From assembly GCF_024298765.1 (NCBI RefSeq), contig NZ_CP101210.1: a stretch of DNA of 64,000 nucleotides; one strand, given 5' to 3'. Both the position numbers and the translations under genes were made by a program. This document shows positions 1-64,000 of this stretch, piece by piece (positions within the stretch are counted from its first letter, which is position 1; the number at the start of each line of letters is the position of its first letter). The stretch is from Escherichia coli (lineage in GTDB: Bacteria; Pseudomonadota; Gammaproteobacteria; Enterobacterales; Enterobacteriaceae). Below the pieces are notes generated by a model that saw only the letters and a program-made list of their open reading frames with translations, was not told where the DNA came from and searched no databases.

Positions 1-661
1 GGTAAAAGTACAGTTTTGCATTCAGCCGCCATGTCACGATTCTGGCACTCTGTACGGTCAGGCGGTCGGCCACCGGGCGGGTATCCTCTGCATTCAGAAC
101 GGCGCGAACGGTATTAAGCAACGCCTCCGTTGCTGTGCCGTCGCCTTCAGTGGACAGGATGGAAACCGTCACATTTGCCGGAGACGGACTGATAGCCCGC
201 GCATCACGCACCAGACCGCTGGCGCTGCGGGCAAAATACTCGTATGCACCTGACGGGCCAGCAACACTCAGGCCGTCGTACGCCCGTTGCGCCCGCAGTC
301 TCAGCGAGGTGTCGCTTTCCATCACCGCGTCGGTGGTATCCGTTGCCGGAGTGATAACCAGGCGCTTTGTGTTCATATTGCCCGCGAGGTTGTCCAGGTC
401 TGTCCCGGCGCTGTGGCTTAACATGCAGGCGCGTGCACCCTCATTGACCCGCTGGCGTAACAGCATTTCACGAAACGCTGTTGTCTGGGCGATAACGTTC
501 AGGGGTTCCGATTCCAGCTCCAGCGCGGCGGAGACGGCTTCACGCTGTTCGGCGGGATAAGCCGCAATCATCATGGCCTTTGTGTCAGCCAGAATTGCCT
601 CAAAGTCAGGCTCCGCGATGATGGCGGGGTCCGGTAACTGTGAAAGGTCAACGGCGGGCAT
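1..661 (-). CDS. baseplate assembly protein J (P2 gpJ-like), 5' part only; 3' end lies beyond window start
   Basis: Minus-strand ATG at 661 three nt after W stop; translation begins MPAVDLSQLPDPAIIAEPDF, matching the remembered P2 gpJ N-terminus; position after W as in P2. Confidence 0.75.
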   Translation of the reverse strand, partial: MPAVDLSQLPDPAIIAEPDFEAILADTKAMMIAAYPAEQREAVSAALELESEPLNVIAQTTAFREMLLRQRVNEGARACMLSHSAGTDLDNLAGNMNTKRLVITPATDTTDAVMESDTSLRLRAQRAYDGLSVAGPSGAYEYFARSASGLVRDARAISPSPANVTVSILSTEGDGTATEALLNTVRAVLNAEDTRPVADRLTVQSARIVTWRLNAKLYFY

Positions 662-664
662 GAT

Positions 665-1015
665 TTACTCCCTTAGCGTGATGGTTAATTCAACATTCTG
701 CATGGTCTGCATGACAGTGCCCGACAGCGTCACCCCGGCGCGGCCTCCTGCCTTCCAGACAACGTCGATGGCATCCAGGGCAATGCGGGGTTCCCATCGT
801 GTCAGCGCAATCACGGCAGCACTCATGCATTGCAGACGCGTGGTGTTATTCATGGGTTCGTCAATCAAATCAGGCACAAGGCTGCCATATTCCCGTCGCA
901 TAACCCGGCTTGCCAGCGGGGTGGTCAGGATGTCCCTGACTGACTGTTTCAGGTGCTCCATATCGTTCAGGTTTCCCGTCCCGTCCGGATTCATTCCTGT
1001 GTAGCGGGTTGTCAC
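665..1015 (-). CDS. baseplate assembly protein W (gpW/gp25-like)
   Basis: 116-aa ORF, size and position between V and J as in P2. Confidence 0.8.
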   Translation of the reverse strand: MTTRYTGMNPDGTGNLNDMEHLKQSVRDILTTPLASRVMRREYGSLVPDLIDEPMNNTTRLQCMSAAVIALTRWEPRIALDAIDVVWKAGGRAGVTLSGTVMQTMQNVELTITLRE

Positions 1016-1593
1016 TGCGGGCCTCCTGTCGAATCGCTGCCGCCTTTCACGCCACCGTGTTTATGCGTATGCACTGTGATGCCGTTTGAGGTGAAATCGC
1101 CGCCGCTGTGCGTGATATTGCCGCTCATCTTTCCCCCTTTTGTGACGTCAAGCGTCGCTGTTCTCAGAAGGTCTGTGCATTCCACGACGGGCGCGTCCAG
1201 TGTCACGCTGACGGATGCCTGCAGGGTGGCTGTTTTCATGCCGCTGGCGCTCAGCGCGCCTGCGTCCGCGTCGTAGCGGAACACCGCGCCGTCCGGCGCG
1301 CTGACCACGATTTCTTTCAGGCTTTTGCCGGGGGGCGGACTGGCATCACTCCACAGGCTGCCAATTATCATGGCGGTTTCCGGGTTGCCGCCAATGCAGG
1401 CAATTACCACCTGTTCGCCGGGTGATGGCGGCAGCCACACATTGAAGGCTCCCGCGCGCGTGGTGTTCCAGCGCAGCCAGCCTGTTTCCAGTCCGCCGCT
1501 GCGAACGCGCACGCGCCAGGACTTCTCATCAACTTCAGAGATGATCCCGGTACGGATGATATTGCTCAGCAGTCGCATGAGTTCTGCGCTCAC
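1012..1593 (-). CDS. baseplate spike/assembly protein V (gpV-like)
   Basis: 193-aa ORF overlapping W start by 4 nt, P2 order S-V-W. Confidence 0.8.
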   Translation of the reverse strand: MSAELMRLLSNIIRTGIISEVDEKSWRVRVRSGGLETGWLRWNTTRAGAFNVWLPPSPGEQVVIACIGGNPETAMIIGSLWSDASPPPGKSLKEIVVSAPDGAVFRYDADAGALSASGMKTATLQASVSVTLDAPVVECTDLLRTATLDVTKGGKMSGNITHSGGDFTSNGITVHTHKHGGVKGGSDSTGGPQ

Positions 1594-2234
1594 CGTACAG
1601 CCTCCGCAATCCGACCCAGCACCGTGTTATAAATCAGGCGCTCATCTGCCTGGCTGATACCCAGCAGCTCACGTACCGGGTAATCGGTGAAAATGCCCGG
1701 CGCAACCTGATCGCGCTCACCGAACTGATGAACGCGTGCAATACGTGCGGCCACGCCGCTGTAACCCACCGTCACACCGGAAGCATCTGCACGGGCTTTC
1801 AGGTAGCGGGCGGTGCGCAGTTTTACGAACATGGGGACGCGCTTTGTGCTGTCCTGGTTGATGCGCCGGGTGCGTATTTCCAGAAAACGGTCGATGTCAT
1901 CCCGGTAAAACGTGCGGATATTGTTTTTATCCTCATCCCACCCGGTAATGGTTCGCCCGTATTTCCCCGTGTCGTGATGCCAGTTTTTCAGCGTGCGTGC
2001 TTCGTTATTCCAGATAAAGCGAATGCGCTCCTGTATCCGGGTTACGCGGCGTCTGCGAGGTGTCCACGCGGTCCCGTCCGGCGCTTTCTGTGACCGGATA
2101 CGTGCCTGCTGGGCGCGGCGTAAATCCTGTGCCAGCTTTCTGGCGATGTTATTGATGACCTGCTGATTCAGGCTGTCGCGGATGGCCTCAAAGGTTTCAT
2201 CCACACGGGTGAATGCCTTATCCATCGCTTTCAC
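1590..2234 (-). CDS. tail completion / virion morphogenesis protein (gpS-like); true start may be internal
   Basis: ORF between R and V in P2 order; 214 aa is longer than P2 gpS so the start is uncertain. Confidence 0.7.
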   Translation of the reverse strand: MKAMDKAFTRVDETFEAIRDSLNQQVINNIARKLAQDLRRAQQARIRSQKAPDGTAWTPRRRRVTRIQERIRFIWNNEARTLKNWHHDTGKYGRTITGWDEDKNNIRTFYRDDIDRFLEIRTRRINQDSTKRVPMFVKLRTARYLKARADASGVTVGYSGVAARIARVHQFGERDQVAPGIFTDYPVRELLGISQADERLIYNTVLGRIAEAVR

Positions 2235-2685
2235 CCCACGTCACATCCTGGAATACATGCGACCAGTCGCCTTCGGAAGAGGGCAGACGGGGTTTTGGCT
2301 CTGGCAGGTGTTCTGCCTGCGGTGTACCCTGACTGCTGCGCGTAATGCGAACGCGTTCCCGCAGGGGGAGCGTAAACAGGAGATCGGCGCTGTCATCGTC
2401 ATTGATAACGGCGGAAAATTTGATGTCCTGATTACGCTCCGGATTGAGCAACAACTGTGGCTGATTTTCGGATAACCACGCCAGTAGCGGCAGCGTGAGG
2501 TCGTCCAGCTCCCCGGCGTAATCCATGACAAACATCACCATCTGATAGCGGTAAACAAACGAGGGCGTTTCTCCGGTCGTTTCAATGTTGCCGCTCTCCA
2601 CGAAAATGGTGAATTTTTCCGGGTTGGCCTGACACCATCGGCATGAACGGGTCATGGCTTCACGCAGGGAATCAGTTTTCAGCAT
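2218..2685 (-). CDS. tail completion protein R (gpR-like)
   Basis: 155-aa ORF, same size as P2 gpR, located after the lysis cassette. Confidence 0.75.
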   Translation of the reverse strand: MLKTDSLREAMTRSCRWCQANPEKFTIFVESGNIETTGETPSFVYRYQMVMFVMDYAGELDDLTLPLLAWLSENQPQLLLNPERNQDIKFSAVINDDDSADLLFTLPLRERVRITRSSQGTPQAEHLPEPKPRLPSSEGDWSHVFQDVTWGESDG

Positions 2686-2962
2686 GGTTGTTGTCCTCGT
2701 TGTTCAGTCGTTGCAGCCTGCGCTGTTCCAGTAATTCAATGGCCCGTTTATCCGCGTTACAGGTTTCCAGTGCATCCAGAAGGCGGTCGCCCCATATACC
2801 GAGATTTCCCCATGTGGGAGTGTCAGGGAAGGGGGGAGGCGTTACCGGTATGGTCAGCGTCTGCGGTATAAGCCGGACTGACGGCGCTGGCCGTGGCGCG
2901 TTCTGCGTGCCTGCGCAGCCTGTCAGTAAAACGAGCGTCAGGCAAAGCGTGGGCGCATTCAT
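2672..2962 (-). CDS. o-spanin (LysC/Rz1-like outer-membrane lipoprotein), start at internal Met
   Basis: Signal peptide with lipobox LLTGC; proline-rich; nested out of frame in the 3' part of the i-spanin gene. Confidence 0.6.
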   Translation of the reverse strand: MNAPTLCLTLVLLTGCAGTQNAPRPAPSVRLIPQTLTIPVTPPPFPDTPTWGNLGIWGDRLLDALETCNADKRAIELLEQRRLQRLNNEDNNHAEN

Positions 2963-3230
2963 CTTTTGCAATATCGTTGCGTAGCTGTTCACGTCTTGCC
3001 TCTCCGTCCTGATTGCGTTGCTGATTTTCCACGCGGAGTTGCGCCAGCACCTGCTGCATATCCTGTACCCCGGCGCTAATGATATTCAGGGTGTCGGCGG
3101 TACGTTTCAGGGTGCTGGCCTGCGCTTCGTTTCTGGCGTTCTCCCGGCCCAGCGACCATGACAGACGCATGGATGTTCCCCATGCGGCAATCAGAAGGAA
3201 AGCGACACCCAGCGTGGGCCAGAGCTTCAT
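2823..3230 (-). CDS. i-spanin (LysB/Rz-like), start at internal Met49 of the track ORF
   Basis: ATG at 3230 overlaps the endolysin stop (ATGA); N-terminal TM (LWPTLGVAFLLIAAW) followed by a charged coiled-coil-like region. Confidence 0.6.
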   Translation of the reverse strand: MKLWPTLGVAFLLIAAWGTSMRLSWSLGRENARNEAQASTLKRTADTLNIISAGVQDMQQVLAQLRVENQQRNQDGEARREQLRNDIAKDECAHALPDARFTDRLRRHAERATASAVSPAYTADADHTGNASPLP

Positions 3231-3619
3231 GCCGGATAGACTCCGTGTGGTAACTGAAAATGCGGTCCGTCTTTCAGGGTCTTCCAGTCGCCGCCCCATT
3301 CCACCGGAATATTCAGCTCCCGGCTGGCCTGTCTGAATGCTGCTGCGATTTTTTCGTACAGCGGCCATTCCCATGACACCTGGCTGCCGATATAAGCCAC
3401 AACATCCACGGCATGTCCCGTAAGGTGGCGGCTGTTCATGGTCTGGCTCTTACCTGTGGCCACAAGTTGCTTCTGGCGGTAACGGCTGCGCAACCCTTCG
3501 GTGATACCAAAATCCACTTCCGAAATTTCCAGTGCCCGTCGGGTCACTTTCACCAGATCAGGATTTACGCCCTGCAAATTCTTTTCGCTCCGGCTGCTGA
3601 ATTTAAATGTGTTGCTCAT
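3227..3619 (-). CDS. endolysin, peptidase M15-like (L-Ala-D-Glu / D-Ala-D-Ala peptidase type)
   Basis: 130 aa with SRHLTGHAVDV zinc-peptidase-like motif; sits between holin and spanins. Confidence 0.7.
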   Translation of the reverse strand: MSNTFKFSSRSEKNLQGVNPDLVKVTRRALEISEVDFGITEGLRSRYRQKQLVATGKSQTMNSRHLTGHAVDVVAYIGSQVSWEWPLYEKIAAAFRQASRELNIPVEWGGDWKTLKDGPHFQLPHGVYPA

Positions 3620-3939
3620 TCGTCCTTCTCCTTCCCCCTGCGATTAAAGGCCGCAATAACCTTGTCGCGTGCTTTCTCTGCGCCCATAAAACCGATTGAT
3701 GCGCCGATAAACGTCACGGCATCTTCAGGAAACCCGAAGAAGCGCAACGACCCGGCCACGGCCATGGCAAGAACGCCGCACGCCAGCGATCCCGTTACGG
3801 TCTGAACCAGTGTTCGTCCGTCATAAAGACTCATCAGCGCGGAAATGCTGACTGCCGCGCCTACTGCATACACCGTTGGCAGGTGGTCAAAGAGCCACGC
3901 AATAACCTGCTCTGTGATCCCTGTTTGAATGGTGCTCAC
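3616..3939 (-). CDS. holin (GTG start inferred)
   Basis: GTG at 3939 preceded by GGGAG, 2 nt after X stop; about 108 aa with hydrophobic TM segments and a charged C-terminus; overlaps endolysin start. Confidence 0.55.
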   Translation of the reverse strand: MSTIQTGITEQVIAWLFDHLPTVYAVGAAVSISALMSLYDGRTLVQTVTGSLACGVLAMAVAGSLRFFGFPEDAVTFIGASIGFMGAEKARDKVIAAFNRRGKEKDE

Positions 3940-3941
3940 TG

Positions 3942-4148
3942 CTACTCCCCCCACAACTGAATCATTTCTCGTTTCTTCTTCTCCGGCTCCGGCATCTCCA
4001 CGTCCTGCCCGGCGTCCAGAAATACCTGCTGACAGAGTCCGGGGTTGGCATCCAGCACCTTTTCGGTGACGCCCTGCGTCGTGCCGTAGTACCGGAAACA
4101 GAGCGAATCCACGGTGTCGCCTTCCAGTGCCTTCACTTTCATCAGCAC
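3942..4148 (-). CDS. tail protein X (gpX-like)
   Basis: 68-aa ORF between L and the holin, P2 order L-X-Y. Confidence 0.75.
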   Translation of the reverse strand: MLMKVKALEGDTVDSLCFRYYGTTQGVTEKVLDANPGLCQQVFLDAGQDVEMPEPEKKKREMIQLWGE

Positions 4149-4645
4149 AACTCCGCAAAAATTCGCGGGCGGCGCAGAATGTCAGAGATGGCCCAGCTCA
4201 CATCGCGCCACAAATCCGATGTCTGTATATCCAGTGCGTCCGCCCGGCGGTCGCCCTTATCCGTTGTGTCCGCATCGCGGTAACGCTCCAGAATCAGGGC
4301 GCGTGTGGCGGTATAAACGGCATTGCGCCAGTGCCAGAGATTGACGCTTTCTCCGTTAATTACGGGTGCCGGAACATCGGCCAGCGTCTGATGGCCAGCC
4401 GCCTGCTGTTCCTGCTGCCATGCTTCCAGCTCGCGGGTAACGTGAGCCACCGCCCCGGTGGCGGTATGCAGCAGGCGGGAGGTGGTCACGCGCCCCGGCA
4501 GTCGTACCGCCAGACGCAGCTCACGCAGCACAATATCCGGCCAGAATGCACCCGCTGAAATACGGGTATCACCATCATCGGTATCGGTGATGTCGTCCTC
4601 TGCGGGTCCGGGGTTGGTTCTGGCAACCATACTCATGGGGTTCAC
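4142..4645 (-). CDS. head completion/stabilisation protein (gpL-like)
   Basis: 167-aa ORF following terminase small subunit M as in P2. Confidence 0.8.
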   Translation of the reverse strand: MNPMSMVARTNPGPAEDDITDTDDGDTRISAGAFWPDIVLRELRLAVRLPGRVTTSRLLHTATGAVAHVTRELEAWQQEQQAAGHQTLADVPAPVINGESVNLWHWRNAVYTATRALILERYRDADTTDKGDRRADALDIQTSDLWRDVSWAISDILRRPRIFAELC

Positions 4646-4737
4646 TCCTGAAAAAATCGGGCGGTGGGTGCGCGGTGTAAACGGTCACGGAGTCAAACCG
4701 GAACACCGCGCACGCCGCCCGCTGACGGGGTCAGTCG

Positions 4738-5538
4738 TTAACCGCGCTTCGCCTTCTGCGTCGCGGTGGTTTTTCGTGTTGCAGGCTTCCGCGTTGTCTT
4801 TTTACTTTTGCTGCTTTCGTTCTGCGCCTGTGGTGTGCTGGCATCTTCTGGTGCGGCTGCGGAATCGGCTTTTTTCAGAGCGCGGGAAAGGGTTGCAATC
4901 TCGCGTTTCACACCTGCGTTCGGGTTCAGGTGCATCGCTTCGCGCAGCAGCTTCAGTGATGAGGCCATGCTGTCCGCATCGCTCAGGCTACGGCGGGCAA
5001 AGGCGCACGCCTTGCATAATTTGGCTCGCACTTCGTCCGGCATATCCTGGTTGGCGACAATTTCCCAAAGTGTGTCCAGTGGTTCGATAAAGGCGGACAA
5101 ATCCGCGTCGGCATCCGTCCCGGCCTGCGTCAGTACCGGGTTGCAGATTTCTTCGGTCAGTACCGTGGCAGCAGTACGGCCAAAGTTATCCGGCATGATG
5201 AGGTTGTGACGGACCACATACGCACCAATACGCAGCGCAAGCGGAAGATCGCCGCAGTCAATTGCCCACACCATCAGCGTGGCAATCACTTCATCCTGCT
5301 GCCCGCCGTCAGCCTCCAGCGTTCCCTCAATCCAGCCGGAAAAGTCCGGCAACAACTCTTTTTTGATGGCGGCTTTCGCGCTTCTGGCCTGTACCCCCTT
5401 AAGTCGGGCCTGTGCCAGACGCAGACGATACAGCACCTCTTCATGCGCGGTACGCGCGGCGTGGTCCACGCCTTCATTCGCCCGGCCTGCGCGCTGTGCC
5501 ATCACGTTCTGCCAGTGTTGCTGTGCAGGAGTAATCAT
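4738..5538 (-). CDS. terminase small/endonuclease subunit (gpM-like)
   Basis: 266 aa; N-terminus and MPDEVRAKL segment match the remembered P2 gpM; lysine-rich C-terminal tail. Confidence 0.85.
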   Translation of the reverse strand: MITPAQQHWQNVMAQRAGRANEGVDHAARTAHEEVLYRLRLAQARLKGVQARSAKAAIKKELLPDFSGWIEGTLEADGGQQDEVIATLMVWAIDCGDLPLALRIGAYVVRHNLIMPDNFGRTAATVLTEEICNPVLTQAGTDADADLSAFIEPLDTLWEIVANQDMPDEVRAKLCKACAFARRSLSDADSMASSLKLLREAMHLNPNAGVKREIATLSRALKKADSAAAPEDASTPQAQNESSKSKKTTRKPATRKTTATQKAKRG

Positions 5539-5583
5539 TTTTTCTCTCCGTTACAGGCGGGCATGATGCCCGCCGTGAGTTGA

Positions 5584-6636
5584 TTAGCTGTCGGCGAACT
5601 TCAGGCCAGTGACCATCGCGCACTTGCCATAGTCTTCAACGACATAAGCGTCATTGATGGACTGGTAGGTGGCGATGCGGTTGTATTCCGGCTCGTCTTT
5701 CATCAGGCGACGCATTGTTCCTTTCTGCCAGTAAATCGACAGGTTATTGAACGAGGTGATCAGCATCGTTGAATCCGGGAAGAACGGCGCAAGGAATACA
5801 TCCAGCCCGCCAATGGCGCGCGATGACAGGATGAGCTGTCCGGCAAGTAATTCCGCATTGGGATTCTGGCCGCTGATGCTGTTCAGCACGGGCAGACGCA
5901 GCGAGTTAAACAGGTTGCGCCCCATAATCACCACGAGGTCGTCAGCTTCCTTGTGCCATTCATCCAGCAGGGATGAGCGCGCGTCCTGTACCAGTGCATC
6001 AGCGTTCGCATACTTACCCGCGTGCGCCACGGTGTTGTCCATGTTGCGGGAGGTCAGCGTCACGTCATTCATTACGCGCTCGCTGGCGTCGGTTCTGATG
6101 TGCTCCAGCCATCCCACGTTAACGTCCTGAAGCAGCTTGTTGGTGCTGAAGTTGGACTCATCTGCGTGAGACGTGCCGTTGAAACCGATCATGATGCGGT
6201 CAAGCGCCACCTGCCGGGCAATCTGTGTGCTGACGCGTGACTGAAAATCAGGGTGTGCCGCCCAGGCATCAAGCTGCGGATACGAAATAAACGTGTCGTA
6301 GTTCACCTGTTCGCACTGATATTTGCGGTTTTTCAGATCAACCACGTTATTCGGGTTACGGCGTTTTGTGCCGTCATAACTGGTATTCGTGCGCGCAATC
6401 GGCCCGGTGGTGTCCAGGAGGATTTTTTCGCCTTTCTGGTCGGTCACACCGAACACGTTAATTTTTTTTGTAAATTCAGTGCTCTCCTTTACTGCGTTTT
6501 CAAAACGCTGCTGCACCGAGGGTTCCACGGTAAATCGCGATACCAGTGCAGATACCGGGATGTTGTTAAGCGACGCCTGCTGCGCCATATAGCAACCCAG
6601 CTTGTTGCGGGTAATATCTGACATCACCAGATTCAT
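5584..6636 (-). CDS. major capsid protein (gpN-like); start may be an internal Met
   Basis: 350 aa; FTVEPSV and YVVEDY segments match the remembered P2 gpN. Confidence 0.85.
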   Translation of the reverse strand: MNLVMSDITRNKLGCYMAQQASLNNIPVSALVSRFTVEPSVQQRFENAVKESTEFTKKINVFGVTDQKGEKILLDTTGPIARTNTSYDGTKRRNPNNVVDLKNRKYQCEQVNYDTFISYPQLDAWAAHPDFQSRVSTQIARQVALDRIMIGFNGTSHADESNFSTNKLLQDVNVGWLEHIRTDASERVMNDVTLTSRNMDNTVAHAGKYANADALVQDARSSLLDEWHKEADDLVVIMGRNLFNSLRLPVLNSISGQNPNAELLAGQLILSSRAIGGLDVFLAPFFPDSTMLITSFNNLSIYWQKGTMRRLMKDEPEYNRIATYQSINDAYVVEDYGKCAMVTGLKFADS

Positions 6637-6659
6637 AAAAAATTTGCTCCTTTGTCTTA

Positions 6660-7496
6660 TCAGAAGTCAGCCAGTTGATCGGAGGCTGCGCCCGTTGCGG
6701 TGAACCGGTTCTGCGGATCGCCGTCCTGCGTGCGCAGTTTTTCCTTCAGTGCTGTCAGCTCTGTGGTCAGTAAAGTGATTTTCTGGCTGTCCTGCTGATG
6801 GCGGGTTTCCAGCGCATTAAAACGGTCGATAATGTCGGCCTGTGACGTTGCGACACCTTCCACCGCTTCCTGAATACGGGAGAAACTGGCGTCATCCGCT
6901 TTGCGGCCACGGCCAATAATCCCCATAACGCGGTTAAACCACTGGGTGCCTTCTTCCTGACGTTGTTCGGTGAGTTCGATAAGTTCTGACTCCATAGCGG
7001 CGGTAAACATCGCCACGTCTCCCTGCTGACAGTTGAATGTCATCAGTTGCATACGTTGTTGTGCCGCAAAGGCCAGACGTTCCGTGCCCAGGCTGGCGGG
7101 GGTGTCGGTCATTGCCAGCCCGCGCAGGTAAGGGCCTCCCGTGATGGTTGACTGTGGTTCCAGCTCAATACTGGAGTAAATTTTTTTACCATCGTTAAGC
7201 AGGGACATCATGCGAGCGGTCGGCTCAATTTCGGCATACAGTGCCGTGCGACCTGCCAGCGGGCCATCGGTTATGTCTTCGGTGCTCAACCCCACAACAT
7301 CGCCCATAGCGGAAAACTCGCTACCGGGGAGTGGTGACAAGATGTGCTCAATATTCACACGTGCACCATAAACGGACGGGTTATAACTGGTGGCGGCAGC
7401 TTTCAGCATGTCGCCGTTGATTTCGCGCCCGTCTGCCGTTACACCGGAGACAGCCACGCGAAACTTTTTGCGGGATGTCTTTTTTTCATTAGCCAT
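6660..7496 (-). CDS. capsid scaffolding protein (gpO-like)
   Basis: ATG at 7496 preceded by GAGGGG; begins MANEKKTSRKKFRVAVSG, similar to the remembered P2 gpO N-terminus. Confidence 0.8.
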   Translation of the reverse strand: MANEKKTSRKKFRVAVSGVTADGREINGDMLKAAATSYNPSVYGARVNIEHILSPLPGSEFSAMGDVVGLSTEDITDGPLAGRTALYAEIEPTARMMSLLNDGKKIYSSIELEPQSTITGGPYLRGLAMTDTPASLGTERLAFAAQQRMQLMTFNCQQGDVAMFTAAMESELIELTEQRQEEGTQWFNRVMGIIGRGRKADDASFSRIQEAVEGVATSQADIIDRFNALETRHQQDSQKITLLTTELTALKEKLRTQDGDPQNRFTATGAASDQLADF

Positions 7497-7650
7497 AGTT
7501 TTTGCCCCTCTGACTGGTTCTTCAGTCATGATGGCAAAGCGTAACAGGCTGATACAAAGGGCTTTTGTTGTAAGAAAACAGTCAGAACAGGGGGTTAAGG
7601 AGAACGGTTTCGCGCGCGGGTAATCTTCCTGTAATTACTCAGGGGGAGCA

Positions 7651-9402
7651 ATGATTCAGGACGCTTTTGTGCGCCAGCGTGCGCGACAACTTTACTGGCA
7701 GGGTTATCCGCCCGCAGAAATATCACGTCTGATGGGAATAAACCCGAACACGATTTATGCGTGGAAAAAACGCGACCAGTGGGATGAAACGCCACCCGTG
7801 CAGCGTGTCACGCAATCCATTGATGCGCGCCTCATCCAGCTTACTGAAAAACAGAATAAAACAGGCGGTGACTTCAAGGAAATAGACCTGCTGACACGGC
7901 AGCTTAAAAAGCTGCATGATGGCCAGCCGGATGTGATTGCCGCAGGAAAGAAAGGCCGGGCGAAAAAACTCAAAAATCATTTCACGCCGGAACAGATTGC
8001 CGCACTGCGGGAAAAAATCATCAGCAGGCTGGAGTGGCATCAGCGGGGCTGGTTTGACTCCCTGACCCTTTGCAGGGAAGCCGGGATACGTAACAGGATG
8101 ATCCTGAAATCCCGACAGATTGGGGCGACCTGGTATTTTGCACAGGAAGCACTGCTGATGGCGCTGCGTGACGATGTGGTGCAACCTTATCAGCGTAACC
8201 AGATTTTTTTGTCTGCGTCGCGTCGTCAGGCGTTCCAGTTTAAAAGCATTATTCAGAAGGCCGCGGCTGAAGTTGATGTGGAGCTGAAAGGGGGCGATAA
8301 AATCATCCTCTCCAACGGCGCAGAGCTGCATTTTCTCGGCACTTCTGCTGCGTCGGCACAGTCCTATACGGGCAATTTTTATTTTGATGAATTCTTCTGG
8401 GTCAGTCGCTTTGCTGAACTGCGCAAGGTGGCTGGCGCTATGGCAACCCTCAGCGGACTGCGGCGCACCTACTTCTCCACGCCATCCACCGAAACGCACG
8501 AGGCATACGCCTACTGGAACGGCGACCGCTGGAACGAGAAAAAGGCCACGCATAAACGCCAGCGTTTTTCTGTGGACTGGAAAACGCTGCATAACGGGCT
8601 TATCTGCCCTGACCGGACGTGGCGGCAAATTGTCACGCTGGAAGATGTGGTTAATCACGGCTGGAAACACACCGATATTGATGAAATTCGTGATGAAAAC
8701 ACCGAAGACGAGTTCCTCAATCTCTATATGTGTGAGTTTGTCCGCGAAGGGGAATCGGCATTTAACCTGAATATCCTGATTGGCTGTGGTGTTGACGGAT
8801 ACGACGACTGGAAAGACTGGAAACCTTTTGCTCCCCGCCCGATGGGGAATCGCCCGGTATGGATTGGGTATGACGCAAATGGCAGCAGTGGCAACGGCGA
8901 CAGCGGCGCTGTGTCCGTGGTGGTTCCTCCGGCTGTTCCTGGTGGCCGTTTTCGAACGGTGGAGACGCGACGCGTTCAGGGGCTGGAGTTTGAAGAACAG
9001 GCCAGAGTCATTGAAGAGTTCACGTGTCGCTACAACGTGGAACACATCGGCATTGATGTGACGGGCGGGAACGGGGAGGCTGTTTATCAGATAGTGAAAC
9101 GGTTTTTCCCTGCCGCTATTCCGTACACCTTCACGCTGTCATCAAAACGGTCGCTGGTACTGAAAATGCTGCAAATAATGCGTGCAGGGCGGTGGGAATA
9201 CGATCGCGCCGAACGCGAGCTGGTCGCGGCCTTTAACGCCGTGCGTAAGGTGAAAACACCGGGCGGCTTTATCACTTACGAAACGGACCGCGCGAGGGGG
9301 ATCAGCCACGGCGACCTTGCGTGGGCAACCATGCTTGCTGTCATTAACGAACCAATTGGCGGCGAAGGAGAAAACGAGCGTTTCACGGTTATGGAGTTCT
9401 GA
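7651..9402 (+). CDS. terminase large (ATPase) subunit (gpP-like)
   Basis: 583 aa, divergent from O, followed by portal with 1-nt overlap, as in P2 P-Q. Confidence 0.85.
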   Translation: MIQDAFVRQRARQLYWQGYPPAEISRLMGINPNTIYAWKKRDQWDETPPVQRVTQSIDARLIQLTEKQNKTGGDFKEIDLLTRQLKKLHDGQPDVIAAGKKGRAKKLKNHFTPEQIAALREKIISRLEWHQRGWFDSLTLCREAGIRNRMILKSRQIGATWYFAQEALLMALRDDVVQPYQRNQIFLSASRRQAFQFKSIIQKAAAEVDVELKGGDKIILSNGAELHFLGTSAASAQSYTGNFYFDEFFWVSRFAELRKVAGAMATLSGLRRTYFSTPSTETHEAYAYWNGDRWNEKKATHKRQRFSVDWKTLHNGLICPDRTWRQIVTLEDVVNHGWKHTDIDEIRDENTEDEFLNLYMCEFVREGESAFNLNILIGCGVDGYDDWKDWKPFAPRPMGNRPVWIGYDANGSSGNGDSGAVSVVVPPAVPGGRFRTVETRRVQGLEFEEQARVIEEFTCRYNVEHIGIDVTGGNGEAVYQIVKRFFPAAIPYTFTLSSKRSLVLKMLQIMRAGRWEYDRAERELVAAFNAVRKVKTPGGFITYETDRARGISHGDLAWATMLAVINEPIGGEGENERFTVMEF

Positions 9403-10448
9403 TGAGCAGAAAAAATAAAAAAGTGCGCATGAGTTCACGCATTGATCTCGCTGATGCGCTCAGGAAAGAATCATCGCTCAGTGCATTCACATTTGATGGT
9501 CCTTATCGCCTGACCGGGCATGACCTGCTGGACAATATGTACTGTGCTGATAACGGGCGGTGGTATGAAACCCCGGTGGACTGGTACGGTCTGGCAAGAG
9601 CCGCCCGGCAAACGTCCTGGCATCAGTCTGCGCTTTACTTTAAGCGCAATGTATTACTCGGTTGCTACATCCCGCACCCGCTGCTTTCCCGGCAGGATTT
9701 CTCGGCGCTGGCGCTGGACTGGTTTGTGTTCGGTAACGCATTCCTTGAGCTTCGGAGCAATATGCTCGGCGAACCGCTTAAATTACGGCACGCCCTGGCG
9801 AAATACATGCGACGCGGAAGCGATCTTGAATCATGGTGGTATGTGCAGGATGGCAAGGACGCGTTCCAGTTTCGCCCTGGCAAAGTGTGCCACCTGATGA
9901 ATCCGGATATTAACCAGGAAATCTACGGCATGCCGGAATATCTTGGCGCATTACTCTCGGCCAGCCTTTCTCATTCGGCGGACATGTTCAGAAAACTGTA
10001 CTACGACAACGGATCCCACGCCGGGTGCATCATCTACATCGGTGCAGCGCAGGTAAACCGCGAAAGCATGGACTCCCTGAAAGAAACGTTACAGGGTGCG
10101 CGTGGTGGTGGTGCATTTAAAAACGTGCTCATTCATGCGCCCAACGGGGGCAAAGAAGGGGTGCAAATTTTGCCGTTCCAGCAGATCACCGCAAAAGATG
10201 AGTTCATGAATGTTAAGGCGGCATCCCGTGATGATGTGCTGGCTGCGCACCGCGTTCCGCCGCAACTGATGGGGGCGATGCCGGGCGAAAAAAGTGCGTT
10301 TGGTGATGTGGAGAAGGCCGCGCGGGTTTACGCAATTAACGAGCTGATGCCCGTCATGGAGGCCATGAAGCACATCAATGACTGGCTTGGCGAAGAGGTG
10401 ATCCGCTTTAACCCTTACGCACTGTTAGACACCCAGCCCACATCCTGA
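9402..10448 (+). CDS. portal protein (gpQ-like)
   Basis: 348 aa, size and position match P2 gpQ; last morphogenesis gene before the cos/cargo region. Confidence 0.85.
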   Translation: MSRKNKKVRMSSRIDLADALRKESSLSAFTFDGPYRLTGHDLLDNMYCADNGRWYETPVDWYGLARAARQTSWHQSALYFKRNVLLGCYIPHPLLSRQDFSALALDWFVFGNAFLELRSNMLGEPLKLRHALAKYMRRGSDLESWWYVQDGKDAFQFRPGKVCHLMNPDINQEIYGMPEYLGALLSASLSHSADMFRKLYYDNGSHAGCIIYIGAAQVNRESMDSLKETLQGARGGGAFKNVLIHAPNGGKEGVQILPFQQITAKDEFMNVKAASRDDVLAAHRVPPQLMGAMPGEKSAFGDVEKAARVYAINELMPVMEAMKHINDWLGEEVIRFNPYALLDTQPTS

Positions 10449-10872
10449 CGCGCTTCGCTTGTCTGCTGCTTCGCCGGGGCATAAAAAATTTATGCCCCGA
10501 CTCTCCAGCTCCTGTATCAGTCAGATAATTTCACGACGCTTTCCTGCTGATTGCCATCATCGACAGTCAGACTCTTACGCAATCCCACCGCGTTGACTGC
10601 ATGTTCTCGCCGTCTCAGTGCGATTTTGACGGCCTTACCTTTCACCCCATCAAATCAAAAGCCCTCACGTCTTTTTCACGCTCAGCGTGAGAAATACAGC
10701 CATTCTGTTGTGTCGCTGCGACATCGTTCAGGGGATGCTATTTACCCCCTGAAACGCGGGCTGTTCCCCCGTCACCTGCGCGCAGAAAAAATGCGTTTTT
10801 TTGTGCACGCACGGATCCTTGACGGATCCAGCCACCATGCGGGCCGGAAGGGCAAAAAGTCGTTCAAAAAAA

Positions 10873-10899
10873 TTGTGCAAATTTGTGCACTATTGTGCA
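10873..10899 (+). promoter_or_regulatory. three direct TTGTGCA repeats at 10-bp spacing with a nearby TATAGT; candidate operator/promoter of the cargo operon
   Basis: TTGTGCA at about 10873, 10883 and 10893 (a fourth copy near 10801); TATAGT at about 10904; about 80 nt upstream of the cargo ATG. Confidence 0.35.
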
Positions 10900-10978
10900 T
10901 TTGTATAGTGAAAAAAATATAGCAGAAAGTATACTTAGCGCCTTGTGGGCTACGTTAACTTTGCAGGAACATTTGGAA

Positions 10979-12358
10979 ATGAAAAAAATCAATAAAGAAG
11001 ATTCTAAAAGAACCTTTTTACGTGGATGGTTGCGATTTCTTCGTAGCGTTGAGAGAGCTAAGAAAAAAAAGCCTGCGCAAGAGAAAAATGGTAGTCTTCG
11101 TTTTTCCGATGAAACAACTCCTGTCCAAAACCAAGTCGCTACGTTCATTGAAAATATATCGATTATAAAAGAGTATGACTCATCAATTCTTCGTCGTGAC
11201 GCAGAGAAGATATTAATACCTAAATATTTTGACTTATATGACAATCCAGAGAAATCTCTGCTATTTATTAGTGCAGCCACAAAATTAATTGCAAGAGGTA
11301 AATGGAAATCATATATTTTTGATTACAAGAAAAACAAAAAACACTGTCTTGGTCTTGAGTGTCTATTAGGTGTTGCTCTTACAGCAGCAAGGCAAAGTAA
11401 TATAAATTTCAAAGATACGATGATTCAGATTAATGGTATCTACCCTAAAGATGAACAGTATCTTGAAATTATCAGGGATGTCGGGCTTGTAAAAGAGATT
11501 AGTAATGCTGCACCAGGTAAAGTTCTGGACTCTACTGAAGCATCGAAAAAAGCGAATCCGAAGAAACGAATCTTCTCTGCTGATAGTATCGGAAAGGAGA
11601 ATGCTTCTGCCTTTGCCCATGACAGAAAAAATGTCACTGCTGAAAAATTTACCGCATACATAAACGAATGCTTAAATGATCATAATTTAAAACTTGTACA
11701 TGAGGCAGAAAAGCATTTAACTTCCTGCATGGGGGAACTCCTTGATAATGCGGAGCGGCATTGTGGGTTAGAGCAACGCCCACGCTGGTATTTGAGAGGT
11801 TTTGTTAATAATAACGTACGAAACCCCATATGTGAGTTGGCTGTTTTCAATTTTGGGAAAACTATCAGCGAAACTTTTGATAATTTACCTGAGGATCATT
11901 TTTCATTAAGTCAACAAGTTAATCCATACATAAATAAGCATATTAAGAAAAAGGGTATGTTTAAGGAAGGATTAACAACAGTAGCGGCCTTGCAAGGGCG
12001 GGTGAGTTGTAAAAACGAGAAAGAAACTGACAGTTCTGGCACCGGAACAATTGAATTATTGAAGTTATTTCAAGATATGCATGATAATCTTAAAAAAATG
12101 GGAAGAGATATTAAAGGTGGGATAAAAATGACTTTAATATCTGGTAGTACTCATATTAACTTTGATGGATCATATAAATTAAAGCAAAGGTTGGTTAATG
12201 ACGAGGAAAGTGACATTTTTACTTACCCTTTTAATGATGTAGGGCTTGAATCTGAACCGGATCGCAACTATCTTAAGCGTATGAAGGATGCTCGATTTCC
12301 TGGAGTTATGATCAATATTCGTTTTCCTCTACCAGAAAACGCCACCCAGCGAACTTGA
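10979..12358 (+). CDS. cargo gene 1: GHKL-type ATPase / anti-sigma-factor-kinase-like protein, 459 aa from ATG 10979
   Basis: N-box-like ELLDNAERHCG, possible degenerate G1 (FNFGKT) and G2 (SSGTGT) boxes; AT-rich; AGGAA 8 nt before ATG; the track start at 10883 is a TTG. Confidence 0.6.
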   Translation: MKKINKEDSKRTFLRGWLRFLRSVERAKKKKPAQEKNGSLRFSDETTPVQNQVATFIENISIIKEYDSSILRRDAEKILIPKYFDLYDNPEKSLLFISAATKLIARGKWKSYIFDYKKNKKHCLGLECLLGVALTAARQSNINFKDTMIQINGIYPKDEQYLEIIRDVGLVKEISNAAPGKVLDSTEASKKANPKKRIFSADSIGKENASAFAHDRKNVTAEKFTAYINECLNDHNLKLVHEAEKHLTSCMGELLDNAERHCGLEQRPRWYLRGFVNNNVRNPICELAVFNFGKTISETFDNLPEDHFSLSQQVNPYINKHIKKKGMFKEGLTTVAALQGRVSCKNEKETDSSGTGTIELLKLFQDMHDNLKKMGRDIKGGIKMTLISGSTHINFDGSYKLKQRLVNDEESDIFTYPFNDVGLESEPDRNYLKRMKDARFPGVMINIRFPLPENATQRT

Positions 12359-12368
12359 GGACAGGTAC

Positions 12369-12713
12369 ATGAAAATGGCTGACATCACCATAGATTTCAA
12401 TAAGTTAGTAAAAGATAGTAACAAGAAACTTTTTGCTGGACGTTCTAATGGGCGCCAGGCCTATGATTACTTTAATATAGGGAAATTTTGCACAACCAGT
12501 AATGATAGATTATATCTATTGATCCCCAAGGGAATTGTTGTATCAAGCTCATACTTTCTAGGTATGCTTGAAACGGTTTTGCCGAAATTTTCTTCGCCTA
12601 GCGAATTTTATAGTCGCACTGTACTTGATGGTCGTGAATATAAAGAAGGTATGCTTTCTGAATTAGATAGAGCTGTAAGGAGAGGCTTACATAAAAATGT
12701 TCCCTTCTTTTAA
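12369..12713 (+). CDS. cargo gene 2: small STAS-like (anti-sigma-factor-antagonist-like) protein, 114 aa
   Basis: GAGGA 8 nt before ATG, overlapping the stop of gene 1; segment LLIPKGIVVSSSYFLGMLETV recalls the SSSF-type STAS-like signature. Confidence 0.55.
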   Translation: MKMADITIDFNKLVKDSNKKLFAGRSNGRQAYDYFNIGKFCTTSNDRLYLLIPKGIVVSSSYFLGMLETVLPKFSSPSEFYSRTVLDGREYKEGMLSELDRAVRRGLHKNVPFF

Positions 12714-13506
12714 AAATATTTTTCAAATCAAAATGACAGCGCTGTCTGTCATTTTTTTTATATTCCCCGCAGCTTGCTCTGTGACAGATTTTTCCAATAA
12801 AGAAAACATTGAATGTAATGAGTCACTTTATCCAAACACGCCTTTTTATATTTCCGATTCAGGACTTAGTGGTATATCATCACCGTTTTTGTTATCCGGA
12901 AACCCGAATGATGGCTTGATGTTTTGTGAAAAGGCAAACGACACCTTTCATAAGTTATCTCTGGCAAGGGATAACAAAAAAGATTTATTTACTAATTATT
13001 TCAAAGATGTTCCAAATTCCTATGATATATATAATATTGTAAAGGTTCCGGAAAATGGTCCAGAGTGGATTTCTATTGGCATCTCTTTATTTGCTTTAGT
13101 TTCATCCTTTGTTATTCCTTGTGTTCAACATAGAAAAGAACGTAAAGAAGCTATTAATGAAGGGTATTGGGTAAGAGAAGTAATTATGCCTAAAATTAAT
13201 GGGTTGGCATTCGATGTTGTGCAAAGTTTTAAAAACTCCATGGCATTATCAGAAGAGGAGTTTCTTAGTGTATTCAGTAATACTCTTTTACCAAAACTAG
13301 GAGAGTTACGGGATTCATTATATTTGTTTAATAGTTTTCCAGAATTAAATGCAGATATTGAAAATCTAGAAAGTATTTGTGACTCCTTGGAGGAAGAAGT
13401 TTCCAATCATATAGACTCGCCTAATGAAATAAGAATTTCTGATATATCAATGTTTCATTCCAAATTAATACAGAAATTAATTTTACTTCATAAGAAGATA
13501 GGTTGA
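12697..13506 (+). CDS. cargo gene 3: membrane protein, candidate effector (N-terminal signal/anchor, one internal TM, acidic C-terminal domain)
   Basis: Overlaps gene 2 by 17 nt; hydrophobic N-terminus TALSVIFFIFPAAC and TM WISIGISLFALVSSFVIPCV; AT-rich. Confidence 0.6.
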   Translation: MFPSFKNIFQIKMTALSVIFFIFPAACSVTDFSNKENIECNESLYPNTPFYISDSGLSGISSPFLLSGNPNDGLMFCEKANDTFHKLSLARDNKKDLFTNYFKDVPNSYDIYNIVKVPENGPEWISIGISLFALVSSFVIPCVQHRKERKEAINEGYWVREVIMPKINGLAFDVVQSFKNSMALSEEEFLSVFSNTLLPKLGELRDSLYLFNSFPELNADIENLESICDSLEEEVSNHIDSPNEIRISDISMFHSKLIQKLILLHKKIG

Positions 13507-13551
13507 TTTTCAAGGCCTCCTTATTCCTAGGGCGGCCTTAGCTCTATATTT

Positions 13552-16344
13552 CTATCGTGTTCGATGCAATAAACTGATTTTTTTGCGAGCATGTTTAGTG
13601 GTTTCACTGATTCTCTGTGCGTGCTCTGCGTCGCGGATGGCGCGCAGCATGTCAGAAAGTACGGTAACGGGTGTTTTCATGGTGTTCTGGTCTTGCTGAA
13701 GTGTGGATGCCAGGCGTGCGGCGGCTTCAGGGTCTGATGCCTCTAGTTGTTCCAGATAGCTGGCGACCGGGTTATGGCGGATCTCCGTGCTGCTTACGCC
13801 GTGATTACGACTCAGGCGTTGCCAGAGCTGCGTGATTCGGCTGTCCGGGCGGGTATCCTGTTTGCGTACAATTTCAAATCCCTGCGGTGCAATGATGCTG
13901 CCGCCAACGTACAGACTGCCGCCTCGTAACAGGTGCTGCATCTGCTGTTCACCGATATGCAGGCCGAGAGATTCAGCAGACTCCCGCCATTCTTTAGCGA
14001 GTAACTCGTGGTTATCAGGCAAAGGCTGTGGCTGTTTGCGGCTCTGTGTCCAGTTCTGCATTTCATCACTGCTGTTTTTTGCCTGTTTGTCACGCAGCGA
14101 ACGCATCAGTGCCCGGCGTTCGTGCCGTTTCAGTGAGCGCATCCATTCATTCACGTCAACGCCTTCAGGAAGCCGCGGCCACGGTGCTGGCCGTTCTTCC
14201 GGCTGTTCTGTCCCGTTGTTGTCCGTTTCCTGTACACGGGGACAGTTATTGCCACGAGTCCAAGGGGCGGCAGGGCCGCCCTGAAGGTCAAAACCATTTT
14301 CGCGGGCGCTGTCTTCCGTTTCCGGTTTACGTCTTACCAGTTTCCAGTTATCCGGATGCGTGCACACACGGGAGGATTCCCCGATGAGTGGTGACCAGAT
14401 CCCGTAAATCTGTACGCTCTGTTCGCCGTAATCATTCAGCTCATCTGCGAGGTCGTAGGCGGTGCGAATCAGGTAGTCTTTGCGTGGAACAAGTACGCCG
14501 CCCTGTTTTTCAATGTAGGTGGCAAAACACCCGGCATCGGCGGCAGCGAGTACCGCATCCATTGCGTCATCTTTCAGTCGTTGCGGGCCTTCCGGGTTGC
14601 GTGCCATCTGGCTGGCAAGGCGGCGCAGTTCACGCCACACCTGACGGGAGGGGATGCCAAAGAACTGGAACTGGCGGACCCGATGAAGGCGCGCCCAGCC
14701 GATGGCGCGCTCCACACTCTCGGCCATTGATTTTCCGGTTTCGTGGTCAACGCGTGGCTTGCCCGTTTTCGGGTCGATGCCATCCACGGCGCGGCTGTCC
14801 AGGTTCTTTCCGATGTAGGTCGCGATATAGCTGGTTGGTGTGCCTTTTGAGCCGTCGACATACTCCGCCTTAAAGCGCGGAGTAATATCATTGCCCAGCT
14901 CGTGGCGGTCTTCCTGAATGGCAATATCGCGGGTGATGGCCACGATGCTGTCGATTTCTTCCGGATGAGCAAAGACCATCATATGCCAGTGCACGGTGCC
15001 GTCATGGTGAGGCTCCACCGTGCGGATGCCATACCAGCGAAGACCGTCGCGGTTCAGTTTTTTGCGGACCGCCGCAAAAAACGTGTTAACCAGGTAATCG
15101 CTGGAGTCGCGCATGGTGGCCCCGTTCCATTTGGGATTCGGATGACCGTTCTCTGTTGTGGCGTGGTATTTTGACGGGCAGGTGACAGTCAGAAACACCG
15201 CTTTGTCGCCACGGGCTTCGGCCAGAAGTTCCAGCCCCTTCATGGTGGCCATCATTTCTGCCTTACGGTGAACCGGGTTACTTACTCCCGCGTAATACAC
15301 CGTCTCGAGATCAATCGTGAACCCGTCTTCGTTTTCCAGCATGAAACTTTTCAGGAAATCGCGTGTTTTCTCGCGCTGTGCGCGAAACTCGCTTAACGCG
15401 TCCTGGCTCAAATAGGGCGATGTTTTTCTGGAAACCAGACAGGCGGCGCGGAGTTGTTCTTCTCTCCACTCGCAACGTAACAGCCACAGTTTGCGTTTCC
15501 ACCATTCCGCACAGGTCAGGCGAAGGATTGCGCCCGGCAGCAGTTCTGTGTCCGGTTCGTTCCTCCGGTCTTTGTCTGTTGTCAGTGCGTCATAATGCGG
15601 AGGCATGGCGTGCAAGTGTAACGCCATGCGGGCCAGCATCTGATACGCCTTCAGCGTTACATCCATGGTCAGCTCGCCATCGGTCGCGCCAAAACCATCG
15701 CAGAGTTTTTCGAAGGTGCTGCTGAACATCGCCGCCGTCATGGTGGCCAGCGTCTGTATCTGGTGTTTGTTGAGTTGCGGCAGGTAAAGCAAATCGTCCA
15801 GGCGTTCACGTCCGGCAAGGGACCGATAACCCGGTGTCAGCCAACGGCTGTCGGTGCGGTCCAGACGTACGAATATTTTGCGCAGGGTTCCGCGCGCGTA
15901 GCGTTCAGCCTGCCAGCTCTTTTTGCCTTTCTGACGATCGGATTCCTGTTTTTTGCGCAGGAAAGAGAGGTGGCGGCTCAGAGGTTCACGCAGATAAACG
16001 GGAAGCACCTTCAGTGTGGCAAAAGCACGGGCCACCGGGTCTTGTTCTGTTGCCTGACGCTTGCTGATGATGCTTTGTGCCAGCTTTTCACGCTGTCCGG
16101 CTTCCTCAAGGGATGCCATGAGTTTTTTACCCACGGTGGATTGTGCGAAAAAGGCTTCCTCCTTCGCTTCCTGTTCTTTCCGGGCCTTTTTGTCCGCCTC
16201 AAGGTAGTAACGGATGGCGCGTTGCAGCTCGGTTTCAGTTTCCTGCCTGCGCTCCGTAAATCTGTCCGGATCAATGGCTGGCCGTGGTTCATTCCAGCTC
16301 CATGCAAACTCACTCATGGCTGGTATCCCGTCACGCGCTGCCAC
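13552..16344 (-). CDS. replication initiation endonuclease (P2 gpA-like, rolling-circle HUH type)
   Basis: 930 aa with HWHMMVFAH HUH-type motif; position between early genes and cargo as P2 A. Confidence 0.8.
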   Translation of the reverse strand: MAARDGIPAMSEFAWSWNEPRPAIDPDRFTERRQETETELQRAIRYYLEADKKARKEQEAKEEAFFAQSTVGKKLMASLEEAGQREKLAQSIISKRQATEQDPVARAFATLKVLPVYLREPLSRHLSFLRKKQESDRQKGKKSWQAERYARGTLRKIFVRLDRTDSRWLTPGYRSLAGRERLDDLLYLPQLNKHQIQTLATMTAAMFSSTFEKLCDGFGATDGELTMDVTLKAYQMLARMALHLHAMPPHYDALTTDKDRRNEPDTELLPGAILRLTCAEWWKRKLWLLRCEWREEQLRAACLVSRKTSPYLSQDALSEFRAQREKTRDFLKSFMLENEDGFTIDLETVYYAGVSNPVHRKAEMMATMKGLELLAEARGDKAVFLTVTCPSKYHATTENGHPNPKWNGATMRDSSDYLVNTFFAAVRKKLNRDGLRWYGIRTVEPHHDGTVHWHMMVFAHPEEIDSIVAITRDIAIQEDRHELGNDITPRFKAEYVDGSKGTPTSYIATYIGKNLDSRAVDGIDPKTGKPRVDHETGKSMAESVERAIGWARLHRVRQFQFFGIPSRQVWRELRRLASQMARNPEGPQRLKDDAMDAVLAAADAGCFATYIEKQGGVLVPRKDYLIRTAYDLADELNDYGEQSVQIYGIWSPLIGESSRVCTHPDNWKLVRRKPETEDSARENGFDLQGGPAAPWTRGNNCPRVQETDNNGTEQPEERPAPWPRLPEGVDVNEWMRSLKRHERRALMRSLRDKQAKNSSDEMQNWTQSRKQPQPLPDNHELLAKEWRESAESLGLHIGEQQMQHLLRGGSLYVGGSIIAPQGFEIVRKQDTRPDSRITQLWQRLSRNHGVSSTEIRHNPVASYLEQLEASDPEAAARLASTLQQDQNTMKTPVTVLSDMLRAIRDAEHAQRISETTKHARKKISLLHRTR

Positions 16345-16703
16345 TCCTGCGAGAAGAGGGTGGAAAGGCGGTTAAATTCAGCGGTGTATTCACTCAGCGA
16401 GGCACACCCGCCAGCAGTGTGATGCGCCAGCATTGCCGCAAATACGGAGGTCGGGGAGTCGTAATACGCCAGCAGTGATTCGCCATGCGGTGTCAGGCAG
16501 CGCAACGCCAGCCCGTGTGGTGTTAAGTCCACGCGGTAGCAGTCGTCTACTGTGAAATAAAGGGTGTCTGCATTCTCCGGTTTTGTAGTGCGTGCTCTGT
16601 TGTCACGACTACGGATGTAGAGATCAAATAATCCCTGAAGAACGGGAGCCAGACGGGTGTCCTGTGTGCGCACCCATCTTGTGAAGTCATGAGCGTCAAT
16701 CAT
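16314..16703 (-). CDS. hypothetical phage early protein
   Basis: 129-aa ORF immediately upstream of A on the same strand, overlapping its start. Confidence 0.5.
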   Translation of the reverse strand: MIDAHDFTRWVRTQDTRLAPVLQGLFDLYIRSRDNRARTTKPENADTLYFTVDDCYRVDLTPHGLALRCLTPHGESLLAYYDSPTSVFAAMLAHHTAGGCASLSEYTAEFNRLSTLFSQEWQRVTGYQP

Positions 16704-16811
16704 GCTGCAATTCTCTCTACTAAGGATGTGCGAAGGCTTCCTGCCAAAAAACTCAGAAGCGGTCGGTTACAGGAATTGGCGTTCTACGAGTAGTTATTGC
16801 TGGCTTGAGGT

Positions 16812-17030
16812 TCATTTCTGTTTAATTCCGTGCATGCTGTAGAAGAAATCAAAAGTGCTATCTATGCGTATCATGAGCTCACGCTGTATCGCTTCTGGTG
16901 TTTCTGGTTCACCTGGCGAGCCAACTCCCGCGAAGAAATCACCGATCTCGCTTTTAATAAGTGCCTTTAGCGTTGCTGAGGAATTCAGGTGTGTGCGGTG
17001 ATGTTTGCGAGTGATTCTTCTCCTGCTCAT
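16812..17030 (-). CDS. hypothetical phage early protein
   Basis: 72-aa ORF in the early operon; overlaps the upstream ORF stop by 4 nt. Confidence 0.45.
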   Translation of the reverse strand: MSRRRITRKHHRTHLNSSATLKALIKSEIGDFFAGVGSPGEPETPEAIQRELMIRIDSTFDFFYSMHGIKQK

Positions 17031-17230
17031 TTGCGTGGATCCTGTACCTGTCGGATAAGATTCACCCGCGCCACATTAGTGGCGCAGAAGTAAGTACCGT
17101 CAGTGAGATAGATGTGGTGTGCATCCTTTTCTGAGCGGTGTTTGTCGATTGTGGTAATCAGGCGTTCGTCGACTTCGTATTCACGTCCTCTGGAAGTGAA
17201 ACGAACGACAGGAAAATGCTTAATTGCCAT
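17027..17230 (-). CDS. hypothetical phage early protein
   Basis: 67-aa ORF in the early operon. Confidence 0.5.
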   Translation of the reverse strand: MAIKHFPVVRFTSRGREYEVDERLITTIDKHRSEKDAHHIYLTDGTYFCATNVARVNLIRQVQDPRK

Positions 17231-17317
17231 TACACCTCCTGGGCGTGTGCGAATACCTCCGCGAATGCGGATTGTTTTTACATTTTCTTATTTAACCTAG
17301 GGTTTTTATTTGCGCTG

Positions 17318-17431
17318 TTATTCGCCAGTGAAAAAGCGGTCAATCTTTTTTACTGAACGAATAATTCGCATAATCCCAATGGCGCAGACCACCGAAATAA
17401 TCAGAACAAGCCATGAGATAAATATACTCAT
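17318..17431 (-). CDS. small hydrophobic membrane peptide (37 aa)
   Basis: ATG at 17431 overlaps the stop of the upstream ORF (ATGA); MSIFISWLVLIISVVCAIGIMRIIRSVKKIDRFFTGE is a single TM helix with a basic tail. Confidence 0.35.
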   Translation of the reverse strand: MSIFISWLVLIISVVCAIGIMRIIRSVKKIDRFFTGE

Positions 17432-17670
17432 GCAATATTCCCCAGCTTATACGGTTCAATATGCTCCCCGCATTCTGCGGCACAGATCAGCTCGGAAAGT
17501 TCGTTAAGTGCATCCAGATCATCAGCGTAAAAAGCCACGTCATACAGACTCCGGATTGCCCTGGTTAATGAGTCACGGGCTGCACGTTCAGCATGAGTAC
17601 CTGATGCACTTAAGCGAAAATAAAAACGCTCAAGTGCTTTGTTTATGAGAGTCTTATATTCTTTGCCCAT
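17428..17670 (-). CDS. hypothetical phage early protein
   Basis: 80-aa ORF in the early operon. Confidence 0.5.
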   Translation of the reverse strand: MGKEYKTLINKALERFYFRLSASGTHAERAARDSLTRAIRSLYDVAFYADDLDALNELSELICAAECGEHIEPYKLGNIA

Positions 17671-17682
17671 CGCAACGCCCTT

Positions 17683-17959
17683 TAATCTGCTTTCTGAATT
17701 TCAGCTTCTGAATCCATGCAGATAATTTCGATATAGGGTTCATCGCCATTAACCTGACGAGCTTTTTCAGCTTCGTTAATTATTTCGCGAACGGTCTGGT
17801 ACGGAAGTTCTACTGTCAGGCGCGTACCGTTCAGATAAACGTAGGTAGCTGCATTTTTTCAGATGGAACTACTCCGTCAATAGCTGATGCGCGTAATAAC
17901 AGTTCACCGCGAAAATCAATAAAGCGGATAAATACACCTTGTGCATGGTCTTTAGTCAT
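17683..17959 (-). pseudogene. small early gene (about 92 aa if repaired) interrupted by a 1-nt frameshift in an A6/T6 run
   Basis: ATG at about 17959 gives 41 codons then stop; an out-of-frame continuation with no start codon runs to TAA at about 17683; adding one A in the homopolymer near 17854-17859 joins them. Confidence 0.4.
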
Positions 17960-17969
17960 AAAGCACCTG

Positions 17970-18320
17970 TTATAAATCAGCCTGTTTAATAAAACTTTGC
18001 CCGCGAAGCAAACGATCGACTGTGCGCAGTGCTTCGTACAATGTAAAATCCTGCCCGAACTGATTATCGCCGTTGCTTAATGCAAAAATGCGGTTTCCGG
18101 TAAACGGATTGCGTGAGCATCTGTGAACCACTATTCCAGCTTTCTCAATCAGCCAGGTGTGTTCGCCGATTTGTTTTACAGCGTGCCCATCTGGTGTTGC
18201 GTGCGTCTCGTTCAGGTTATAGCGATTGTTACTACGTGATGCACTGGTAGCGACGTGGTGTATATGGCGTTCTACGCCATTACGAAATTTGGAGTATGGA
18301 TTATTAGCGTGTTTTTTCAT
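17970..18320 (-). CDS. hypothetical phage early protein
   Basis: 116-aa ORF in the early operon downstream of the cox-like gene. Confidence 0.5.
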   Translation of the reverse strand: MKKHANNPYSKFRNGVERHIHHVATSASRSNNRYNLNETHATPDGHAVKQIGEHTWLIEKAGIVVHRCSRNPFTGNRIFALSNGDNQFGQDFTLYEALRTVDRLLRGQSFIKQADL

Positions 18321-18341
18321 GATGATGCTCTGTTCATTGTT

Positions 18342-18545
18342 TTAGCTGTTAGCCAAAGCGTCTTTTAACATCGCCACAAGGTTTACTTCAGGCTTTTCCA
18401 TTTTGGCACGTTTGGGGCGGATAATAATTCGACCGTCAGCCAACATCTTTTTGCATGTATTAAGAGGGATACCTGTTATCTCTGCATATTTCTGCAGGGA
18501 TACATAGGGGGCATTCACATTGATATTGATGGTTATACCTGACAT
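18342..18545 (-). CDS. Cox-like small DNA-binding protein (excisionase/early regulator)
   Basis: 67 aa; YVSLQKYAEITGIPLNTCKKMLADGRI resembles the Cox-type helix-turn-helix pattern; position in the early operon. Confidence 0.55.
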   Translation of the reverse strand: MSGITININVNAPYVSLQKYAEITGIPLNTCKKMLADGRIIIRPKRAKMEKPEVNLVAMLKDALANS

Positions 18546-18561
18546 CCCACTAGCCTCCTGA

Positions 18562-18768
18562 TCAGGAAGATTTGTTTTGTTCTTTCTGGGTTAGCTCTAG
18601 GCCGCGAAGGAAGATCATGCGCGCCATGTTAGAGGATGAGCGTTGTTCTTTAGTTGCCATTTCATCAATGACGGCTCGCTCTTCGAGGGACAGCCGAAGT
18701 GCCAGTCTTGGACCTGTGGCGGTGTTACGCGGAATGCGTGATCTGGTATCGTGAAGAACTTGTTTCAT
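18562..18768 (-). CDS. small ribbon-helix-helix-like regulator, first gene of the early operon
   Basis: 68 aa with RLALRLSLEERAVIDEMA; divergent from the repressor gene. Confidence 0.45.
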   Translation of the reverse strand: MKQVLHDTRSRIPRNTATGPRLALRLSLEERAVIDEMATKEQRSSSNMARMIFLRGLELTQKEQNKSS

Positions 18769-18843
18769 AGTGGTATATTGTGATCATCTAATAGCTCGTG
18801 AAATCATTTTGGTATCAAAAAAGATACCTGTCAAGGTTTTTGT
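18769..18843. promoter_or_regulatory. lysis-lysogeny switch region with divergent early and repressor promoters
   Basis: 75-bp AT-rich gap between divergently transcribed early operon and repressor gene, as in P2/186. Confidence 0.5.
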
Positions 18844-19248
18844 ATGAAAAATGATATTGGTCAGCGGTTGCGTGAGGAAAGGGAAAGATTGGGGCTTAGT
18901 CAAGTTGCTATGAGCGAAATTGGTGGAGTCAAAAAGCTAACTCAGCTTAGATATGAGAAAGGAGATAGCTTTCCTGATGCTGCGTATTTGGCAGCGCTGT
19001 CTCGTTTTGGCCTTGATGTTCAGTATGTTGTGTTGGGAATTCACTCACCTGAAACTTATAACGATGATGAGCAGGAGTTGATTACTCGCTTTCGAGCAGC
19101 TTCGTTAGATGTAAAAAACGCGGTGATCGGGGCTTTAAAAAGTGCGGGCAGTGAAAAGGAAACTCAGCCATCAGGGCGTGAGTTAAATATTTCTGGTGGT
19201 AATAACCGTATCGCTGGTCGTGACTATAACGAAACTAAGGGTAGGTGA
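18844..19248 (+). CDS. immunity repressor (CI/C-like, HTH XRE family)
   Basis: 134 aa; N-terminal LREERERLGLSQVAMSEIGGVKKLTQLRYEKG helix-turn-helix; divergent from the early operon. Confidence 0.75.
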   Translation: MKNDIGQRLREERERLGLSQVAMSEIGGVKKLTQLRYEKGDSFPDAAYLAALSRFGLDVQYVVLGIHSPETYNDDEQELITRFRAASLDVKNAVIGALKSAGSEKETQPSGRELNISGGNNRIAGRDYNETKGR

Positions 19249-19263
19249 TAGTAGGGAGGTGAC

Positions 19264-19914
19264 ATGGCCGTCAACTCAAACGGTTCAAACAATCGCGTTG
19301 CTGGGCGTGATTTTCACGAAAAGAATATTCAGATAGAGCGATATGATGGTTCTCATACCGTCAATATCGCAATCCCTTCGAATAATGATGATGACGCTCG
19401 CCCTTTGCTTAAGGCACAGCGTAAGGAGCTAAATAGCTTGGTTGCTGCTATTGCAGAAGCTAGCAATACTGAAGCGTTTATTATTTGGCAAAAAGTACAT
19501 GCGGAGATTGGTGTAGCTGGTATTGATGATATGACAATAAATCAATATAAAACAGCGGAGAGTTTTCTGCATGCAATGCTTGAGCGATGTAAAGATCATG
19601 ATGCCTGTAAGACTCTTGTAAGTTTATTACTACGTAACAGTGAAGACTGTGGACTTCGACAAAAACTTCTGCGGTATTGCCATATCAATTTCGGTACAGG
19701 ACGTTTAAACGATCTTACTCGTTCTCAGTTACAGTCTGCATTGTCGTGGTTAGAGCAACAATCGGTATCAAGCCACACAGAGAATTCGACCTTACCAGAA
19801 GTCCGCCTTCGTGCTTCAGAATTAATCCGATTTTATCCAAAAGAAATAATATTCTTTATCTGCGTAGGGGTTTTGGTAGGCGGAGCCATTTCTAGGATGT
19901 TTTTTAATTTGTAA
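19264..19914 (+). CDS. moron protein with C-terminal membrane anchor, unknown function
   Basis: 216 aa; GGGAGG 6 nt before ATG; AT-rich; C-terminal TM IIFFICVGVLVGGAI; lies between repressor and integrase. Confidence 0.55.
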   Translation: MAVNSNGSNNRVAGRDFHEKNIQIERYDGSHTVNIAIPSNNDDDARPLLKAQRKELNSLVAAIAEASNTEAFIIWQKVHAEIGVAGIDDMTINQYKTAESFLHAMLERCKDHDACKTLVSLLLRNSEDCGLRQKLLRYCHINFGTGRLNDLTRSQLQSALSWLEQQSVSSHTENSTLPEVRLRASELIRFYPKEIIFFICVGVLVGGAISRMFFNL

Positions 19915-19943
19915 TCTTACTTGAGCTAAATTGAGGCAATGAC

Positions 19944-20291
19944 ATGAAAGTAAAAAAGGTTCAACTATTAGTTGCTTTTTTATCTATGTTTTCTTTTTCC
20001 GCCGTCGCAATGCCTTTTAAAACTATTGAACGTGAGAGTTTCAATGGAGTATGGCCATTTAATACAGATGAGGTTCAATTGCAGTGTCTTGATGGTAATC
20101 CTTATGTGATGAATTTTGACGATAATAAGTTATATGCGCTTACAGGTTTGGCTCGAATAAAAGGTAAAACATTTGGTGCGTTACCGTTAGATAACAATAA
20201 TCCATTTTGGCTAGATAATGATGCCGCCCCTGGGTTAAAAAAGAATCTGGGGGACGTCACTAAGGCTGCATTTGATTTATGTGATAAGTAA
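19944..20291 (+). CDS. secreted/periplasmic moron protein, unknown function
   Basis: 115 aa with signal peptide MKVKKVQLLVAFLSMFSFSAVA and two cysteines; AT-rich. Confidence 0.55.
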   Translation: MKVKKVQLLVAFLSMFSFSAVAMPFKTIERESFNGVWPFNTDEVQLQCLDGNPYVMNFDDNKLYALTGLARIKGKTFGALPLDNNNPFWLDNDAAPGLKKNLGDVTKAAFDLCDK

Positions 20292-20296
20292 CAAAG

Positions 20297-21298
20297 ATGT
20301 CGGTTCGTAAGATTCCATCAGGTAAATGGCTTTGCGAATGTTATCCCTACGGAGCATCGGGAAAACGCATTCGTAAACAGTTTGCGACAAAAAGTGAGGC
20401 GCTCTCTTATGAGCGCCGTTTAATGAATAGTAGAGTTGGAGACGAGTTTCAAGATGGTTCTGGTCCTCGTCTTTCTGAGTTGATTGCTCGTTGGTTTGAG
20501 ATGTACGGCAAAACCTTGTCCTCTGGTGCAGAGCGCAAAGTCAAACTTGAGGCGATTTGTTCTAGGCTGGGAGATCCATTTGCTTCTCAGTTTGACAAAA
20601 ATATGTTTGCTACTTATCGGGAAAGAAGGCTATCAGGAGAATGGAATCCCAAGGGGAAGAAAAAACTTAGTGAAGCAACCGTTAATCGCGAGCAGTCATA
20701 TCTACATGCTGTTTTTGCCGAACTGAAGCGCCTTGGGGAGTGGTCTGGTGAAAACCCCCTGACTGGAATTCGCAAGTTTCGTGAGGAAGAAAAGGAGCTG
20801 GCGTTTCTGTATGTAGATGAGATTGAACGCCTTTTGATTGCGTGTGATGAGTCACGGAATAAAGATTTGGGGGTTGTTGTCCGTATTGGGCTTGCGACTG
20901 GTGCTCGGTGGAGTGAAGCAGAAGGATTAAAGCAATCTCAAGTACTGCCCGGTCGAATCACATTTGTTAAAACTAAAGGAAAGAAGAACCGCACTGTACC
21001 GATTTCACCTCAATTGCAGGCTATGCTTCCTAAAAAACGAGGAGCGCTATTTTCACCATGTTATGAGGCTTTTGACGCTGCAATTAAGAGAGCGAAGATA
21101 GAGCTCCCTGATGGGCAATTAACTCATGTGCTACGTCACACGTTTGCTAGTCATTTTATGATGCGGGGCGGAAATATTCTTGTGTTGCAAAAAATACTGG
21201 GGCATAGCGATATAAAAATGACTATGCGTTATGCGCATTTTGCTCCGGGTCATTTAGAGGCTGCTGTTGAATTAAACCCTTTTGACAATAGAGGGTAA
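20297..21298 (+). CDS. int: tyrosine-type site-specific integrase
   Basis: 333 aa; C-terminal HVLRHTFASH...ILGHSDIKMTMRYAH catalytic R-H-R-Y pattern; next to the att/tRNA fragment. Confidence 0.9.
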   Translation: MSVRKIPSGKWLCECYPYGASGKRIRKQFATKSEALSYERRLMNSRVGDEFQDGSGPRLSELIARWFEMYGKTLSSGAERKVKLEAICSRLGDPFASQFDKNMFATYRERRLSGEWNPKGKKKLSEATVNREQSYLHAVFAELKRLGEWSGENPLTGIRKFREEEKELAFLYVDEIERLLIACDESRNKDLGVVVRIGLATGARWSEAEGLKQSQVLPGRITFVKTKGKKNRTVPISPQLQAMLPKKRGALFSPCYEAFDAAIKRAKIELPDGQLTHVLRHTFASHFMMRGGNILVLQKILGHSDIKMTMRYAHFAPGHLEAAVELNPFDNRG

Positions 21299-21404
21299 AA
21301 AGTGGCGATAAAAAGTGACAATAGATTCAAATGGCGTCGTATAGAGCTATTTGCAAAGTTAATAAAATCATAAGGTTATGATTTATAAATGGTGGTTGAT
21401 AGTT

Positions 21405-21459
21405 TTTAAAATCCCTCGGCGTTCGCGCTGTGCGGGTTCAAGTCCCGCTCCGGGTACCA
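21405..21459 (+). other. prophage attachment-site core: 55-nt duplicate of the tRNA-Leu (leuZ-type, anticodon TAA) 3' end, not an intact tRNA
   Basis: TTTAAAATCCCTCGGCGTTCGCGCTGTGCGGGTTCAAGTCCCGCTCCGGGTACCA matches the remembered 3' portion of E. coli leuZ; the upstream 5' half does not fold as an acceptor stem. Confidence 0.7.
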
Positions 21460-21502
21460 TGGGAAAGATAAGAATAAAATCAAAGCAATAAGCAGTGTCG
21501 TG

Positions 21503-21527
21503 AAACCACCTTCGGGTGGTTTTTTTG
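21503..21527 (+). terminator. rho-independent terminator (native tRNA operon terminator)
   Basis: ACCACC-TTCG-GGTGGT hairpin followed by a T7 run. Confidence 0.65.
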
Positions 21528-21654
21528 TGCCTGCAACTTGTCGTTACACCCTCCTTAATTTTTAATCACCGGCAAAGCCACTCAAAAAGTATCTCTGATA
21601 CGGACCGGCATGTAAGATAGGTGCTGGCGAGTTGAGATCCACAAGGAAAAGCGT

Positions 21655-22320
21655 ATGAAAACGGGACCGTTAAACGAAAGTGAGTTGGAATGGCTGGACG
21701 ATATTCTGACCAAATACAACACTGACCACGCCATTCTTGATGTGGCGGAGCTGGACGGTTTATTGACGGCGGTGTTGAGTTCTCCGCAAGAGATTGAACC
21801 GGCACAGTGGCTGGTTGCCGTGTGGGGTGGGGCTGACTATGTGCCGCGCTGGGCGTCAGAGAAAGAGATGACGCGCTTTATGAACCTGGCTTTTCAACAT
21901 ATGGCCGATACCGCAGAGCGTCTGAACGAATTCCCGGAGCAGTTTGAGCCGTTATTCGGCTTGCGAGAAGTCGATGGCAGCGAGCTGACGATTGTTGAGG
22001 AGTGGTGCTTTGGCTATATGCGGGGCGTGGCACTTTCTGACTGGTCAACGTTGCCCGATTCGTTAAAACCAGCGCTGGGGGCGATTGCGCTGCACGGTAC
22101 TGAGGAAAACTTCGAGCGGGTTGAGAAGATGTCGCCAGAAGCGTTTGAAGAGAGCGTAGATGCCATTCGACTGGCGGCGCTTGATTTACATGCATACTGG
22201 ATGGCGCATCCGCAGGAAAAAGCTGTTCAGCAACCGATCAAAGCAGAAGAGAAACCGGGTCGTAACGATCCTTGCCCGTGCGGCAGTGGTAAGAAATTTA
22301 AGCAGTGCTGCCTGCATTAA
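21655..22320 (+). CDS. yecA: YecA (UPF0149 family protein with C-terminal SEC-C zinc motif)
   Basis: 221 aa ending [13 protein letters not shown]; conserved gene order. Confidence 0.85.
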
Positions 22321-22329
22321 GAGGTCAAA

Positions 22330-22360
22330 TTGGGTGTCAGCGTTAATTCTGGCACCCAAT
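22330..22360. terminator. hairpin between convergent yecA and tyrP (possible bidirectional terminator)
   Basis: TTGGGTGTCAG ... CTGGCACCCAA inverted repeat; no clear T-run. Confidence 0.35.
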
Positions 22361-22369
22361 AAGATCTAA

Positions 22370-23581
22370 TCACCCCACTTCTGGTAACAACCCTGCCGCA
22401 ATCAAAAATTGCACGCCAATCACAGCAATACCACAGAGAAACACCACCACCAGCGCCGGACGACCACCTTTGACCCGGTAACCCGCCTGAGGATTGTGCT
22501 TTCTGCTTTGCCAGGTCAACAGCGAAGGGATAATCAATGCCAGTACCGCCAGCGCCACACCGGCGTAACCCAGCGCCATCACAAATCCTCGTGGATAAAA
22601 CAGTGCAAACGCCAACGGCGGCAGAAAGGTAATTGCACCAGTTTGCAATCTTCCACCAACGGTATTTGAACGCTGAAACAAATCTGCCAGATAATCAAAT
22701 AAGCCTAACGCTACGCCGAGGAAGGACGTGGCGAGGGCTAAATCAGCAAATAAATGCACTGCCAGCTCAACATGCGGAGAGGCCACCATTTCGCGTAACG
22801 CCTGTAACAGCCCGTTTAATCCGGCATGATTAGCCAGCAATCCCATAAAGGTTGTTGAATCAATGCTGCCAAGGGTCGCCAGCTGCCAGAAAATATATGC
22901 CACCAGGGGGATCGCACTACCGATTATAAACACCCAGCGTAGCTTACGAATGTTGCCATCCATATAGCTGACAATACTCGGCACGCTACCGTGAAAACCA
23001 AACGACGTAAAAATCACCGGGATTGCAGACAGTGCCAGTCCCTGTTGCAACGGCAGGGTTAAAAGATTCACTTTGTGAATATGCGGTAGCAGCAATACCA
23101 GCATCACCACCAGAAAAATAATTTTGGCGCTGAACAGAAAACGGTTAAATAAATCGACCAGCGATGTCCCGACACAAACCACGCCACCGGCAACAAAAGT
23201 GAACAACAGCACGCCAGCGGTTGCCGACATTGAAATACCTGTCCAGTCGCTGATGCTGGAGGCCAACAATTCACCGGCACCGCTGATGTATGCCGCAGTC
23301 AGAGCATACATTAAGAACATCATACTGAAGCCCGTCAGCCACTGACCGTAGCGTCCCAGATAGCGTTTTGCCAGCGTGCCCAGACCGGTATCTGCCGGGA
23401 CATGCTGGTACACCTCCAGTAGTAATAGCGCCGTGTAGCACATCAACGCCCAAAGCCCAATCAACAAGATTAACGTGACGCTAAAACCAACACCTGCCGC
23501 AGCCAGCGGCATTGCCAGCATGCCTGCGCCAATTGTGGTTCCCGCCACGATAAAAACACTTCCCAGAGTTCTGTTTTTCAC
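22370..23581 (-). CDS. tyrP: tyrosine-specific transport protein
   Basis: 403-aa polytopic membrane protein; sequence and context as E. coli tyrP. Confidence 0.9.
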
Positions 23582-23771
23582 GCTTTCTTCTGTCCTGACG
23601 ATCTTTATGAGTGATATCTGCGGCGCAGGTTAAGGCATAACGGCTGATTCGTCAAACCGGCGTTACATATGGTGTAAATATAAATGTACAATAAAAAGCG
23701 TTCAGTTCTGCGCTGGCGCAAAGTCTTCATAAGCGGCAATCGCTACGCTAGGCTTTTTTTGAGGAGGAACG

Positions 23772-24011
23772 ATGGACTCTATTCACGGTCATGAAGTGTT
23801 AAATATGATGATTGAATCAGGCGAGCAATATACGCATGCCAGTCTGGAAGCAGCAATTAAAGCGCGTTTTGGTGAACAGGCACGTTTTCACACCTGCTCG
23901 GCAGAAGGGATGACAGCGGGAGAGCTGGTAGCGTTTCTGGCAGCAAAAGGCAAATTTATACCTTCGGAAGAAGGTTTTTCGACCGATCAGAGTAAGATTT
24001 GCCGTCACTGA
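23772..24011 (+). CDS. yecH: YecH (small uncharacterised protein)
   Basis: 79-aa ORF; position between tyrP and ftnA. Confidence 0.75.
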   Translation: MDSIHGHEVLNMMIESGEQYTHASLEAAIKARFGEQARFHTCSAEGMTAGELVAFLAAKGKFIPSEEGFSTDQSKICRH

Positions 24012-24018
24012 TTTGAAA

Positions 24019-24042
24019 CGGCGGCAGTAAACCTGCCGCCGG
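24019..24042. terminator. hairpin between convergent yecH and ftnA
   Basis: CGGCGGCAG-loop-CTGCCGCCG inverted repeat. Confidence 0.4.
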
Positions 24043-24048
24043 AGAACA

Positions 24049-24546
24049 TTAGTTTTGTGTGTCGAGGGTAGAGAGTTCTTTGTCGATAAAATACAAACCT
24101 TCGCCGCTTTTGCCTGCCAGACTTAATTTATCAATAATCGATTTGAACAGTTTCTCTTCTTCATGCTGCTCAGAAACATACCATTGCAGGAAATTAAATG
24201 TTGGGTAGTCCTGATTGGTCATTGCAGCATGAGCCAGTTCGTTAATTTTTTGCGTGATTAATTGTTCGTGTTTATAGGTTTCCTGGAATAATTCATCAAG
24301 TGAGGAATATTCAGCAAACGGAGATTCAACGGTATTAATACGCGGTAAGTTGCCGGTATCAGTCAGATAATCAAACAGACGCTGCATATGCGTCATCTCT
24401 TCCTGGGCGTGACGGCGCAGGAACGCGGCAGCACCTTCGAAGGTATGATAGCTGCACCAGGCGCTCATTTGCTGATAAAGCAGTGAAGAGTACAGTTCCA
24501 GGTTCATCTGCTCATTAAGTTTTTCAATCATTTCTGGTTTCAGCAT
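24049..24546 (-). CDS. ftnA: ferritin (non-haem iron storage)
   Basis: Starts [21 protein letters not shown] (165 aa) at internal Met of the track ORF. Confidence 0.9.
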
Positions 24547-24717
24547 GATAGTGCTCCACAAAGGTTATATTTGTTGCTGTGGCGTCACTATAATTTGTTA
24601 TTTTATTATTTGCAAAAGGTAAAATATAAACTTCATTTATTAAAAATACGAATGGGAATAAAACGCATTACCGCTATTTATTTAATCAGCGAAGATCCCC
24701 CTCGCTGATTAAAACAT

Positions 24718-25041
24718 TTAGAGAAAGACAGGGAAGGCGGAATGATGGCACTGATATGACAAAGTGAATTCCGTATTCAAACATAAGGAACCCGCAAAGA
24801 GGCTACAGTTGCCTACTGGCTGACCAAAGGGGATAGCGTGGGTATAGCCTTCCTGCTGGCATGCGCGATCGGCGATCCCGCGACTGACATAACGATCGGT
24901 ATAGGCATGCTGCAAAAAAGCCTGGTCATAAACCAACCGTACAATACCTGTTGCCGCGTCAACTTCGCTCACATGGGCCTGGCGAGTAACCGTACACCCC
25001 GCCAGCGTTATTAATGAAAGAGTCAGAATCAGAAGTCTCAT
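24718..25041 (-). CDS. yecR: YecR lipoprotein
   Basis: 107 aa with lipoprotein signal LITLAGC. Confidence 0.8.
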   Translation of the reverse strand: MRLLILTLSLITLAGCTVTRQAHVSEVDAATGIVRLVYDQAFLQHAYTDRYVSRGIADRACQQEGYTHAIPFGQPVGNCSLFAGSLCLNTEFTLSYQCHHSAFPVFL

Positions 25042-25303
25042 GGTCCAGCCAGAAGAGTAAAAGAAAGCACTATTTTACGCGTTACAGCGCTGCGACAATG
25101 GCCGGAAAAGACGCCTGGCAGGCGCTATTTCTCGCCATCTGTAGGTGTCAGAAATGGGGTAGCTGCTTTTTGATTATCATTTTTATAACATTAAAGGGGT
25201 ATTTATGTGATTTACATCACATAAAGATTGATTTTTGTGATGGTTGTCATATTATAAGCGCAAAGACAATAACACATGTATAACAAATGGTCGGAGTGCC
25301 GCG

Positions 25304-25390
25304 ATGAAACTGCGCAAAATCCTGAAAAGTATGTTCAATAACTATTGCAAGACGTTCAAAGACGTACCGCCAGGCAATATGTTCCGATAA
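25304..25390 (+). CDS. azuC: small protein AzuC (28 aa)
   Basis: ATG...TAA encodes MKLRKILKSMFNNYCKTFKDVPPGNMFR; followed by a strong terminator. Confidence 0.75.
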   Translation: MKLRKILKSMFNNYCKTFKDVPPGNMFR

Positions 25391-25391
25391 C

Positions 25392-25419
25392 AAAAAACCT
25401 GCTCCGGCAGGTTTTTTTG
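25392..25419 (+). terminator. rho-independent terminator after azuC
   Basis: AAAAAACCTGC-TCCG-GCAGGTTTTTTT hairpin with T-run. Confidence 0.7.
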
Positions 25420-25504
25420 TGTCCTGATGACGGTGGATGTGACTATCGCTGAAGATGTGAAGCCGCTACTATAACGGCTTTCAAAATGCTATCAGGAGTT
25501 TACG

Positions 25505-25756
25505 ATGTCCCAGCCGCTGAATGCCGATCAGGAACTGGTTTCTGATGTGGTTGCTTGCCAGTTGGTTATCAAACAAATTCTGGATGTTCTCGATGTGATC
25601 GCACCCGTTGAAGTTCGCGAAAAAATGTCCAGCCAGCTAAAGAATATCGACTTTACTAACCATCCCGCCGCCGCAGACCCGGTCACCATGCGGGCAATCC
25701 AAAAAGCCATCGCGTTGATTGAACTCAAGTTTACCCCACAGGGCGAATCCCATTAA
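25505..25756 (+). CDS. yecJ: YecJ (small uncharacterised protein)
   Basis: 83-aa ORF; conserved position. Confidence 0.75.
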
Positions 25757-25833
25757 AAAACCGCTGCTTCAAAAAAATGAGGCAGCGGTTTCTCAAAAAC
25801 TTCATCGGCGCAATGCATTAGCGCCGATGATGA

Positions 25834-26337
25834 TCAATGTAGCTGATGCGACACGACATTCAGAACATGTTGGTCGGTCTGCACAGGGCACATACCCGCA
25901 AGTTTCGCACTGCGCACTTCATCAAGAATGGTTTGCAGCAACAGGCCATCATGCTGCTGTTCTTTTTCCAGATCGCGCAGGAAATTGACGGTTGAATCAT
26001 CATTCAGTTCTTTCGCTTCATCGGCTAACTGTGCCAACGTACTAGAACGTTGCTCGTATTCTTCCATCGTTTTTTGGAACAGTTCTTCCAGAGAGTTCAG
26101 TTTTTCACCGGGAACATCAATGGCTTTAACGATGGGGGTAGCGCCGACACTCTTCATAAAGTTAAACATGCGCATCATTTGGGTCACATTACTCTGTGCC
26201 TGGGCGCGAAGGAAAGTGGCGGTGCCGTTCAGACTCTGTTCAGAACACCAGTTACTCAGGTGAAGGTAGAGATTGGATGCGTAAAACTCGCGGTTCATTT
26301 GAGAGTTGAGTTTGAGAAGCATTCCAGCGGTTGCCAT
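25834..26337 (-). CDS. ftnB: ferritin-like protein FtnB
   Basis: 167 aa starting [21 protein letters not shown]. Confidence 0.85.
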
Positions 26338-27133
26338 ACCTAATATCCTTATATCCAGAAGTGGAGAGGTGCAAGATAAATCAAAACACCATAATTACTG
26401 TTTGCAGAATAATTCCTTTCTGCCGGTCCGAAATGTGATCGTGGAGTCAATTCTGACGATGATCTGAAATAAGAATAACGTCTGAACGGGTATAAGAAAA
26501 TGCTTAAATCATCAAGTTTATATATTTTTACATTTCATTGATGAAATCAATGTAACTGCAATGAATTTTAATGATAGTGCTTTTTGTATCTTGTTGATAT
26601 TAATCGATTAATTTGAATTCATGATGAAGTGATGGTTTTATAAAACGTTTTTTCATTTTTGCGAGATGGCTCTCATTATACGTGTTCTGTTAATTAATGA
26701 GCACAGTGATAATTAATGGCGAAATGAATGACGCACATTTTCCACATCTTTGAGTTGTGGTTATTACACCATTGCAAAAACTCAACGCCAGGTAATGCGG
26801 CCTATTGACTGGTTAAAAAGAAGACATCCCGCATGGGTACCAAAGACAACAAGGACTTCCAGGCTAATCTTATGGATTATTCTGCTGTGCACTCGATAAT
26901 TTGTCTGACAAATTCGCTTTTCCTTATGTCTTTTCCCGCTAAATTTATGCACGTTCTCACTGTAATTCTGCGATGTGATATTGCTCTCCTATGGAGAATT
27001 AATTTCTCGCTAAAACTATGTCAACACAGTCACTTATCTTTTAGTTAAAAGGTAATGCTTTGTTTTCCGATTAATTTAACGAATGTCATTCGTTTTTGCC
27101 CTACACAAAACGACACTAAAGCTGGAGAGAACC

Positions 27134-28123
27134 ATGCACAAATTTACTAAAGGCCTGGCAGCCATTGGTCTGGCAGCCGTTATGTCACAATCCGCTATGG
27201 CGGAGAACCTGAAGCTCGGTTTCCTGGTGAAGCAACCGGAAGAGCCGTGGTTCCAGACCGAATGGAAGTTTGCCGATAAAGCCGGGAAAGATTTAGGGTT
27301 TGAAGTTATTAAGATTGCCGTGCCGGATGGCGAAAAAACATTGAACGCTATCGACAGCCTGGCTGCCAGTGGCGCGAAAGGTTTCGTTATTTGTACTCCG
27401 GACCCGAAACTCGGCTCTGCCATCGTGGCGAAAGCGCGTGGCTACGATATGAAAGTCATTGCCGTGGATGACCAGTTTGTTAACGCCAAAGGTAAGCCAA
27501 TGGATACCGTTCCGCTGGTGATGATGGCTGCGACCAAAATTGGCGAACGTCAGGGCCAGGAACTGTATAAAGAGATGCAGAAACGTGGCTGGGATGTCAA
27601 AGAAAGCGCGGTGATGGCGATTACCGCCAACGAACTGGATACCGCCCGCCGCCGTACAACGGGTTCTATGGACGCACTGAAAGCTGCAGGATTCCCGGAA
27701 AAACAAATTTATCAGGTACCTACCAAATCTAACGACATCCCGGGGGCATTTGACGCTGCCAACTCAATGCTGGTTCAACATCCGGAAGTTAAACATTGGC
27801 TGATCGTCGGTATGAACGACAGCACCGTGCTGGGCGGCGTACGCGCGACGGAAGGTCAGGGCTTTAAAGCGGCCGATATCATCGGTATCGGTATTAACGG
27901 TGTGGATGCGGTGAGCGAACTGTCTAAGGCACAGGCAACCGGCTTCTACGGTTCCCTGCTGCCAAGCCCGGACGTACATGGTTATAAGTCCAGCGAAATG
28001 CTTTACAACTGGGTAGCAAAAGACGTTGAACCGCCAAAATTTACCGAAGTTACCGACGTGGTGCTGATCACGCGTGACAACTTTAAAGAAGAACTGGAGA
28101 AAAAAGGTTTAGGCGGTAAGTAA
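27134..28123 (+). CDS. araF: L-arabinose ABC transporter periplasmic binding protein
   Basis: Starts MHKFTKGLAAIGLAAVMSQSAMA (signal peptide) at internal Met of the track ORF. Confidence 0.9.
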   Translation: MHKFTKGLAAIGLAAVMSQSAMAENLKLGFLVKQPEEPWFQTEWKFADKAGKDLGFEVIKIAVPDGEKTLNAIDSLAASGAKGFVICTPDPKLGSAIVAKARGYDMKVIAVDDQFVNAKGKPMDTVPLVMMAATKIGERQGQELYKEMQKRGWDVKESAVMAITANELDTARRRTTGSMDALKAAGFPEKQIYQVPTKSNDIPGAFDAANSMLVQHPEVKHWLIVGMNDSTVLGGVRATEGQGFKAADIIGIGINGVDAVSELSKAQATGFYGSLLPSPDVHGYKSSEMLYNWVAKDVEPPKFTEVTDVVLITRDNFKEELEKKGLGGK

Positions 28124-28192
28124 TTTGCCGGAAAGATTCCCCTCTGCATGATGCAGAGGGGGTGTGAACGACCAGTGATTCACGGAGACGTT

Positions 28193-29707
28193 ATGCAACA
28201 GTCTACCCCGTATCTCTCATTTCGCGGCATCGGTAAAACGTTTCCCGGCGTTAAGGCGCTGACGGATATTAGTTTTGACTGCTATGCCGGTCAGGTTCAT
28301 GCGTTGATGGGTGAAAATGGCGCAGGAAAATCAACTCTCTTAAAAATCCTCAGCGGAAACTATGCGCCAACCACGGGTTCTGTAGTGATTAATGGGCAGG
28401 AAATGTCCTTTTCCGACACGACCGCAGCACTTAACGCGGGGGTGGCGATTATTTACCAGGAGCTGCATCTCGTGCCGGAAATGACCGTCGCGGAAAACAT
28501 CTATCTCGGCCAGCTGCCGCATAAAGGCGGCATTGTCAATCGCTCATTGCTGAATTATGAGGCGGGTTTACAACTTAAACATCTTGGTATGGATATTGAC
28601 CCGGACACGCCGCTGAAATATCTCTCCATTGGTCAGTGGCAGATGGTTGAAATTGCCAAAGCCCTGGCGCGTAATGCCAAAATTATCGCCTTTGATGAGC
28701 CAACCAGCTCCCTCTCTGCCCGTGAAATCGACAATCTTTTCCGCGTTATTCGTGAACTGCGAAAAGAGGGGCGGGTGATCTTATACGTTTCTCACCGTAT
28801 GGAAGAAATATTTGCCCTCAGCGATGCCATCACTGTCTTTAAAGATGGACGTTATGTCAAAACCTTTACCGATATGCAGCAGGTTGACCACGACGCCCTG
28901 GTGCAGGCGATGGTCGGGCGCGACATCGGCGATATCTACGGCTGGCAACCGCGTAGTTATGGCGAGGAGCGGCTGCGTCTTGATGCTGTGAAAGCACCAG
29001 GCGTACGTACGCCAATAAGTCTGGCGGTTCGCAGTGGTGAAATTGTCGGTCTGTTTGGTCTGGTCGGGGCAGGGCGTAGCGAATTAATGAAAGGCATGTT
29101 TGGCGGGACGCAAATCACCGCCGGTCAGGTTTATATCGACCAACAGCCGATCGATATTCGTAAACCGAGCCACGCCATTGCCGCAGGCATGATGCTCTGC
29201 CCGGAAGATCGCAAAGCGGAAGGCATTATTCCCGTGCACTCCGTTCGCGACAATATCAACATCAGTGCCAGACGTACACATGTGCTCGGCGGTTGTGTAA
29301 TCAACAACGGTTGGGAAGAAAACAATGCCGATCACCACATTCGTTCGCTCAACATCAAAACGCCGGGCGCTGATCAACTGATCATGAATCTCTCAGGCGG
29401 AAATCAGCAAAAAGCCATTCTGGGCCGCTGGTTATCGGAAGAGATGAAGGTCATTTTGCTGGATGAACCTACGCGCGGCATTGATGTTGGTGCTAAGCAC
29501 GAAATATATAACGTAATTTATGCGCTGGCGGCGCAGGGTGTGGCGGTGCTGTTTGCCTCCAGCGACTTACCTGAAGTCCTCGGCGTTGCCGACCGGATTG
29601 TGGTGATGCGGGAAGGCGAAATCGCCGGTGAATTGTTACACGAGCAGGCAGATGAGCGTCAGGCACTGAGCCTTGCGATGCCTAAAGTCAGCCAGGCAGT
29701 TGCCTGA
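28193..29707 (+). CDS. araG: L-arabinose ABC transporter ATP-binding protein
   Basis: Two ABC cassettes (GENGAGKST Walker A, LSGGNQQK signature); start [10 protein letters not shown]. Confidence 0.9.
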
Positions 29708-29721
29708 GTAAGGAGAGTATG

Positions 29722-33074
<3,353 letters not shown>

Positions 33075-33080
33075 GAGCGG

Positions 33081-33509
33081 TTAATCTCCCGTAAGTGGAA
33101 CTAACAGCACATCGACCTCACTTGAGGCAATCACTCTTTTCGCCGAGCAGGATGCTCGCGAAAAGAAACTGTGATTGTGATTACCGCAAATCACCAAATC
33201 GAAATGATATTTGCGACAAACTTCCAGAATATGTTCGCTTAACTCACCGTAGGCAATAAACGTCTTGTCAACGGGATACCCCGCATCCTGAATTAACTTA
33301 TCAAGAAAGCTTTGCGTTTCTTCCTGCATCACGCTGCGTAAATCTTCAAGCATCGGCGCAGCTAATTGATTGTACATTTCCGGGTCGGAAGCGAGAGTAA
33401 TTAAACTGATGTGTCCCTTTACTGGCCTGGCGATAGATACCGCTTTTGCCAGCAGTTGCTGACTTTCCGGTGTAACCGCAACAGCGACAAGAATATTGCT
33501 ATAGCTCAT
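33081..33509 (-). CDS. uspC: universal stress protein C
   Basis: 142-aa Usp-family ORF convergent with otsA. Confidence 0.85.
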   Translation of the reverse strand: MSYSNILVAVAVTPESQQLLAKAVSIARPVKGHISLITLASDPEMYNQLAAPMLEDLRSVMQEETQSFLDKLIQDAGYPVDKTFIAYGELSEHILEVCRKYHFDLVICGNHNHSFFSRASCSAKRVIASSEVDVLLVPLTGD

Positions 33510-34289
33510 AACCTGTTCCTTATTCTGTGAACTTCAGGTGACATTAAAGCTTTACTCCTAATGGAGAAACGACGCAATCCCAACTCAGTCAAACAGGTAA
33601 ATATTAGCGTGATTATTAGTAAATACAATTAATCAATCACTCTCGGTGATCATATGATTTCAACTGTAATTATAAGAAAATAATGTACTGATTCTCCATA
33701 TTAAACAAGTGGTTAATATATGTAAAACATTTTATTAACATTAAGTTGATTGTTGCCTTTCTTTGTATTTAATTAGTTTGTTGTGCGGTAAGTGTCTGTT
33801 TAAAAATAGCTTATCTGGTATTGCATTAAAGCAATTATTTATAGCAGATGATTATTTACGGTGAGTTATTTTAACTGTGCGCAACATCCCATTTCTATTA
33901 TTCCTGTTTCATTTTTGCTTGCTAGCGTCGCGAAAAACTTTTTAACAGATTGAAATACACCCAAAACAAAAGTATGACTTATACATTTATGTTAAGTAAT
34001 TGAGCGTTTTGTGTGATCTGCATCACACATTATTGAAAATCGCAGCCCCCCTCCGTTGTATGTGCGTGTAGTGACGAGTAAAGTTGCGTCGATTTAGGAA
34101 AAATCTTAGATAAGTGTAAAGAACCCCTTCTATTTGTAAGGACTTATTAAATCCCACAAAGGGGCTCTGCCTATTGCAGCTTATCGCAACTATTCTAATG
34201 CTAATTATTTTTTACCGGGGCTTCCCGGCGACATCACGGGGTGCGGTGAGACCGCATAAAAATAAAGTTGGTTATTCTGGGTGGGAATA
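33510..34289 (+). promoter_or_regulatory. flhDC promoter and long 5' leader region
   Basis: About 780-bp AT-rich non-coding interval upstream of flhD; no insertion sequence present. Confidence 0.6.
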
Positions 34290-34640
34290 ATGCATACCTC
34301 CGAGTTGCTGAAACACATTTATGACATCAACTTGTCATATTTACTACTTGCACAGCGTCTGATTGTTCAGGACAAAGCGTCCGCTATGTTTCGTCTCGGC
34401 ATAAATGAAGAAATGGCGACAACGTTAGCGGCACTGACTCTTCCGCAAATGGTTAAGCTGGCAGAAACCAATCAACTGGTTTGTCACTTCCGTTTTGACA
34501 GTCACCAGACGATTACTCAGTTGACGCAAGATTCCCGCGTTGACGATCTCCAGCAAATTCATACCGGCATCATGCTCTCAACACGCTTGCTGAATGATGT
34601 TAATCAGCCTGAAGAAGCGCTGCGCAAGAAAAGGGCCTGA
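34290..34640 (+). CDS. flhD: flagellar master regulator FlhD
   Basis: Starts [24 protein letters not shown], 116 aa. Confidence 0.9.
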
Positions 34641-34642
34641 TC

Positions 34643-35221
34643 ATGAGTGAAAAAAGCATTGTTCAGGAAGCGCGGGATATTCAGCTGGCAATGGAATTGA
34701 TCACCCTGGGCGCTCGTTTGCAGATGCTGGAAAGCGAAACACAGTTAAGTCGCGGACGCCTGATAAAACTCTATAAAGAACTGCGCGGAAGCCCACCGCC
34801 GAAAGGCATGCTGCCATTCTCAACCGACTGGTTTATGACCTGGGAACAAAACGTTCATGCTTCGATGTTCTGTAACGCATGGCAGTTTTTACTGAAAACC
34901 GGTTTGTGTAATGGCGTCGATGCGGTGATCAAAGCCTACCGTTTATACCTTGAACAGTGCCCGCAAGCAGAAGAGGGACCGCTGCTGGCATTAACCCGTG
35001 CCTGGACATTGGTGCGGTTTGTTGAAAGTGGATTACTGCAACTTTCCAGCTGCAACTGCTGCGGCGGCAATTTTATTACCCACGCTCACCAGCCTGTTGG
35101 CAGCTTTGCCTGCAGCTTATGTCAGCCGCCATCCCGGGCAGTAAAAAGACGTAAACTTTCCCAGAATCCTGCCGATATTATCCCACAACTGCTGGATGAA
35201 CAGAGAGTACAGGCTGTTTAA
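34643..35221 (+). CDS. flhC: flagellar master regulator FlhC
   Basis: 192 aa with CNCCGG...CSLC zinc-binding cysteines. Confidence 0.9.
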
Positions 35222-35245
35222 CTGATACGGTGTGGCGAAACATTC

Positions 35246-35279
35246 CAGCAGCGGTAACGACGTACCGCTGCTTTTTTTT
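35246..35279 (+). terminator. rho-independent terminator after flhC
   Basis: CAGCAGCGG...CCGCTGC hairpin followed by a T8 run. Confidence 0.7.
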
Positions 35280-35347
35280 GCCCCTATCGCGTGTTAACGC
35301 CTGACGACTGAACATCCTGTCATGGTCAACAGTGGAAGGATGATGTC

Positions 35348-36231
35348 GTGCTTATCTTATTAGGTTACCTGGTTGTTCTCGGTACAGTTTTCGGCGGTTA
35401 TTTGATGACCGGTGGAAGCCTTGGAGCACTCTATCAACCCGCTGAACTGGTGATTATTGCCGGTGCAGGGATTGGGTCGTTTATCGTCGGCAATAATGGC
35501 AAAGCGATTAAAGGCACGCTGAAGGCGCTGCCGTTGCTGTTTCGTCGCTCCAAATACACCAAAGCAATGTATATGGATCTGCTGGCTCTGCTTTATCGGT
35601 TGATGGCGAAATCGCGGCAGATGGGGATGTTTTCGCTGGAACGTGATATTGAAAATCCCCGTGAGAGCGAGATCTTCGCCAGCTACCCACGCATCCTTGC
35701 GGATAGCGTCATGCTTGAATTTATCGTCGATTATCTGCGCCTGATTATCAGCGGTCACATGAACACCTTCGAAATCGAAGCTCTGATGGATGAAGAGATT
35801 GAGACGCACGAAAGCGAGGCAGAAGTCCCGGCGAACAGTCTGGCGCTGGTCGGTGACTCACTTCCGGCGTTTGGTATTGTTGCGGCTGTAATGGGGGTCG
35901 TTCACGCGTTAGGTTCAGCCGATCGTCCTGCCGCCGAGCTGGGGGCGCTTATCGCACATGCGATGGTGGGGACTTTCCTCGGTATTTTATTGGCTTACGG
36001 ATTTATTTCCCCATTAGCGAGTGTTTTACGTCAGAAAAGCGCCGAAACCAGCAAAATGATGCAGTGCGTCAAAGTCACACTGCTATCTAATCTGAACGGT
36101 TACGCACCGCCTATCGCCGTTGAGTTTGGTCGCAAAACGCTCTATTCCAGCGAACGTCCGTCGTTTATTGAACTGGAAGAGCATGTGCGTGCGGTGAAAA
36201 ATCCGCAACAACAGACGACAACCGAGGAAGC

Positions 36232-36235
<4 letters not shown>
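35348..36235 (+). CDS. motA: flagellar motor stator protein MotA
   Basis: 295-aa four-TM protein; conserved operon. Confidence 0.95.
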
Positions 36236-39127
<2,892 letters not shown>

Positions 39128-39147
39128 ATGAGTAAAAAGGTAACAAT

Positions 39148-39651
39148 ATGACCGGTATGACGAATGTAACAAAGCTGGCCAGCGAGCCGTCAGGCCAGGA
39201 ATTTCTGGTATTTACCCTTGGTGATGAAGAGTACGGTATTGATATTCTGAAAGTGCAGGAGATCCGTGGCTACGATCAGGTAACACGGATTGCGAACACG
39301 CCAGCGTTTATCAAAGGCGTCACGAATCTGCGCGGTGTTATTGTGCCGATTGTGGACTTACGAATTAAGTTCAGCCAGGTGGATGTGGACTATAACGACA
39401 ACACGGTAGTTATCGTCCTGAATCTCGGACAGCGGGTGGTCGGCATCGTGGTTGACGGCGTCTCAGACGTGCTTTCATTGACGGCGGAGCAAATTCGTCC
39501 GGCACCGGAATTTGCCGTGACGCTTTCAACAGAATATCTCACTGGACTGGGTGCACTGGGCGACCGTATGTTGATTCTGGTGAACATCGAAAAACTGCTG
39601 AACAGCGAAGAGATGGCGCTATTAGATAGCGCGGCGTCAGAAGTGGCGTAA
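39148..39651 (+). CDS. cheW: chemotaxis coupling protein CheW
   Basis: 167-aa ORF after cheA. Confidence 0.95.
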
Positions 39652-39737
39652 TTCTCCCGATTTCCTCAATTGCAATGAACCCGATGATCTGCGCATCGGG
39701 TTTTTTATTTCAGTTTCGCGGCGGGTGGCATCAGCAA

Positions 39738-39764
39738 TAAAGTTTCCCCCTTCCTTGCCGATAA
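39738..39764 (+). promoter_or_regulatory. sigma-28 (FliA) class 3 promoter upstream of tar
   Basis: TAAAGTTT - 15 nt - GCCGATAA matches the sigma-28 consensus TAAA-N15-GCCGATAA. Confidence 0.6.
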
Positions 39765-39795
39765 CGAGATCAACTTGTTTTCAGGAAGGTGCCTT

Positions 39796-41457
39796 ATGAT
39801 TAACCGTATCCGCGTAGTCACGCTGTTGGTAATGGTGCTGGGGGTATTCGCACTGTTACAGCTTATTTCCGGCAGTCTGTTTTTTTCTTCCCTTCACCAT
39901 AGCCAGAAGAGCTTTGTGGTTTCCAATCAATTACGGGAACAGCAGGGCGAGCTGACGTCAACATGGGATTTAATGCTGCAAACGCGCATTAACCTGAGTC
40001 GTTCAGCGGTGCGGATGATGATGGATTCATCCAATCAGCAAAGTAATGCCAAAGTTGAATTGCTCGATAGCGCCAGGAAAACATTGGCCCAGGCAGCGAC
40101 TCATTATAAAAAATTCAAAAGCATGGCACCGTTACCTGAAATGGTCGCTACCAGTCGTAATATTGATGAAAAATATAAAAACTATCACACAGCGTTAACT
40201 GAACTGATTGATTATCTTGATTATGGCAATACTGGAGCTTATTTCGCTCAGCCAACCCAGGGAATGCAAAATGCAATGGGCGAAGCGTTTGCTCAGTACG
40301 CCCTCAGCAGTGAAAAACTGTATCGCGATATCGTCACTGACAACGCAGATGATTACCGATTTGCCCAGTGGCAACTGGCGGTTATCGCGCTGGTGGTGGT
40401 ATTGATTCTGCTGGTGGCGTGGTACGGCATTCGCCGTATGTTGCTTACACCGCTGGCAAAAATTATTGCTCACATTCGCGAAATCGCCGGTGGTAACCTG
40501 GCGAATACCCTGACCATTGACGGGCGCAGTGAAATGGGCGACCTGGCGCAGAGCGTTTCACATATGCAACGCTCTTTGACTGACACCGTCACTCATGTGC
40601 GTGAAGGTTCAGATGCCATCTATGCCGGTACCCGTGAAATTGCGGCGGGCAACACCGATCTTTCCTCCCGTACGGAACAGCAGGCATCCGCGCTGGAAGA
40701 AACTGCCGCCAGCATGGAGCAGCTCACCGCGACAGTGAAGCAAAACGCCGATAACGCCCGCCAGGCCTCGCAACTGGCGCAAAGTGCCTCCGACACCGCC
40801 CAGCACGGCGGCAAAGTGGTGGATGGCGTAGTGAAAACGATGCATGAGATCGCCGATAGTTCGAAGAAAATTGCCGACATTATCAGCGTTATCGATGGTA
40901 TTGCCTTCCAGACTAATATACTCGCGCTGAATGCCGCTGTTGAAGCCGCGCGAGCGGGTGAACAGGGCCGTGGTTTTGCCGTGGTGGCGGGCGAAGTGCG
41001 TAATCTTGCCAGTCGCAGCGCCCAGGCGGCAAAAGAGATCAAAGCCCTCATTGAAGACTCCGTCTCGCGCGTTGATACCGGTTCGGTGCTGGTCGAAAGC
41101 GCCGGGGAAACAATGAACAATATCGTCAATGCTGTCACCCGCGTGACTGACATTATGGGCGAGATTGCATCGGCATCGGATGAACAGAGCCGTGGCATCG
41201 ATCAAGTCGCATTGGCGGTTTCGGAAATGGATCGCGTCACGCAACAGAACGCATCGCTGGTGCAGGAATCAGCTGCCGCCGCAGCTGCGCTGGAAGAACA
41301 GGCGAGTCGTTTAACGCAAGCGGTTTCCGCGTTCCGTCTGGCAGCCAGCCCACTCACCAATAAACCGCAAACACCATCCCGTCCTGCCAGTGAGCAACCA
41401 CCGGCACAGCCACGACTGCGAATTACTGAACAAGATCCAAACTGGGAAACATTTTGA
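39796..41457 (+). CDS. tar: methyl-accepting chemotaxis protein II (aspartate/maltose receptor)
   Basis: Starts [21 protein letters not shown], 553 aa, conserved MCP signalling domain. Confidence 0.95.
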
Positions 41458-41502
41458 CGAGTTTTTACTAACGCGGTCATTGCCGCCTGATGGGGAGCGT
41501 TG

Positions 41503-43104
41503 ATGTTTAATCGTATTCGAATTTCGACCACGCTGTTTTTAATTTTGATTCTCTGCGGGATCTTGCAGATTGGCAGTAACGGCATGTCTTTTTGGGCATT
41601 TCGCGACGATTTGCAACGACTGAATCAGGTCGAGCAGAGCAATCAGCAACGTGCGGCATTAGCGCAAACTCGGGCGGTAATGTTACAGGCCAGTACCGCG
41701 CTGAACAAAGCGGGCACTCTGACGGCGCTTAGCTATCCGGCGGATGACATTAAAACGTTGATGACGACGGCGCGCGCCAGTCTGACGCAATCCACCACGC
41801 TGTTTAAAAGTTTTATGGCGATGACTGCGGGCAACGAGCACGTCAGGGCGTTGCAAAAAGAGACGGAGAAAAGTTTTGCCCGCTGGCACAACGATCTCGA
41901 ACATCAGGCGACCTGGCTTGAAAGTAATCAACTTTCGGATTTCCTCACTGCGCCGGTGCAGGAATCACAGAATGCGTTTGACGTTAACTTTGAGGCCTGG
42001 CAGCTGGAGATCAACCATGTGCTGGAAGCTGCCAGTGCGCAAAGCCAGCGTAACTATCACATTTCGGCGCTGGTGTTTATCAGCATGATTATTGTTGCAG
42101 CGCTCTACATCAGCAGTGCGCTGTGGTGGACGCGCAAGATGATTGTTCAACCACTGGCCATCATCGGTAGCCATTTTGACAGCATTGCTGCGGGTAATCT
42201 GGCGCGTCCGATTGCAGTGTATGGTCGCAATGAGATCACCGCCATTTTTGCCAGTCTGAAGACCATGCAGCAGGCTTTGCGTGGGACGGTAAGTGATGTG
42301 CGTAAGGGAAGCCAGGAGATGCACATTGGTATCGCGGAGATTGTCGCAGGCAATAACGATCTCTCAAGTCGTACCGAACAGCAGGCGGCATCGCTGGCAC
42401 AAACGGCCGCCAGTATGGAGCAATTAACCGCCACGGTAGGGCAAAACGCCGATAACGCACGACAGGCGTCGGAACTGGCAAAAAATGCCGCGACAACGGC
42501 GCAGGCGGGCGGTGTTCAGGTCAGTACCATGACTCACACCATGCAGGAGATCGCCACCAGCTCGCAAAAAATTGGCGACATTATCAGCGTTATCGACGGC
42601 ATTGCTTTCCAGACCAATATTCTGGCCCTGAATGCGGCAGTGGAAGCGGCTCGCGCCGGAGAGCAGGGGCGTGGTTTTGCGGTAGTGGCAGGTGAAGTGC
42701 GCAATCTTGCCAGCCGTAGCGCCCAGGCAGCAAAAGAGATCAAAGGGCTGATCGAAGAGTCAGTCAATCGTGTCCAGCAGGGTTCGAAACTGGTGAATAA
42801 CGCCGCCGCGACCATGACCGATATTGTCAGTTCGGTGACCCGCGTGAACGACATTATGGGAGAAATTGCTTCGGCGTCGGAAGAACAATGGCGGGGGATT
42901 GAGCAGGTTGCACAGGCTGTCAGCCAGATGGATCAGGTGACTCAGCAGAACGCCTCGCTGGTAGAAGAAGCGGCGGCGGCAACGGAACAACTGGCGAACC
43001 AGGCTGACCATCTTTCGTCGCGTGTGGCGGTATTTACCCTTGAAGAACATGAAGTAGCACGACATGAGTCGGCGCAGTTACATATTGCGCCAGTGGTATC
43101 CTGA
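41503..43104 (+). CDS. tap: methyl-accepting chemotaxis protein IV (dipeptide/pyrimidine receptor)
   Basis: Starts MFNRIRISTTLFLILILCG, 533 aa, directly downstream of tar. Confidence 0.9.
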   Translation: MFNRIRISTTLFLILILCGILQIGSNGMSFWAFRDDLQRLNQVEQSNQQRAALAQTRAVMLQASTALNKAGTLTALSYPADDIKTLMTTARASLTQSTTLFKSFMAMTAGNEHVRALQKETEKSFARWHNDLEHQATWLESNQLSDFLTAPVQESQNAFDVNFEAWQLEINHVLEAASAQSQRNYHISALVFISMIIVAALYISSALWWTRKMIVQPLAIIGSHFDSIAAGNLARPIAVYGRNEITAIFASLKTMQQALRGTVSDVRKGSQEMHIGIAEIVAGNNDLSSRTEQQAASLAQTAASMEQLTATVGQNADNARQASELAKNAATTAQAGGVQVSTMTHTMQEIATSSQKIGDIISVIDGIAFQTNILALNAAVEAARAGEQGRGFAVVAGEVRNLASRSAQAAKEIKGLIEESVNRVQQGSKLVNNAAATMTDIVSSVTRVNDIMGEIASASEEQWRGIEQVAQAVSQMDQVTQQNASLVEEAAAATEQLANQADHLSSRVAVFTLEEHEVARHESAQLHIAPVVS

Positions 43105-43122
43105 AGTGATTGAGAAGGCGCT

Positions 43123-43983
43123 ATGACTTCATCTCTGCCCTGTGGGCAAACGTCTTTATTGTTACAGATGACCGAGCGCCTGGCGCTTTCCGACGCGCAT
43201 TTTCGGCGGATAAGTCAATTGATCTATCAACGAGCCGGGATCGTTCTGGCTGACCATAAACGCGACATGGTTTACAACCGACTGGTTCGTCGTTTGCGTT
43301 CGCTGGGACTGACGGATTTCGGCCATTACCTGAACTTGCTGGAATCTAATCAGCACAGCGGTGAGTGGCAGGCGTTTATCAATTCGCTGACCACGAATCT
43401 GACGGCTTTTTTCCGTGAGGCGCATCATTTTCCTCTGCTCGCGGATCACGCCCGGCGTCGTTCTGGCGAGTATCGCGTATGGAGCGCGGCGGCTTCGACC
43501 GGCGAAGAGCCGTACAGCATTGCGATGACGCTGGCTGACACATTGGGCACCGTGCCCGGACGCTGGAAAGTGTTTGCCAGTGATATCGACACCGAAGTGC
43601 TGGAAAAAGCCAGAAGCGGTATTTATCGCCATGAAGAGTTGAAAAACCTGACGCCGCAGCAACTGCAGCGGTACTTCATGCGAGGGACGGGACCGCATGA
43701 AGGGCTGGTACGCGTGCGTCAGGAGCTGGCGAACTATGTTGATTTTGCCCCGCTGAATTTACTGGCGAAACAGTACACCGTGCCGGGGCCGTTTGATGCG
43801 ATCTTCTGTCGTAACGTCATGATCTACTTCGATCAAACTACCCAGCAGGAGATTTTGCGCCGCTTTGTTCCGCTCCTTAAACCCGACGGATTGCTGTTTG
43901 CGGGTCACTCTGAAAACTTTAGCCACCTTGAGCGCCGCTTCACGCTGCGTGGTCAGACGGTGTATGCGCTAAGTAAGGATTAA
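43123..43983 (+). CDS. cheR: chemotaxis protein methyltransferase CheR
   Basis: 286-aa ORF in conserved position. Confidence 0.95.
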
Positions 43984-43985
43984 CG

Positions 43986-45439
<1,454 letters not shown>

Positions 45440-45449
45440 GGATGCGACT

Positions 45450-46094
45450 ATGATGCAACCATCAATCAAACCTGCTGACGAGCATTCAGCTGGCGATATC
45501 ATTGCGCGTATCGGCAGCCTGACGCGTATGCTGCGCGACAGTTTGCGGGAGCTGGGGCTGGATCAGGCCATTGCCGAAGCGGCGGAAGCCATCCCCGATG
45601 CGCGCGATCGTTTGTACTATGTTGTGCAGATGACCGCCCAGGCTGCGGAGCGGGCGCTGAACAGTGTTGAGGCGTCACAACCGCATCAGGATCAAATGGA
45701 GAAATCAGCAAAAGCGTTAACCCAACGTTGGGATGACTGGTTTGCCGATCCGATTGACCTTGCCGACGCCCGAGAACTGGTAACAGATACGCGGCAATTT
45801 CTGGCAGATGTCCCCGCGCATACCAGCTTTACTAACGCGCAGCTGCTGGAAATCATGATGGCGCAGGATTTTCAGGATCTCACCGGACAGGTCATTAAGC
45901 GGATGATGGATGTCATTCAGGAGATCGAACGTCAGTTGCTGATGGTGCTGTTGGAAAACATCCCCGAACAGGAGTCGCGTCCAAAACGTGAAAACCAGAG
46001 TTTGCTTAATGGACCTCAGGTCGATACCAGCAAAGCCGGTGTGGTAGCCAGTCAGGATCAGGTGGACGATTTGTTGGATAGTCTTGGATTTTGA
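45450..46094 (+). CDS. cheZ: CheY-phosphate phosphatase CheZ
   Basis: Starts [22 protein letters not shown] at internal Met of the track ORF, 214 aa. Confidence 0.9.
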
Positions 46095-46102
46095 TTTGTA
46101 TT

Positions 46103-46170
46103 GCCTGATGTGGCGTGACTACGTCATATCAGGCGGTCGTATAACGCGATGACGCCGCATCCGACAAACG
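46103..46170. repeat. REP-like palindromic element(s) between cheZ and flhB
   Basis: GCCTGATGTGGCGTGACTACGTCATATCAGGC inverted repeat and GCGATGACGCCGCATCCG unit. Confidence 0.4.
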
Positions 46171-46295
46171 CATACTATGCTTGATGTGTGGCAGTAAAAG
46201 CCCTAAATCCCGCCTGTTTTGCCCCTTACTCAAACCATTGAACGCTTTGCGCTCTGGCATCATTTACGCTTAATACTCTTTCCAGGATTGGCGAT

Positions 46296-47444
46296 GTGTC
46301 TGACGAGAGCGACGACAAAACAGAAGCCCCCACACCTCACCGACTAGAAAAAGCGCGGGAAGAGGGGCAAATCCCGCGTTCCCGTGAACTGACTTCACTG
46401 CTGATTTTGCTGGTAGGCGTTAGTGTTATCTGGTTTGGCGGTGTGTCGCTGACCCGTCGATTGTCGGGCATGCTCTCCGCTGGGCTGCATTTTGATCACA
46501 GTATTATCAATGACCCGAATCTGATCCTCGGGCAAATTATTCTGCTGATCAGAGAAGCCATGCTGGCGCTGCTGCCGCTGATTAGCGGCGTGGTGCTGGT
46601 GGCGCTCATTTCTCCGGTCATGCTGGGAGGGCTGGTATTTAGCGGCAAATCCTTGCAGCCGAAGTTTTCCAAACTCAACCCGCTACCGGGCATTAAACGG
46701 ATGTTTTCGGCACAAACCGGTGCGGAGTTGCTTAAAGCGATTTTGAAATCCATCCTGGTCGGCAGTGTGACGGGGTTTTATCTCTGGCACCACTGGCCGC
46801 AAATGATGCGCTTAATGGCGGAGTCCCCCATTACCGCCATGGGTAATGCGATGGATCTGGTAGGGCTGTGCGCATTGCTGGTGGTGCTTGGTGTCATTCC
46901 GATGGTGGGATTTGACGTCTTTTTCCAAATCTTCAGCCACCTGAAAAAGCTGCGTATGTCACGGCAGGATATTCGTGATGAGTTCAAACAAAGCGAAGGC
47001 GACCCTCATGTCAAAGGGCGAATCCGTCAGATGCAGCGAGCTGCGGCGCGGCGGCGGATGATGGCCGATGTGCCGAAAGCGGACGTTATCGTCAATAACC
47101 CAACTCACTACTCAGTGGCTTTGCAGTATGACGAAAACAAAATGAGCGCACCGAAAGTGGTCGCTAAAGGTGCAGGGCTGGTCGCGCTGCGCATTCGTGA
47201 AATTGGCGCTGAAAATAACGTCCCGACGCTTGAAGCGCCGCCGCTGGCGCGTGCGCTGTATCGACATGCGGAGATCGGTCAACAAATCCCGGGTCAACTG
47301 TACGCCGCGGTGGCGGAAGTGCTGGCCTGGGTCTGGCAACTGAAACGCTGGCGTCTGGCTGGTGGACAGCGCCCTGTACAACCTACTCATCTTCCGGTGC
47401 CGGAAGCCCTGGATTTTATTAACGAGAAACCGACCCATGAGTAA
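46296..47444 (+). CDS. flhB: flagellar export apparatus protein FlhB
   Basis: 382-aa membrane protein preceding flhA. Confidence 0.95.
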   Translation: MSDESDDKTEAPTPHRLEKAREEGQIPRSRELTSLLILLVGVSVIWFGGVSLTRRLSGMLSAGLHFDHSIINDPNLILGQIILLIREAMLALLPLISGVVLVALISPVMLGGLVFSGKSLQPKFSKLNPLPGIKRMFSAQTGAELLKAILKSILVGSVTGFYLWHHWPQMMRLMAESPITAMGNAMDLVGLCALLVVLGVIPMVGFDVFFQIFSHLKKLRMSRQDIRDEFKQSEGDPHVKGRIRQMQRAAARRRMMADVPKADVIVNNPTHYSVALQYDENKMSAPKVVAKGAGLVALRIREIGAENNVPTLEAPPLARALYRHAEIGQQIPGQLYAAVAEVLAWVWQLKRWRLAGGQRPVQPTHLPVPEALDFINEKPTHE

Positions 47445-49515
47445 TCTGGCCGCGATGCTGCGCCTGCCCGCAAACCTGAAATCGACACACTGGCAGATCC
47501 TTGCCGGACCGATTTTGATCCTGTTGATCTTGTCGATGATGGTACTGCCACTGCCCGCATTCATACTCGACCTGCTGTTTACCTTCAATATTGCCTTGTC
47601 GATCATGGTGTTGCTGGTGGCGATGTTTACCCAACGCACGCTTGAGTTTGCTGCGTTTCCGACGATTCTGTTGTTTACCACGTTGTTGCGTCTGGCACTT
47701 AATGTGGCTTCAACCCGTATCATTTTGATGGAAGGGCATACCGGCGCGGCGGCGGCTGGAAAGGTGGTCGAAGCGTTCGGTCACTTCCTCGTTGGTGGCA
47801 ATTTCGCTATCGGTATCGTGGTGTTCGTCATTCTCGTGATCATCAACTTTATGGTCATTACCAAAGGTGCCGGGCGTATTGCGGAAGTAGGCGCGCGCTT
47901 TGTTCTCGATGGTATGCCGGGGAAGCAGATGGCGATTGACGCCGACCTTAACGCCGGATTGATTGGTGAAGATGAAGCGAAAAAACGCCGCTCCGAAGTG
48001 ACTCAGGAAGCCGATTTTTACGGCTCGATGGACGGGGCAAGTAAGTTTGTTCGCGGCGATGCCATCGCCGGGATCCTCATCATGGTCATAAACGTTGTCG
48101 GTGGGTTGCTGGTCGGCGTGCTGCAACATGGTATGAGCATGGGACACGCGGCGGAAAGTTATACGCTATTGACTATTGGCGACGGTCTGGTGGCACAAAT
48201 TCCGGCGTTGGTGATTTCTACCGCCGCGGGGGTCATCGTTACGCGTGTCAGCACCGATCAGGATGTTGGCGAGCAGATGGTGAATCAGCTTTTCAGTAAC
48301 CCAAGCGTTATGTTGTTAAGCGCCGCCGTGCTCGGTTTACTCGGCCTGGTGCCTGGAATGCCGAACCTGGTATTTTTGCTGTTCACTGCCGGATTGCTGG
48401 GACTGGCCTGGTGGATCCGCGGACGTGAACAAAAAGCGCCTGCCGAACCAAAACCGGTAAAAATGGCAGAGAATAATACCGTTGTCGAAGCGACGTGGAA
48501 CGATGTGCAACTGGAAGATTCTCTGGGAATGGAAGTGGGTTATCGCCTGATCCCGATGGTCGATTTCCAGCAGGATGGTGAGTTGCTGGGCCGTATACGC
48601 AGTATTCGCAAGAAATTTGCCCAGGAGATGGGGTTTCTGCCGCCGGTGGTGCACATTCGCGACAATATGGATCTGCAACCTGCCCGCTATCGCATTTTGA
48701 TGAAAGGCGTGGAGATAGGCAGTGGTGATGCTTATCCGGGGCGTTGGTTGGCGATTAACCCTGGTACCGCTGCCGGGACGTTACCTGGTGAGGCGACCGT
48801 CGATCCGGCATTTGGCCTGAATGCTATCTGGATTGAAAGTGCGCTTAAAGAACAGGCGCAGATTCAGGGGTACACCGTGGTTGAGGCCAGCACGGTGGTG
48901 GCAACCCATCTTAACCACCTCATTAGCCAGCATGCCGCAGAGCTGTTTGGTCGTCAGGAGGCACAACAGCTGCTGGATCGCGTCGCCCAGGAGATGCCAA
49001 AGCTGACGGAAGATCTCGTTCCTGGCGTCGTCACGCTTACCACACTGCATAAAGTGCTGCAAAATCTGCTCGATGAAAAAGTGCCGATTCGCGATATGCG
49101 CACCATTCTCGAAACGCTGGCGGAACATGCGCCCATCCAAAGCGATCCGCATGAATTAACCGCCGTCGTGCGCGTAGCGTTGGGACGGGCGATTACTCAG
49201 CAGTGGTTTCCTGGCAAAGATGAAGTCCATGTTATTGGCCTCGATACACCGCTGGAACGTTTGTTGCTACAGGCGTTGCAGGGCGGGGGGGGACTGGAGC
49301 CAGGGCTGGCGGATCGTTTACTGGCGCAAACTCAGGAAGCGCTATCCCGTCAGGAGATGTTGGGTGCGCCGCCGGTATTGTTGGTGAACCACGCGCTGCG
49401 ACCATTATTGTCTCGCTTCCTGCGCCGCAGCCTGCCGCAGTTAGTGGTGCTGTCGAATCTGGAACTATCTGATAACCGACATATCCGCATGACGGCGACA
49501 ATTGGTGGTAAATGA
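47437..49515 (+). CDS. flhA: flagellar export apparatus protein FlhA
   Basis: Starts MSNLAAMLRLPANLKSTHWQILAGPILILL; 692 aa. Confidence 0.95.
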   Translation: MSNLAAMLRLPANLKSTHWQILAGPILILLILSMMVLPLPAFILDLLFTFNIALSIMVLLVAMFTQRTLEFAAFPTILLFTTLLRLALNVASTRIILMEGHTGAAAAGKVVEAFGHFLVGGNFAIGIVVFVILVIINFMVITKGAGRIAEVGARFVLDGMPGKQMAIDADLNAGLIGEDEAKKRRSEVTQEADFYGSMDGASKFVRGDAIAGILIMVINVVGGLLVGVLQHGMSMGHAAESYTLLTIGDGLVAQIPALVISTAAGVIVTRVSTDQDVGEQMVNQLFSNPSVMLLSAAVLGLLGLVPGMPNLVFLLFTAGLLGLAWWIRGREQKAPAEPKPVKMAENNTVVEATWNDVQLEDSLGMEVGYRLIPMVDFQQDGELLGRIRSIRKKFAQEMGFLPPVVHIRDNMDLQPARYRILMKGVEIGSGDAYPGRWLAINPGTAAGTLPGEATVDPAFGLNAIWIESALKEQAQIQGYTVVEASTVVATHLNHLISQHAAELFGRQEAQQLLDRVAQEMPKLTEDLVPGVVTLTTLHKVLQNLLDEKVPIRDMRTILETLAEHAPIQSDPHELTAVVRVALGRAITQQWFPGKDEVHVIGLDTPLERLLLQALQGGGGLEPGLADRLLAQTQEALSRQEMLGAPPVLLVNHALRPLLSRFLRRSLPQLVVLSNLELSDNRHIRMTATIGGK

Positions 49516-49907
49516 TGAGAACTTTATTAGCAATATTATTGTTTCCGCTGCTGGTGCAAGCCGCCGGGGAGGGGATGTGGCAGGCGAGCAGTGTGGGCGT
49601 TACGCTGAATCACCGTGGTGAGTCGATGTCGTCAGCGCCTCTTTCTACTCGACAACCTGCTGCAGGATTGATGACGCTGGTGGCGTGGCGTTATCAGCTT
49701 ATCGGCCCGACACCTGCAGGACTGCGGGTTCGCTTGTGTTCACAATCTCGTTGTGTCGAATTAGAAGGGCAGAGTGGAACCACCGTGGCCTTTTCCGGTA
49801 TAGCGGCAGCAGAACCGTTGCGATTTATCTGGGAAGTGCCTGGCGGTGGGCGGTTAATTCCGCCGCTGAAAGTACAACGTAATGAAGTGATTGTGAATTA
49901 TCGTTAA
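49515..49907 (+). CDS. flhE: flagellar protein FlhE
   Basis: 130 aa with signal peptide MRTLLAILLFPLLVQA; start overlaps flhA stop. Confidence 0.85.
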   Translation: MRTLLAILLFPLLVQAAGEGMWQASSVGVTLNHRGESMSSAPLSTRQPAAGLMTLVAWRYQLIGPTPAGLRVRLCSQSRCVELEGQSGTTVAFSGIAAAEPLRFIWEVPGGGRLIPPLKVQRNEVIVNYR

Positions 49908-49911
49908 TGAT

Positions 49912-49945
49912 AAAAAAGCCGATGTCTGCCATGACATCGGCTTTT
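49912..49945. terminator. bidirectional rho-independent terminator between convergent flhE and argS
   Basis: AAAAAA-GCCGATGTC-loop-GACATCGGC-TTTT. Confidence 0.7.
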
Positions 49946-49959
49946 GCCGTATAACGCGA

Positions 49960-51693
49960 TTACATACGCTCTACTGTCTCAATACCCAGCGTATCCAGAC
50001 CCAGTTTCAGCGTCTTCGCCGTCAGTTGTGCCAGTTTCAGACGGCTGTTACGCACTTCTTCGTTTTCTGCGCTGAGGATCGGGCAGTGCTCGTAGAAACC
50101 AGAGAACAGACCGGCCAGATCGTACAGGTAAGCACACATCACATGCGGCGTGCCTTCACGGGCAACCACGGTGAGGGTTTCTTCAAACTGCAGCAGGCGA
50201 GCAGCCAGTTGCGCTTCACGATCTTCACGGATGATAACCGGAGCTGCAGCCAGTTGCTCTTCGTCAATTTCTGCTTTACGGAACACGGACAATACACGCG
50301 TGTAAGCATACTGCATGTATGGCGCGGTATTACCCTCAAACGCCAGCATGTTGTCCCAGTCGAAGATGTAGTCGGTAGTGCGGTTTTTGGAGAGATCCGC
50401 ATATTTCACCGCACCAATACCAACCGCGTTAGCCAGTTTTTCCAGCTCGTCAGCTGGCATGTCCGGGTTTTTCTCTGCCACCAGACGGCGTGCGCGTTCC
50501 AGTGCTTCATCCAGCAGATCGGCCAGTTTCACCGTACCGCCAGCACGGGTTTTGAACGGTTTGCCGTCTTTACCCAGCATCATGCCGAACATGTGGTGTT
50601 CCAGCGGTACGGATTCCGGTACATAGCCTGCTTTGCGGACGATAGCCCACGCCTGCATCAGGTGTTGATGCTGACGGGAGTCGATGTAATACAGCACGCG
50701 ATCGGCATGCAGTGTTTCATAACGATATTTCGCACAGGCGATATCAGTGGTGGTGTAGAGATAGCCACCATCTTTCTTCTGAATGATCACGCCCATCGGT
50801 TCGCCTTCCTTGTTTTTGAACTCATCAAGGAATACGACGGTCGCGCCTTCGCTTTCTACTGCCAGACCTTTGGCTTTCAGGTCCGCCACGATACCCGGCA
50901 GCATTGGGTTGTAGAGGCTTTCACCCATCACGTCATCACGGGTCAGCGTCACGTTGAGACGATCGTAGGTGATCTGGTTCTGCGTCATGGTGATGTCGAC
51001 CAGTTTGCGCCACATCTCGCGGAAATATTCGTCACCGCTTTGCAGTTTTACCACGTAGTTACGTGCACGCTCGGCAAACTCTTCATCTTCGTCGTAATGC
51101 TTTTTCGCATCGCGGTAGAAACCTTCAAGGTCAGCCAGCTCCATTTCACCAGCGTTTTCCTGCTGCTGCTTTTCCAGCCATGCAATCAGCATACCGAACT
51201 GAGTGCCCCAGTCGCCGACGTGGTTTGCGCGAATCACTTTGTGACCGAGGAACTCCAGAGTACGAACTGCTGCGTCACCAATAATGGTAGAGCGCAGGTG
51301 ACCAACGTGCATCTCTTTCGCCACGTTTGGCGCAGAGTAGTCAACCACAATGGTCTGTTTTTCTGGCGTAGCAACACCGAGACGATCGGACGCCAGCGCC
51401 TGCTGAACATGTTCAGCCAGGAATGCCGGATCAAGGAAAATGTTGATAAAGCCAGGACCCGCGATCTCAACTTTGCTGGCGATACCGTTAAGATCCAGAT
51501 GAGTCAGCACCTGCTCTGCTAATTGTCGCGGTGCCATACCCAGTTTTTTAGCAACTGCCATCATGCCGTTAGCCTGATAGTCGCCGAACTGAACTTTTGC
51601 TGACTGACGAACCTGCGGTTCGCAATCCGCAGGCGCGCCTGCCGCAATCATGGCCTGACGGACTTTTTCTGAGAGAAGAGCCTGAATATTCAC
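49960..51693 (-). CDS. argS: arginine--tRNA ligase
   Basis: 577 aa with class I HIGH-type motif (EMHVGHLRS) and KMSK-like region. Confidence 0.95.
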
Positions 51694-51908
51694 CGGAATA
51701 CCTTACATTGATGAAGCGAGCAAAATTTGCCCGCACCAGTTAAAGAAATTAGGGCGGGAGTATACTGCAAATGGCTGTTTTCGTCAGCAACGTGCGCGTG
51801 GCGTATTGCCGTTTTCACTATTGCATCAGAAGCGGCGTGCAATCAGCGGTTGGTTGGCGCAGGGCAACAGGGTAAATTAACGCTTTTATTGAACGACGAA
51901 GAGTGATT

Positions 51909-52475
51909 ATGGCGAACTGGCAATCTATCAACGAGTTGCAGGATATTGCATCGGATTTACCGCGATTTACCCACGCATTAGATGAACTTTCCCGCCGTCT
52001 GGGGTTGGATATCACTCCGCTGACTGCCGATCACATTTCTTTGCGTTGCCATCAAAACGCCACTGCTGAGCGCTGGCGTCGCGGGTTTGAACAGTGCGGC
52101 GAGCTTTTGTCAGAAAATATGATCAATGGCAGGCCGATTTGTCTGTTTAAATTGCATGAACCGGTACAGGTTGCTCACTGGCAGTTTTCCATTGTGGAGC
52201 TACCGTGGCCCGGGGAAAAACGTTACCCGCACGAAGGTTGGGAACATATTGAAATCGTTCTGCCGGGCGATCCAGAAACGCTGAATGCCCGTGCGCTGGC
52301 ATTGCTTTCTGATGAAGGACTCAGCCTGCCGGGGATCTCAGTTAAAACCAGTTCGCCAAAAGGTGAGCATGAGCGATTACCGAATCCGACGCTGGCGGTC
52401 ACCGATGGCAAAACGACCATTAAATTTCATCCGTGGTCCATTGAAGAGATCGTTGCCAGCGAGCAGTCGGCGTAA
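51909..52475 (+). CDS. yecM: YecM (VOC-like metal-binding protein)
   Basis: Starts MANWQSINELQDIASDLPRFTHALDE, 188 aa. Confidence 0.8.
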   Translation: MANWQSINELQDIASDLPRFTHALDELSRRLGLDITPLTADHISLRCHQNATAERWRRGFEQCGELLSENMINGRPICLFKLHEPVQVAHWQFSIVELPWPGEKRYPHEGWEHIEIVLPGDPETLNARALALLSDEGLSLPGISVKTSSPKGEHERLPNPTLAVTDGKTTIKFHPWSIEEIVASEQSA

Positions 52476-52479
52476 TTAA

Positions 52480-53235
<756 letters not shown>

Positions 53236-53281
53236 TTTTTACCGTTGCATCATGTCGCCCAATATGATGCTTGCTCGTACC

Positions 53282-53315
53282 AGGCCCCTGCAATTTCAAC
53301 AGGGGCCTTTTTTTA
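53282..53315 (+). terminator. rho-independent terminator after cutC
   Basis: AGGCCCCTG-loop-AGGGGCCT hairpin followed by a T7 run. Confidence 0.75.
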
Positions 53316-53622
53316 TCCCTGAGCAGTATAAAAAACGAACGATTGCCGTGATCTGTTGAGCGGGTGACAGTGCGCATAGCGTTGTGCTAAAAATATTTTA
53401 TATATTCACATTCATTATGTGATTTAAATTGCCAAAACTGACAAATATATATTCTAAATAACAACTGGGTTATTCCTTAGCAATTAATGATTACATTGTA
53501 ATAAATCATATTCTTTATCGATTGTTTCAGGCAGTGTTGTGCCGAATTAAGCAAGCAGTCAATTCGTTGTGTATTTATTTATACAATGGTATCGGTGTCC
53601 TGGAATTTAATTAGAGGAATCT

Positions 53623-54723
53623 ATGCGAGGGAAAAAACGCATTGGGTTATTGTTTTTGCTGATAGCGGTTGTGGTTGGTGGCGGCGGGTTATTACTGGCG
53701 CAAAAAGCCTTACATAAAACGTCGGATACCGCATTTTGCCTTTCCTGCCACTCGATGAGTAAACCTTTTGAGGAATATCAGGGAACTGTCCACTTTTCAA
53801 ACCAGAAAGGGATACGTGCGGAATGTGCCGATTGCCATATTCCAAAGTCAGGGATGGATTATTTATTTGCTAAATTAAAAGCATCTAAAGATATTTATCA
53901 TGAATTTGTTAGCGGCAAAATAGACAGTGATGATAAGTTCGAAGCTCATCGCCAGGAAATGGCCGAAACAGTATGGAAAGAATTAAAAGCAACTGACTCT
54001 GCAACCTGCCGTAGTTGCCATTCTTTTGATGCCATGGATATTGCCTCGCAAAGTGAATCTGCGCAGAAAATGCATAATAAAGCGCAAAAGGACGGCGAAA
54101 CCTGTATCGATTGCCATAAAGGCATTGCCCATTTTCCGCCAGAAATAAAAATGGATGACAACGCGGCGCATGAGCTGGAAAGTCAGGCCGCTACTTCAGT
54201 TACTAATGGCGCACATATTTATCCTTTCAAAACTTCTCGCATAGGCGAACTGGCTACCGTGAATCCTGGTACCGATCTCACCGTCGTTGATGCCAGTGGC
54301 AAACAGCCGATCGTTCTGTTGCAGGGTTATCAAATGCAGGGCAGTGAAAACACGCTCTACCTGGCGGCAGGTCAACGGCTGGCGCTAGCCACATTAAGTG
54401 AAGAAGGTATCAAGGCGCTGACGGTAAACGGGGAATGGCAGGCTGACGAATACGGCAATCAATGGCGTCAGGCGTCTTTACAGGGTGTGCTTACCGATCC
54501 CGCATTAGCGGACCGTAAACCTCTATGGCAATACGCTGAAAAACTTGACGATACCTATTGCGCTGGTTGCCATGCCCCTATTGCCTCCGACCATTACACC
54601 GTCAATGCATGGCCGTCCATTGCCAAAGGAATGGGTGCGCGAACCAGCATGAGCGAAAACGAACTGGACATTTTGACGCGGTACTTCCAGTACAACGCCA
54701 AAGATATTACCGAGAAACAGTGA
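53623..54723 (+). CDS. torY: pentahaem c-type cytochrome TorY (NapC/NirT family)
   Basis: 366 aa with multiple CxxCH haem motifs (CLSCH, CADCH, CRSCH, CIDCH, CAGCH) and N-terminal TM. Confidence 0.9.
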
Positions 54724-54747
54724 TCCTCGTTGATCAGGGAGGAAGTT

Positions 54748-57177
54748 ATGACATTAACAAGACGTGAATTTATTAAACATAGCGGTATTGCGGCAGGGGC
54801 GCTGGTGGTGACATCGGCTGCACCGTTACCTGCATGGGCAGAAGAGAAGGGCGGCAAAATTCTCACCGCGGGCCGTTGGGGAGCGATGAACGTAGAAGTG
54901 AAGGACGGCAAGATTGTTTCTTCGACAGGCGCGCTGGCGAAAACCATACCGAACTCCTTACAGTCTACGGCGGCGGATCAGGTACACACCACGGCGCGTA
55001 TTCAGCATCCGATGGTGAGAAAAAGCTATCTCGATAATCCACTGCAACCGGCGAAAGGTCGTGGCGAAGATACCTATGTACAGGTGAGCTGGGAACAAGC
55101 ATTAAAACTGATTCATGAGCAACACGATCGTATTCGTAAAGCTAACGGACCATCGGCCATTTTTGCCGGATCTTACGGCTGGCGTTCTTCTGGCGTGTTG
55201 CATAAAGCGCAAACCTTACTGCAACGTTATATGAACCTGGCGGGCGGTTATTCCGGGCATAGCGGCGATTATTCAACCGGAGCGGCACAGGTGATCATGC
55301 CGCATGTGGTCGGTTCTGTAGAGGTGTATGAACAGCAGACCTCCTGGCCGCTGATTCTGGAAAACAGCCAGGTTGTGGTGCTGTGGGGGATGAACCCGCT
55401 GAACACGCTCAAAATTGCCTGGAGCAGTACCGATGAGCAAGGGCTGGAATACTTCCATCAGCTGAAAAAATCTGGCAAACCAGTGATTGCCATTGATCCT
55501 ATCTGCTCCGAAACCATCGAATTCTTTGGCGATAATGCCACCTGGATCGCACCGAATATGGGCACCGACGTGGCACTGATGTTAGGGATTGCGCATACCC
55601 TGATGACACAAGGCAAACACGATAAAGTGTTCCTTGAAAAATACACTACCGGGTATCCGCAGTTTGAAGAGTATCTGACAGGTAAGAGCGATAATACGCC
55701 GAAGAGCGCGGCCTGGGCGGCGGAAATTACTGGCGTACCGGAAGCGCAGATTGTCAAACTTGCAGAACTGATGGCGGCGAATCGCACGATGCTGATGGCA
55801 GGCTGGGGGATCCAACGCCAGCAATACGGTGAACAGAAACACTGGATGCTGGTGACGCTGGCGGCGATGTTAGGGCAAATTGGTACACCGGGCGGCGGTT
55901 TTGGATTCTCTTATCATTACTCCAACGGTGGCAACCCGACGCGTGTTGGCGGCGTGCTGCCGGAAATGTCTGCGGCGATTGCCGGACAGGCCAGCGAGGC
56001 CGCTGATGATGGCGGAATGACGGCGATTCCTGTTGCCCGTATCGTCGATGCGCTGGAAAATCCTGGCGGCAAATATCAGCATAACGGTAAAGAACAAACG
56101 TATCCGAATATCAAAATGATCTGGTGGGCGGGTGGCGGTAACTTTACCCATCACCAGGATACTAATCGTCTGATTAAAGCATGGCAGAAACCGGAGATGA
56201 TCGTCGTTTCTGAATGCTACTGGACCGCAGCTGCTAAACATGCAGATATCGTATTACCGATCACCACATCGTTTGAGCGCAATGACCTGACGATGACCGG
56301 TGATTACAGCAACCAGCATATTGTGCCGATGAAGCAGGCTGTCGCTCCGCAATTTGAAGCGCGCAACGATTTTGACGTGTTTGCCGATCTTGCTGAATTA
56401 CTCAAACCTGGCGGAAAAGAGATCTATACCGAAGGTAAAGATGAAATGGCGTGGCTGAAATTTTTCTATGATGCCGCTCAGAAAGGTGCCCGTGCGCAAC
56501 GCGTGACTATGCCGATGTTTAATGCTTTCTGGCAGCAAAATAAACTGATCGAAATGCGCCGCAGTGAGAAGAACGAACAATACGTTCGTTATGGTGATTT
56601 CCGCGCCGATCCGGTGAAAAATGCGCTGGGTACGCCAAGCGGCAAAATTGAGATTTACTCCAAAACGCTGGAAAAATTTGGCTATAAGGATTGCCCGGCA
56701 CACCCAACCTGGCTTGCGCCTGATGAGTGGAAAGGTTCCGCCGACGAGAAGCAGTTGCAGCTTCTGACCGCACATCCGGCACACCGTTTACACAGTCAGC
56801 TTAACTATGCGGAACTGCGTAAAAAATATGCGGTTGCCGATCGTGAACCGATCACTATTCACACCGAAGATGCTGCTCGCTTTGGTATTGCGAATGGCGA
56901 TCTGGTGCGTGTCTGGAACAAACGTGGTCAGATTCTGACAGGCGCGGTGGTGACTGACGGGATCAAAAAAGGCGTGGTATGCGTGCATGAAGGTGCATGG
57001 CCAGATCTGGAAAATGGCTTGTGTAAAAACGGCAGTGCGAACGTGTTAACGGCGGATATCCCCAGCTCTCAGCTGGCAAATGCCTGTGCCGGTAACTCTG
57101 CGCTGGTGTATATCGAAAAATATACGGGCAATGCACCGAAGTTAACGGCGTTTGATCAGCCAGCTGTTCAGGCATAA
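54748..57177 (+). CDS. torZ: TMAO/N-oxide reductase catalytic subunit TorZ (molybdoenzyme)
   Basis: Starts [21 protein letters not shown] (twin-arginine signal), 809 aa; GGGAGG before ATG. Confidence 0.9.
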
Positions 57178-57228
57178 GACGTGAAAAGCGCCCGGAAACG
57201 GGCGCTGAGGTTATGCAAACGTAAAACT

Positions 57229-57327
57229 GCCTGATGCGCTATGCTTATAAGGCCTACATAGTCCCTGCAATATATTGAATTAGCAAGGTTTTGTAGGCCG
57301 GATAAGGCGTTCACGCCGCATCCGGCA
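57229..57327. repeat. REP/BIME palindromic elements downstream of torZ
   Basis: GCCTGATGCGCTATGCTTATAAGGCCTAC and GTAGGCCGGATAAGGCGTTCACGCCGCATCCGGCA match the canonical REP palindromic unit. Confidence 0.7.
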
Positions 57328-57341
57328 GTAATACCAGACCT

Positions 57342-59489
<2,148 letters not shown>

Positions 59490-59541
59490 ACAAACTCCCT
59501 TTAAAATGGCCGATGGCACCTGTCTATGATAGGTGGCAAAT

Positions 59542-60360
59542 TCAGAAAAGAGAAGATTGCTGTGGAATAGCCGGAACTGCTCCGATCTCTGGAAGCGTTT
59601 TACGTAAGTCTTCCCACAGGGTATGTACCAGTTCCGGGGCCTGGGCAATATCTGGCGTATGTAAAAAAAGATAAGGCGTAGTGGTCTGATGCCACTGTGC
59701 TAATTTTTGTAACCAGACCTGAAATAACTCCCGGTTTTGCGTCATATCATCACTACCGATAAAACGGATCAGTGGATTTTTCGCCGTCAGTACAGCATGT
59801 ACCGGAACTTTAGGTTTTTTTCGTTGAGCGTCGCGAATAGCTTCACTGTGTGGACGTGCTGCATGAACCGGGCGGCTGTCTAAAATCACCCGATTAACGC
59901 CGCGCTGATGTAAACCGCGATTAAGCGTTTGTTCCTCTTCCCCTTTGGCGAAAAACTGTGGATGGCGGACTTCCACCCCATAATTAAATTCACCGGGAAG
60001 AGAATCGAGAAAATGCCAAAGCGCAGGCAGCTCTCGTGGGCCGAATGTGGCAGGCAGTTGCAGCCAGTATTGTCCAATGCGCGGAGCCAACGGTGACATG
60101 CGGGTCAAAAATTCAGTCACTAAATCATCGCAATGCCGTAATGCTGCCTGATGCGAAATGGTCGCCGGAAACTTAAAACAGAAGCGGAAGTCATCTGTGG
60201 TCTGCTCACGCCAGCGCAGGACAACCTCGGGTTTCGGCAGGGCATAAAGCGTGGTGTTACCCTCCACGCAGTTAAAGTGGCGGGCATACTCTTCAAGGTT
60301 GGTGATCCCCAACCGCACCCATTTAGGATGCGACCATTGCGGCAGACCGATGTAAATCAT
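59542..60360 (-). CDS. yecE: YecE (DUF72 family protein)
   Basis: 272-aa ORF; overlaps yecD stop. Confidence 0.8.
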
Positions 60361-60923
60361 AACGCGTGGAGGATCTCTTCCACACTGCGCACACGGGCGA
60401 TGCGCGGGTAGATATGATTAATGCTGTTATTGTGCTGCTCGGCGCTGGCGGCGCTACAGGCATCTTCGGCAATCACCAGATTAAAACCGAGTTCCCAGGC
60501 ATTGCGGGCGGTGGATTCAACACCGATATTGGTCGAGATCCCACATAACACTATTGTATCGATACCCCGGCGGCGTAATTGCAACTCCAGATCCGTACCG
60601 TAAAACGCACCCCATTGACGTTTGATGATTTCGATATCGCTGTCGGTTGCACCTAATGCAGCAGGATGTTGCCACCAGTTTTCGGGCAACACTTTTGCGG
60701 GGGAGGGGGCATCAACCGGCTGTTTTAATGCTTCGGCGTAATCGGCAGACCAGCCAACGCGCACCAGAAACACGGGCTGACCGCTGGCGCGAAATTTCGC
60801 CGCCAGCTTCCCGGCGCGATTAACCACCTCATCGGCAGTATGTGGACCTCCGGCAAAAGGTAAGATGCCTTCTTGTAAATCAATCACCACCAGCGCGGTG
60901 GTTTTAGCATTAAGTTCAAGCAT
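60357..60923 (-). CDS. yecD: isochorismatase-family hydrolase YecD
   Basis: Starts [19 protein letters not shown], 188 aa. Confidence 0.85.
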
Positions 60924-61232
60924 GATGACTCCTGACAAAACAAAATCGTGCCTCTCACCTTAATGCGATTAGCCGATGGCGGAACGACAAATTTTGTTAA
61001 TTTTTATGAGTTCGGGCAACACCTTTATAGCAAACTGGCGTAGAGTCTGATTTCAGGCCCGATATAAAGTGGTAACGAGGCGTTCCAGCGCGGGCCAGGC
61101 TCTTACGGTGCGGCAGAATTTCCAGTATAATAGCCGCCTTTTTTCATTCAGTTGTGACATACAGCTAACGCTGCGACTTGGTCACCTGCGCAGCAGGGGG
61201 CATCCGCCGGCAGCTAAGTTAAGGGATATCTC

Positions 61233-63005
61233 ATGCGTACAGAATATTGTGGACAGCTCCGTTTGTCCCACGTGGGGCAGCAGGTGACTCTGTGTGGTTG
61301 GGTCAACCGTCGTCGTGATCTTGGTAGCCTGATCTTCATCGATATGCGCGACCGCGAAGGTATCGTGCAGGTATTTTTCGATCCGGATCGTGCGGACGCG
61401 TTAAAGCTGGCCTCTGAACTGCGTAATGAGTTCTGCATTCAGGTCACGGGCACCGTACGTGCGCGTGACGAAAAAAATATTAACCGCGATATGGCGACTG
61501 GCGAAATCGAAGTACTGGCGTCCTCGCTGACTATCATCAATCGTGCAGATGTTCTGCCGCTTGACTCTAACCACGTCAACACCGAAGAAGCGCGTCTGAA
61601 ATACCGCTACCTCGACCTGCGTCGCCCGGAAATGGCTCAGCGCCTGAAAACCCGCGCTAAAATCACCAGCCTGGTGCGCCGTTTTATGGATGACCACGGC
61701 TTCCTCGACATCGAAACTCCGATGCTGACCAAAGCCACGCCGGAAGGCGCGCGTGACTACCTGGTGCCTTCTCGTGTGCACAAAGGTAAATTCTACGCGC
61801 TGCCGCAATCCCCGCAGTTGTTCAAACAGCTACTGATGATGTCCGGCTTTGACCGCTACTATCAGATCGTTAAATGCTTCCGTGACGAAGACCTGCGTGC
61901 TGACCGTCAGCCTGAATTTACTCAGATCGATGTGGAAACTTCTTTCATGACCGCGCCGCAAGTGCGTGAAGTGATGGAAGCGCTGGTGCGTCATCTGTGG
62001 CTGGAAGTGAAGGGCGTGGATCTGGGCGATTTCCCGGTAATGACCTTTGCAGAAGCAGAACGCCGTTATGGTTCTGATAAACCGGATCTGCGTAACCCGA
62101 TGGAACTGACCGACGTTGCCGATCTGCTGAAATCTGTTGAGTTTGCAGTATTTGCAGGTCCGGCGAACGATCCGAAAGGCCGTGTTGCCGCTCTGCGTGT
62201 TCCGGGCGGCGCATCGTTGACCCGTAAGCAGATCGACGAATACGGTAACTTCGTTAAAATCTACGGCGCGAAAGGTCTGGCTTACATCAAAGTTAACGAA
62301 CGCGCGAAAGGTCTGGAAGGTATCAACAGCCCGGTAGCGAAGTTCCTTAATGCAGAAATCATCGAAGCCATCCTGGATCGTACTGCCGCGCAAGATGGCG
62401 ATATGATTTTCTTCGGTGCCGACAACAAGAAAATTGTTGCCGACGCGATGGGCGCACTGCGCCTGAAAGTGGGTAAAGACCTTGGTCTGACCGACGAAAG
62501 CAAATGGGCACCGCTGTGGGTTATCGACTTCCCGATGTTTGAAGACGACGGTGAAGGCGGCCTGACGGCAATGCACCATCCGTTCACCTCACCGAAAGAC
62601 ATGACTGCTGCAGAACTGAAAGCTGCACCAGAAAATGCGGTGGCGAACGCTTACGATATGGTCATCAATGGTTACGAAGTGGGCGGTGGTTCTGTGCGTA
62701 TCCATAATGGTGATATGCAGCAGACGGTGTTTGGTATTCTGGGTATCAACGAAGAGGAACAGCGCGAGAAATTCGGCTTCCTGCTCGACGCCCTGAAATA
62801 CGGTACTCCGCCGCACGCAGGTCTGGCATTCGGTCTTGACCGTCTGACCATGCTGCTGACCGGCACCGACAATATCCGTGACGTTATCGCCTTCCCGAAA
62901 ACCACGGCGGCAGCATGTCTGATGACTGAAGCACCGAGCTTTGCTAACCCGACTGCACTGGCTGAGCTGAGCATTCAGGTTGTGAAGAAGGCAGAGAATA
63001 ACTGA
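61233..63005 (+). CDS. aspS: aspartate--tRNA ligase
   Basis: 590 aa, class II aaRS; [24 protein letters not shown]. Confidence 0.95.
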
Positions 63006-63122
63006 TATGACTCAAATACACGAAATCATTCGCGTTGCATCGAGGCGGCAACTGAGTGAACTCCCATGAGCATAGATAACTATGTGAATGGGATGAGCGA
63101 AGGCAGTCAACGAAGAGGCAGC

Positions 63123-63575
63123 GTGAAGGATAAAGTGTATAAGCGTCCCGTTTCGATCTTAGTGGTCATCTATGCACAAGATACGAAACGGGTGCTGATG
63201 TTGCAGCGGCGTGACGATCCCGATTTCTGGCAGTCGGTAACCGGCAGCGTGGAAGAGGGTGAAACCGCGCCGCAAGCTGCCATGCGCGAAGTAAAGGAAG
63301 AGGTCACCATCGATGTTGTCGCTGAACAACTGACCTTAATTGACTGTCAGCGCACGGTAGAATTTGAAATTTTTTCACATTTACGTCATCGCTATGCGCC
63401 GGGCGTGACGCGTAATACGGAATCATGGTTCTGTCTTGCGCTCCCGCACGAACGCCAGGTCGTCTTCACTGAACATCTGGCCTACAAGTGGCTTGATGCG
63501 CCTGCTGCGGCGGCGCTCACTAAGTCCTGGAGCAACCGGCAGGCGATTGAACAGTTTGTAATTAACGCTGCCTGA
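63123..63575 (+). CDS. nudB: dihydroneopterin triphosphate diphosphatase (Nudix), GTG start
   Basis: Begins (V)[17 protein letters not shown]; Nudix box [21 protein letters not shown]; 150 aa. Confidence 0.85.
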
Positions 63576-63603
63576 ACAGGCAGGGCTATCTGGAGATATT
63601 TTT

Positions 63604-64000
63604 ATGGCAGGTCATAGTAAATGGGCCAACACCAGACATCGTAAAGCTGCGCAGGATGCTAAGCGCGGTAAAATCTTCACTAAAATCATTCGTGAGCTGG
63701 TAACCGCGGCTAAGCTGGGCGGTGGTGATCCGGACGCTAACCCGCGTTTGCGTGCAGCAATTGATAAAGCACTGTCTAACAACATGACCCGTGACACTCT
63801 GAACCGCGCAATTGCACGAGGTGTGGGCGGTGATGATGATGCAAACATGGAAACCATCATCTACGAAGGTTACGGTCCTGGCGGCACTGCAATCATGATT
63901 GAATGTCTGTCTGACAACCGCAACCGTACCGTTGCTGAAGTGCGTCATGCATTCAGTAAATGTGGCGGTAACCTCGGTACTGATGGTTCAGTAGCCTATC
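63604..64000 (+). CDS. yebC: YebC/PmpR-family transcriptional regulator, 5' part only (runs off window end)
   Basis: Starts [33 protein letters not shown]; no stop before the window end. Confidence 0.85.

Follow-up and report, generated by a model that had tools for sequence, protein, structure and literature searches.

A single-pass membrane protein as candidate output subunit of a three-gene cassette in the P2 defence hotspot of Escherichia coli

The gpQ-gpA locus of P2 prophages is a defence hotspot, with old and tin as examples of its cargo (Rousset et al. 2022, PMC9122126). Among the cassettes that these authors catalogued at P2 hotspots is system #19, named HATPase_c/DUF4325 (Table S5B), which occurred 155 times at the gpQ-gpA locus in their survey of E. 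coli. Its second protein was assigned to DUF4325 by HHpred, and for its third protein they recorded a signal peptide, as predicted by Phobius, and one transmembrane (TM) helix. The same study also lists a two-gene HATPase_c/DUF4325 system in P4 satellites, which has no TM gene.

We analysed a window of E. coli DNA (the whole stretch of 64,000 nucleotides) that contains a P2-like prophage with a cassette of three genes between gpQ and gpA. This cassette is system #19: peptides of all three window proteins are found in the system #19 row, Table S5A lists WP_000723541, WP_000763711, and WP_001548207, and the proteins, their order, and the gpQ-gpA locus are the same. Protein 3 of Rousset and colleagues differs from the window protein by three substitutions (T99A, Y109H, and C142Y), which are the same as in the H9Ecoli allele. 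The system is only catalogued in that study. Their Table S2, which gives the systems that were cloned and tested, contains no sequence match to the cassette, so it is distinct from their validated system of three hypothetical proteins. In the literature that we searched, we found no characterization or experimental test of the cassette, including any reduction in phage plaquing. The locus contains these features:

9402..10448, + strand: P2 portal gene gpQ (PF04860), the left edge of the cargo hotspot
10979..12358, + strand: gene 1 (459 amino acids, WP_000723541), which begins with a basic helix, continues with an alpha/beta domain, and ends in a GHKL domain like those of the anti-sigma Ser-kinases SpoIIAB and RsbW
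12375..12713, + strand: gene 2, a small STAS-like (DUF4325) protein (112 amino acids from the RefSeq start, or 114 from ATG 12369)
12697..13506, + strand: gene 3 (269 amino acids, WP_001548207), an exported single-pass membrane protein, N-out/C-in
13527..13546, + strand: a weak terminator-like hairpin between the convergent genes 3 and gpA (consensus match only)
13552..16344, - strand: P2 replication endonuclease gene gpA (PF05840), the right edge of the cargo hotspot

The three genes are inherited as a single unit. The cassette was found in 22 of 5,426 complete E. coli genomes, with three intact open reading frames in all 22, and the order gene 1-gene 2-gene 3 is retained at every gammaproteobacterial locus that we fetched (14 IMG/VR contigs and 15 genome loci, which are L002-L017 with L010 left out as a likely E. 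coli contaminant). The cassette ranges to Aeromonas, Vibrio, and Idiomarina, and a looser form is present in Alphaproteobacteria and Acidobacteria. The genes next to the cassette differ between loci. One copy (L005) adjoins a gene for a KAP NTPase, another (L007) adjoins type I restriction-modification hsdR and AAA_15/21 genes, and a third (L008) adjoins genes for a methyltransferase, an SRA-HNH protein, and a NERD protein.

The preliminary description placed gene 3 at the end of a kinase/antagonist-like operon and read it as an abortive-infection effector. A defence setting is supported by the location in the hotspot and by gene 2, which is a "predicted novel defense gene" in the DefensePredictor listing (log-odds 7.46). 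The effector reading is partly supported. We propose gene 3 as the membrane output subunit of a candidate three-gene anti-phage cassette, gated by a partner-switch-like kinase/STAS pair; we give this proposal a probability of roughly 45%. For the cassette as a whole, it draws on the hotspot location, the low GC content (34.8% in the cassette versus 54-56% in the flanks), the identity with system #19, the DefensePredictor score of gene 2, and the genes that adjoin other copies.

None of the three proteins matched PADLOC-DB v2.0.0 (E up to 0.1) or NCBIfam, and the distant cassettes and P4 system #69 had no match in PADLOC-DB v2.0.0 at E up to 0.01. Hmmscan against Pfam with the single sequences and with every alignment member gave nothing significant, and neither sequences nor profiles found anything in the PDB. 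In PHROGs, genes 1 and 2 had weak matches to families of unknown function, and gene 3 had none. Similarly, tblastn with gene 3 against 50,697 phage genomes and 72,556 plasmids found no match, and neither did an Rfam search with the cassette.

Gene 1 has the compact GHKL fold of anti-sigma factor kinases of the SpoIIAB/RsbW type, and one of its relatives matched HATPase_c_2 with E = 0.013 in the Pfam search. The N box (E253xxxN257xxxH261) and the G2 glycines (G354xG356) are invariant. However, in the G1 box, an invariant N291-F-G-x-T takes the place of DxGxG, so that asparagine replaces the adenine-binding aspartate, and this makes kinase activity uncertain. Gene 2 is a putative antagonist or partner of gene 1. 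It had no match in the Pfam, PDB, and hhalign searches, and its invariant motifs are LFxGRxNG and (V/I)(S/T)SSYFLG, with S58 and S59 both invariant. When aligned to P4 system #69 with hhalign, gene 1 gave a sensible but non-significant alignment and gene 2 gave nothing. Profile searches with genes 1 and 2 found no recognizable nuclease, NADase, or other effector domain, and none of the three cassette genes matched a PP2C phosphatase or a sigma factor.

Gene 3 is a real gene and not a chance open reading frame, as indicated by the RefSeq annotation (WP_001548207, identical coordinates), by its homologs (21 clusters at 90% identity, or 35 representatives at 50% identity), by a dN far below dS relative to diverged alleles, and by a confident AlphaFold2 model. 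The reading frame that had been proposed at 12697-13506 (+) is present and translates to the 269-residue protein that was quoted with it. The start codon had been left ambiguous between ATG 12697, which overlaps gene 2, and ATG 12733. The overlap is confirmed, but we now favor ATG 12697, because Met1 is invariant in the alignment, because K6 and K12 (the only basic residues of the signal's n-region) both lie upstream of Met13, and because the 17-nt overlap with gene 2 is kept in the E. coli, Rahnella, and Aeromonas alleles that we examined (L002-L006). We rejected ATG 12733, which has no Shine-Dalgarno sequence and lies within the 5' arm of a conserved hairpin. The protein has four parts:

12697..12777, + strand: residues 1-27, export signal, with K6/K12 in the n-region, the h-region TALSVIFFIFP, and the lipobox-like AAC27/S (from hydropathy)
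12778..13032, + strand: residues 28-112, hypervariable periplasmic segment (pLDDT <50; absent from some members)
13066..13125, + strand: residues 124-143, TM helix (from hydropathy, the AlphaFold2 helix 123-152, and a stripe of small residues)
13126..13503, + strand: residues 144-269, cytoplasmic part, with a basic juxtamembrane QHRKERKE, an AINEGYWxREVIMPK motif, and an acidic four-helix bundle

Gene 3 crosses the inner membrane once, with the variable N-terminal stretch in the periplasm and the four-helix bundle in the cytoplasm. Kyte-Doolittle hydropathy (19-residue window) shows just two peaks, at residues 8-33 (TALSVIFFIFPAAC) and 122-145 (WISIGISLFALVSSFVIPCV). These match the hydrophobic N-terminal signal and the one internal TM helix of the preliminary description, and its acidic C-terminal domain is also found (net charge of -7 over residues 144-269, with 14 K+R and 21 D+E). 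The atypical lipobox that it suggested is plausible as well. Cys27 is nearly invariant, and the box in the window, F-P-A-A-C27, is atypical in having proline at -3, as compared to the consensus [LVI][ASTVI][GAS]C at the end of the h-region. Among the 55 members of the family, the lipobox is canonical or of PROSITE type in 18 and takes the form (F/L)P(A/T)(A/G)C, as in the window protein, in 16. Another 19 lack a lipobox, and the last 2 lack the N-terminal extension. Ordinary AxA-type signal peptides are found in about 13 of those 19, as judged by reading the listed N-termini. On export, the signal is cleaved and Cys27 is probably lipidated.

Gene 3 is most conserved in its TM helix and its cytoplasmic bundle. 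An invariant PE(S/N)GPEW motif precedes the TM helix, and one face of the helix carries a near-invariant stripe of small residues (S126-S130-A133-S137-P141, at i, i+4, i+7, i+11, and i+15). Across the 55 members, position 130 is always S or A, A133 is conserved in 53, and S137 in 51. This suggests that the face is for helix packing and that the helix is not a passive anchor. The stripe is a sign of self-association, and by extension gene 3 may form oligomers. In the cytoplasmic part, W158 and P165 are conserved in 54 of 54 members and R160 in 52 of 54. The AlphaFold2 model is confident for the TM helix and the bundle (residues 123-268, pLDDT of about 85-90), with bundle helices at residues 155-181, 186-213, 215-237, and 243-268. 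Searching the PDB with this model using Foldseek gave generic four-helix bundles only, all with E > 0.1 (PsbQ, the sensor domains of Tar and NarQ, FAT/vinculin, and designed bundles), which we set aside as fold-class noise.

The periplasmic segment is quite different: its identity is 19-22%, as against 60-75% for genes 1 and 2, and it is missing from P0046-48, from L016, and from all of the distant cassettes. In the acidobacterial and alphaproteobacterial cassettes, the third gene has one TM helix and a helical cytoplasmic part. Hhalign of gene 3 with the third gene from alphaproteobacterial and from Granulicella cassettes gave probabilities below 1%, and we regard these as, on sequence comparison, architectural analogs only.

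These features bear on whether gene 3 could act in superinfection exclusion as a lipoprotein, like Llp of T5 or Cor of phi80, and obstruct a receptor or the entry of DNA from the periplasm. Gene 3 does have a lipoprotein-type signal and a variable periplasmic part, and it is encoded by a prophage. But to our knowledge, exclusion lipoproteins are encoded by single genes and have neither a second TM helix nor a conserved cytoplasmic domain. In gene 3, the strongest conservation lies in the TM helix and the cytoplasmic bundle, relatives can do without the periplasmic part, and genes 1 and 2 accompany the gene in every case. Given the conserved cytoplasmic domain and the obligatory linkage, we rejected this explanation as highly improbable. 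A holin was also rejected: gene 3 encodes 269 amino acids, while holins have fewer than about 150 and are encoded beside an endolysin, and the gpQ-gpA site is away from the lysis genes. Gene 3 did not match any of the holin families in PHROGs.

Gene 3 is the fastest-evolving component of the cassette, by 4-8 times relative to genes 1 and 2. For instance, the variability of residues 28-112 is seen in a dN of 0.387 versus 0.048 for gene 1. (We compared dN only, and we dropped dN/dS as a test for positive selection, because dS is saturated.) Also, all six of the SNPs between two near-identical alleles are in gene 3. Change this rapid is more often the mark of a sensor, or of a surface that is contacted by phage, and the type I N-out/C-in topology with a four-helix bundle is receptor-like.

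These observations raise the alternative that gene 3 serves as an anchor or sensor in the membrane. It would tether the module of genes 1 and 2 at the inner membrane and, by way of its exposed periplasmic stretch and its TM helix, tell the cytoplasmic GHKL/STAS switch of events at the envelope, for example the adsorption of a phage or the entry of its DNA. The output would then lie in gene 1, either in its N-terminal domain, in ATP turnover, or in phosphorylation of a host or phage target. We consider this doubtful. In its favor, besides the topology with its cleavable signal, the hypervariable periplasmic part, the high dN of gene 3 as a whole, and the placement of the SNPs, a motif resembling C-x(8-10)-C recurs in the periplasmic part of many family members, and about 200 N-terminal residues of gene 1 have no assigned fold. 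Furthermore, the related pair from P4 works, if it does at all, without a TM gene, so pairs of this kind may carry their own output. On the other hand, the periplasmic segment is absent from several members and from all of the distant cassettes, while the TM helix and the bundle are conserved instead. This stretch has no confident fold, which would suit a spacer as well as a sensor. Finally, neither gene 1 nor gene 2 has a detectable effector domain.

Within the first 60 nt of gene 3 is the best terminator-like site of the region:

12730..12763, + strand: terminator-like hairpin AAAATGACAG-CGCTGT-CTGTCATTTT, followed by T8, across codons 12-23 of gene 3; a candidate attenuator of gene 3

This hairpin has a folding energy of -9.9 kcal/mol (z = -2.8). 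It is present in 7 of 8 enterobacterial alleles, in which 98.6% of alignment cells are paired, with two compensatory pairs and a variable loop. Also, dS is 0.41 over codons 1-27 of gene 3 versus more than 1.4 elsewhere.

A hairpin that limits dosage, along with the tight linkage of the three genes, would also suit a toxin-antitoxin system. The cassette could be an addiction module of the prophage, or a regulator of its own lysis-lysogeny decision or envelope physiology, and would then play no part in defence against other phages; gene 3 would be a toxin or conversion protein that is restrained by genes 1 and 2. Indeed, maintenance functions, for example partition, are found in about one in four P2 hotspots (Rousset et al. 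2022, PMC9122126), and in E. coli 23CRST027, the cassette adjoins ParM-type partition genes. Nevertheless, we view this as unlikely. The cassette also occurs outside of prophages, both in the chromosome of Aeromonas dhakensis amid metabolic genes and in a defence-type island of Vibrio beside a type I restriction-modification system. The DefensePredictor score of gene 2 also speaks against it, and an antitoxin-like DNA-binding domain is absent.

We return to gene 3 as an output subunit. In a resting lysogen, the GHKL domain of gene 1 would restrain the four-helix bundle of gene 3 in an inactive state, in the way that a sigma factor is held by its anti-sigma factor. Infection would alter the interaction between gene 1 and gene 2 (the partner switch), and the trigger might be the nucleotide state, phosphorylation of gene 2 at Ser58/Ser59, or a phage protein. 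The freed subunits of gene 3 would associate via the conserved small-residue face of the TM helix and perturb the membrane, which would stop the infected cell (abortive infection). The internal hairpin would hold the dose of gene 3 low relative to genes 1 and 2. An active role for gene 3 in the membrane is suggested by the TM stripe, the attenuator-like hairpin, the strict linkage of the three genes, and the lack of any other effector domain, and it is supported by the distant cassettes, which keep a third gene with one TM helix and a helical cytoplasmic part. Against it are the rapid evolution of gene 3, its receptor-like topology, and the lack of a match to a known effector, as well as the asparagine in the G1 box, the lack of an accompanying PP2C phosphatase, and the lack of demonstrable homology to the third genes of the distant cassettes.

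In a bolder version, gene 3 would be sensor and effector at once: the lipid-anchored and rapidly diversifying stretch in the periplasm would sense phage activity at the envelope, the TM helix would relay the signal to the four-helix bundle, and the GHKL/STAS pair would gate assembly, leading to membrane collapse. This seems improbable. If true, it would be a new kind of envelope tripwire and the first anti-phage system to be run by an anti-sigma-type partner switch; in the literature that we searched, partner switching (an anti-sigma-type kinase with a STAS partner) was not tied to phage immunity.

P2 prophages carry the cassette fairly often, but the catalogs of defence systems that serve genome annotation do not include it. 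If it defends, then it would add the signaling logic of an anti-sigma-type kinase and its STAS partner to phage immunity, along with a new family of single-pass membrane effectors. Handles for experiments are the TM stripe, W158/R160/P165 of gene 3, Ser58/Ser59 of gene 2, the asparagine of the G1 box, and the internal hairpin.

How does the cassette compare to known systems? Among the closest are partner-switching modules (SpoIIAB-SpoIIAA, RsbW-RsbV, UsfX-RsfB, and SiaB-SiaC): gene 1 has the GHKL fold of the anti-sigma factor kinases, and gene 2 is a putative STAS partner. In contrast to these modules, the cassette has no sigma factor and no PP2C phosphatase, and its third partner is a membrane protein. 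Gene 1 has an additional N-terminal region of about 210 amino acids and the change from Asp to Asn in the G1 box, and the cassette lies in a prophage defence hotspot instead of being part of stress or sporulation regulation.

The validated RT-nitrilase + 1TM system from the P4 hotspot, whose single-TM protein is regarded as the effector by Rousset and colleagues (2022, PMC9122126), is also a hotspot cassette whose last gene encodes a single-TM protein with a helical cytoplasmic domain. However, that protein is not homologous to gene 3 (hhalign probability 0.2%), its TM helix is N-terminal, it lacks both a signal and a periplasmic part, and it is paired with different enzymes.

Csx23 of type III CRISPR is a proven small membrane effector with a cytoplasmic regulatory domain (PMC11014256). 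We found no similarity in sequence or fold between gene 3 and effectors of this type. Gene 3 also differs in having a cleaved export signal and a periplasmic stretch, and its input is presumably a protein partner (GHKL/STAS) and not a cyclic nucleotide. Cam1 and the TM effectors of Pycsar and CBASS are further small membrane effectors of defence. What gene 3 would share with the Csx23-type effectors is their logic: each subunit contributes a few TM helices, a small domain in the cytoplasm takes up the signal, and the subunits oligomerize, with a presumed loss of membrane integrity.

Gene 3 (WP_001548207, 269 amino acids) is the last gene of a three-gene cassette in a P2-like prophage of the E. 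coli chromosome. This region is 100% identical to that of strain WS1933D, and the cassette's surroundings are:

5584-6636 (-), capsid gene
6660-7529 (-), scaffold gene
7651-9402 (+), large terminase gene
9402-10448 (+), portal gpQ
10979-13506 (+), the three-gene cassette
13552-16344 (-), replication endonuclease gpA, convergent to the cassette

Because the GC content of the cassette is 34.8%, versus 54-56% in the flanking phage genes, we consider it to be acquired cargo. In P2-like phages, the interval between gpQ and gpA is known as the old/tin locus, a hotspot for anti-phage systems (Rousset et al. 2022, PMC9122126). Two more accessory genes lie between a repressor-like HTH gene (18844-19248) and the integrase (20297-21298), and this region (19264-20291) may be a second cargo site of the prophage; PADLOC had no match for either gene:

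19264-19914 (+), 216 amino acids with a C-terminal transmembrane (TM) helix (phrog_5825, function unknown; weakly similar to a "moron membrane protein" family)
19944-20291 (+), secreted protein of 115 amino acids (phrog_2950, function unknown)

RefSeq calls the same ORF for gene 3 (12697-13506), as a hypothetical protein. Its translation is exactly as given in the preliminary description, with a hydrophobic N-terminus (ending in AAC27), an internal TM helix (a second hydrophobic stretch at residues 124-143), and an acidic C-terminal domain (net charge of -7 in the last 126 residues). That description left the start ambiguous between ATG 12697 and ATG 12733. Comparative data favor ATG 12697, because Met1 is invariant among homologs, the lysines of the signal's n-region lie upstream of Met13, and the 17-nt overlap of genes 2 and 3 recurs in divergent alleles from E. 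coli, Rahnella, and Aeromonas (loci L002-L006). ATG 12733 is disfavored: it lacks a ribosome-binding site and lies within an arm of a conserved hairpin. By sequence clustering, the family is small and sharply bounded, with 21 clusters at 90% identity (from Escherichia, Citrobacter, Klebsiella, Raoultella, Morganella, Rahnella, and Aeromonas) and just 35 representatives in a 50%-identity clustering of 1.84 billion sequences.

The hairpin is the strongest terminator-like site of the region and falls within codons 12-23 of gene 3:

12730-12763 (+), terminator-like hairpin, AAAATGACAG-CGCTGT-CTGTCATTTT then T8

It has a 10-bp stem, a 6-nt loop, and a T8 tail (dG -9.9 kcal/mol, z -2.8), and it also sequesters the alternative ATG. 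Of 8 enterobacterial alleles, 7 retain the hairpin, with a loop that varies freely; it was not found in distant cassettes. In the alignment, the proportion of paired cells is 98.6%, with two double compensatory changes; synonymous divergence is 0.41 in codons 1-27, versus >1.4 elsewhere. These data are suggestive of a conserved RNA element and go no further, because the covariation is modest with seven sequences (60 of 500 shuffles do equally well) and because the stem also encodes conserved residues. The hairpin may be an attenuator that sets the dose of gene 3: if it is a partial terminator, then gene 3 would be expressed less than genes 1 and 2.

The linkage of the three genes is obligatory: every gammaproteobacterial locus that we retrieved had all three side by side in an unchanged order, as did 14 viral contigs from IMG/VR. 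Among complete genomes of E. coli, 22 of 5,426 carry the cassette, with three intact ORFs in all 22. The cassette occurs in hotspots and defense islands. It is found in other E. coli P2-like prophages (L002-L004, with a gene 3 allele that is 45% identical); in a Rahnella P2-like prophage, adjoining a KAP NTPase gene (L005); at a chromosomal site in Aeromonas dhakensis that is not within any prophage (L006); in a Vibrio parahaemolyticus island, adjoining type I restriction-modification hsdR and AAA_15/21 genes (L007); in a prophage of Aeromonas veronii, where a methyltransferase, an SRA-HNH gene, and a NERD gene come next (L008); in a 186-like prophage, between cI and the integrase (L009); and in genomes of Proteus, Yersinia, Idiomarina, Enterobacter, Rosenbergiella, Erwinia, and Vibrio crassostreae (L011-L017).

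The KAP NTPase in Rahnella has 1,090 amino acids (L005:2512-5784), and the AAA_15/21 gene beside hsdR in V. parahaemolyticus is split by an IS transposase (L007:1-5019). The cargo site of the 186-like prophage differs from the gpQ-gpA slot of P2; its full gene 3 homolog (L009:7732-8340, +, starting near 7732), with a lipobox, a TM helix, and the SIHDEYWMRSVIYP motif, was shortened to a 93-amino-acid ORF (8059-8340) by the source collection's gene caller. In E. coli 23CRST027, the cargo beside the cassette includes ParM and plasmid-partition genes (L024:5563-7304). All three genes are also present on a 3,147-nt contig (L010, DEQA01000158.1) of the MAG "Planococcaceae bacterium UBA3378," whose gene 1 protein matches that of E. 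coli at 100% identity; the contig almost certainly reflects contamination by E. coli or mis-binning into a Firmicutes MAG.

The cassette had been described as a kinase/antagonist-like operon. This is supported: the GHKL domain of gene 1 has a SpoIIAB-like fold and gene 2 is a putative STAS-like protein, while phosphotransfer is putative and the cassette contains no PP2C phosphatase or sigma factor. We found no other effector-type domain in it. Gene 1 has an invariant N box (E253, N257, H261) and an invariant G2-like GxG. Its G1 box (residues 291-295, at 11849-11863) reads N-F-G-K-T, not DxGxG; in 31 relatives (N-F-G-x-T), Asn291 and Gly293 are invariant and the adenine-contacting Asp is never found. 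Gene 1 may therefore be a pseudokinase, or it may use a different nucleotide. No fold could be assigned to its N-terminal ~210 residues (a basic helix and an alpha/beta domain). A mechanical ORF begins at TTG 10883 and would give 491 amino acids; the start is at ATG 10979 (MKKINKED...) in RefSeq and in all homologs, and the 32 upstream codons (10883-10978) are probably untranslated. Gene 2 (112-114 amino acids) has invariant LFxGRxNG and (V/I)(S/T)SSYFLG motifs. HHpred placed it in DUF4325, a STAS-like family (Rousset et al. 2022, PMC9122126); our own searches for its family, which are less sensitive than HHpred, gave no match.

AlphaFold2, run on an alignment of the gene 3 family, gave no confident structure for residues 1-116, then a continuous TM helix (123-152) and a four-helix bundle (155-268), both with pLDDT of about 85-90. 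Fold and sequence searches returned nothing beyond generic four-helix bundles. The N-terminal hydrophobic segment is predicted to behave as a cleavable export signal. The preliminary description noted a possible atypical lipobox; its form, (F/L)P(A/T)(A/G)C, is shared by 16 of 55 family members. The lipobox is canonical or of the PROSITE type in 18, and 19 have none, of which ~13 have an ordinary AxA-type signal peptide, as judged by reading the N-termini. Two of the 55 lack the N-terminal extension, and a few more begin shortly before the TM helix. Because of the export signal and the single TM helix, which Rousset and colleagues also recorded for protein 3 of their system #19 (using Phobius; PMC9122126), the mature protein is modeled as N-out/C-in: ~85 residues lie in the periplasm, a single TM helix follows, and the bundle is cytoplasmic. 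This topology agrees with the positive-inside rule, given the basic stretch QHRKERKE that comes after the TM helix.

Between alleles whose genes 1 and 2 share 60-75% identity, the periplasmic part of gene 3 is 19-22% identical and the TM and cytoplasmic part is 57-67% identical. The most conserved part is a juxtamembrane motif, AINEGYWxREVIMPK (W158 in 54/54, R160 in 52/54, P165 in 54/54). The TM helix has five near-invariant small positions, at i, i+4, i+7, i+11, and i+15, across the 55 members:

S126, 91% small or polar
S130, 100% S or A
A133, 53/55
S137, 51/55
P141, 39/55

At the intervening positions, I, L, V, and F interchange freely. This stripe marks a helix-helix packing face. A superinfection-exclusion lipoprotein would fit poorly with the conserved cytoplasmic domain and with the obligatory partners, genes 1 and 2, and we consider that role very improbable.

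More distant pairs of genes 1 and 2 are found in Granulicella, an alphaproteobacterial MAG, Ensifer, Ciceribacter, and Roseibium. Each pair is followed by a protein of 167-227 amino acids with an N-terminal TM helix and a helical cytoplasmic part and without a periplasmic segment. Homology of these third proteins to gene 3 was not demonstrable; the architecture is the same. Therefore, what stays constant across cassettes is a TM helix plus a helical domain in the cytoplasm, to which the enterobacterial branch has added a signal peptide and a periplasmic stretch.

Gene 3 is also the fast-evolving member of the cassette. Relative to an E. coli allele that is 78% identical, amino-acid identity is 91% for gene 1, 88% for gene 2, and 60% for gene 3, and dN is 0.048 for gene 1, 0.069 for gene 2, and 0.387 and 0.218 for the periplasmic and cytoplasmic parts of gene 3 (dS is saturated, so we make no claim about dN/dS). 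A 99.8%-identical copy from another E. coli (H9Ecoli) has six differences (12991, 13021, 13095, 13121, 13164, and 13449), all in gene 3 (T99A, Y109H, C142Y, and three synonymous changes), and zero in genes 1 and 2 (1,718 nt). If differences were evenly spread, the chance of this would be about 0.001; the clustering suggests either recombination or faster evolution of gene 3. Rapid evolution and a receptor-like topology would suit an anchor or sensor, and a TM-less HATPase_c|DUF4325 pair exists in P4 satellites (Rousset et al. 2022, PMC9122126). The periplasmic part is, however, dispensable across the family, and we regard this role as rather doubtful.

Our tentative reading (probability roughly 45%) is that gene 3 acts as the membrane output subunit in a candidate system for abortive infection, with the partner-switch-like pair gating that system. 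The earlier suggestion of an abortive-infection membrane effector is reasonable and in part supported, by the topology, the TM stripe, the cytoplasmic bundle, the SpoIIAB-like fold of gene 1, the three-gene linkage, the hotspot and defense-island context, and the lack of another effector-type domain. The GHKL domain of gene 1 would sequester the bundle of gene 3; an infection cue would move gene 1 towards gene 2, or alter its nucleotide or phosphorylation state; and the freed gene 3 subunits would pack via their small-residue faces, compromising the membrane. Elsewhere, an effector role has been proven for small membrane proteins that carry a cytoplasmic regulatory domain, such as Csx23 (PMC11014256), and the TM proteins of such cassettes are generally regarded as effectors (Rousset et al. 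2022, PMC9122126).

The cassette has been catalogued before, and a defensive role has been predicted for it. It is system #19 ("HATPase_c | DUF4325," 155 occurrences) in Table S5B of Rousset et al. 2022 (PMC9122126), with its three RefSeq accessions in Table S5A, and DefensePredictor (Science 2026) reports gene 2 as a predicted novel defense gene (mean log-odds 7.46). PADLOC has no model for it, and we found no experimental work on it in the literature that we searched. Defense itself is a candidate function; an addiction or regulatory module with no role in defense seems unlikely. The cassette is worth cloning, with clear mutational handles. Because it was outside the cloned set of Rousset and colleagues, it is distinct from their validated system of "three genes with no clear predicted domain." It is a variant of the familiar "sensor plus membrane effector" defense cassette; what would be new is the coupling of a partner-switch-type kinase/STAS pair to a type I single-pass membrane protein.

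Follow-up and report, generated by a model that had tools for sequence, protein, structure and literature searches.

A replication initiator of the gpA type, of a length normal for its lineage and with an origin inside its own gene, in a P2-like prophage of Escherichia coli

Is the replication gene of this prophage longer than gene A of phage P2 because its protein has gained a domain, or because its start was called too far upstream? The question is raised by an open reading frame at 13552..16344 on the minus strand of the window (the 64,000-nt stretch of Escherichia coli DNA analysed here), which gives 930 aa when read from GTG. The first-pass annotation had described it as an A-like frame with the motif HWHMMVFAH, had given P2 gpA a length of roughly 760 aa, had offered an additional domain and an over-called start as reasons for the difference, and had expected an origin within the coding region. 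The frame and the motif were both found, and the length given for P2 agrees with AF063097, where P2 gpA is annotated at 28034..30319 (761 aa). We are highly confident that the gene encodes a gpA-type HUH initiator of a P2-like E. coli prophage, 921 aa in size, of normal length for the lineage and with an origin of its own.

The frame matched the Pfam family Phage_GPA (PF05840) over the whole profile (1-321/321) with 437.7 bits (cut-off 31.4), and because of this match (E 3e-131) it is no chance reading frame. Its product also matched phrog_91, 'nicking at origin of replication', over aa 8-915 (E 9.9e-270), and RefSeq annotates the same coding sequence as a 921-aa 'replication endonuclease' (WP_032419532.1). 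A 100% identical copy of the gene is carried by an IMG/VR locus (L017). Searches with the whole protein gave no match in NCBIfam and no solved-structure relative among the PDB sequences. The gene is of an already known kind and leaves the basic picture of P2-type replication unchanged.

To place the start of the gene, the following features were considered:
13552..16317, minus strand: gene A coding sequence, 921 aa plus stop, the best-supported call (ORF, Pfam, PHROG and RefSeq)
16318..16344, minus strand: nine over-called codons, from GTG 16344 to the ATG, inside the upstream 129-aa ORF
16314..16317, minus strand: ATGA in which the start overlaps the stop of the upstream ORF (16314..16703), read from the sequence

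The sole AGGAG at GTG 16344 abuts the start codon without a spacer. ATG 16317 is the annotated start in both phage PhiR44_2 and RefSeq, and the same ATGA overlap is annotated in relatives. Since the Shine-Dalgarno sequence before this ATG is weak (GGGA), the start call rests on the overlap and on its conservation. The product is most likely 921 aa from ATG 16317, which is 160 aa more than P2 gpA, so an over-called start was indeed present and accounts for nine codons while leaving the excess over P2 in place. Translation from ATG 16317 is likely to be coupled to the upstream ORF via the overlap; in the GenBank note for coliphage 186, translation of A appears to need translation through the end of orf84.

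Superfamily I HUH Reps, the gene A protein of phiX174 among them, combine an HUH metal site with two catalytic tyrosines, and initiators of the phiX174 type have their origin within their own gene. The elements of the protein were located here with the help of alignments and an AlphaFold2 model of the protein (mean pLDDT 80):
16276..16305, minus strand: N-terminal peptide AWSWNEPRPA, aa 5-14, with W8, P11 and A14 invariant
16051..16230, minus strand: N-terminal helical hairpin, aa 30-89 (AlphaFold2 helices 30-59 and 61-89, pLDDT ~72-81)
15418..16038, minus strand: helical domain, aa 94-300, most 10-residue pLDDT blocks >85
14323..15405, minus strand: catalytic region, aa 305-665, with invariant columns and AlphaFold2 confidence mostly >85
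15172-15195, minus strand: motif 1, FLTVTCPS, aa 375-382, F375, T377 and T379 invariant with P2
14965-14991, minus strand: HUH motif HWHMMVFAH, aa 443-451 of the 921-aa product, H443 and H445 invariant with P2
14803-14829, minus strand: two-tyrosine motif YIATYIGKN, Y497 and Y501 in invariant columns

P2 gpA belongs to the same Pfam family and has the same motifs 1, 2 (HUH) and 3 (YxxxY), while its identity to the product here is only 31%. Y497 and Y501 align with Y450 and Y454 of P2 (YIAKYISK at aa 450), which are catalytic in P2 according to Odegrip and Haggard-Ljungquist (2001), as cited in PMC3986222. Fold matches of the catalytic region to solved HUH proteins (Helitron transposase, AAV Rep) were weak, and E was never <0.001. 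The motifs support an A-type HUH initiator of superfamily I with two tyrosines. The helical domain at aa 94-300 is common to all gpA proteins and can be aligned to the Klebsiella-type protein as well as to P2 and 186.

W8, P11 and A14 of the N-terminal peptide are invariant across 16 sequences, P2 among them, in a stretch where the AlphaFold2 confidence is <50. From W8 to P106 there are 98 aa here, as compared to 32 in P2 and 38 in 186, the helical hairpin being the largest gain at this end over both; the N-terminal module has been swapped among relatives, with 17-29% identity over aa 1-100 and >90% afterwards. Pfam searches with the N-terminal 182 aa and with the 229-aa tail gave sub-threshold noise only (e.g. 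Death, LOB).

The tail comprises aa 693-921 and is located past the origin; about 94 aa of it lie beyond a short C-terminal domain that is also present in P2. It can be divided as follows:
13798..14010, minus strand: C-terminal domain of compact shape, aa 770-840, made up of two helices, three strands and one helix
13597..13797, minus strand: lineage-specific C-terminal extension, aa 841-907, helical, with low to moderate confidence
13555..13596, minus strand: last 14 codons (KHARKKISLLHRTR), part of an exchangeable cargo module and not of the conserved gene body

A compact fold was predicted for aa 770-840 (AlphaFold2, pLDDT 81-88), and many A proteins, including those of P2 and of the Klebsiella type, have the first half of this domain at their ends, in the same frame. 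For aa 841-921 the AlphaFold2 confidence was 54-74. In alignments, neither P2 nor 186 nor the Klebsiella-type A had the extension at aa 841-907, and its last ~55 aa were found in the E. coli and Hafnia clade only; a motif around IRHNPVASY is common to several distant gpA tails. An exhaustive HMMER search with the tail matched 24 representatives, nearly all of them C-termini or fragments of gpA, and among the matches was a protein of 2,998 aa (P0130) with 9 short matched stretches. The dN/dS values were 0.08-0.23 for the extension, from small counts, and 0.08-0.45 across the tail segments, from very few substitutions; within the limits of such small counts the tail appears to be under purifying selection.

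The origin that had been expected within the coding region was found at 14242-14281, in the codons of the segment that joins the catalytic region to the tail:
14182..14316, minus strand: linker predicted to be disordered, aa 668-712 (pLDDT <50 at 668-687 and 689-712), with the origin in its codons
14265..14281, minus strand: origin hairpin GGGCGGC cct GCCGCCC, which folds as single-stranded DNA
14242..14264, minus strand: origin nick motif CTTGGACTCGTGGCAATAACTGT, directly after the hairpin, matching P2 CTCGGAGTCCTGTCAATAACTGT

The nick motif aligns with position 29892, where the P2 GenBank record puts the nick, and with the 186 origin at 28576; compared with P2, 4 positions differ (CTCGGAGTCCTGT versus CTTGGACTCGTGG). 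It is present in a single copy in the window (chance expectation 0 matches), is conserved among 10 phages whose hosts belong to 6 genera, and ranked first or second for DNA conservation among the 12-codon windows in 7/7 pairwise comparisons. Most pairs showed a depletion of synonymous changes in the linker codons (dS 0-0.10). All 39 of 39 distinct origin segments have a perfect stem of 5 bp or more at the hairpin position, as compared to 3.8% of control positions, and within the disordered linker the stem is encoded by codon pairs that are reverse complements of each other (Gly/Ala, Asp/Val). In P2, the nick motif is situated at the same relative place within the gene and is likewise preceded by a short GC hairpin. 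The location of the P2 origin inside gene A has been described previously, and the nick sequence has been called conserved in the group (PMC8537503, PMC3986222). A text search of the literature with the P2 nick sequence gave unrelated papers only, and one on hairpins at the origins of P2-like phages gave nothing relevant within its reach, which did not extend to the primary P2 ori reports of 1993 and 1994. As a separate observation, the hairpin is kept through compensatory changes.

The alignment with P2 would place the nick at or beside G 14261. By analogy with P2, the gpA protein would nick one strand at about 14261, within its own gene, the nicked strand being taken from the same analogy. 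Either Y497 or Y501 would then be joined covalently to the 5' end at the nick, and the 3' OH would prime rolling-circle synthesis.

To examine how common the long form is, we compared the protein with other members of the family. The lengths of the Phage_GPA proteins met in this analysis ranged from 597 to 946 aa, with 761 aa for P2 and 694 aa for 186, and the close relatives of the gene A product were 910-946 aa. A single cluster of these (P0001, 946 aa) has 16,881 member sequences, and a megablast search with a 6.3-kb query yielded a partial match in 1,450 of 5,426 complete E. coli genomes. Thus, 910-946 aa is the normal length for the lineage and is already annotated in thousands of genomes. 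The excess of 160 aa over P2 gpA consists mainly of the N-terminal hairpin (+66 aa) and of sequence past the shared C-terminal domain (+94 aa), plus small insertions; P2 gpA has neither the hairpin nor the last ~94 aa of the tail. Alignment with P2 and the AlphaFold2 model hence bear out the suggestion of added domains, and the excess is a lineage-typical architecture and no annotation error. No anomaly flag is needed for a length of 910-946 aa in this very common E. coli prophage lineage; the annotation should call the gene from ATG 16317 (921 aa) and add a replication origin feature at 14242-14281.

A very close relative is the 'replication endonuclease' of PhiR44_2 (946 aa, a member of cluster P0001), which is 96-97% identical over aa 1-907 and has the same start, modules and origin; it differs past codon 907 and in the cargo, which there consists of ParM and a stability protein. 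The gpA of Klebsiella phage ST15-OXA48phi14.1 and Escherichia phage Cartapus (804 aa) is 43% identical and has an N-terminal helical insertion, and its 32-nt origin core, CGCCCCTTGGACTCGTGGCAATAACTGTCCCC, is identical to the one here. These two phages differ in having a short tail (43 aa after G785, versus 137 here), another stem (GGGCGC tt GCGCCC) and a 186-like early operon. The A protein of 186 (U32222, 694 aa) is from the same family, with an origin placed within the gene by similarity to P2, and is much shorter at both ends, with 38 aa from W8 to P106 and 19 aa after G785.

Three other explanations for the extra length or for the tail were considered. That the length is an annotation artefact, with a ~760-aa A translated from a downstream codon, has almost nothing to recommend it: the GTG start was over-called by 9 codons, but the later in-frame starts (codons 62, 67, 95 and 104) are all without a Shine-Dalgarno sequence, the excess is mostly C-terminal (+94 aa), and both RefSeq and phage records annotate 921-946 aa. 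Moreover, AWxWNxP at aa 5-14 is kept in all clades including P2, and therefore translation begins upstream of it. A normal-length A from a downstream start with no extra domain, which the first-pass annotation had named as the outcome that would overturn its reading, was not what the alignment and the start check returned. It is also improbable, if somewhat less so, that the long frame represents an A gene fused to a once-separate downstream gene by the loss of a stop codon in the lineage or in this genome. The tail does follow a disordered linker and is exchanged as a module, and a 92-aa ORF with the C-terminal domain alone was found on two contigs with no A core within 1.3 kb upstream. On the other hand, the first half of this domain is in frame at the ends of many other A proteins, a great number of genomes carry the long form intact, and the tail matches almost exclusively gpA C-termini or fragments. 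The stand-alone ORF may be what is left of a prophage.

The third possibility, which we regard as unlikely but the least so of the three, is that the tail is kept mainly as DNA, as a spacer, origin-flanking sequence or substrate for cargo-exchange recombination, and that the encoded protein has no function. Consistent with this, tail length is highly variable, with almost no tail in the A protein of Burkholderia phage PK23 (597 aa, ending ~37 aa after the origin); tail modules take part in recombination, both at the origin and together with the cargo; and no known domain was found in the tail. However, a motif-rich domain of ~90 aa is kept at 26-33% identity between distant clades, the dN/dS values of the tail segments are <0.5, and aa 770-840 are predicted to fold compactly. 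A gpA-type initiator with a translated tail of its own lineage is the preferred reading. Because the A protein of PK23 stops so soon after the origin, the tail would be dispensable for catalysis. Its role could be that of an accessory protein-interaction module, for oligomerisation or for recruitment of the host helicase or replisome; this stays a doubtful guess because no Pfam family, PDB sequence or known fold matched the tail.

The junctions of three independent module swaps map to the origin core. One locus (L093) combines an early region and A core of the 186/Klebsiella type with an E. coli-type tail and the ParM cargo, and two others (L094, L095) have tail replacements that diverge 23-24 nt into the nick motif or just past it. 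Such junction recombinants were absent from the IMG/VR loci and come from contigs chosen by protein identity instead.

Gene A closes the early operon and adjoins the variable cargo region, as is also the case in P2. On one side are Cox-like and Arc-like early genes, the repressor and the integrase; on the other side is the cargo, followed in near-identical genomes by the portal and terminase genes. The early ORFs had no PHROG replication annotation. P2 has a gene B, whereas tblastn with the gpB of P2 as query found nothing in the prophage (best E 0.068, elsewhere in the window). Since no gpB homologue was recognised, the module would be like P2 A in action and yet not a P2-type A+B pair. The N-terminal hairpin and the C-terminal tail are candidates for what determines the use of host factors in this lineage.

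It is possible, and we suggest it tentatively, that the 32-nt origin core serves as a recombination joint at which the A tail and the adjacent cargo are swapped among distant P2-like phages. This could occur by initiator-catalysed strand transfer, begun at one origin and ended at the origin of a co-resident phage, or by homologous exchange within the sole patch of near-identity. Under the same tentative reading, the DNA structure of the hairpin would be what dictates the protein sequence in the linker. If true, an origin that acts as a module boundary would help to explain the exchange of cargo regions beside gene A in P2-like phages.

The cargo in this prophage is a three-gene low-GC cassette, and its genes had no match in Pfam, PADLOC, NCBIfam or the PDB sequences. 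The last 14 codons of gene A move together with this downstream cargo. Past codon 907, homology to PhiR44_2 and CREC-591 falls off, the GC content of the last 51 nt is 37% as compared to 56% for the gene body, and P0004 has the same ending, with 100% identity over aa 906-921.

The open reading frame at window 13552..16344 (-), 930 aa counted from its GTG, matched the Pfam family PF05840 (Phage_GPA) over the whole profile (437.7 bits, E 3e-131), and the gene product matched PHROG 91 ('nicking at origin of replication', a profile of 852 positions) over aa 8-915. The HUH motif HWHMMVFAH lies at window 14965-14991, corresponding to aa 443-451 of the 921-aa product. The first-pass annotation had described this frame and motif and had put P2 gpA at roughly 760 aa, in agreement with the 761 aa of the GenBank record (28034..30319), about 160 aa shorter than the window ORF; the phage 186 record gives 694 aa. 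Its observation is borne out and its interpretation supported: of its two suggestions for the surplus, an over-called start accounts for nine codons, and the excess of about 160 aa relative to P2 is real.

The GTG at 16344 falls within an upstream 129-aa ORF (16314..16703), and the sole purine-rich stretch there, AGGAG, abuts the start codon. The ATG at 16317, nine codons further on, overlaps the stop codon of the upstream ORF as ATGA, and is the start annotated both in the closely related phage PhiR44_2 and by RefSeq, where a genome sharing the same neighbourhood has a 'replication endonuclease' of 921 aa. Alternative starts past the ATG, which had also been raised, are found at codons 62, 67, 95 and 104, none with a ribosome-binding site; each would in addition remove the peptide AWxWNxPRxA (aa 5-14), in which W8, P11 and A14 are invariant in 16 sequences from several clades, P2 included.

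Window 16276-16305 (-): AWSWNEPRPA, the N-terminal peptide of A with the conserved W8, P11 and A14, predicted to be disordered by AlphaFold2

This peptide may be a short docking motif. Since the GenBank record of 186 notes that A is apparently translated only if translation proceeds through the upstream orf84 to its end, translational coupling to the upstream ORF is a likely reading of the ATGA overlap.

The length of 921 aa is not unusual. The nearest database clusters contain proteins of 910-946 aa named 'replication endonuclease', one of them with 16,881 member sequences. A megablast search with a 6.3-kb query around gene A yielded at least a partial match in 1,450 of 5,426 complete E. coli genomes, and IMG/VR holds a 100% identical copy of the gene. 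Gene A is thus ordinary, already annotated and very common, a gpA of the long form from a P2-like prophage of E. coli. Side results of modest interest are its tail, the covariation in the origin hairpin and the mosaicism centred on the origin.

Lengths of A proteins in related phages
Burkholderia phage PK23: 597 aa
186: 694 aa
BIS20: 738 aa
Yersinia phage YenM_201.16: 759 aa
P2: 761 aa
Vibrio phage Kappa: 800 aa
Klebsiella phage and Cartapus: 804 aa
Yersinia phage YenM_42.18: 925 aa
PhiR44_2: 946 aa

To locate the additional residues, we aligned the product with the A proteins of PhiR44_2 (97% identity), the Klebsiella phage (43%) and the P2 type (31%), and compared segment lengths between invariant anchor residues with those of P2. 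An AlphaFold2 model based on a 40-sequence alignment had a mean pLDDT of 80.

Length differences relative to P2
Start to W8: -21 aa
W8 to P106: +66 aa
Y497 to Q549, insertion DPKTGKPR: +8 aa
G785 to end: +94 aa
Remaining small changes, summed: +13 aa
Total: +160 aa

Regions of the gene A product in the AlphaFold2 model
aa 1-29: disordered
aa 30-89: helical hairpin, the N-terminal addition
aa 94-300: helical domain, pLDDT mostly above 85
aa 305-665: catalytic region with the HUH and YxxxY motifs
aa 668-712: disordered linker, pLDDT below 50
aa 722-761: helices
aa 770-840: compact C-terminal domain, pLDDT 81-88
aa 841-920: helices, lower confidence

No Pfam family was found in the tail or the N-terminal part, and neither an NCBIfam model for the whole product nor a sequence relative of it among solved structures was identified. 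When aa 693-921 served as the query in an exhaustive HMMER search, only 24 representatives were recovered, almost all of them gpA C-termini or fragments. These have in common some 90 aa rich in motifs, with the approximate pattern G[LM]xLSxxQLxxLLRGxxL...RRKD..DRK...LW...H...S..IR.DPVG.Y..ML. The A proteins of P2 and the Klebsiella type carry the first half only, and the last 55 aa or so are restricted to the E. coli and Hafnia clade. Within the E. coli clade the dN/dS ratios, based on small counts, were 0.09-0.45 for aa 770-840 and 0.08-0.23 for aa 841-907, so the tail appears to be under selection as a protein and not to be read-through. The tail is not needed for catalysis, since the A protein of PK23 stops about 37 aa past the origin. 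An accessory module for oligomerisation or the recruitment of host replication factors would be a guess, and a rather doubtful one.

In a 2,998-aa database protein (P0130), nine separate stretches aligned with residues 145-185 of the tail query (HMMER, E 2e-11), which may be a repeat or low-complexity coincidence. A 92-aa ORF consisting of the gpA C-terminal domain alone was present in two comparison contigs (L096:1325-1603 and L097:1536-1814) with no A core within 1.3 kb upstream; it represents either what is left of a prophage or the module in stand-alone form.

An origin had been expected inside the coding region, and a nick motif matching those of P2 and 186 is indeed located there.

Window 14242-14264, coding strand of gene A (-): origin nick motif CTTGGACTCGTGGCAATAACTGT, matching P2
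Window 14265-14281 (-): GC-rich inverted repeat GGGCGGC cct GCCGCCC, immediately 5' of the nick motif

The P2 nick site is annotated in GenBank at 29892 inside gene A, which is the first G of CGG within GCGCCTCGGAGTCCTGTCAATAACTGT, and 186 carries the same motif. CTTGGACTCGTGGCAATAACTGT occurs once in the 64-kb window, with a chance expectation of none, and encodes APWTRGNNC inside the disordered linker. By alignment with P2, the nick would be placed at or next to G 14261, with the cut strand presumed from P2. The motif DNA is conserved across phages of Escherichia, Klebsiella, Yersinia, Salmonella, Vibrio and Burkholderia. The 12-codon window at the motif ranked first or second in DNA conservation in each of the 7 pairwise comparisons, on a par with the HUH motif, and 32 consecutive nt are shared with the Klebsiella type although the proteins are only 43% identical. 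An origin inside gene A with a conserved nick sequence is already known, as both features have been stated for P2 and P2-like phages (PMC3986222, PMC8537503). The start of gene A should be corrected in the annotation (921 aa), and an origin feature added.

For the inverted repeat, we surveyed the window and loci L002-L090; 87 A genes represent 39 distinct origin segments. All 39 contained a perfect 5-7 bp stem whose end lies 0-3 nt before the motif, as compared to 3.8% of control positions in the same genes using the same search. The stems were of about a dozen kinds, such as GGGCGAC/GTCGCCC, GGACGGC/GCCGTCC, GCGCC/GGCGC and GGGCCG/CGGCCC. Among the nine sequences with 3-nt loops, 90.5% of cells pair, a value reached by none of 500 shuffles, and two stem pairs had double-sided changes, with all slid controls lower. 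In the linker, for which disorder is predicted, the encoded amino acids vary as reverse-complementary codon pairs (Gly/Ala, Asp/Val), a pattern that points to selection on the hairpin as DNA rather than as peptide.

Identity profiles divided the product into four exchangeable parts.

aa 1-100: several relatives have 17-29% identity here and above 90% elsewhere
aa 101-692: core
aa 693-907: tail
aa 908-921: ending
Window 13555-13596 (-): last 14 codons of gene A, KHARKKISLLHRTR, sharing the low GC content of the cargo

The last 51 nt of the gene have a GC content of 37%, versus 56% in the gene body. Homology to PhiR44_2 and other relatives with ParM cargo is lost exactly after codon 907, indicating that exchange of the cargo, the variable genes next to gene A, extends into the replication gene at its 3' end. 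In three independent exchanges, the junction was located inside the 32-nt origin core or at its 3' edge.

L093:3001-5778: mosaic A gene
L094:3001-5493: mosaic A gene, 830 aa, tail of the CP-933T type
L095:3001-5640: mosaic A gene, 879 aa

The early region and A core of L093 are of the 186/Klebsiella type (82-84% identical to the Klebsiella phage), and from 8 nt before GGAC the locus is 100% identical to PhiR44_2, through the E. coli-type tail into the ParM cargo. L094 and L095 are 90-100% identical to the window as far as the motif and diverge 23-24 nt past its GGAC. Such mosaicism could have arisen through homologous exchange at the one patch that is conserved, or through strand transfer from one origin to another, mediated by the initiator.

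The variable cargo slot from the portal gene to gene A contains a three-gene cassette (window 10883-13506 (+), 35-37% GC) encoding products of 491 aa (459 aa in RefSeq), 114 aa and 269 aa. Searches against Pfam, PADLOC, NCBIfam and PDB sequences gave no match, and a weak hit to phrog_3364 was the sole match. The same cassette is present in 22 complete E. coli genomes and is a candidate accessory or defence module. On the other side of gene A, the early operon (window 16314-18768 (-)) contains a Cox-like gene, an Arc-like gene and five ORFs without assigned function; no homologues of P2 gpB or 186 early proteins were detected in it by tblastn or PHROGs, nor was a gpB homologue recognised in the prophage. 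No tRNA genes were found in the 64-kb window. A 333-aa ORF (20297-21298) is taken to be a putative integrase, as judged by its position. Between this ORF and the repressor-like gene (18844-19248) are two ORFs (window 19264-20291 (+)), one of 216 aa that matches phrog_5825 and, weakly, a membrane protein, and one of 115 aa that matches phrog_2950. This region, with a GC content of about 41-44%, may be a second cargo slot.

Follow-up and report, generated by a model that had tools for sequence, protein, structure and literature searches.

The window analysed here, a 64,000-nt stretch of Escherichia coli DNA, carries on its minus strand a 37-codon ORF (ATG at 17431-17429) that encodes MSIFISWLVLIISVVCAIGIMRIIRSVKKIDRFFTGE. 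The product is probably a bitopic inner-membrane microprotein of P88-like prophages, co-translated with the upstream gene DUF4754 and acting at the membrane early in lytic growth. The pattern of substitution among relatives indicates that the ORF is a real protein-coding gene under purifying selection. It is conserved, widely distributed and already present in public annotation, and it belongs to no curated family. The gene is of a familiar kind, namely a phage single-pass microprotein whose start overlaps the upstream gene. The initial annotation of this DNA had described a 37-codon frame whose ATG overlaps the stop of an 80-aa ORF; this description is exact, and the strand, which it left unstated, is the minus strand. 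Features of the region are collected in Table 1.

Table 1. Features of the small gene and its surroundings (window coordinates)
Feature	Position	Strand	Remarks
Small membrane protein gene, 37 codons + stop	17318..17431	-	P88 gp07 orthologue; identical to WP_000021671.1
Predicted transmembrane helix, codons 3-24 (IFISWLVLIISVVCAIGIMRII)	17360..17425	-	KD 2.81, family alignment, AF2 helix
Basic amphipathic tail, codons 25-37 (RSVKKIDRFFTGE), predicted cytoplasmic	17321..17359	-	Hydrophobic moment, charge
DUF4754, 80 aa (PF15946, phrog_2549)	17428..17670	-	Upstream partner gene; predicted all-helical
ATGA, small-gene start overlapping DUF4754 stop	17428..17431	-	Context gcATGAgt
SD-like purine run GGGGAA	17438..17443	-	In DUF4754 3' end, 6-12 nt upstream of ATG
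5-bp hairpin TCCGC-N4-GCGGA	17258..17271	.	In the 87-nt spacer 17231-17317 after the small gene
Promoter-like site TTGACA-17-CAAAAT	18806..18834	-	Facing away from the HTH repressor gene; consensus scan, gene order
Arc-like gene	18768-18562	-	
Cox-like gene	18545-18342	-	
DUF4761	18320-17970	-	
92-aa gene (WP_000158977.1 in relatives)	17680-17960	-	Frameshifted in the window; between DUF4761 and DUF4754
Genes of 67, 72 and 129 aa	67-aa gene: 17230-17027	-	After the 87-nt spacer
GPA-family replication endonuclease, 930 aa	16344-13552	-	
HTH repressor	18844-19248	+	Divergent
Integrase	20297-21298	+	Divergent

Conservation of the small frame

Relatives were compared as 65 distinct DUF4754-to-spacer sequences, drawn from 80 IMG/VR loci, three annotated public records and the window. 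The small frame is open in 64 of them, with a length of 37 aa in 57 and 45 aa in 7, and is broken in 1. Conservation of the reading frame, which the initial annotation had named as a check on its proposal, is thus borne out. Variable sites in the ORF fall on codon positions 3, 1 and 2 in the ratio 18:11:8. Counted in this frame, 22 synonymous and 25 non-synonymous events stand against 25 and 86 sites, respectively (p = 2e-4). Pairwise dN/dS is about 0.25, compared with 2.0 and 0.84 in the other two sense frames. The adjoining spacer is variable at 39 of 74 positions, with a nucleotide diversity (pi) of 0.13 versus 0.05 for the small gene.

A 65-aa ORF on the plus strand (17310-17507) shares its wobble positions with the small gene and yields the same dN/dS, so that the ratio by itself cannot tell the strand. 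However, this antisense ORF is interrupted by stops in 48 of the 65 relatives and was therefore rejected as the conserved frame.

Three deep lineages encode 41-aa peptides that are 51-65% identical to that of the window, next to a DUF4754 neighbour that is merely 25-39% identical. In these lineages pS reaches 0.5-0.77, which is near saturation, and dN/dS of the small gene is 0.11-0.35. The window and P88 copies are separated by a pN of 0.04 and a pS of 0.00. Salmonella enterica CP191473.1 (locus L095) contains at 1741-1893 an uncalled 50-aa ORF, MNCGIPVSVCFSWTVFALSIIAAIAIVRLWRAISKPDKSTDNVINKHNHK, which starts in gtATGA at the DUF4754 stop. It keeps the core FSW...S..A.A..R and ends in an unrelated, hydrophilic tail. 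By its sequence, this ORF is a divergent, unannotated member of the small-peptide family.

Predicted structure and topology of the peptide

Residues 3-21 of the peptide have a mean Kyte-Doolittle value of 2.81 (19-aa). As a chance set, every ORF of 30-60 aa that begins with ATG was taken from the six reading frames of the window (n = 215); a value of 2.5 or more is attained by only two of these, and the small gene has the highest. The N-terminus is uncharged and the net charge of the C-terminal side is +3, in keeping with the single transmembrane (TM) helix and basic tail ascribed to the peptide in the initial annotation. Residues 22-35 have a helical hydrophobic moment of 0.87. AlphaFold2, supplied with the family alignment, predicts a single helix spanning residues 2-34 (pLDDT 82.6). 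Apart from M1, the residues that are invariant in the family are S6, W7, L10, A17, G19, I23 and I24 in the predicted TM helix, and K28, I30 and F34 in the tail.

Given the uncharged N-terminus and the positive C-side, the positive-inside rule predicts an N-out/C-in topology. The membrane would be crossed by about 22 residues, leaving on the cytoplasmic side a basic, amphipathic helix whose hydrophobic face is invariant. The tail tolerates replacement, as seen in the Salmonella copy and in the 45-aa variants found on hundreds of contigs. The latter originate in a T5 run within the tail codons (17331-17335), where a one-base change swaps the last four residues.

Pairing with DUF4754

The 4-nt overlap between the DUF4754 stop and the small-gene start is present in all ten loci inspected (the window, P88, EDL933, L084, L085, L088, L092, the Salmonella locus L095, L097 and L098). 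About 6-13 nt before the ATG, every lineage inspected has a purine-rich, SD-like run. The form of this run varies (GGGGAA, GAGGTGG, GAGGAG, GAAGGGGAA or GGTGA), and it persists despite differing C-termini of the upstream protein. The coupling to the upstream gene that had been proposed from the window fits this pattern, since the overlap recurs in every lineage examined. We infer that translation of the small gene is coupled to that of DUF4754 by termination-reinitiation. Ribosomes finishing DUF4754 would re-initiate at the overlapping ATG, and the two proteins would consequently be made together.

Two further links between the frames were considered and rejected. Against a programmed -1 frameshift from DUF4754 into the peptide stands a TAA in the -1 frame six codons before the ATG, and no slippery heptamer is found. 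DUF4754 matches of 103-116 aa, which would suggest a Rosetta-stone fusion, are frameshift read-throughs in the wrong frame, mostly from raw assemblies. Only one of the longer DUF4754 proteins partly enters the peptide frame. Being wrong-frame read-throughs, these proteins provide no evidence of fusion.

Of 50,697 phage records, 14 contain DUF4754, and exactly these 14 contain the small peptide. At L085, a window-type DUF4754 is paired with an L084-type small gene, indicating that recombination can separate the two. The AlphaFold2 model of DUF4754 consists of two long helices (pLDDT 89.7). A Foldseek search of the PDB with this model returned nothing below E = 1, and the PDB profile matches of DUF4754 are designed helical repeats.

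Position in the early operon

The window DNA shares 89-92% identity with Escherichia phage P88, with other Xuanwuvirus phages and with Citrobacter phage phiSM. Judging by gene order, the small gene belongs to the early lytic operon of a P88-like prophage (Xuanwuvirus, Peduoviridae), which agrees with the P2-type early-gene setting first suggested for it. The promoter-proximal block comprises the Arc-like gene, the Cox-like gene, DUF4761, the 92-aa gene, DUF4754, the small gene and the hairpin, and is followed by variable genes and replication protein A. The TTGACA-17-CAAAAT site is the probable early lytic promoter driving this operon. DUF4754 and the peptide would then be expressed after induction or infection, and not in the repressed lysogen.

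The 92-aa gene contains a second promoter-like sequence on the minus strand (17880-17853; TTGACG-16-AAAAAT with TG), some 185 nt upstream of DUF4754. This sequence is poorly conserved, is partly kept in P88 and is the sole nearby sense-strand candidate. If active, it could allow DUF4754 and the small gene to be expressed without the early promoter.

Several irregularities were observed in this part of the prophage. In the 92-aa gene an A7 run reads A6 in the window (around 17851-17857), leaving ORFs of 42 and 31 aa; the frameshift may be genuine or may stem from a sequencing error in the homopolymer. The 68-aa Arc-like product of the first early gene (phrog_3431, E = 1.9e-28; 18562-18768, minus strand) is unannotated in the RefSeq records of EDL933 and NZ_CP195454. 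At the corresponding locus (L099 2156-2362; L001 246-383) the records annotate an opposite-strand 45-aa ORF, WP_001673482.1, instead, which is probably a strand mis-call of the pipeline. The L001 prophage (NZ_CP195454.1) has an ISKpn26 (IS5-like) insertion at 519-1499 in the switch region, and its replication endonuclease is frameshifted. This copy is therefore defective; its small gene is intact.

Comparison with phages 186 and P2

The early operon of phage 186 is ordered apl, cII, fil, dhr, terminator tR1, dispensable genes and A, and that of P2 is ordered cox, orf78, B, terminator, orf80-83 and A. By this order, DUF4754 and the small gene fill the fil/dhr slot. Like fil and dhr, they are the last two small, overlapping genes of non-essential type in the promoter-proximal block, and they are followed by a hairpin, accessory genes and A. 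According to the 186 record, fil inhibits cell division and dhr inhibits the replication of host DNA. In contrast to the small peptide, neither Fil nor Dhr is transmembrane, Dhr being a soluble protein of 66 aa. A likeness by eye between the small-peptide tail and the C-terminus of 186 Fil was rejected, since BLASTP of the peptide against Fil gives no alignment. The resemblance to fil/dhr is thus one of position only, with no sequence similarity.

The spacer hairpin

The hairpin is the only conserved block of the spacer in all lineages inspected, where it reads AAAAC(A/C)ATCCGC-N4-GCGGAGG. It is flanked by an A-run and GGAGG, and its stem shows one compensatory change, from C-G to U-A. The terminators of 186 and P2 likewise have short GC stems, followed by GGGC(A/U)UUCUUUU, and the hairpin resembles their stem-plus-GGGCUUC context. 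Here the sense strand continues after the stem as GG(G)NUUC and, unlike 186 tR1, has no U-run; a role as a sense-strand intrinsic terminator is doubtful for this reason. The antisense strand has a short T-run, so read the hairpin looks like a plus-strand terminator, but no plausible conserved antisense promoter accompanies it. It is possible that the hairpin is the counterpart of 186 tR1 or of the P2 early-operon terminator, or else an RNA stability element.

A mosaic junction lies at about 17244, just upstream of the 67-aa gene, where homology among close relatives often stops and different genes follow. The next gene after the hairpin accordingly varies and may encode 67, 71, 92, 136-138 or 162 aa. 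Phage 569R5 and EDL933 have an extra gene of 411-417 bp past the junction, and the deeper lineages have genes of 92, 71 or 162 aa.

A possible role at the membrane

The leading model is a two-protein module, on account of the strict co-occurrence with DUF4754 and the overlapping start. The peptide may be the membrane-targeting subunit of such an accessory module, a proposal that is plausible although we do not rate it as probable. Early in lytic growth, the module would target the cytoplasmic membrane of the host or one of the host's membrane proteins, as a non-essential, host-modulating function like that of fil/dhr in the same slot of 186. The invariant hydrophobic face of the tail (I23, I24, I30 and F34, with V, I or L at 27) and the conserved [S/A]13xxxA17/G19 pattern are suggestive of contacts with proteins and not of bulk damage to the membrane. 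The case for a partnership is circumstantial, and the two genes recombine independently at L085.

A broader version of the two-protein model is similarly tentative. It assumes an undescribed early module specific to prophages of Xuanwuvirus type, consisting of DUF4754, a microprotein of 37-41 aa and the hairpin. The microprotein would tether DUF4754 to the inner membrane or bind a host membrane protein (e.g. of the division, transport or respiratory machinery), thereby reprogramming the host at the onset of lytic growth. Should the pair prove to be host-directed, the few peduovirus early accessory genes characterised so far (186 fil and dhr) would be joined by one that acts at the membrane, and two orphan families, DUF4754 and the small peptide, would gain a function.

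AcrZ, MgtS, MgrB and CydX are single-pass microproteins of about 30-50 aa in which a conserved TM face binds a larger membrane protein (PMC12648545). The invariant W7, A17 and G19 and the [S/A]13xxxA17 pattern of the small peptide fit this style. Unlike these proteins, the small peptide is phage-encoded, has no homology to them, and is co-transcribed and overlaps at its start with the gene of a soluble, helical partner rather than with that of its target.

Alternative interpretations

Type I toxins such as Fst, Ldr, TisB and Hok are shorter than 60 aa and consist of one hydrophobic helix with a charged C-terminal tail. The small peptide could accordingly be a stand-alone membrane toxin that oligomerises in, or perturbs, the inner membrane and depolarises it in the manner of Fst, Ldr or TisB, either shutting off the host early or killing cells that mis-express it. 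This is unlikely. Size, a single very hydrophobic helix and a charged C-terminal tail match the Fst/Ldr-type build, and the conserved small-xxx-small pattern ([S/A]13...A17) together with G19 could support helix packing. However, no toxin-family or other model in Pfam, NCBIfam, PHROGs or PADLOC matched the peptide, which shows no family homology to the type I toxins. The gene is embedded in an operon and start-overlapped; because its ATG lies inside the preceding stop, it has no 5' UTR. It also lacks a convincing promoter of its own, the nearest sense-strand candidate being the poorly conserved site within the 92-aa gene.

No antisense component of a type I system was found either. A consensus scan found no plus-strand promoter-like site in 16700-19300 (weak or atypical promoters could escape such a scan), and no Rfam RNA was detected near the small ORF at E <= 1. 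Moreover, the antisense-oriented hairpin ends before the ORF, and variable mosaic DNA lies beyond it, which makes a conserved antisense RNA unlikely. The resemblance to small membrane toxins noted in the initial annotation thus stands as regards size and hydrophobicity, and fails as regards a toxin model, an antisense promoter, an Rfam RNA and a conserved promoter of its own.

It is equally doubtful that the peptide is an early superinfection-exclusion or membrane-immunity factor, blocking DNA entry of further phages like T4 Imm or Sp. Its predicted inner-membrane location and early-operon position would suit this role. Between the window and P88, the most variable positions (15, 25 and the tail) change without synonymous change, which would suit a surface engaged in an arms race; the TM core, in contrast, is strongly conserved and not diversifying. 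The periplasmic part, of about two residues, would offer little surface to meet an incoming phage, and expression from a repressed early promoter would leave lysogens unprotected. No PADLOC defence or exclusion model matched.

Least probable by far is a non-functional frame, held open in close prophages by neighbouring or overlapping constraints or by chance: the equal dN/dS of the wobble-sharing antisense frame, the closeness of most relatives and the common frameshifted tails would allow it, but the frame, overlap and TM core survive in the near-saturated deep lineages beside a strongly diverged neighbour, the antisense frame is mostly broken, the adjoining non-coding spacer is far more variable, and the hydrophobic helix and positive-inside pattern are kept in the divergent Salmonella copy.

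Annotation and distribution

The small gene had been put forward as unannotated, which is not the case. Its product is RefSeq WP_000021671.1 ('hypothetical protein'), called as a CDS in NZ_CP195454, which is 100% identical to the window over a 501-bp query around the ORF. The exact peptide sequence occurs on 597 contigs of the protein collection, and each of 60 RefSeq E. coli genomes, sampled evenly, has a CDS under the inner 103 nt of the ORF. The P88 orthologue, gp07 (YP_009113050.1; 92% identical), is named 'membrane protein'; the phage 569R5 record has 'putative membrane protein', and UniRef names relatives 'Prophage membrane protein'. The copy in O157:H7 EDL933 is EDL933_RS33535 (WP_000021655.1). 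P88 gp07, WP_000021671.1 and WP_000021655.1 belong to one family; they occupy the same place, overlap DUF4754 by the same 4 nt and show no substantive difference. The gene is uncalled in RefSeq phage 520873 and in one Salmonella genome.

No model in Pfam, PHROG, NCBIfam or PADLOC matched the peptide, and a PDB sequence search with it returned nothing. A literature search found no paper naming the peptide sequence, its accessions or DUF4754, and nothing that combines CP-933T with ribosome profiling; the P88 genome paper is silent on gp07. The peptide is also absent from the supplements of two EHEC Ribo-seq (translatome) papers, which is what repression of the early operon in lysogens would predict.

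Of 5426 complete E. coli genomes, 1356 carry the 500-bp region around the small gene. Thus, the family is very common in this species (about a quarter of complete genomes) yet uncurated. Carriers include O157:H7 EDL933, ST131-type strains and the Citrobacter rodentium phage phiSM. When 1.84 billion cluster representatives were searched exhaustively with HMMER, eight small-peptide clusters at 50% identity emerged, showing that the family is narrow. A profile search recovered 153 clusters (90% identity), with E values as low as 1e-21; most are named Escherichia and a few Salmonella, Shigella or Citrobacter.

Other genes of the prophage

The late-gene block and the replication gene are separated by two ORFs on the plus strand, of 491 aa (10883-12358) and 269 aa (12697-13506). 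In P2 the tin/old position is a hotspot for anti-phage systems (PMC9122126). Neither ORF has a Pfam or PADLOC match, and both, at the tin/old position, are candidate genes of a cargo or defence system not yet described. The repressor and the integrase flank a 216-aa ORF (19264-19914, plus strand) with a hydrophobic C-terminus and no Pfam match and, following it, a DUF2511 protein of 115 aa with a signal-peptide-like N-terminus (19944-20291, plus strand). These two genes are also found together in EDL933 and look like cargo of the lysogenic-conversion type.

Follow-up and report, generated by a model that had tools for sequence, protein, structure and literature searches.

Two short reading frames on the minus strand of an Escherichia coli prophage lie out of register with each other and meet at a run of six adenines. 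This raises the question of whether they are the parts of one broken gene and, if they are, whether the break is a true mutation, a sequencing error or a site at which expression slips back into frame. We followed it up in a stretch of 64,000 nucleotides (the window), in which the frames belong to the early operon of a P88-like prophage (Xuanwuvirus, P2 family) situated beside yecA in the E. coli chromosome.

Two reading frames of one gene

Reading the minus strand together with the ORF list gives a first frame that begins with ATG at 17959, encodes MTKDHAQGVFIRFIDFRGELLLRASAIDGVVPSEKMQLPTFI and ends at a TGA (17833..17831). It has 42 codons (Table 1), not the 41 counted in the initial annotation, which had also described the second frame as a start-less continuation running to a TAA at about 17683. 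That frame, in the -1 register, is open from 17858 (KNAATYVYLNGTRL...EIQKAD) and does end at a TAA, the coordinate having been off by one base. The ORF listing of the window contains no ATG, GTG or TTG upstream of Met82 in this frame, in line with the earlier description, and the remnant therefore cannot be translated independently. The homopolymer had been located near 17854-17859, which is exactly where it lies, and the prediction that one added A would fuse the frames to about 92 amino acids was borne out by in silico repair, as insertion of one A into the run gives a single ORF of 92 amino acids. The downstream frame of the window copy is otherwise undecayed and without further damage, from which we take the lesion to be young.

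Table 1. Features of the frameshifted locus and its surroundings in the window
Feature	Position	Strand	Description
Whole frameshifted gene	17682..17959	-	278 nt (intact relatives: 279 nt, 92 codons)
Truncated reading frame	17831..17959	-	42 codons: 35 native residues, 7 aberrant residues (MQLPTFI) and TGA
A6 homopolymer, site of the 1-base deletion	17854..17859	-	A7 in intact relatives
Out-of-frame (-1) C-terminal remnant	17682..17858	-	58 codons and TAA (17684..17682)
DUF4761 protein, upstream neighbour	17970..18320	-	116 aa; PF15958, E = 3e-64; synteny kept in relatives
DUF4754 protein, downstream neighbour	17428..17670	-	80 aa; PF15946, E = 2e-54
Promoter-like site	18806..18834	-	TTGACA-17-CAAAAT; consensus match only
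Helix-turn-helix repressor gene	18844..19248	+	Divergent from the promoter-like site
Replication gene A	16344..13552	-	Beyond the DUF4754 gene and more small genes

The repaired product matches the family phrog_3800 over profile positions 1-95 of 95 (E = 8.9e-59), is 100% identical to WP_000158977.1, which is annotated in near-identical prophages, and is 82-95% identical to the orthologues of related phages in protein alignments. A single CDS of 279-288 bp occupies the locus in phages vB_EcoM-569R5, P88, Entero_P88(23) and P88_4B11. All related phages have an intact gene of 92-95 amino acids, and more than 360 finished E. coli genomes are likewise intact, with A7. DNA alignment gives the tract as A6 in the window, A7 in the intact relatives and A8 in P88; that of P88_4B11 is A5, in a differing codon context. 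The context of A7 in the intact relatives is GAA AAA AAT (Glu34-Lys35-Asn36). The initial annotation had suggested this comparison with orthologues, allowing that related phages might encode two separate genes here; on inspection the related phages are intact with A7 (A8 in P88), and each has one CDS. The idea that two separate genes abut by chance, for which the existence of two open frames is the sole support, is of negligible probability, given that the downstream frame has no start before Met82, that every relative carries one CDS and that a single HMM family and a single predicted domain cover both frames. It is refuted by the one-CDS relatives, the DNA alignment, the orthologue identity and the full-length match to phrog_3800, and the last three uphold the original proposal of a single early-operon gene broken by a 1-base frameshift.

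The copy in the window sits between the genes for the DUF4761 and DUF4754 proteins, as in P88-like phages. It lacks the uninterrupted frame of 92-95 codons of phrog_3800, having A6 and a stop after 42 codons, and homology to the intact family continues in the other frame across a single indel, which makes it a frameshifted pseudogene in the sense of PGAP. We conclude that it is a pseudogene allele of the phrog_3800/P88 gp05 family. P88 gp05 (SF19_gp05, YP_009113048.1) is the same gene in the same early-operon slot and is 82% identical to the repaired product; compared with it and with WP_000158977.1, the window copy has A6 instead of A7 or A8 and so encodes 42 residues only. A HMMER search that took in 1.84 billion representatives gave only 22 matches; the repeat-rich matches P0145-P0147 were judged spurious. 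Distant full-length homologues (30-60% identity) have motifs conserved on both sides of the break. A literature search on this gene, DUF4761 and DUF4754 found nothing.

Predicted effect on the product

An AlphaFold2 model of the repaired protein (pLDDT 81.5, pTM 0.73) is a single compact domain. Its first five strands span residues 8-15, 18-23, 27-32, 39-43 and 46-50; these are followed by a long helix (54-70), a sixth strand (76-82) and a short C-terminal helix (84-89). In the model, the frame changes after residue 35, in the loop that joins β3 to β4. More than half of the modelled domain is thus missing from the 42-residue product, which should be non-functional, judging from the model, because only strands β1-β3 of the compact domain are kept.

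Alleles of the tract in public data

The exact 42-residue product is already public (P0001, STK29608.1), with 22 contigs from 10 samples or more that encode it, and in each of the sister 42-residue alleles P0003, P0004 and P0008 this tract is likewise A6. A6 is present on at least five local haplotypes, and two full-gene haplotypes exist in both the A6 and the A7 state. In silico repair of every A6 allele, that of the window included, gives a clean 92-residue ORF. Since all A6 alleles can be repaired cleanly and two haplotypes occur in both states, the A6 events appear to be recent and recurrent, as expected from homopolymer slippage. Other tract lengths are also found in public data, namely A5 (P0077), A8 (P0121 and P0123) and A9 of the P88 type (P0130).

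Exact matches were counted over 5,426 finished RefSeq E. coli genomes. The haplotype of the window was found only as A7 (16 exact matches, none to A6), as was the ST131-type haplotype (230 and none), and the P0004-type haplotype gave 121 exact matches to A7 and 2 to A6. Over all haplotypes this amounts to 2 exact A6 versus 367 exact A7, so that the OFF state makes up about 0.5% of finished genomes, and the draft and Logan collections are far richer in 42-residue alleles. In the two finished A6 genomes, JNE151685 and ES4, the lesion lies in different prophages at different integration sites. RefSeq/PGAP lists both copies (QUE29_RS10455 in JNE151685 and RG991_RS11945 in ES4) as pseudogenes of 278 nt with the same 1-base loss and the label "frameshifted". 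Their haplotype has AAC after the run, whereas the window has AAT, and the ES4 prophage is integrated elsewhere, at pheL, and differs in its immunity region. The lesions of the window and of these two genomes are therefore taken to be independent events, on the basis of haplotype in both cases and also of site and immunity region for ES4.

Some homologues in public data are broken elsewhere. In P0076, P0091, P0097, P0114, P0068 and P0070 the frameshift lies closer to the 3' end, around codons 60-75, and the reading frame of such copies continues into "...MAMNPISKLFVWIQKLK.RKQIKGRCDGQRI". Public copies of the gene thus have breaks at more than a single position, whether these are real or technical.

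True deletion or base-calling error

Alignment of the window with the finished genome of strain 22AR0750 covered 57.2 kb, in which the sole indel is that at 17859; identity over the host flanks is 99.98-99.99%. The aligned 57.2 kb holds 89 homopolymers of at least 6 nt (the A6 run included), 17 of which are at least 7 nt long. Two contigs from other runs (L011 and L012) show 100% identity with the window over the locus, and a third (L008) has 1 mismatch in 6.1 kb. The runs whose contigs have the identical allele include SRR31598935, SRR10083233 and SRR18346039. Counted per locus, A6 is the only indel in L008, L010, L011, L012 and L017; a caveat is that in clean contigs of this kind, 1-6 kb long, the ancestral A7 is the longest homopolymer. 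Other contigs have 4-10 single-base homopolymer deletions per 3.1 kb (L019-L025) or, in the Logan collection, 2-3 such deletions per 1.3-2 kb (L014-L016), and the A6 in both of these groups is clearly a base-calling artefact. The artefacts of long-read-only assembly (L019-L025, P0003) resemble the window in having the same tract and the same 42-residue "protein", but they carry 4-10 homopolymer deletions per 3 kb where the window has one in 57 kb.

We consider it likely that the A6 of the window is a genuine 1-base deletion and an ordinary null allele of a non-essential early gene, a reading favoured because the indel is the single one in 57.2 kb and because the identical allele is found in L011 and L012, which come from other runs. 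That the genome truly has A7, with an intact gene and an isolated base-calling or assembly error in the window, is unlikely, even though the tract is a proven error hotspot at which Mb-scale whole-genome sequences (L019-L025) and L014-L016 pair A6 with other homopolymer deletions. The rarity of A6 in finished RefSeq genomes compared with draft and Logan data agrees with such an error, as does the fact that none of the 16 finished genomes of the window haplotype carries it. Against such an error, the window shows no other indel in the aligned 57.2 kb despite its 89 runs of at least 6 nt, 17 of them of at least 7 nt, and the same allele recurs on the same background in independent runs without other indels. 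Among the three options that had been offered at the outset, an inactivating mutation is thus favoured, and a sequencing error is less likely here, yet it is the cause in many public copies.

The homopolymer deletions in the error-rich assemblies also affect the surroundings of the tract. In the GenBank whole-genome contigs with the prefixes JBRXB..., JBDIFR... and CATKVI... (L019-L025) and in L014-L016, neighbouring genes are altered by deletions, and the DUF4754 protein is called at 116-124 amino acids instead of 80. Such deletions seed artefactual short proteins into public protein clusters.

Recoding and phase variation

The third option, slippage-prone expression, would mean that the break is bypassed by -1 ribosomal frameshifting or by transcriptional slippage on the A run. 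The site does resemble that of E. coli dnaX (A AAA AAG) in having an A-rich run of Lys codons, in needing a -1 shift on a Lys AAA codon, tRNA-Lys being known as slippery, and in having a Shine-Dalgarno-like GGAG 12 nt upstream of the run, a spacing within the range that stimulates -1 shifts in dnaX. The GGAG is, however, a 4-mer inside conserved Asp-Gly-Val codons, and the zero frame (TCT GAA AAA ATG) has no in-phase X XXY YYZ heptamer, so that only single P-site slippage could take place; tandem re-pairing would place tRNA-Glu on UGA or tRNA-Met on AAU. No stimulatory RNA structure was found downstream of the run, where the next 84 nt (17853..17770) fold no better than shuffled sequences (minimum free energy -11.5 kcal/mol, shuffle mean -15.4, z = +1.29). 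Efficient slippage by E. coli RNA polymerase takes a run of about 9 or more, and the A6 run is too short for this. The homologues are in frame and there is therefore nothing conserved to bypass; all annotated phage orthologues lack the out-of-frame arrangement. Unlike dnaX-type programmed sites, then, the window has its heptamer out of phase, no downstream structure and a break that is not conserved, and on these grounds a programmed -1 frameshift was rejected and the suggestion of slippage-prone expression is left unsupported. A bypass of the break that would still yield full-length protein, whether programmed or through significant leakiness, seems highly improbable to us, although low-level P-site slippage of tRNA-Lys may occur.

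A related proposal is that A7 acts as a recurrent mutational switch in P88-like prophages, with an OFF state that is repeatedly selected, or whose effect is relieved in part by -1 slippage at the Lys codon; we regard this as very unlikely. Its stricter form makes the tract a contingency (phase-variable) switch and has selection in lysogens favour the OFF state (A6), for instance if the early gene carries a cost or furthers induction; this deserves hardly any credence. Public data include tracts both shorter and longer than A7 (A5, A6, A8 and A9), and A6 arose on several haplotypes and in different prophages, which would suit such a switch, but many of the length variants are sequencing artefacts, phase-variable repeats are as a rule longer than 7 nt, P88_4B11 with its A5 shows that the tract is not conserved, and the OFF state is as rare in finished genomes as stated above. 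A control T7 run in the terminase gene gave no T6 versus 21 T7, numbers too few for a comparison of rates. If the switch reading were true, tract length would tune the expression of an early protein.

Proposed course of events and significance

Returning to a genuine deletion as the preferred reading, we picture the ancestral state as one 92-codon accessory gene in the early operon of a P88-like prophage. Its coding A7 (GAA AAA AAT) would have lost one A, most probably through strand slippage in DNA replication, after which translation would depart from the native frame following Lys35 and stop 7 codons on, while the C-terminal 57 codons would not be translated on their own. The outcome would be a young, lineage-restricted null allele of a dispensable gene; the slippage origin, the loss of function and the dispensability are what we infer from the comparisons above. 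P2 has small early ORFs that are non-essential, and by analogy this gene, too, is probably dispensable. The other genes of the prophage in the window are of normal length in comparison with near-identical prophages, and the prophage may be viable despite the lesion if the gene is indeed dispensable. The ATG of the DUF4754 gene follows the ancestral stop by 11 nt and the premature stop by 160 nt, and the longer gap between stop and ATG could possibly exert polarity on the downstream genes.

The lesion is of an ordinary sort, a frameshift pseudogene allele for which RefSeq has annotated counterparts, and is as such already known. It has little biological weight, being one more null allele of an uncharacterised and probably dispensable early gene, and its practical value is cautionary, as the same homopolymer appears to be both a site of genuine mutation and a hotspot of base-calling error. 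Public protein collections hold hundreds of copies of the artefactual or pseudogene-derived 42-residue "protein" (P0001, P0003 and P0004), and the locus is best treated by annotation pipelines as one 92-codon gene. Should a function be found for the gene, natural A6 lysogens would be ready-made knock-outs.

Prophage context

The broken gene lies inside the early operon, upstream of replication gene A. Judging from its match to the consensus, the site at 18806..18834 probably serves the operon as early promoter, and small early genes lie between this site and the DUF4761 gene. On the other side of the repressor gene come the integrase gene and then yecA, the host flank being E. coli sequence. 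The 68-amino-acid ORF in the cox/apl position (18562..18768, minus strand) has no match to Pfam Phage_Cox at E ≤ 0.1. A second promoter-like match (17853..17880, minus strand; TTGACG-16-AAAAAT with an upstream TG) uses the A run as its -10 element, and tract length would alter its geometry; it is probably due to chance, as the scan gave 2 sites versus 3.8 in shuffled sequences. Two cargo genes, a 216-amino-acid ORF and a DUF2511 gene, lie between the repressor and integrase genes (19264..20291, plus strand). The former is Flk_N-like in precomputed tables but had no match at E ≤ 0.001 here.

The interval between gene A and the portal gene is a known variable cargo site of P2-like phages. In the window it contains three ORFs of 491, 114 and 269 amino acids (10883..13506, plus strand), none with a Pfam or PADLOC match, which may form a cargo or defence module that is as yet uncharacterised; in close relatives the slot is taken up instead by genes for ParM and a partition protein and by an Ea22-like gene. 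At the adjoining 3' end of gene A (13552..13593, minus strand), homology to relatives ends at 13593, 41 nt before the stop, and the gene has 930 codons (from the first GTG) versus 946 in relatives. This loss of homology points to a mosaic junction inside the end of the replication gene. Relative to 22AR0750 (L005 and L036; host side 18550..59888, prophage side 1..18553), the host flanks of the window differ by 6 SNPs in 42 kb and the prophage by 0.6% (early region) to 1.6% (late region), with 10899..13593 wholly replaced. A prophage this divergent in near-isogenic hosts points to recombination or replacement of the prophage while the attachment site stayed the same. In 22AR0750 itself, the cox region carries an inserted ISKpn26, and gene A is frameshifted.

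Follow-up and report, generated by a model that had tools for sequence, protein, structure and literature searches.

A ribbon-helix-helix gene ahead of a Cox homologue in the predicted lysis-lysogeny switch of a P2-like Escherichia coli prophage

Layout of the switch locus and its prophage

The stretch of Escherichia coli DNA that we analyzed, 64,000 nucleotides long and referred to here as the window, contains in its left 21.4 kb the right part of a P2-like prophage. Three open reading frames (ORFs) were confirmed at the switch. The gene for a 134-aa XRE-type protein lies on the plus strand (18844..19248) and is the first gene of the lysogenic operon, and two small genes, each with an ATG start, run divergently from it on the minus strand. 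The first early gene (18562..18768) encodes a 68-aa protein of the ribbon-helix-helix (RHH) type, the second (18342..18545) encodes a 67-aa Cox-like winged-helix protein, and the intergenic gap between the XRE and RHH genes (18769-18843) is exactly 75 bp. A sequence-only reading of this DNA had proposed the same arrangement, with an RHH-like protein first, a Cox-like helix-turn-helix (HTH) protein second, and 75 bp between them and a divergent XRE-type repressor gene, and the coordinates, profiles, and structures all agreed with it. The interval given for that reading corresponds to the RHH gene plus the intergenic DNA, with the Cox-like gene just beyond it.

The 134-aa protein matched HTH_31/HTH_3 (HTH_31 at 3.3e-5, below the Pfam cut-off) and phrog_8 (1.8e-14), and by these profiles it is a short XRE-type immunity repressor, with no detected similarity to the longer (190-aa) CI repressors of 186 and HP1. 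The remainder of the lysogenic operon (19264..21298, plus strand) consists of genes for a Flk_N-like tail-anchored protein (19264-19914), a DUF2511 protein (19944-20291), and an integrase (20297-21298), an order that recurs in related loci. The tail of the repressor and the Flk-like protein have the motif SG-x-NR[VI]AGRD[YF] in common. The prophage end, or att region, follows at 21299..21459 (plus strand) and is the expected site of action of the Cox-like protein. Within it are four integrase arm-type repeats, the first (AAGTGGCGATA) at 21300-21310 and the other three ending by 21397, together with a displaced 3' fragment of tRNA-Leu at approximately 21411-21459; the first arm-type repeat fits the arm-site consensus annotated for 186, a likeness in integrase arm repeats between that phage and the window.

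We read the locus as the switch between lysis and lysogeny of a P2-like (Xuanwuvirus/P88-like) prophage that appears intact and lies in the tRNA-Leu gene leuZ. The nearest named phage was Escherichia phage 520873 (genus Xuanwuvirus, P88 group), with 95% identity over the switch. In strain GMM076, the switch was 99.9% identical and belonged to a prophage of about 36.7 kb with complete late genes, located between tRNA-Leu (leuZ) and yecA and with an intact tRNA-Leu at the opposite prophage end. The remaining prophage genome was P2-like/P88-like, with DUF4761, DUF4754, a replication endonuclease, and late genes. No RNA family was found by Rfam in 16000-22000, and PADLOC gave no defense-system match.

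The order of the switch genes was widely conserved. Loss of one of the two small ORFs from related prophages, which the sequence-only reading had named as grounds for giving it up, was not seen: in IMG/VR, the Cox-like gene came next after the RHH relative in all 80 contigs that had one, and in 77 of the 78 loci with room upstream an XRE gene was found there in divergent orientation. A query with the whole 1.4-kb switch found it in 505 of 5426 complete E. coli genomes (about 9%). The order XRE, then divergently RHH and Cox-like, was kept by relatives that ranged from 45 to 99% identity and came from some 10 enterobacterial genera; those at 45-76% RHH identity were in Edwardsiella, Dickeya, Enterobacter, Serratia, Citrobacter, Yersinia, Mixta, Erwinia, and Salmonella. 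The recurrent order on the integrase side was integrase, optional cargo, Flk_N-like protein, and XRE repressor. RHH-Cox pairs that were 87-100% identical were found with three different XRE/operator types. In more distant RHH relatives (L028, L029, and L030), the RHH gene was still the first gene divergent from XRE, and the second gene was not Cox-like: it was Bro-N/Ant in L029, which also has a CII gene (Phage_CP76) alongside its RHH relative, and a small unknown protein in L028 and L030. Among sequenced phages, the RHH gene was present in phage 520873 only; otherwise a Cox homologue came first. The earlier statement that P2 has a single Cox in first position holds, and a single Cox/Apl is likewise first in 186, HP1, HP2, Yersinia phage 31.17, and Klebsiella phage 4LV2017, where it is an unannotated ORF. 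The labels of both genes already occur in one RefSeq phage record, and relatives in E. coli O157:H7, Salmonella, and Shigella carry the database names "CopG family" and "Arc family."

The two small early proteins

Profile and structure searches of both small proteins, proposed in the sequence-only reading as a check on it, returned an RHH fold for the first (phrog_3431, "Arc-like repressor," 1.9e-28) and a Cox/excisionase winged helix for the second (phrog_575, "Cox-like excisionase and repressor," 1.2e-27). The 68-aa protein itself had no Pfam match at E <= 0.1 and none in NCBIfam. Its relatives matched RHH_5 in 20 of 74 cases and a NikA-like family in 7 of 74, and the RHH family profile found HP0222 (8.5e-4) and CopG (0.03-0.08) in the PDB. 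The window protein and its 74 relatives gave no match to Pfam Arc. PHROGs and UniRef label relatives "Arc-like" or "Arc family," and "Arc-like" is a generic label here. An AlphaFold monomer built on the 74-sequence alignment (pLDDT 87) had an extended segment at about residues 21-27 followed by helices at 28-41 and 45-67, while the beta-strand itself was not modelled in the monomer. When this model was used in Foldseek, the top 30 or so matches were all RHH proteins, with probabilities up to 0.98 and weak E-values, and included TacA, CdbA, ORF56, Arc, CopG, and AmrZ. As modelled, the 68-aa protein has a ribbon-helix-helix fold. Its N terminus forms an additional arm of 20 residues in which an RSRxP[RK] motif is conserved, and at the positions where the beta-strand is expected to face DNA, R25 was nearly invariant and S27 was Ser or Thr in most relatives.

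The RefSeq pipeline (PGAP) skips this ORF in favor of a 45-aa ORF that runs antisense to it (18617-18754, plus; WP_001673482), and the RHH ORF has no Shine-Dalgarno sequence. Both observations would suit a reading in which the 68-aa ORF is not a gene, either because the antisense ORF is the real one or because the region is a noncoding leader, and we consider that reading hardly credible. The RHH frame was open in 13 of 13 diverged loci, while most of these had 1 to 3 stops in the antisense frame, three lineages reaching 3. The dN/dS ratio was lower for the RHH frame in every informative pair (0.06-0.09 versus 0.09-0.31 for the antisense frame), and the RHH protein has a confident fold prediction and family matches. 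Shared wobble positions are the usual origin of shadow ORFs, and they explain the antisense ORF as a shadow of the RHH frame, since an antisense frame tends to stay open when wobble positions are common to both. By these comparisons, both small ORFs are real genes. Given the absent Shine-Dalgarno sequence, translation of the RHH gene may be poor; a promoter giving a leaderless RHH mRNA was considered and rejected, as no usable -35 element was found. For the Cox-like gene, a Shine-Dalgarno sequence AGGAGG could be read at 18554..18559 (minus strand), 8 nt upstream of the ATG.

The profile matched by the 67-aa protein, phrog_575, was also the top PHROG for HP1 Cox (7e-16) and 186 Apl (3e-9), and the protein was 45% identical to HP2 Cox. 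It had no match in Pfam, including Phage_Cox (the P2 Cox branch), and none in NCBIfam. Its AlphaFold model (pLDDT 79) had Pukovnik Xis and P2 Cox (4lhf) as the best Foldseek matches, both at a probability of 0.99, and RdfS and BldC were also found. P2 Cox aligned with it over the HTH only (hhalign 90%, 35 columns; PDB profile E 0.12). Sequence relationships thereby assign the protein to the HP1/HP2-type Cox/excisionase winged helices (the HP1/HP2/K139 branch) and not to the P2 Cox branch, and it is predicted to be an excisionase, i.e., a recombination directionality factor.

Facing promoters, operator, and a conserved inter-promoter block

We aligned the switch loci on the RHH start codon and compared more than 30 diverged loci. 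The predicted early lytic promoter, Pe, has the -35 hexamer TTGACA (18829..18834, minus strand), of which at least 5 of 6 bases were kept in almost all of these loci, including loci with different operators; the variants TTTACA in the Dickeya locus L011 and TTGATA in L100 were counted at 4/6. After a 17-nt spacer comes the predicted -10 hexamer CAAAAT (18806..18811, minus strand), with an inferred start near A18799, and related loci have a 5'-nAnnnT hexamer (A at position 2, T at position 6) at the same spacing. A promoter scan of the single window found Pe without enrichment over shuffled sequence (1 site versus 1.5 expected), and the same scan found no terminator-like sites.

The Pe spacer contains the palindrome GGTATC-N6-GATACC (18811..18828), the predicted operator of the XRE repressor and the sole perfect copy of this sequence within the 64-kb window. 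Across related loci, a palindrome occupied the same position and its sequence differed by repressor type, with at least nine types in all; the others included GGTACTC-N4-GAGTACC, AGGAA-N6-TTCCT, ATGAGAA-N6-TTCTCAT, GATCTATAGATC, TGACCA-N6-TGGTCA, and GGTATAAATAATTATACC. An operator-like second site within the Cox-like gene (18456-18473) was rejected as an operator, as it most likely results from conserved TGIP..T codons; a copy was present at the same Cox-like codons in L020 and absent in other immunity types.

Between the operator and the RHH start codon lies a conserved 35-nt block (tttCACgagctaTTAGatGATCACAATATACCACT; 18769..18803, minus strand) that comprises the Pe mRNA leader and the inter-promoter DNA and is a candidate target of the RHH protein. 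In the most diverged pairs, this block was 78% identical, compared with 36% for the operator segment and 35% (saturated) for third codon positions of the RHH gene, and it was constant between immunity types. No Shine-Dalgarno sequence is present in it, and the Pe leader RNA had no structure beyond that of shuffled controls (z = 0.55). On the opposite strand, the block includes an extended -10 element, TGgTATATT (18771..18779, plus strand), the predicted repressor promoter Pc, which faces Pe and has an inferred start near A18786. This element was conserved in all immunity types; in the window it is 5 nt away from the RHH start codon. Inserted cargo in Dickeya has moved the RHH-Cox pair by about 1 kb, and the conserved element together with the first six RHH codons stayed beside the XRE gene, which fits the element being the repressor promoter. 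An alternative Pc that used TTGTGA of the block as its -35 hexamer was rejected because no -10 element was conserved 17-18 nt downstream in other loci. In this predicted arrangement, Pe and Pc point towards each other, with their -10 hexamers 26 bp apart and an overlap of some 14 nt between the two transcripts; RNA polymerase is probably unable to occupy both promoters together. A search of the block for an RHH-style repeat gave nothing convincing, the candidates, both weak, being a direct repeat of TCACAR at 18 bp spacing and an inverted repeat, TAG-N17-CTA.

This predicted geometry resembles that of 186 and HP1, in which the promoters also face each other, the repressor operator also lies over the lytic promoter, and the repressor and integrase genes also form one operon. 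The -10 hexamers of 186 pL and HP1 PL are 4 nt from the apl/cox ATG, compared with 5 nt between Pc and the RHH ATG. Integration into a tRNA gene is another common trait, and HP1, like the window prophage, uses tRNA-Leu (PMC3448106). The window differs from 186 and HP1 in its 134-aa XRE repressor in place of a 190-aa CI, in its one predicted palindromic operator within the promoter spacer, and in the much shorter distance between -10 hexamers (26 bp, compared with 51 bp for HP1 and 76 bp for 186; the P2 value is 49 bp). Whereas Cox/Apl comes first in 186, HP1, and HP2, here the RHH gene is first and the Cox homologue second. P2 and P88 share with the window the converging Pe and Pc, the lack of a CII gene, and the P2-like/P88-like genome. 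P2 and P88 differ from it in having a single Cox in first position and a P2-type C repressor that acts on direct repeats.

The sequence-only reading had called the arrangement a hybrid P2/186-style switch, and this stood only in part. The geometry is indeed like that of 186/HP1, but the RHH-first order occurs in neither P2 nor 186, the Cox-like protein comes from the HP1/HP2/K139 branch, and the repressor is unlike the CI proteins of 186 and HP1. CII is a hallmark of the 186-type region, and a scan of early ORFs (DUF4761, DUF4754, phrog_3459, and phrog_3237) detected no CII-like gene. A 186-type region has CII after Cox/Apl and a CI-type repressor, and neither was seen in the window switch; a P2-type region has a C repressor with direct-repeat operators and a single Cox, and the window has an XRE repressor, a predicted palindromic operator, and two early regulators. 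Likewise, the place that identifies Cox/Apl, as the first early gene by the lysogenic promoter, is held here by the RHH gene. The predicted switch works like the P2/186/HP1 convergent-promoter family and lacks the defining features of both the P2-type and the 186-type regions. Nilsson et al. (2011) recognized only P2-type, 186-type, and "less common heterogeneous" regulatory regions and mentioned no RHH gene, and they listed PsP3 gp30 as a "singleton" Cox analogue (PMC3448106). We rejected PsP3 gp30 as an RHH protein (hhalign probability, 1%). The parts of the window switch are ordinary (an XRE repressor, an RHH protein, and an excisionase), and for their RHH-first layout in a P2-like switch our literature search found no description.

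Division of roles between the two early proteins

As the best explanation of the whole, we lean towards a compact facing-promoter switch in which the RHH protein shuts off Pc and the Cox-like protein mainly excises. In a lysogen, the XRE repressor on 18811-18828 would block Pe and so free Pc, and since its site corresponds to about +26 to +43 of the Pc transcript, the repressor might restrict its own production as well. Firing of Pe would yield the RHH protein first, from a leader without a Shine-Dalgarno sequence, and as a dimer or a dimer of dimers it would bind the inter-promoter block, occlude Pc, and probably damp Pe, leading to lytic commitment. It would take over the transcriptional job that Cox/Apl holds in P2 and 186. 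The Cox-like protein would be made next, from the strong AGGAGG site, and would act mainly as the excisionase, together with Int at the att site. The two functions that are joined in Cox/Apl would in this way be split between two proteins.

Several observations point to a regulatory role of the RHH protein. The 26-bp gap is about the size of a possible operator for an RHH tetramer, the Arc operator being 21 bp. A target outside the immunity-specific DNA is consistent with the near-identical RHH-Cox pairs found beside three XRE/operator types, and the distant RHH relatives that stay first beside XRE without a Cox-like gene support a role in regulation. Apl uses 5-7 direct repeats at 10-11 bp spacing (PMC7498355), and the gap is too short for such repeat arrays of Apl/Cox, which counts for the RHH protein as the regulator. 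The conservation of R25 and S27 on the strand face expected to touch DNA, and the lack of any above-chance motif common to the switch and the att region, speak for the same reading. Against this, no convincing RHH-style repeat was seen in the block, and its conservation could be explained in full by the Pc -10 element, the Pe start, and Shine-Dalgarno-free translation initiation.

Comparisons with other regulators fit the proposed role in part. The RHH protein resembles Arc and Mnt of P22 and CopG-type proteins in being small and in fitting a strand-helix-helix pattern, of which the two helices were confidently modelled, and its structural matches include DNA-bound Arc, CopG, and AmrZ. It differs from Arc in that its relatives match RHH_5/NikA-like families and not Pfam Arc. 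Arc and Mnt control the antirepressor region immI and not the primary switch. In its proposed role, as the first lytic-operon product that turns off the repressor promoter, the RHH protein is like lambda Cro, but the folds are unrelated, the lambda promoters are arranged back-to-back, and the lambda operators are common to Cro and CI. The candidate RHH target, unlike that of lambda Cro, lies apart from the repressor operator and is not immunity specific.

A stricter and more far-reaching version of the favored account, which we hold only tentatively, is that the Cox/Apl jobs are completely divided: the RHH protein would be a Cro-like off-switch acting through the 35-nt immunity-independent target between compact facing promoters, and the Cox homologue would be a pure excisionase. 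Because the target is not immunity specific, the RHH protein of a heteroimmune superinfecting relative could then silence the resident Pc in trans.

The Cox-like protein may instead keep a dual role, as both excisionase and Pc repressor, with the RHH protein as an auxiliary, such as a negative autoregulator of Pe or a protein with its target elsewhere in the phage; we regard this as possible but rather unlikely. Repression of the lysogenic promoter is a function of Cox/Apl in all P2-like phages tested (PMC7498355), and the Cox-like protein, with its clear homology to HP1/HP2 Cox, could still repress Pc. The tight linkage of the two genes in 80 of 80 loci would also suit a dual role, as would the fact that any protein in the 26-bp gap would touch both promoters. 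However, 26 bp leaves no room for a typical excisionase repeat array (49-76 bp are available in P2, HP1, and 186), and the distant RHH relatives keep their place beside XRE with no Cox-like neighbor. As a test for Cox sites in the switch, we also looked for a motif common to it and the att region, and none was above shuffled controls; this is weak evidence, because excisionase sites are degenerate. No Cox sites were identified at the prophage end; some relatives have direct repeats 18 nt apart in their att regions.

It is improbable that the RHH protein acts for lysogeny in the manner of CII, activating or protecting repressor synthesis at establishment, in an analogue of the 186 Apl-CII pair in reversed order. 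Some RHH proteins activate as well as repress, AmrZ among the Foldseek matches being one, and no CII gene was found in the operon to fill this function. However, the RHH protein has no similarity to CII (Phage_CP76), no leftward establishment promoter was evident downstream, and L029 has both the RHH family and a Phage_CP76 CII, which argues against their equivalence. We consider it very improbable that the pair is an accessory module apart from the switch, such as a moron or a cassette of the toxin-antitoxin type. RHH proteins often serve as antitoxins (TacA, AtaR, and ParD were among the structural matches), and the name "predicted HTH domain antitoxin" is attached to the 67-aa protein in one source. 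However, no toxin-like fold was seen in either protein, the 67-aa protein resembles excisionases and Cox, PADLOC was empty, and the pair lies immediately downstream of the repressor-controlled promoter in every relative. Only the reading in which the RHH ORF is not a gene, treated above, is less likely still.

P2, 186, and HP1 are the reference convergent-promoter switches, and the dual-purpose Cox/Apl protein is central to that work. About 9% of complete E. coli genomes carry the module described here, O157:H7, Salmonella, and Shigella strains being added by database names, while the RefSeq pipeline omits its RHH gene and annotates an antisense shadow ORF. If the division of roles that we favor is true, an unrelated fold in the Cox slot, with promoters at 26 bp, would show that the regulatory and recombination roles are separable, and the locus would provide a compact switch for studies of promoter occlusion.

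Genes and predicted promoter at the switch

In the RefSeq/PGAP annotation, shown here for E. coli strain GMM076, the ribbon-helix-helix (RHH) gene was left out and a 45-amino-acid hypothetical protein (WP_001673482; window 18617-18754, plus strand) was called antisense to it. The other top E. coli records carried feature names identical to those in the GMM076 record. The evidence points to the antisense ORF being a shadow ORF. Further along the early operon, the gene following DUF4761 (17681-17959, minus strand) contained a frameshift and stopped after 42 amino acids, compared with 92 amino acids in GMM076, and may be a pseudogene in the window's prophage copy. As a side observation, inspection of the GMM076 prophage (L031) showed a Hok/Gef-family gene (2883-3023) and a ParM/ParR-like pair (29425-30700); both are unusual cargo for a P2-like phage.

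In the predicted repressor promoter, a GATC (Dam) site occupied 18782-18785 (approximately positions -4 to -1) and was kept in the majority of the 13 loci under comparison. The Edwardsiella locus (L010), which reads GATAC, was among those without it. The Dam site could couple the activity of this promoter to methylation state.

Insertions and att-adjacent repeats in related loci

Two related loci had acquired insertions in this region. In Dickeya zeae (L011; region 1711-2995), an insertion separated the switch from the RHH-Cox pair; it contained an 89-amino-acid ORF in which the first six RHH codons (MTQENH) were fused to unrelated sequence, and a 154-amino-acid gene on the opposite strand. 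The displaced RHH gene had acquired its own Shine-Dalgarno-like GAGG. In Mixta mediterraneensis (L023; region 4182-6349), an insertion of approximately 1.9 kb interrupted the Cox-like gene, so that residues 1 to 52 were matched first and residues 42 to 67 further along.

Three other loci had direct repeats at 18-nt spacing adjoining the att core, downstream of the integrase stop codon and ahead of the tRNA core: two copies of AACTTATTGA in L022, the near-identical copies AACTCTTTGA and AACTTATTGA in L024, and two copies of TTAACCT in L026. These repeats are candidate sites for excisionase or for integrase arms.

A motif common to the repressor and the Flk_N-like protein

The last approximately 17 residues of the XRE repressor in the window (SGGNNRIAGRDYNETKGR) contained the motif SG-x-NR[VI]AGRD[YF][NH]E, which was found again in the first approximately 20 residues of the protein encoded next, a Flk_N-like, tail-anchored membrane protein (MAVNSNGSNNRVAGRDFHEKN). 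The pair spans 19200-19330, covering the end of the repressor gene and the start of the 216-amino-acid gene, and the motif was also present in L004, L010, L011, L019, L020, L023, L024, L026, and L027, the last of which had two XRE paralogues that both carried it. The tail motif was kept across immunity types, with two exceptions among the repressors examined (L022 and L028), and in both of these loci the adjacent Flk-like gene was missing too; L009 had the tail motif without an adjacent Flk-like gene. The common motif may point to a shared partner, or to the repressor being tethered.

What the first reader, a model, noticed from the sequence alone, without database searches (positions are those of the whole stretch)
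19190..19335. Duplicated peptide motif at the repressor C-terminus and the next ORF N-terminus
The repressor ends ...ISGGNNRIAGRDYNETKGR and the following ORF begins MAVNSNGSNNRVAGRDFHEKNIQ. The shared NNR(I/V)AGRD(Y/F)(N/H)E motif suggests a local duplication or recombination scar, or that the downstream ORF carries a module related to the repressor C-terminal tail.
Basis: seen in the sequence. Interest (0 to 1): 0.35.

Follow-up and report, generated by a model that had tools for sequence, protein, structure and literature searches.

The report
Repressor tail copied onto neighbouring membrane protein
A prophage repressor ends with the same 17-residue peptide that begins the membrane protein encoded next to it, and the two copies change together across many prophages, which suggests that the two proteins recognise each other.

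Summary
The 134-aa XRE-type repressor (18844-19248) of a P2-like prophage ends in ...LNISGGNNRIAGRDYNE. The next gene (19264-19914) starts 15 nt later with MAVNSNGSNNRVAGRDFHE. It encodes a 216-aa protein with an Flk_N domain and a C-terminal membrane anchor.

It is not a duplication or recombination scar:
- Both copies are conserved across Enterobacterales.
- Synonymous sites are randomised: the same codon is used at 65 of 152 identical residues, against 68.5 expected.
- In Mu-like and other P2-like prophages of Pectobacterium, Gilliamella, Pseudomonas and others, the motif takes about ten or more different forms. In each prophage the repressor tail matches the N-terminus of its own downstream gene. 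Cognate score is 48 against 27 for non-cognate pairs, with 0 of 50,000 permutations reaching the observed value.

The partner always carries hydrophobic, membrane-spanning-type segments, but the rest of it varies. Homologous repressors without the tail have no such partner.

Best reading (inferred, not shown): a twin-peptide recognition module couples the lysogeny repressor to a co-translated membrane protein, by pairing or by mimicry. AlphaFold2 gave no support, since both motifs came out as low-confidence coil. I found no literature or characterised phage covering it. The cassette occurs in about 10% of complete E. coli genomes.

The parts
18844..19248 (+). Prophage immunity repressor, 134 aa. 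It has an N-terminal XRE-type helix-turn-helix, a helical region up to about residue 102, and then a flexible tail.
   Evidence: PHROG 8 transcriptional regulator, E = 1.8e-14. A profile hit to P22 C2 repressor in the PDB, E = 2.5e-5. Pfam HTH_31 scores 24.6 bits, just under the 27-bit cut-off. The gene is divergent from the Arc-like and Cox-like early genes and lies upstream of int. AF2 gives confident helices for residues 1-102 and pLDDT below 50 for the tail.
19183..19233 (+). Twin motif, copy 1: repressor residues 114-130, LNISGGNNRIAGRDYNE, four residues before the stop codon.
   Evidence: The form [IV]N[IV]SGxGNR[VI]AGRD[YF][NH]E, followed by KK, is conserved in Klebsiella, Salmonella, Yersinia, Serratia, Pectobacterium, Dickeya, Erwinia and Hafnia homologues.
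19246..19263 (+). Junction between the two genes: three in-frame stops TGA TAG TAG, a Shine-Dalgarno-like GGGAGG, and a 4-nt spacer. The two genes are 15 nt apart and in the same frame.
   Evidence: Read directly from the sequence. In relatives the gap ranges from -4 to +42 nt and the frame varies, so read-through fusion is not a conserved feature.
19264..19914 (+). Partner gene, 216 aa: the N-terminal twin motif, one Flk_N domain and a C-terminal transmembrane anchor.
   Evidence: PHROG 5825, E = 2e-101. Pfam PF27202 Flk_N is precomputed on 97%-identical P0001 and on relatives. NCBIfam Flk PRK10715 gives a partial match over residues 38-168 at 55 bits. AF2 gives a helical bundle with pLDDT above 90 and a terminal helix at residues 192-215.
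19270..19320 (+). Twin motif, copy 2: partner residues 3-19, VNSNGSNNRVAGRDFHE.
   Evidence: S5, G7, N10, R11, D16 and E19 are invariant in 21 diverse homologues.
19375..19767 (+). Flk_N domain, residues about 38-168, predicted to be cytoplasmic.
   Evidence: Alignment range against NCBIfam PRK10715. The AF2 helices are confident.
19840..19911 (+). C-terminal hydrophobic anchor, EIIFFICVGVLVGGAISRMFFNL. This gives the tail-anchored topology known for Flk.
   Evidence: Sequence. The hydrophobic C-terminus is conserved in homologues. [quoted passage not shown]
19944..20291 (+). DUF2511/YebY-like protein with a signal-peptide-like hydrophobic N-terminus, 115 aa. It lies in the same gene string between the partner gene and int.
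   Evidence: Pfam DUF2511, E = 1.3e-5, above the cut-off. PHROG 2950. Whether it belongs to the module was not established.
20297..21298 (+). Tyrosine integrase, 333 aa, the last gene of the rightward string. No terminator-like site was found on the + strand between 18844 and 21298.
   Evidence: Pfam Int_N and Phage_integrase. Terminator scan.
18342..18768 (-). Divergent early genes: Arc-like repressor (18562-18768) and Cox-like excisionase/repressor (18342-18545).
   Evidence: PHROG 3431 and PHROG 575. A promoter-like site lies on the - strand at 18834-18806.

Best explanation
This is a conserved two-gene immunity cassette of temperate phages. An XRE-type lysogeny repressor carries, at the end of a tail that AF2 models only as low-confidence coil, a motif of about 17 residues rich in Gly, Asn, Arg and Asp. 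The gene that follows within a few nucleotides encodes an inner-membrane protein. Here it has an Flk_N domain and a C-terminal anchor, and its first 20 cytoplasmic residues repeat the motif.

Most likely the two copies are a cognate recognition pair. Either the membrane protein's N-terminus pairs with the repressor tail, or it mimics the tail and competes for whatever surface the tail binds on the repressor. In both cases the repressor would be physically coupled to, or regulated from, a membrane-bound partner made from the same mRNA. The tail is the last part of the upstream protein to be synthesised and the N-terminus is the first part of the downstream one, which would favour assembly on the polysome.

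Shown:
- The motif is real and conserved.
- It is under protein-level selection in both genes.
- The two copies co-vary class by class.
- The genes are almost always adjacent.
- The partner always has predicted membrane-spanning segments while the rest of it varies.
- Tail and partner motif usually occur together: tail-less repressor homologues lack such a partner. The exceptions are L180/L182 and L223, which keep a tail without a matching neighbour.

Inferred:
- Physical contact between the two proteins.
- The consequence of that contact, which could be sequestration or anti-repression, stabilisation, or restraint of a membrane effector by the repressor.
For: 1. Conservation. All 120 listed partner homologues start with xVNSxGxxNRxAGRD[FY]xE. 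About 60 of the 120 listed repressor homologues end in the same motif, from Klebsiella, Salmonella, Yersinia, Serratia, Pectobacterium, Dickeya, Erwinia and Hafnia.

2. Synteny. In 36 distinct viral loci the partner gene starts 9-18 nt after the repressor stop.

3. Co-variation. Examples of repressor tail / partner N-terminus:
- Pectobacterium Mu-like prophage: QIFNGDISGQFAGNQIIN / QEFNGTAQGQFSSRDIIN.
- Gilliamella: GEGQIAGGNIY / AEQIAGRDIY.
- Pseudomonas: QQFNGPVGTVTSGDVVN / QQFHDRVHQVAAGDIKN.
- L148: QVFHGAVSGGVAARDIINN / QEFQGNVDGGVAGRDIVNQ.
- L196: VTQHINSSGGQVAGRNIIN / VTQEINRNDGQVAGRDINN.
- Further cases in L124, L145, L153, L191, L192, L194 and L224, and in L247, L248 and L249.

4. Statistics on 23 representative pairs.
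- Cognate tail-to-N-terminus score is 48.4, against 27.1 for non-cognate pairs.
- 0 of 50,000 permutations reach the observed sum. With one pair per class, 729 against 448 +/- 39.
- Within-lineage paralogue similarity exceeds between-lineage orthologue similarity in 214 of 253 lineage pairs.
- The signal is not due to composition: 45.6 against 18.4 +/- 1.0 for composition-preserving shuffles.

5. Selection on the peptide rather than DNA homogenisation. The same codon is used at 65 of 152 identical residues, against 68.5 expected.

6. Host factors are unlikely to be the target. The AGRD class and the FNG..GQF class both occur in Pectobacterium (P0157/P0170, L081), each matched to its own partner.

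7. The partner's remaining domains vary, but all carry hydrophobic membrane segments. They include Flk_N with one TM; zinc-ribbon with TM; 136-173-aa proteins with hydrophobic membrane segments; and 260-340-aa proteins with a TM and a Cys-containing C-terminal domain.

8. Negative controls. Homologous repressors without the tail (P0222, P0240) are followed by unrelated genes without the motif.

9. The match persists in L249 even with an extra 88-aa gene between the two.
Against: - AlphaFold2 gave no support. In a repressor-linker-partner fusion with a 27-row paired alignment, both motif regions are coil with pLDDT 30-40. A 2+2 mini-construct had a mean pLDDT of 30.7.
- No natural HTH-partner fusion (a 'Rosetta stone') appeared among the listed hits.
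- Within the NRxAGRD class the cognate partner is not consistently the best match (ranks 1-8). Specificity is therefore shown only at class level.
- A few repressors have a tail but no matching neighbour (L180/L182, L223).
- The direction and the biological outcome of any interaction are unknown, and there are no experimental data for any member.
Confidence: 0.45

Rival explanations
1. Both motif copies are short linear motifs read by one common third component, such as a protease, an adaptor or chaperone, or a phage antirepressor. The repressor and the membrane protein would then be co-regulated or co-degraded without touching each other.
For: - Both motif regions are predicted to be disordered, as linear motifs usually are.
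- Co-variation would also arise if both copies tracked one receptor.
- The repressor core is the only constant folded part of the cassette. A receptor site on the core itself is a hybrid of this explanation and the best one.
Against: - Different motif classes occur in the same host genus, Pectobacterium. This argues against a host factor.
- The cassette sits in otherwise unrelated phage backbones, P2-like and Mu-like, with no other shared gene visible nearby.
- No third copy of the motif and no candidate reader was found in the 64-kb window.
Confidence: 0.2
2. The motif is a self-association element that each protein uses on its own. In the repressor it would give higher-order oligomerisation for cooperative operator binding; in the membrane protein it would give clustering. 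There would be no cross-talk, and the match would reflect shared ancestry of the module.
For: - Some partners carry two motif copies in tandem (P0279; L154), which fits a stacking or self-associating element.
- The short strands predicted by AF2 fall on the motif.
Against: - Independent use does not predict that the two copies stay matched within each lineage while diverging between lineages (214 of 253 lineage pairs), given that synonymous sites are saturated.
- It does not explain why tail-less repressors lack such a partner.
Confidence: 0.12
3. It is a neutral remnant of a local duplication, a recombination scar, or a gene fission with a duplicated junction, and it has no present function.
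For: - It is a direct repeat in the same frame, 87 nt apart.
- The two genes are in frame in most Enterobacterales relatives.
Against: - The peptide is conserved across genera and phage types while synonymous sites are randomised.
- The gap and the frame vary in relatives.
- Three consecutive stops separate the genes here.
- No fused homologues were seen.
Confidence: 0.03

Closest known systems
SinR / SinI (Bacillus subtilis), and SlrR / SlrA
   Same: An HTH (XRE-type) repressor and the product of the adjacent gene share the repressor's C-terminal association module. The partner uses its copy to form a hetero-complex that alters repressor activity. (From established knowledge, not tested here.) This is the closest logic: a neighbouring protein that carries a copy of the repressor's own tail.
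   Different: - The SinR/SinI module is a helical hook of about 40 residues. Here it is a Gly/Asn/Arg/Asp-rich peptide of about 17 residues with no confident fold.
- SinI is a small soluble protein encoded upstream with its own promoter. Here the partner is a membrane protein encoded immediately downstream and apparently co-translated.
- There is no sequence relationship between the two systems.
ImmR / ImmA / Int of ICEBs1 and phage phi105-type elements
   Same: The gene order and operon logic are the same: XRE repressor, then a regulator of that repressor, then integrase. The ICEBs1 Xre-family regulator also appears among the PDB hits of the repressor profile (7t8i).
   Different: - ImmA is a soluble metalloprotease that cleaves ImmR.
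- The partner here has no protease domain in Pfam, PHROGs, NCBIfam or PADLOC.
- ImmR and ImmA share no motif.
Flk ('Fluke'), the flagellar type III secretion-switch inhibitor of Salmonella and E. coli
   Same: Both have an Flk_N domain and a cytoplasmic, C-tail-anchored topology.
   Different: - Flk is 300-430 aa, shows two matched Flk_N stretches in the profile search, and starts MQPxSG... without the twin motif.
- The phage protein has one domain and scores 55 bits against the 353-bit cut-off of the Flk equivalog model.
- Flk is chromosomal and is not paired with a repressor.
Membrane-held transcription regulators (anti-sigma RseA with sigma-E, Mlc with PtsG) and type II toxin-antitoxin pairs whose XRE antitoxin binds the toxin through its C-terminal tail
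   Same: A soluble DNA-binding regulator is controlled by, or controls, the product of a co-transcribed or partner gene, through a flexible terminal segment or at the membrane. (From established knowledge.)
   Different: - None of these uses the same peptide on both partners.
- No toxin, anti-sigma or PTS family was detected in the partner.
- Toxicity was not tested.

Membership tests
XRE-family HTH phage repressor | Helix-turn-helix domain of the XRE/Cro-CI type | tested here: met
   PHROG 8, E = 1.8e-14. Family profile against the PDB: P22 C2 at 2.5e-5, and the ICEBs1 Xre regulator. Caveat: the Pfam hits HTH_31 (24.6 bits), HTH_19 and HTH_3 all fall just under their gathering cut-offs.
XRE-family HTH phage repressor | Immunity-region position: divergent from the early (Cox/Arc-type) operon and next to int in a temperate phage | tested here: met
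   Arc-like and Cox-like genes lie on the opposite strand 75 nt upstream, and int lies downstream. The element matches Escherichia phage 520873, Peduoviridae.
XRE-family HTH phage repressor | Represses lytic promoters and confers immunity | not testable with these tools
   No experimental data exist for this phage group. Operator-like repeats in 18769-18843 were only noted.
LexA / lambda CI-type self-cleaving repressors | C-terminal S24 peptidase domain with an Ala-Gly cleavage site | tested here: not met
   The protein has 134 aa and no peptidase domain in Pfam, PHROGs or NCBIfam. The 'AG' inside the motif is a resemblance only.
Flk_N domain proteins (Pfam PF27202) | Match to the Flk_N domain | tested here: met
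   PF27202 is precomputed on P0001 (97% identical) and on nearly all homologues, and is named Flk_N. The local Pfam copy lacks the model, so there is no hit. NCBIfam Flk aligns to residues 38-168.
Flk (flagella biosynthesis regulator, NCBIfam PRK10715 equivalog) | Full-length match above the curated cut-off; two Flk_N repeats; about 330 aa | tested here: not met
   55.4 bits against a cut-off of 353. The protein has one domain and 216 aa. True Flk representatives are 300-430 aa with two matched stretches.
Flk (flagella biosynthesis regulator, NCBIfam PRK10715 equivalog) | C-terminal membrane anchor with a cytoplasmic body | tested here: met
   A hydrophobic C-terminus at residues 193-216 is conserved in homologues. 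AF2 gives a terminal helix. Flk topology is taken from PMC13344023.
SinR/SinI-type repressor-antagonist pair | The partner shares the repressor's C-terminal association module | tested here: met
   A shared 17-residue motif that is conserved and co-varies.
SinR/SinI-type repressor-antagonist pair | Helical-hook fold of the shared module, and homology to SinR/SinI | tested here: not met
   The motif regions are coil or short strands with pLDDT below 50. No Sin family hit.
SinR/SinI-type repressor-antagonist pair | A hetero-complex that changes repressor activity | not testable with these tools
   Needs binding and reporter assays.
ImmR/ImmA-type repressor-protease pair | The partner is an ImmA/IrrE metalloprotease (HEXXH) | tested here: not met
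   No such domain in Pfam, PHROGs, NCBIfam or PADLOC.
Known anti-phage defence systems (PADLOC) | Match of the partner or its neighbour to a defence-system model | tested here: not met
   No PADLOC hit for the partner or the DUF2511 protein. The repressor gives only weak HTH-level hits.

The most novel reading that the evidence does not exclude
The twin peptide is a previously unrecognised 'address code'. Under this reading each temperate phage tethers its own lysogeny repressor to its own membrane protein through a matching terminal peptide. This would create a membrane-coupled lysis-lysogeny or exclusion switch. The switch would be specific to each immunity type, portable between P2-like and Mu-like phages, and able to carry different membrane modules behind the same adaptor.
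Probability: 0.3. Interest if true: 0.8.

Novelty: new variant of a known kind. Interest (0 to 1): 0.62.

Why it matters
How non-lambdoid temperate phages (P2-like and Mu-like) sense when to leave lysogeny is poorly understood, and many are regarded as non-inducible.

This cassette is present in about 10% of complete E. coli genomes: 524 of 5426 genomes match the region, 504 of them over at least 80% of it. It also occurs in prophages of Klebsiella, Salmonella, Yersinia, Serratia, Pectobacterium, Gilliamella, Pseudomonas and others.

A repressor whose tail is copied onto a co-translated membrane protein, with the two copies co-evolving, points to a simple and testable link between the cell envelope and the lysogeny switch. 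The alternative is a repressor-restrained membrane effector.

The motif classes offer ready-made swap experiments. The reference phage annotation does not even call the partner gene, so the module has been invisible in databases.

Tried and rejected
1. Recent duplication or gene conversion. Rejected: codons at identical residues agree at chance level.

2. Stop-codon read-through or a fusion protein. The genes are in frame here, but they are separated by three stops. In relatives the gap ranges from -4 to +42 nt in all frames. No fused homologues appeared among the hits.

3. RNA pairing between the two copies. They are direct repeats, not inverted, and the inverted repeats found nearby are weak at 72-79%. 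Not pursued further.

4. Amino-acid composition as the cause of the cognate similarity. Rejected by composition-preserving shuffles.

5. AlphaFold2 of a repressor-linker-partner fusion and of a 2x tail + 2x N-terminus construct. Both gave low-confidence coil for the motifs, which is uninformative about binding.

6. Searches that found nothing relevant:
- PDB sequence search for the partner family found nothing.
- PADLOC found nothing for the partner.
- The GenBank phage collection holds the cassette only in Escherichia phage 520873, where the gene is unannotated and broken into pieces. Ralstonia phages give weak Flk_N-like hits. The Pseudomonas partner has no match.
- Six literature searches found no description of the motif or of phage Flk_N proteins.

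7. A LexA-like Ala-Gly cleavage site. This is only a two-residue resemblance and there is no S24 domain.

Full report
**What is at the coordinates**

The window's left part is a P2-like prophage. It contains a gpA-type replication protein (13552-16344, minus strand) and a DUF4761 protein. It also has a Cox-like gene (18342-18545, minus) and an Arc-like gene (18562-18768, minus). On the plus strand, in order, lie:
- a 134-aa helix-turn-helix repressor (18844-19248);
- a 216-aa ORF (19264-19914);
- a DUF2511/YebY-like ORF (19944-20291);
- a tyrosine integrase (20297-21298).

The host genes yecA and tyrP follow. The region is 97% identical to Escherichia phage 520873 (Peduoviridae, Xuanwuvirus). 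In that record the 216-aa gene and the DUF2511 gene are not annotated. The region matches 524 of 5426 complete E. coli genomes, 504 of them over at least 80% of its length.

**Checking the observation**

The repressor ends ...LNISGGNNRIAGRDYNETKGR and the next ORF begins MAVNSNGSNNRVAGRDFHE.
- The best local alignment covers 17 residues and scores 62. Shuffled sequences give 29.2 +/- 5.0, and 0 of 2000 reach 62, with a maximum of 61.
- In DNA the repeat is a 34-nt direct repeat at 74% identity, 87 nt apart.
- A motif HMM finds only these two copies in all six frames of the window.
- The two genes are 15 nt apart and in the same frame. They are separated by TGA TAG TAG and a GGGAGG ribosome-binding site.

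**Not a scar**

Of the ten residues identical between the two copies, only four use the same codon, against 4.2 expected from codon usage. Over 17 lineages the count is 65 of 152 against 68.5 expected. So the similarity is kept at the protein level, and there is no trace of recent duplication or gene conversion.

All 120 listed homologues of the downstream protein begin with a form of xVNSxGxxNRxAGRD[FY]xE. About 60 of the 120 listed repressor homologues end in [IV]N[IV]SGxGNR[VI]AGRD[YF][NH]ExKK. They come from Klebsiella, Salmonella, Yersinia, Serratia, Pectobacterium, Dickeya, Erwinia and Hafnia. In 36 distinct viral-contig loci the downstream gene always starts 9-18 nt after such a repressor.

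**What the downstream protein is**

It carries Pfam PF27202, named Flk_N. It aligns over residues 38-168 with the NCBIfam model of the flagellar regulator Flk, but at 55 bits against a cut-off of 353. It ends in a hydrophobic anchor.

AlphaFold2 gives a confident helical bundle with pLDDT above 90, plus a terminal helix. Flk itself is a cytoplasmic, C-tail-anchored inhibitor of the flagellar secretion switch (PMC13344023).

A profile search of 1.84 billion representatives found 136 relatives:
- True Flk proteins are 300-430 aa, show two matched Flk_N stretches, start MQPxSG and lack the motif.
- The phage-type proteins are 180-230 aa with one domain and one anchor. Nearly all begin with some variant of the motif.

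**The key result: co-variation**

More distant repressor homologues have different tails. In every case examined but a few, the next gene begins with the matching variant:
- Pectobacterium Mu-like prophage: QIFNGDISGQFAGNQIIN against QEFNGTAQGQFSSRDIIN.
- Gilliamella: GEGQIAGGNIY against AEQIAGRDIY.
- Pseudomonas: QQFNGPVGTVTSGDVVN against QQFHDRVHQVAAGDIKN.
- L148: QVFHGAVSGGVAARDIINN against QEFQGNVDGGVAGRDIVNQ.
- L196: VTQHINSSGGQVAGRNIIN against VTQEINRNDGQVAGRDINN.
- L153 and L191: MEIKGDNNVQI against MKITGNGNTQV or MTIQGNNNTQV.
- L192, L194, L224, L145, L124 and L126.
- L247, L248 and L249. In L249 an extra 88-aa gene lies between the two, and the match still holds.

Statistics on 23 representative pairs:
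- The cognate tail-to-N-terminus score averages 48.4, against 27.1 for non-cognate pairs.
- No permutation out of 50,000 reaches the observed sum.
- With one pair per motif class the sum is 729 against 448 +/- 39.
- In 214 of 253 lineage pairs the two copies within a lineage are more alike than the same copy is between lineages.

Composition-preserving shuffles of the cognate pairs give 18.4 +/- 1.0 against 45.6 observed.

After an old duplication followed by independent drift, cognate and non-cognate pairs should be equally similar. They are not, and synonymous sites are saturated. So selection keeps the two peptides matched.

There are limits. Within the NRxAGRD class the cognate is not always the top match, so specificity is shown only at the level of classes. 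The classes are also not fully independent samples.

**Further regularities**

- The repressor core is one family throughout, recognisable by RL[RK]EERERLG.
- The partner varies behind the motif but always contains hydrophobic membrane segments. The forms seen are Flk_N plus an anchor; a zinc-ribbon plus a TM (L130); 136-173-aa proteins with hydrophobic segments; and 260-340-aa proteins with a TM and a Cys-containing C-terminal domain.
- Homologous repressors without the tail (P0222 in E. coli, P0240 in Pseudomonas) are followed by unrelated genes without the motif.
- Exceptions with a tail but no matching neighbour exist: L180/L182 and L223.
- Two motif classes occur in the same host genus, Pectobacterium, each with its own partner. 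This argues against a host protein as the common reader.
- The cassette sits in both P2-like and Mu-like backbones.

**How it most likely works**

The simplest reading is a cognate recognition pair. The cytoplasmic N-terminus of the membrane protein either pairs with the repressor's tail or mimics it at the site the tail normally occupies. Either way the lysogeny repressor is coupled to a membrane protein translated from the same mRNA, immediately after it.

This is the logic of SinR/SinI, where a neighbour carries the repressor's own association module. It is combined with the gene order of ImmR-ImmA-Int and the topology of a membrane-held regulator.

I cannot tell which outcome applies. The partner might sequester or antagonise the repressor, it might stabilise it, or the repressor might restrain a membrane effector.

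AlphaFold2 gave no help. Both motifs are low-confidence coil in a fusion model and in a 2+2 mini-construct with mean pLDDT 30.7. The tools return no inter-chain confidence.

The rivals are:
- a common third reader of both peptides;
- independent self-association of each protein;
- a neutral scar, which the data contradict.

**Comparison with what is known**

No PDB relative of the partner was found, and there was no PADLOC model. No characterised phage in GenBank carries the cassette apart from the unannotated copy in phage 520873 and weak Ralstonia hits. None of the six literature searches turned up a relevant paper.

The protein is not Flk: it fails the equivalog cut-off and has one repeat. 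It is not an ImmA protease. The repressor is not a LexA/CI-type self-cleaving repressor.

I therefore class the finding as a new variant of a known kind, namely a repressor paired with a partner that shares its tail. The physical interaction is still to be shown.

**Verdict**

The 'scar' reading is rejected and the 'shared module' reading is supported and extended. Interest is moderately high, because the pattern is widespread, clean, statistically strong and directly testable by motif swaps. The mechanism remains inferred.

Noticed in passing
window 19246-19263: Three consecutive in-frame stop codons (TGA TAG TAG) separate the repressor and partner genes, which share a reading frame. Klebsiella-type relatives have a single stop and a 9-nt in-frame gap. 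Other relatives have gaps of -4 to +42 nt in any frame.
   Followed up: yes
window 19944-20291; also L166 4036-4368: A DUF2511/YebY-like protein with a signal-peptide-like hydrophobic N-terminus lies between the partner gene and int. The same family also follows a tail-less homologous repressor in a Pseudomonas locus. So it travels with this repressor family independently of the twin motif. Its function is unknown.
   Followed up: partly
L246 (NC_049344.1, Escherichia phage 520873), locus 3197-4239: The reference phage record leaves the Flk_N gene and the DUF2511 gene unannotated. tblastn recovers the Flk_N gene in four pieces, and the integrase is split into two CDS. This looks like sequencing or assembly frameshifts.
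   Followed up: partly
window 18765-18855: The 75-nt divergent control region contains a direct repeat, TCATAGTGGTAT / TCATTTTGGTAT, 39 nt apart. It also contains an imperfect inverted repeat (18803-18821 / 18837-18855) that overlaps the leftward promoter-like site and the repressor start codon. These are candidate operators.
   Followed up: no
L249 1682-3310: In a P2-like prophage an extra 88-aa gene sits between the repressor and the Flk_N partner. The tail (MVVHGDVGQTVKGNV) and the partner N-terminus (NIIHGDVGIVAEGDV) still match.
   Followed up: partly
L180, L182, L223: These repressors have a motif-like tail, for example SFHGPVGQAAQGDIKN, but the next gene has no matching N-terminus. In L180/L182 the next gene has a signal-peptide-like N-terminus. 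The partner may have been lost or relocated.
   Followed up: no
P0279, P0332, P0335; L154 partner residues 10-50: Some partner proteins carry two motif copies in tandem at the N-terminus, for example KNRTAGRNYYEV...NNVAGRDVIHV. This hints that the motif can stack or self-associate.
   Followed up: no
P0350 (270 aa): A representative has an N-terminus that looked to me like a Rha/antirepressor-type phage regulatory domain (judged by eye, no family search run), joined to an Flk_N-like stretch at residues 98-177. This is a different way of joining Flk_N to phage regulation.
   Followed up: no
window 21655-23581: The prophage ends next to host genes. One is yecA, so annotated in the matching phage record and carrying a C-terminal [13 protein letters not shown]. 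The other is a 403-aa multi-pass membrane protein on the minus strand, which I took to be tyrP from its position (no search run). No tRNA gene is present anywhere in the window, so the integration site is not a tRNA.
   Followed up: partly
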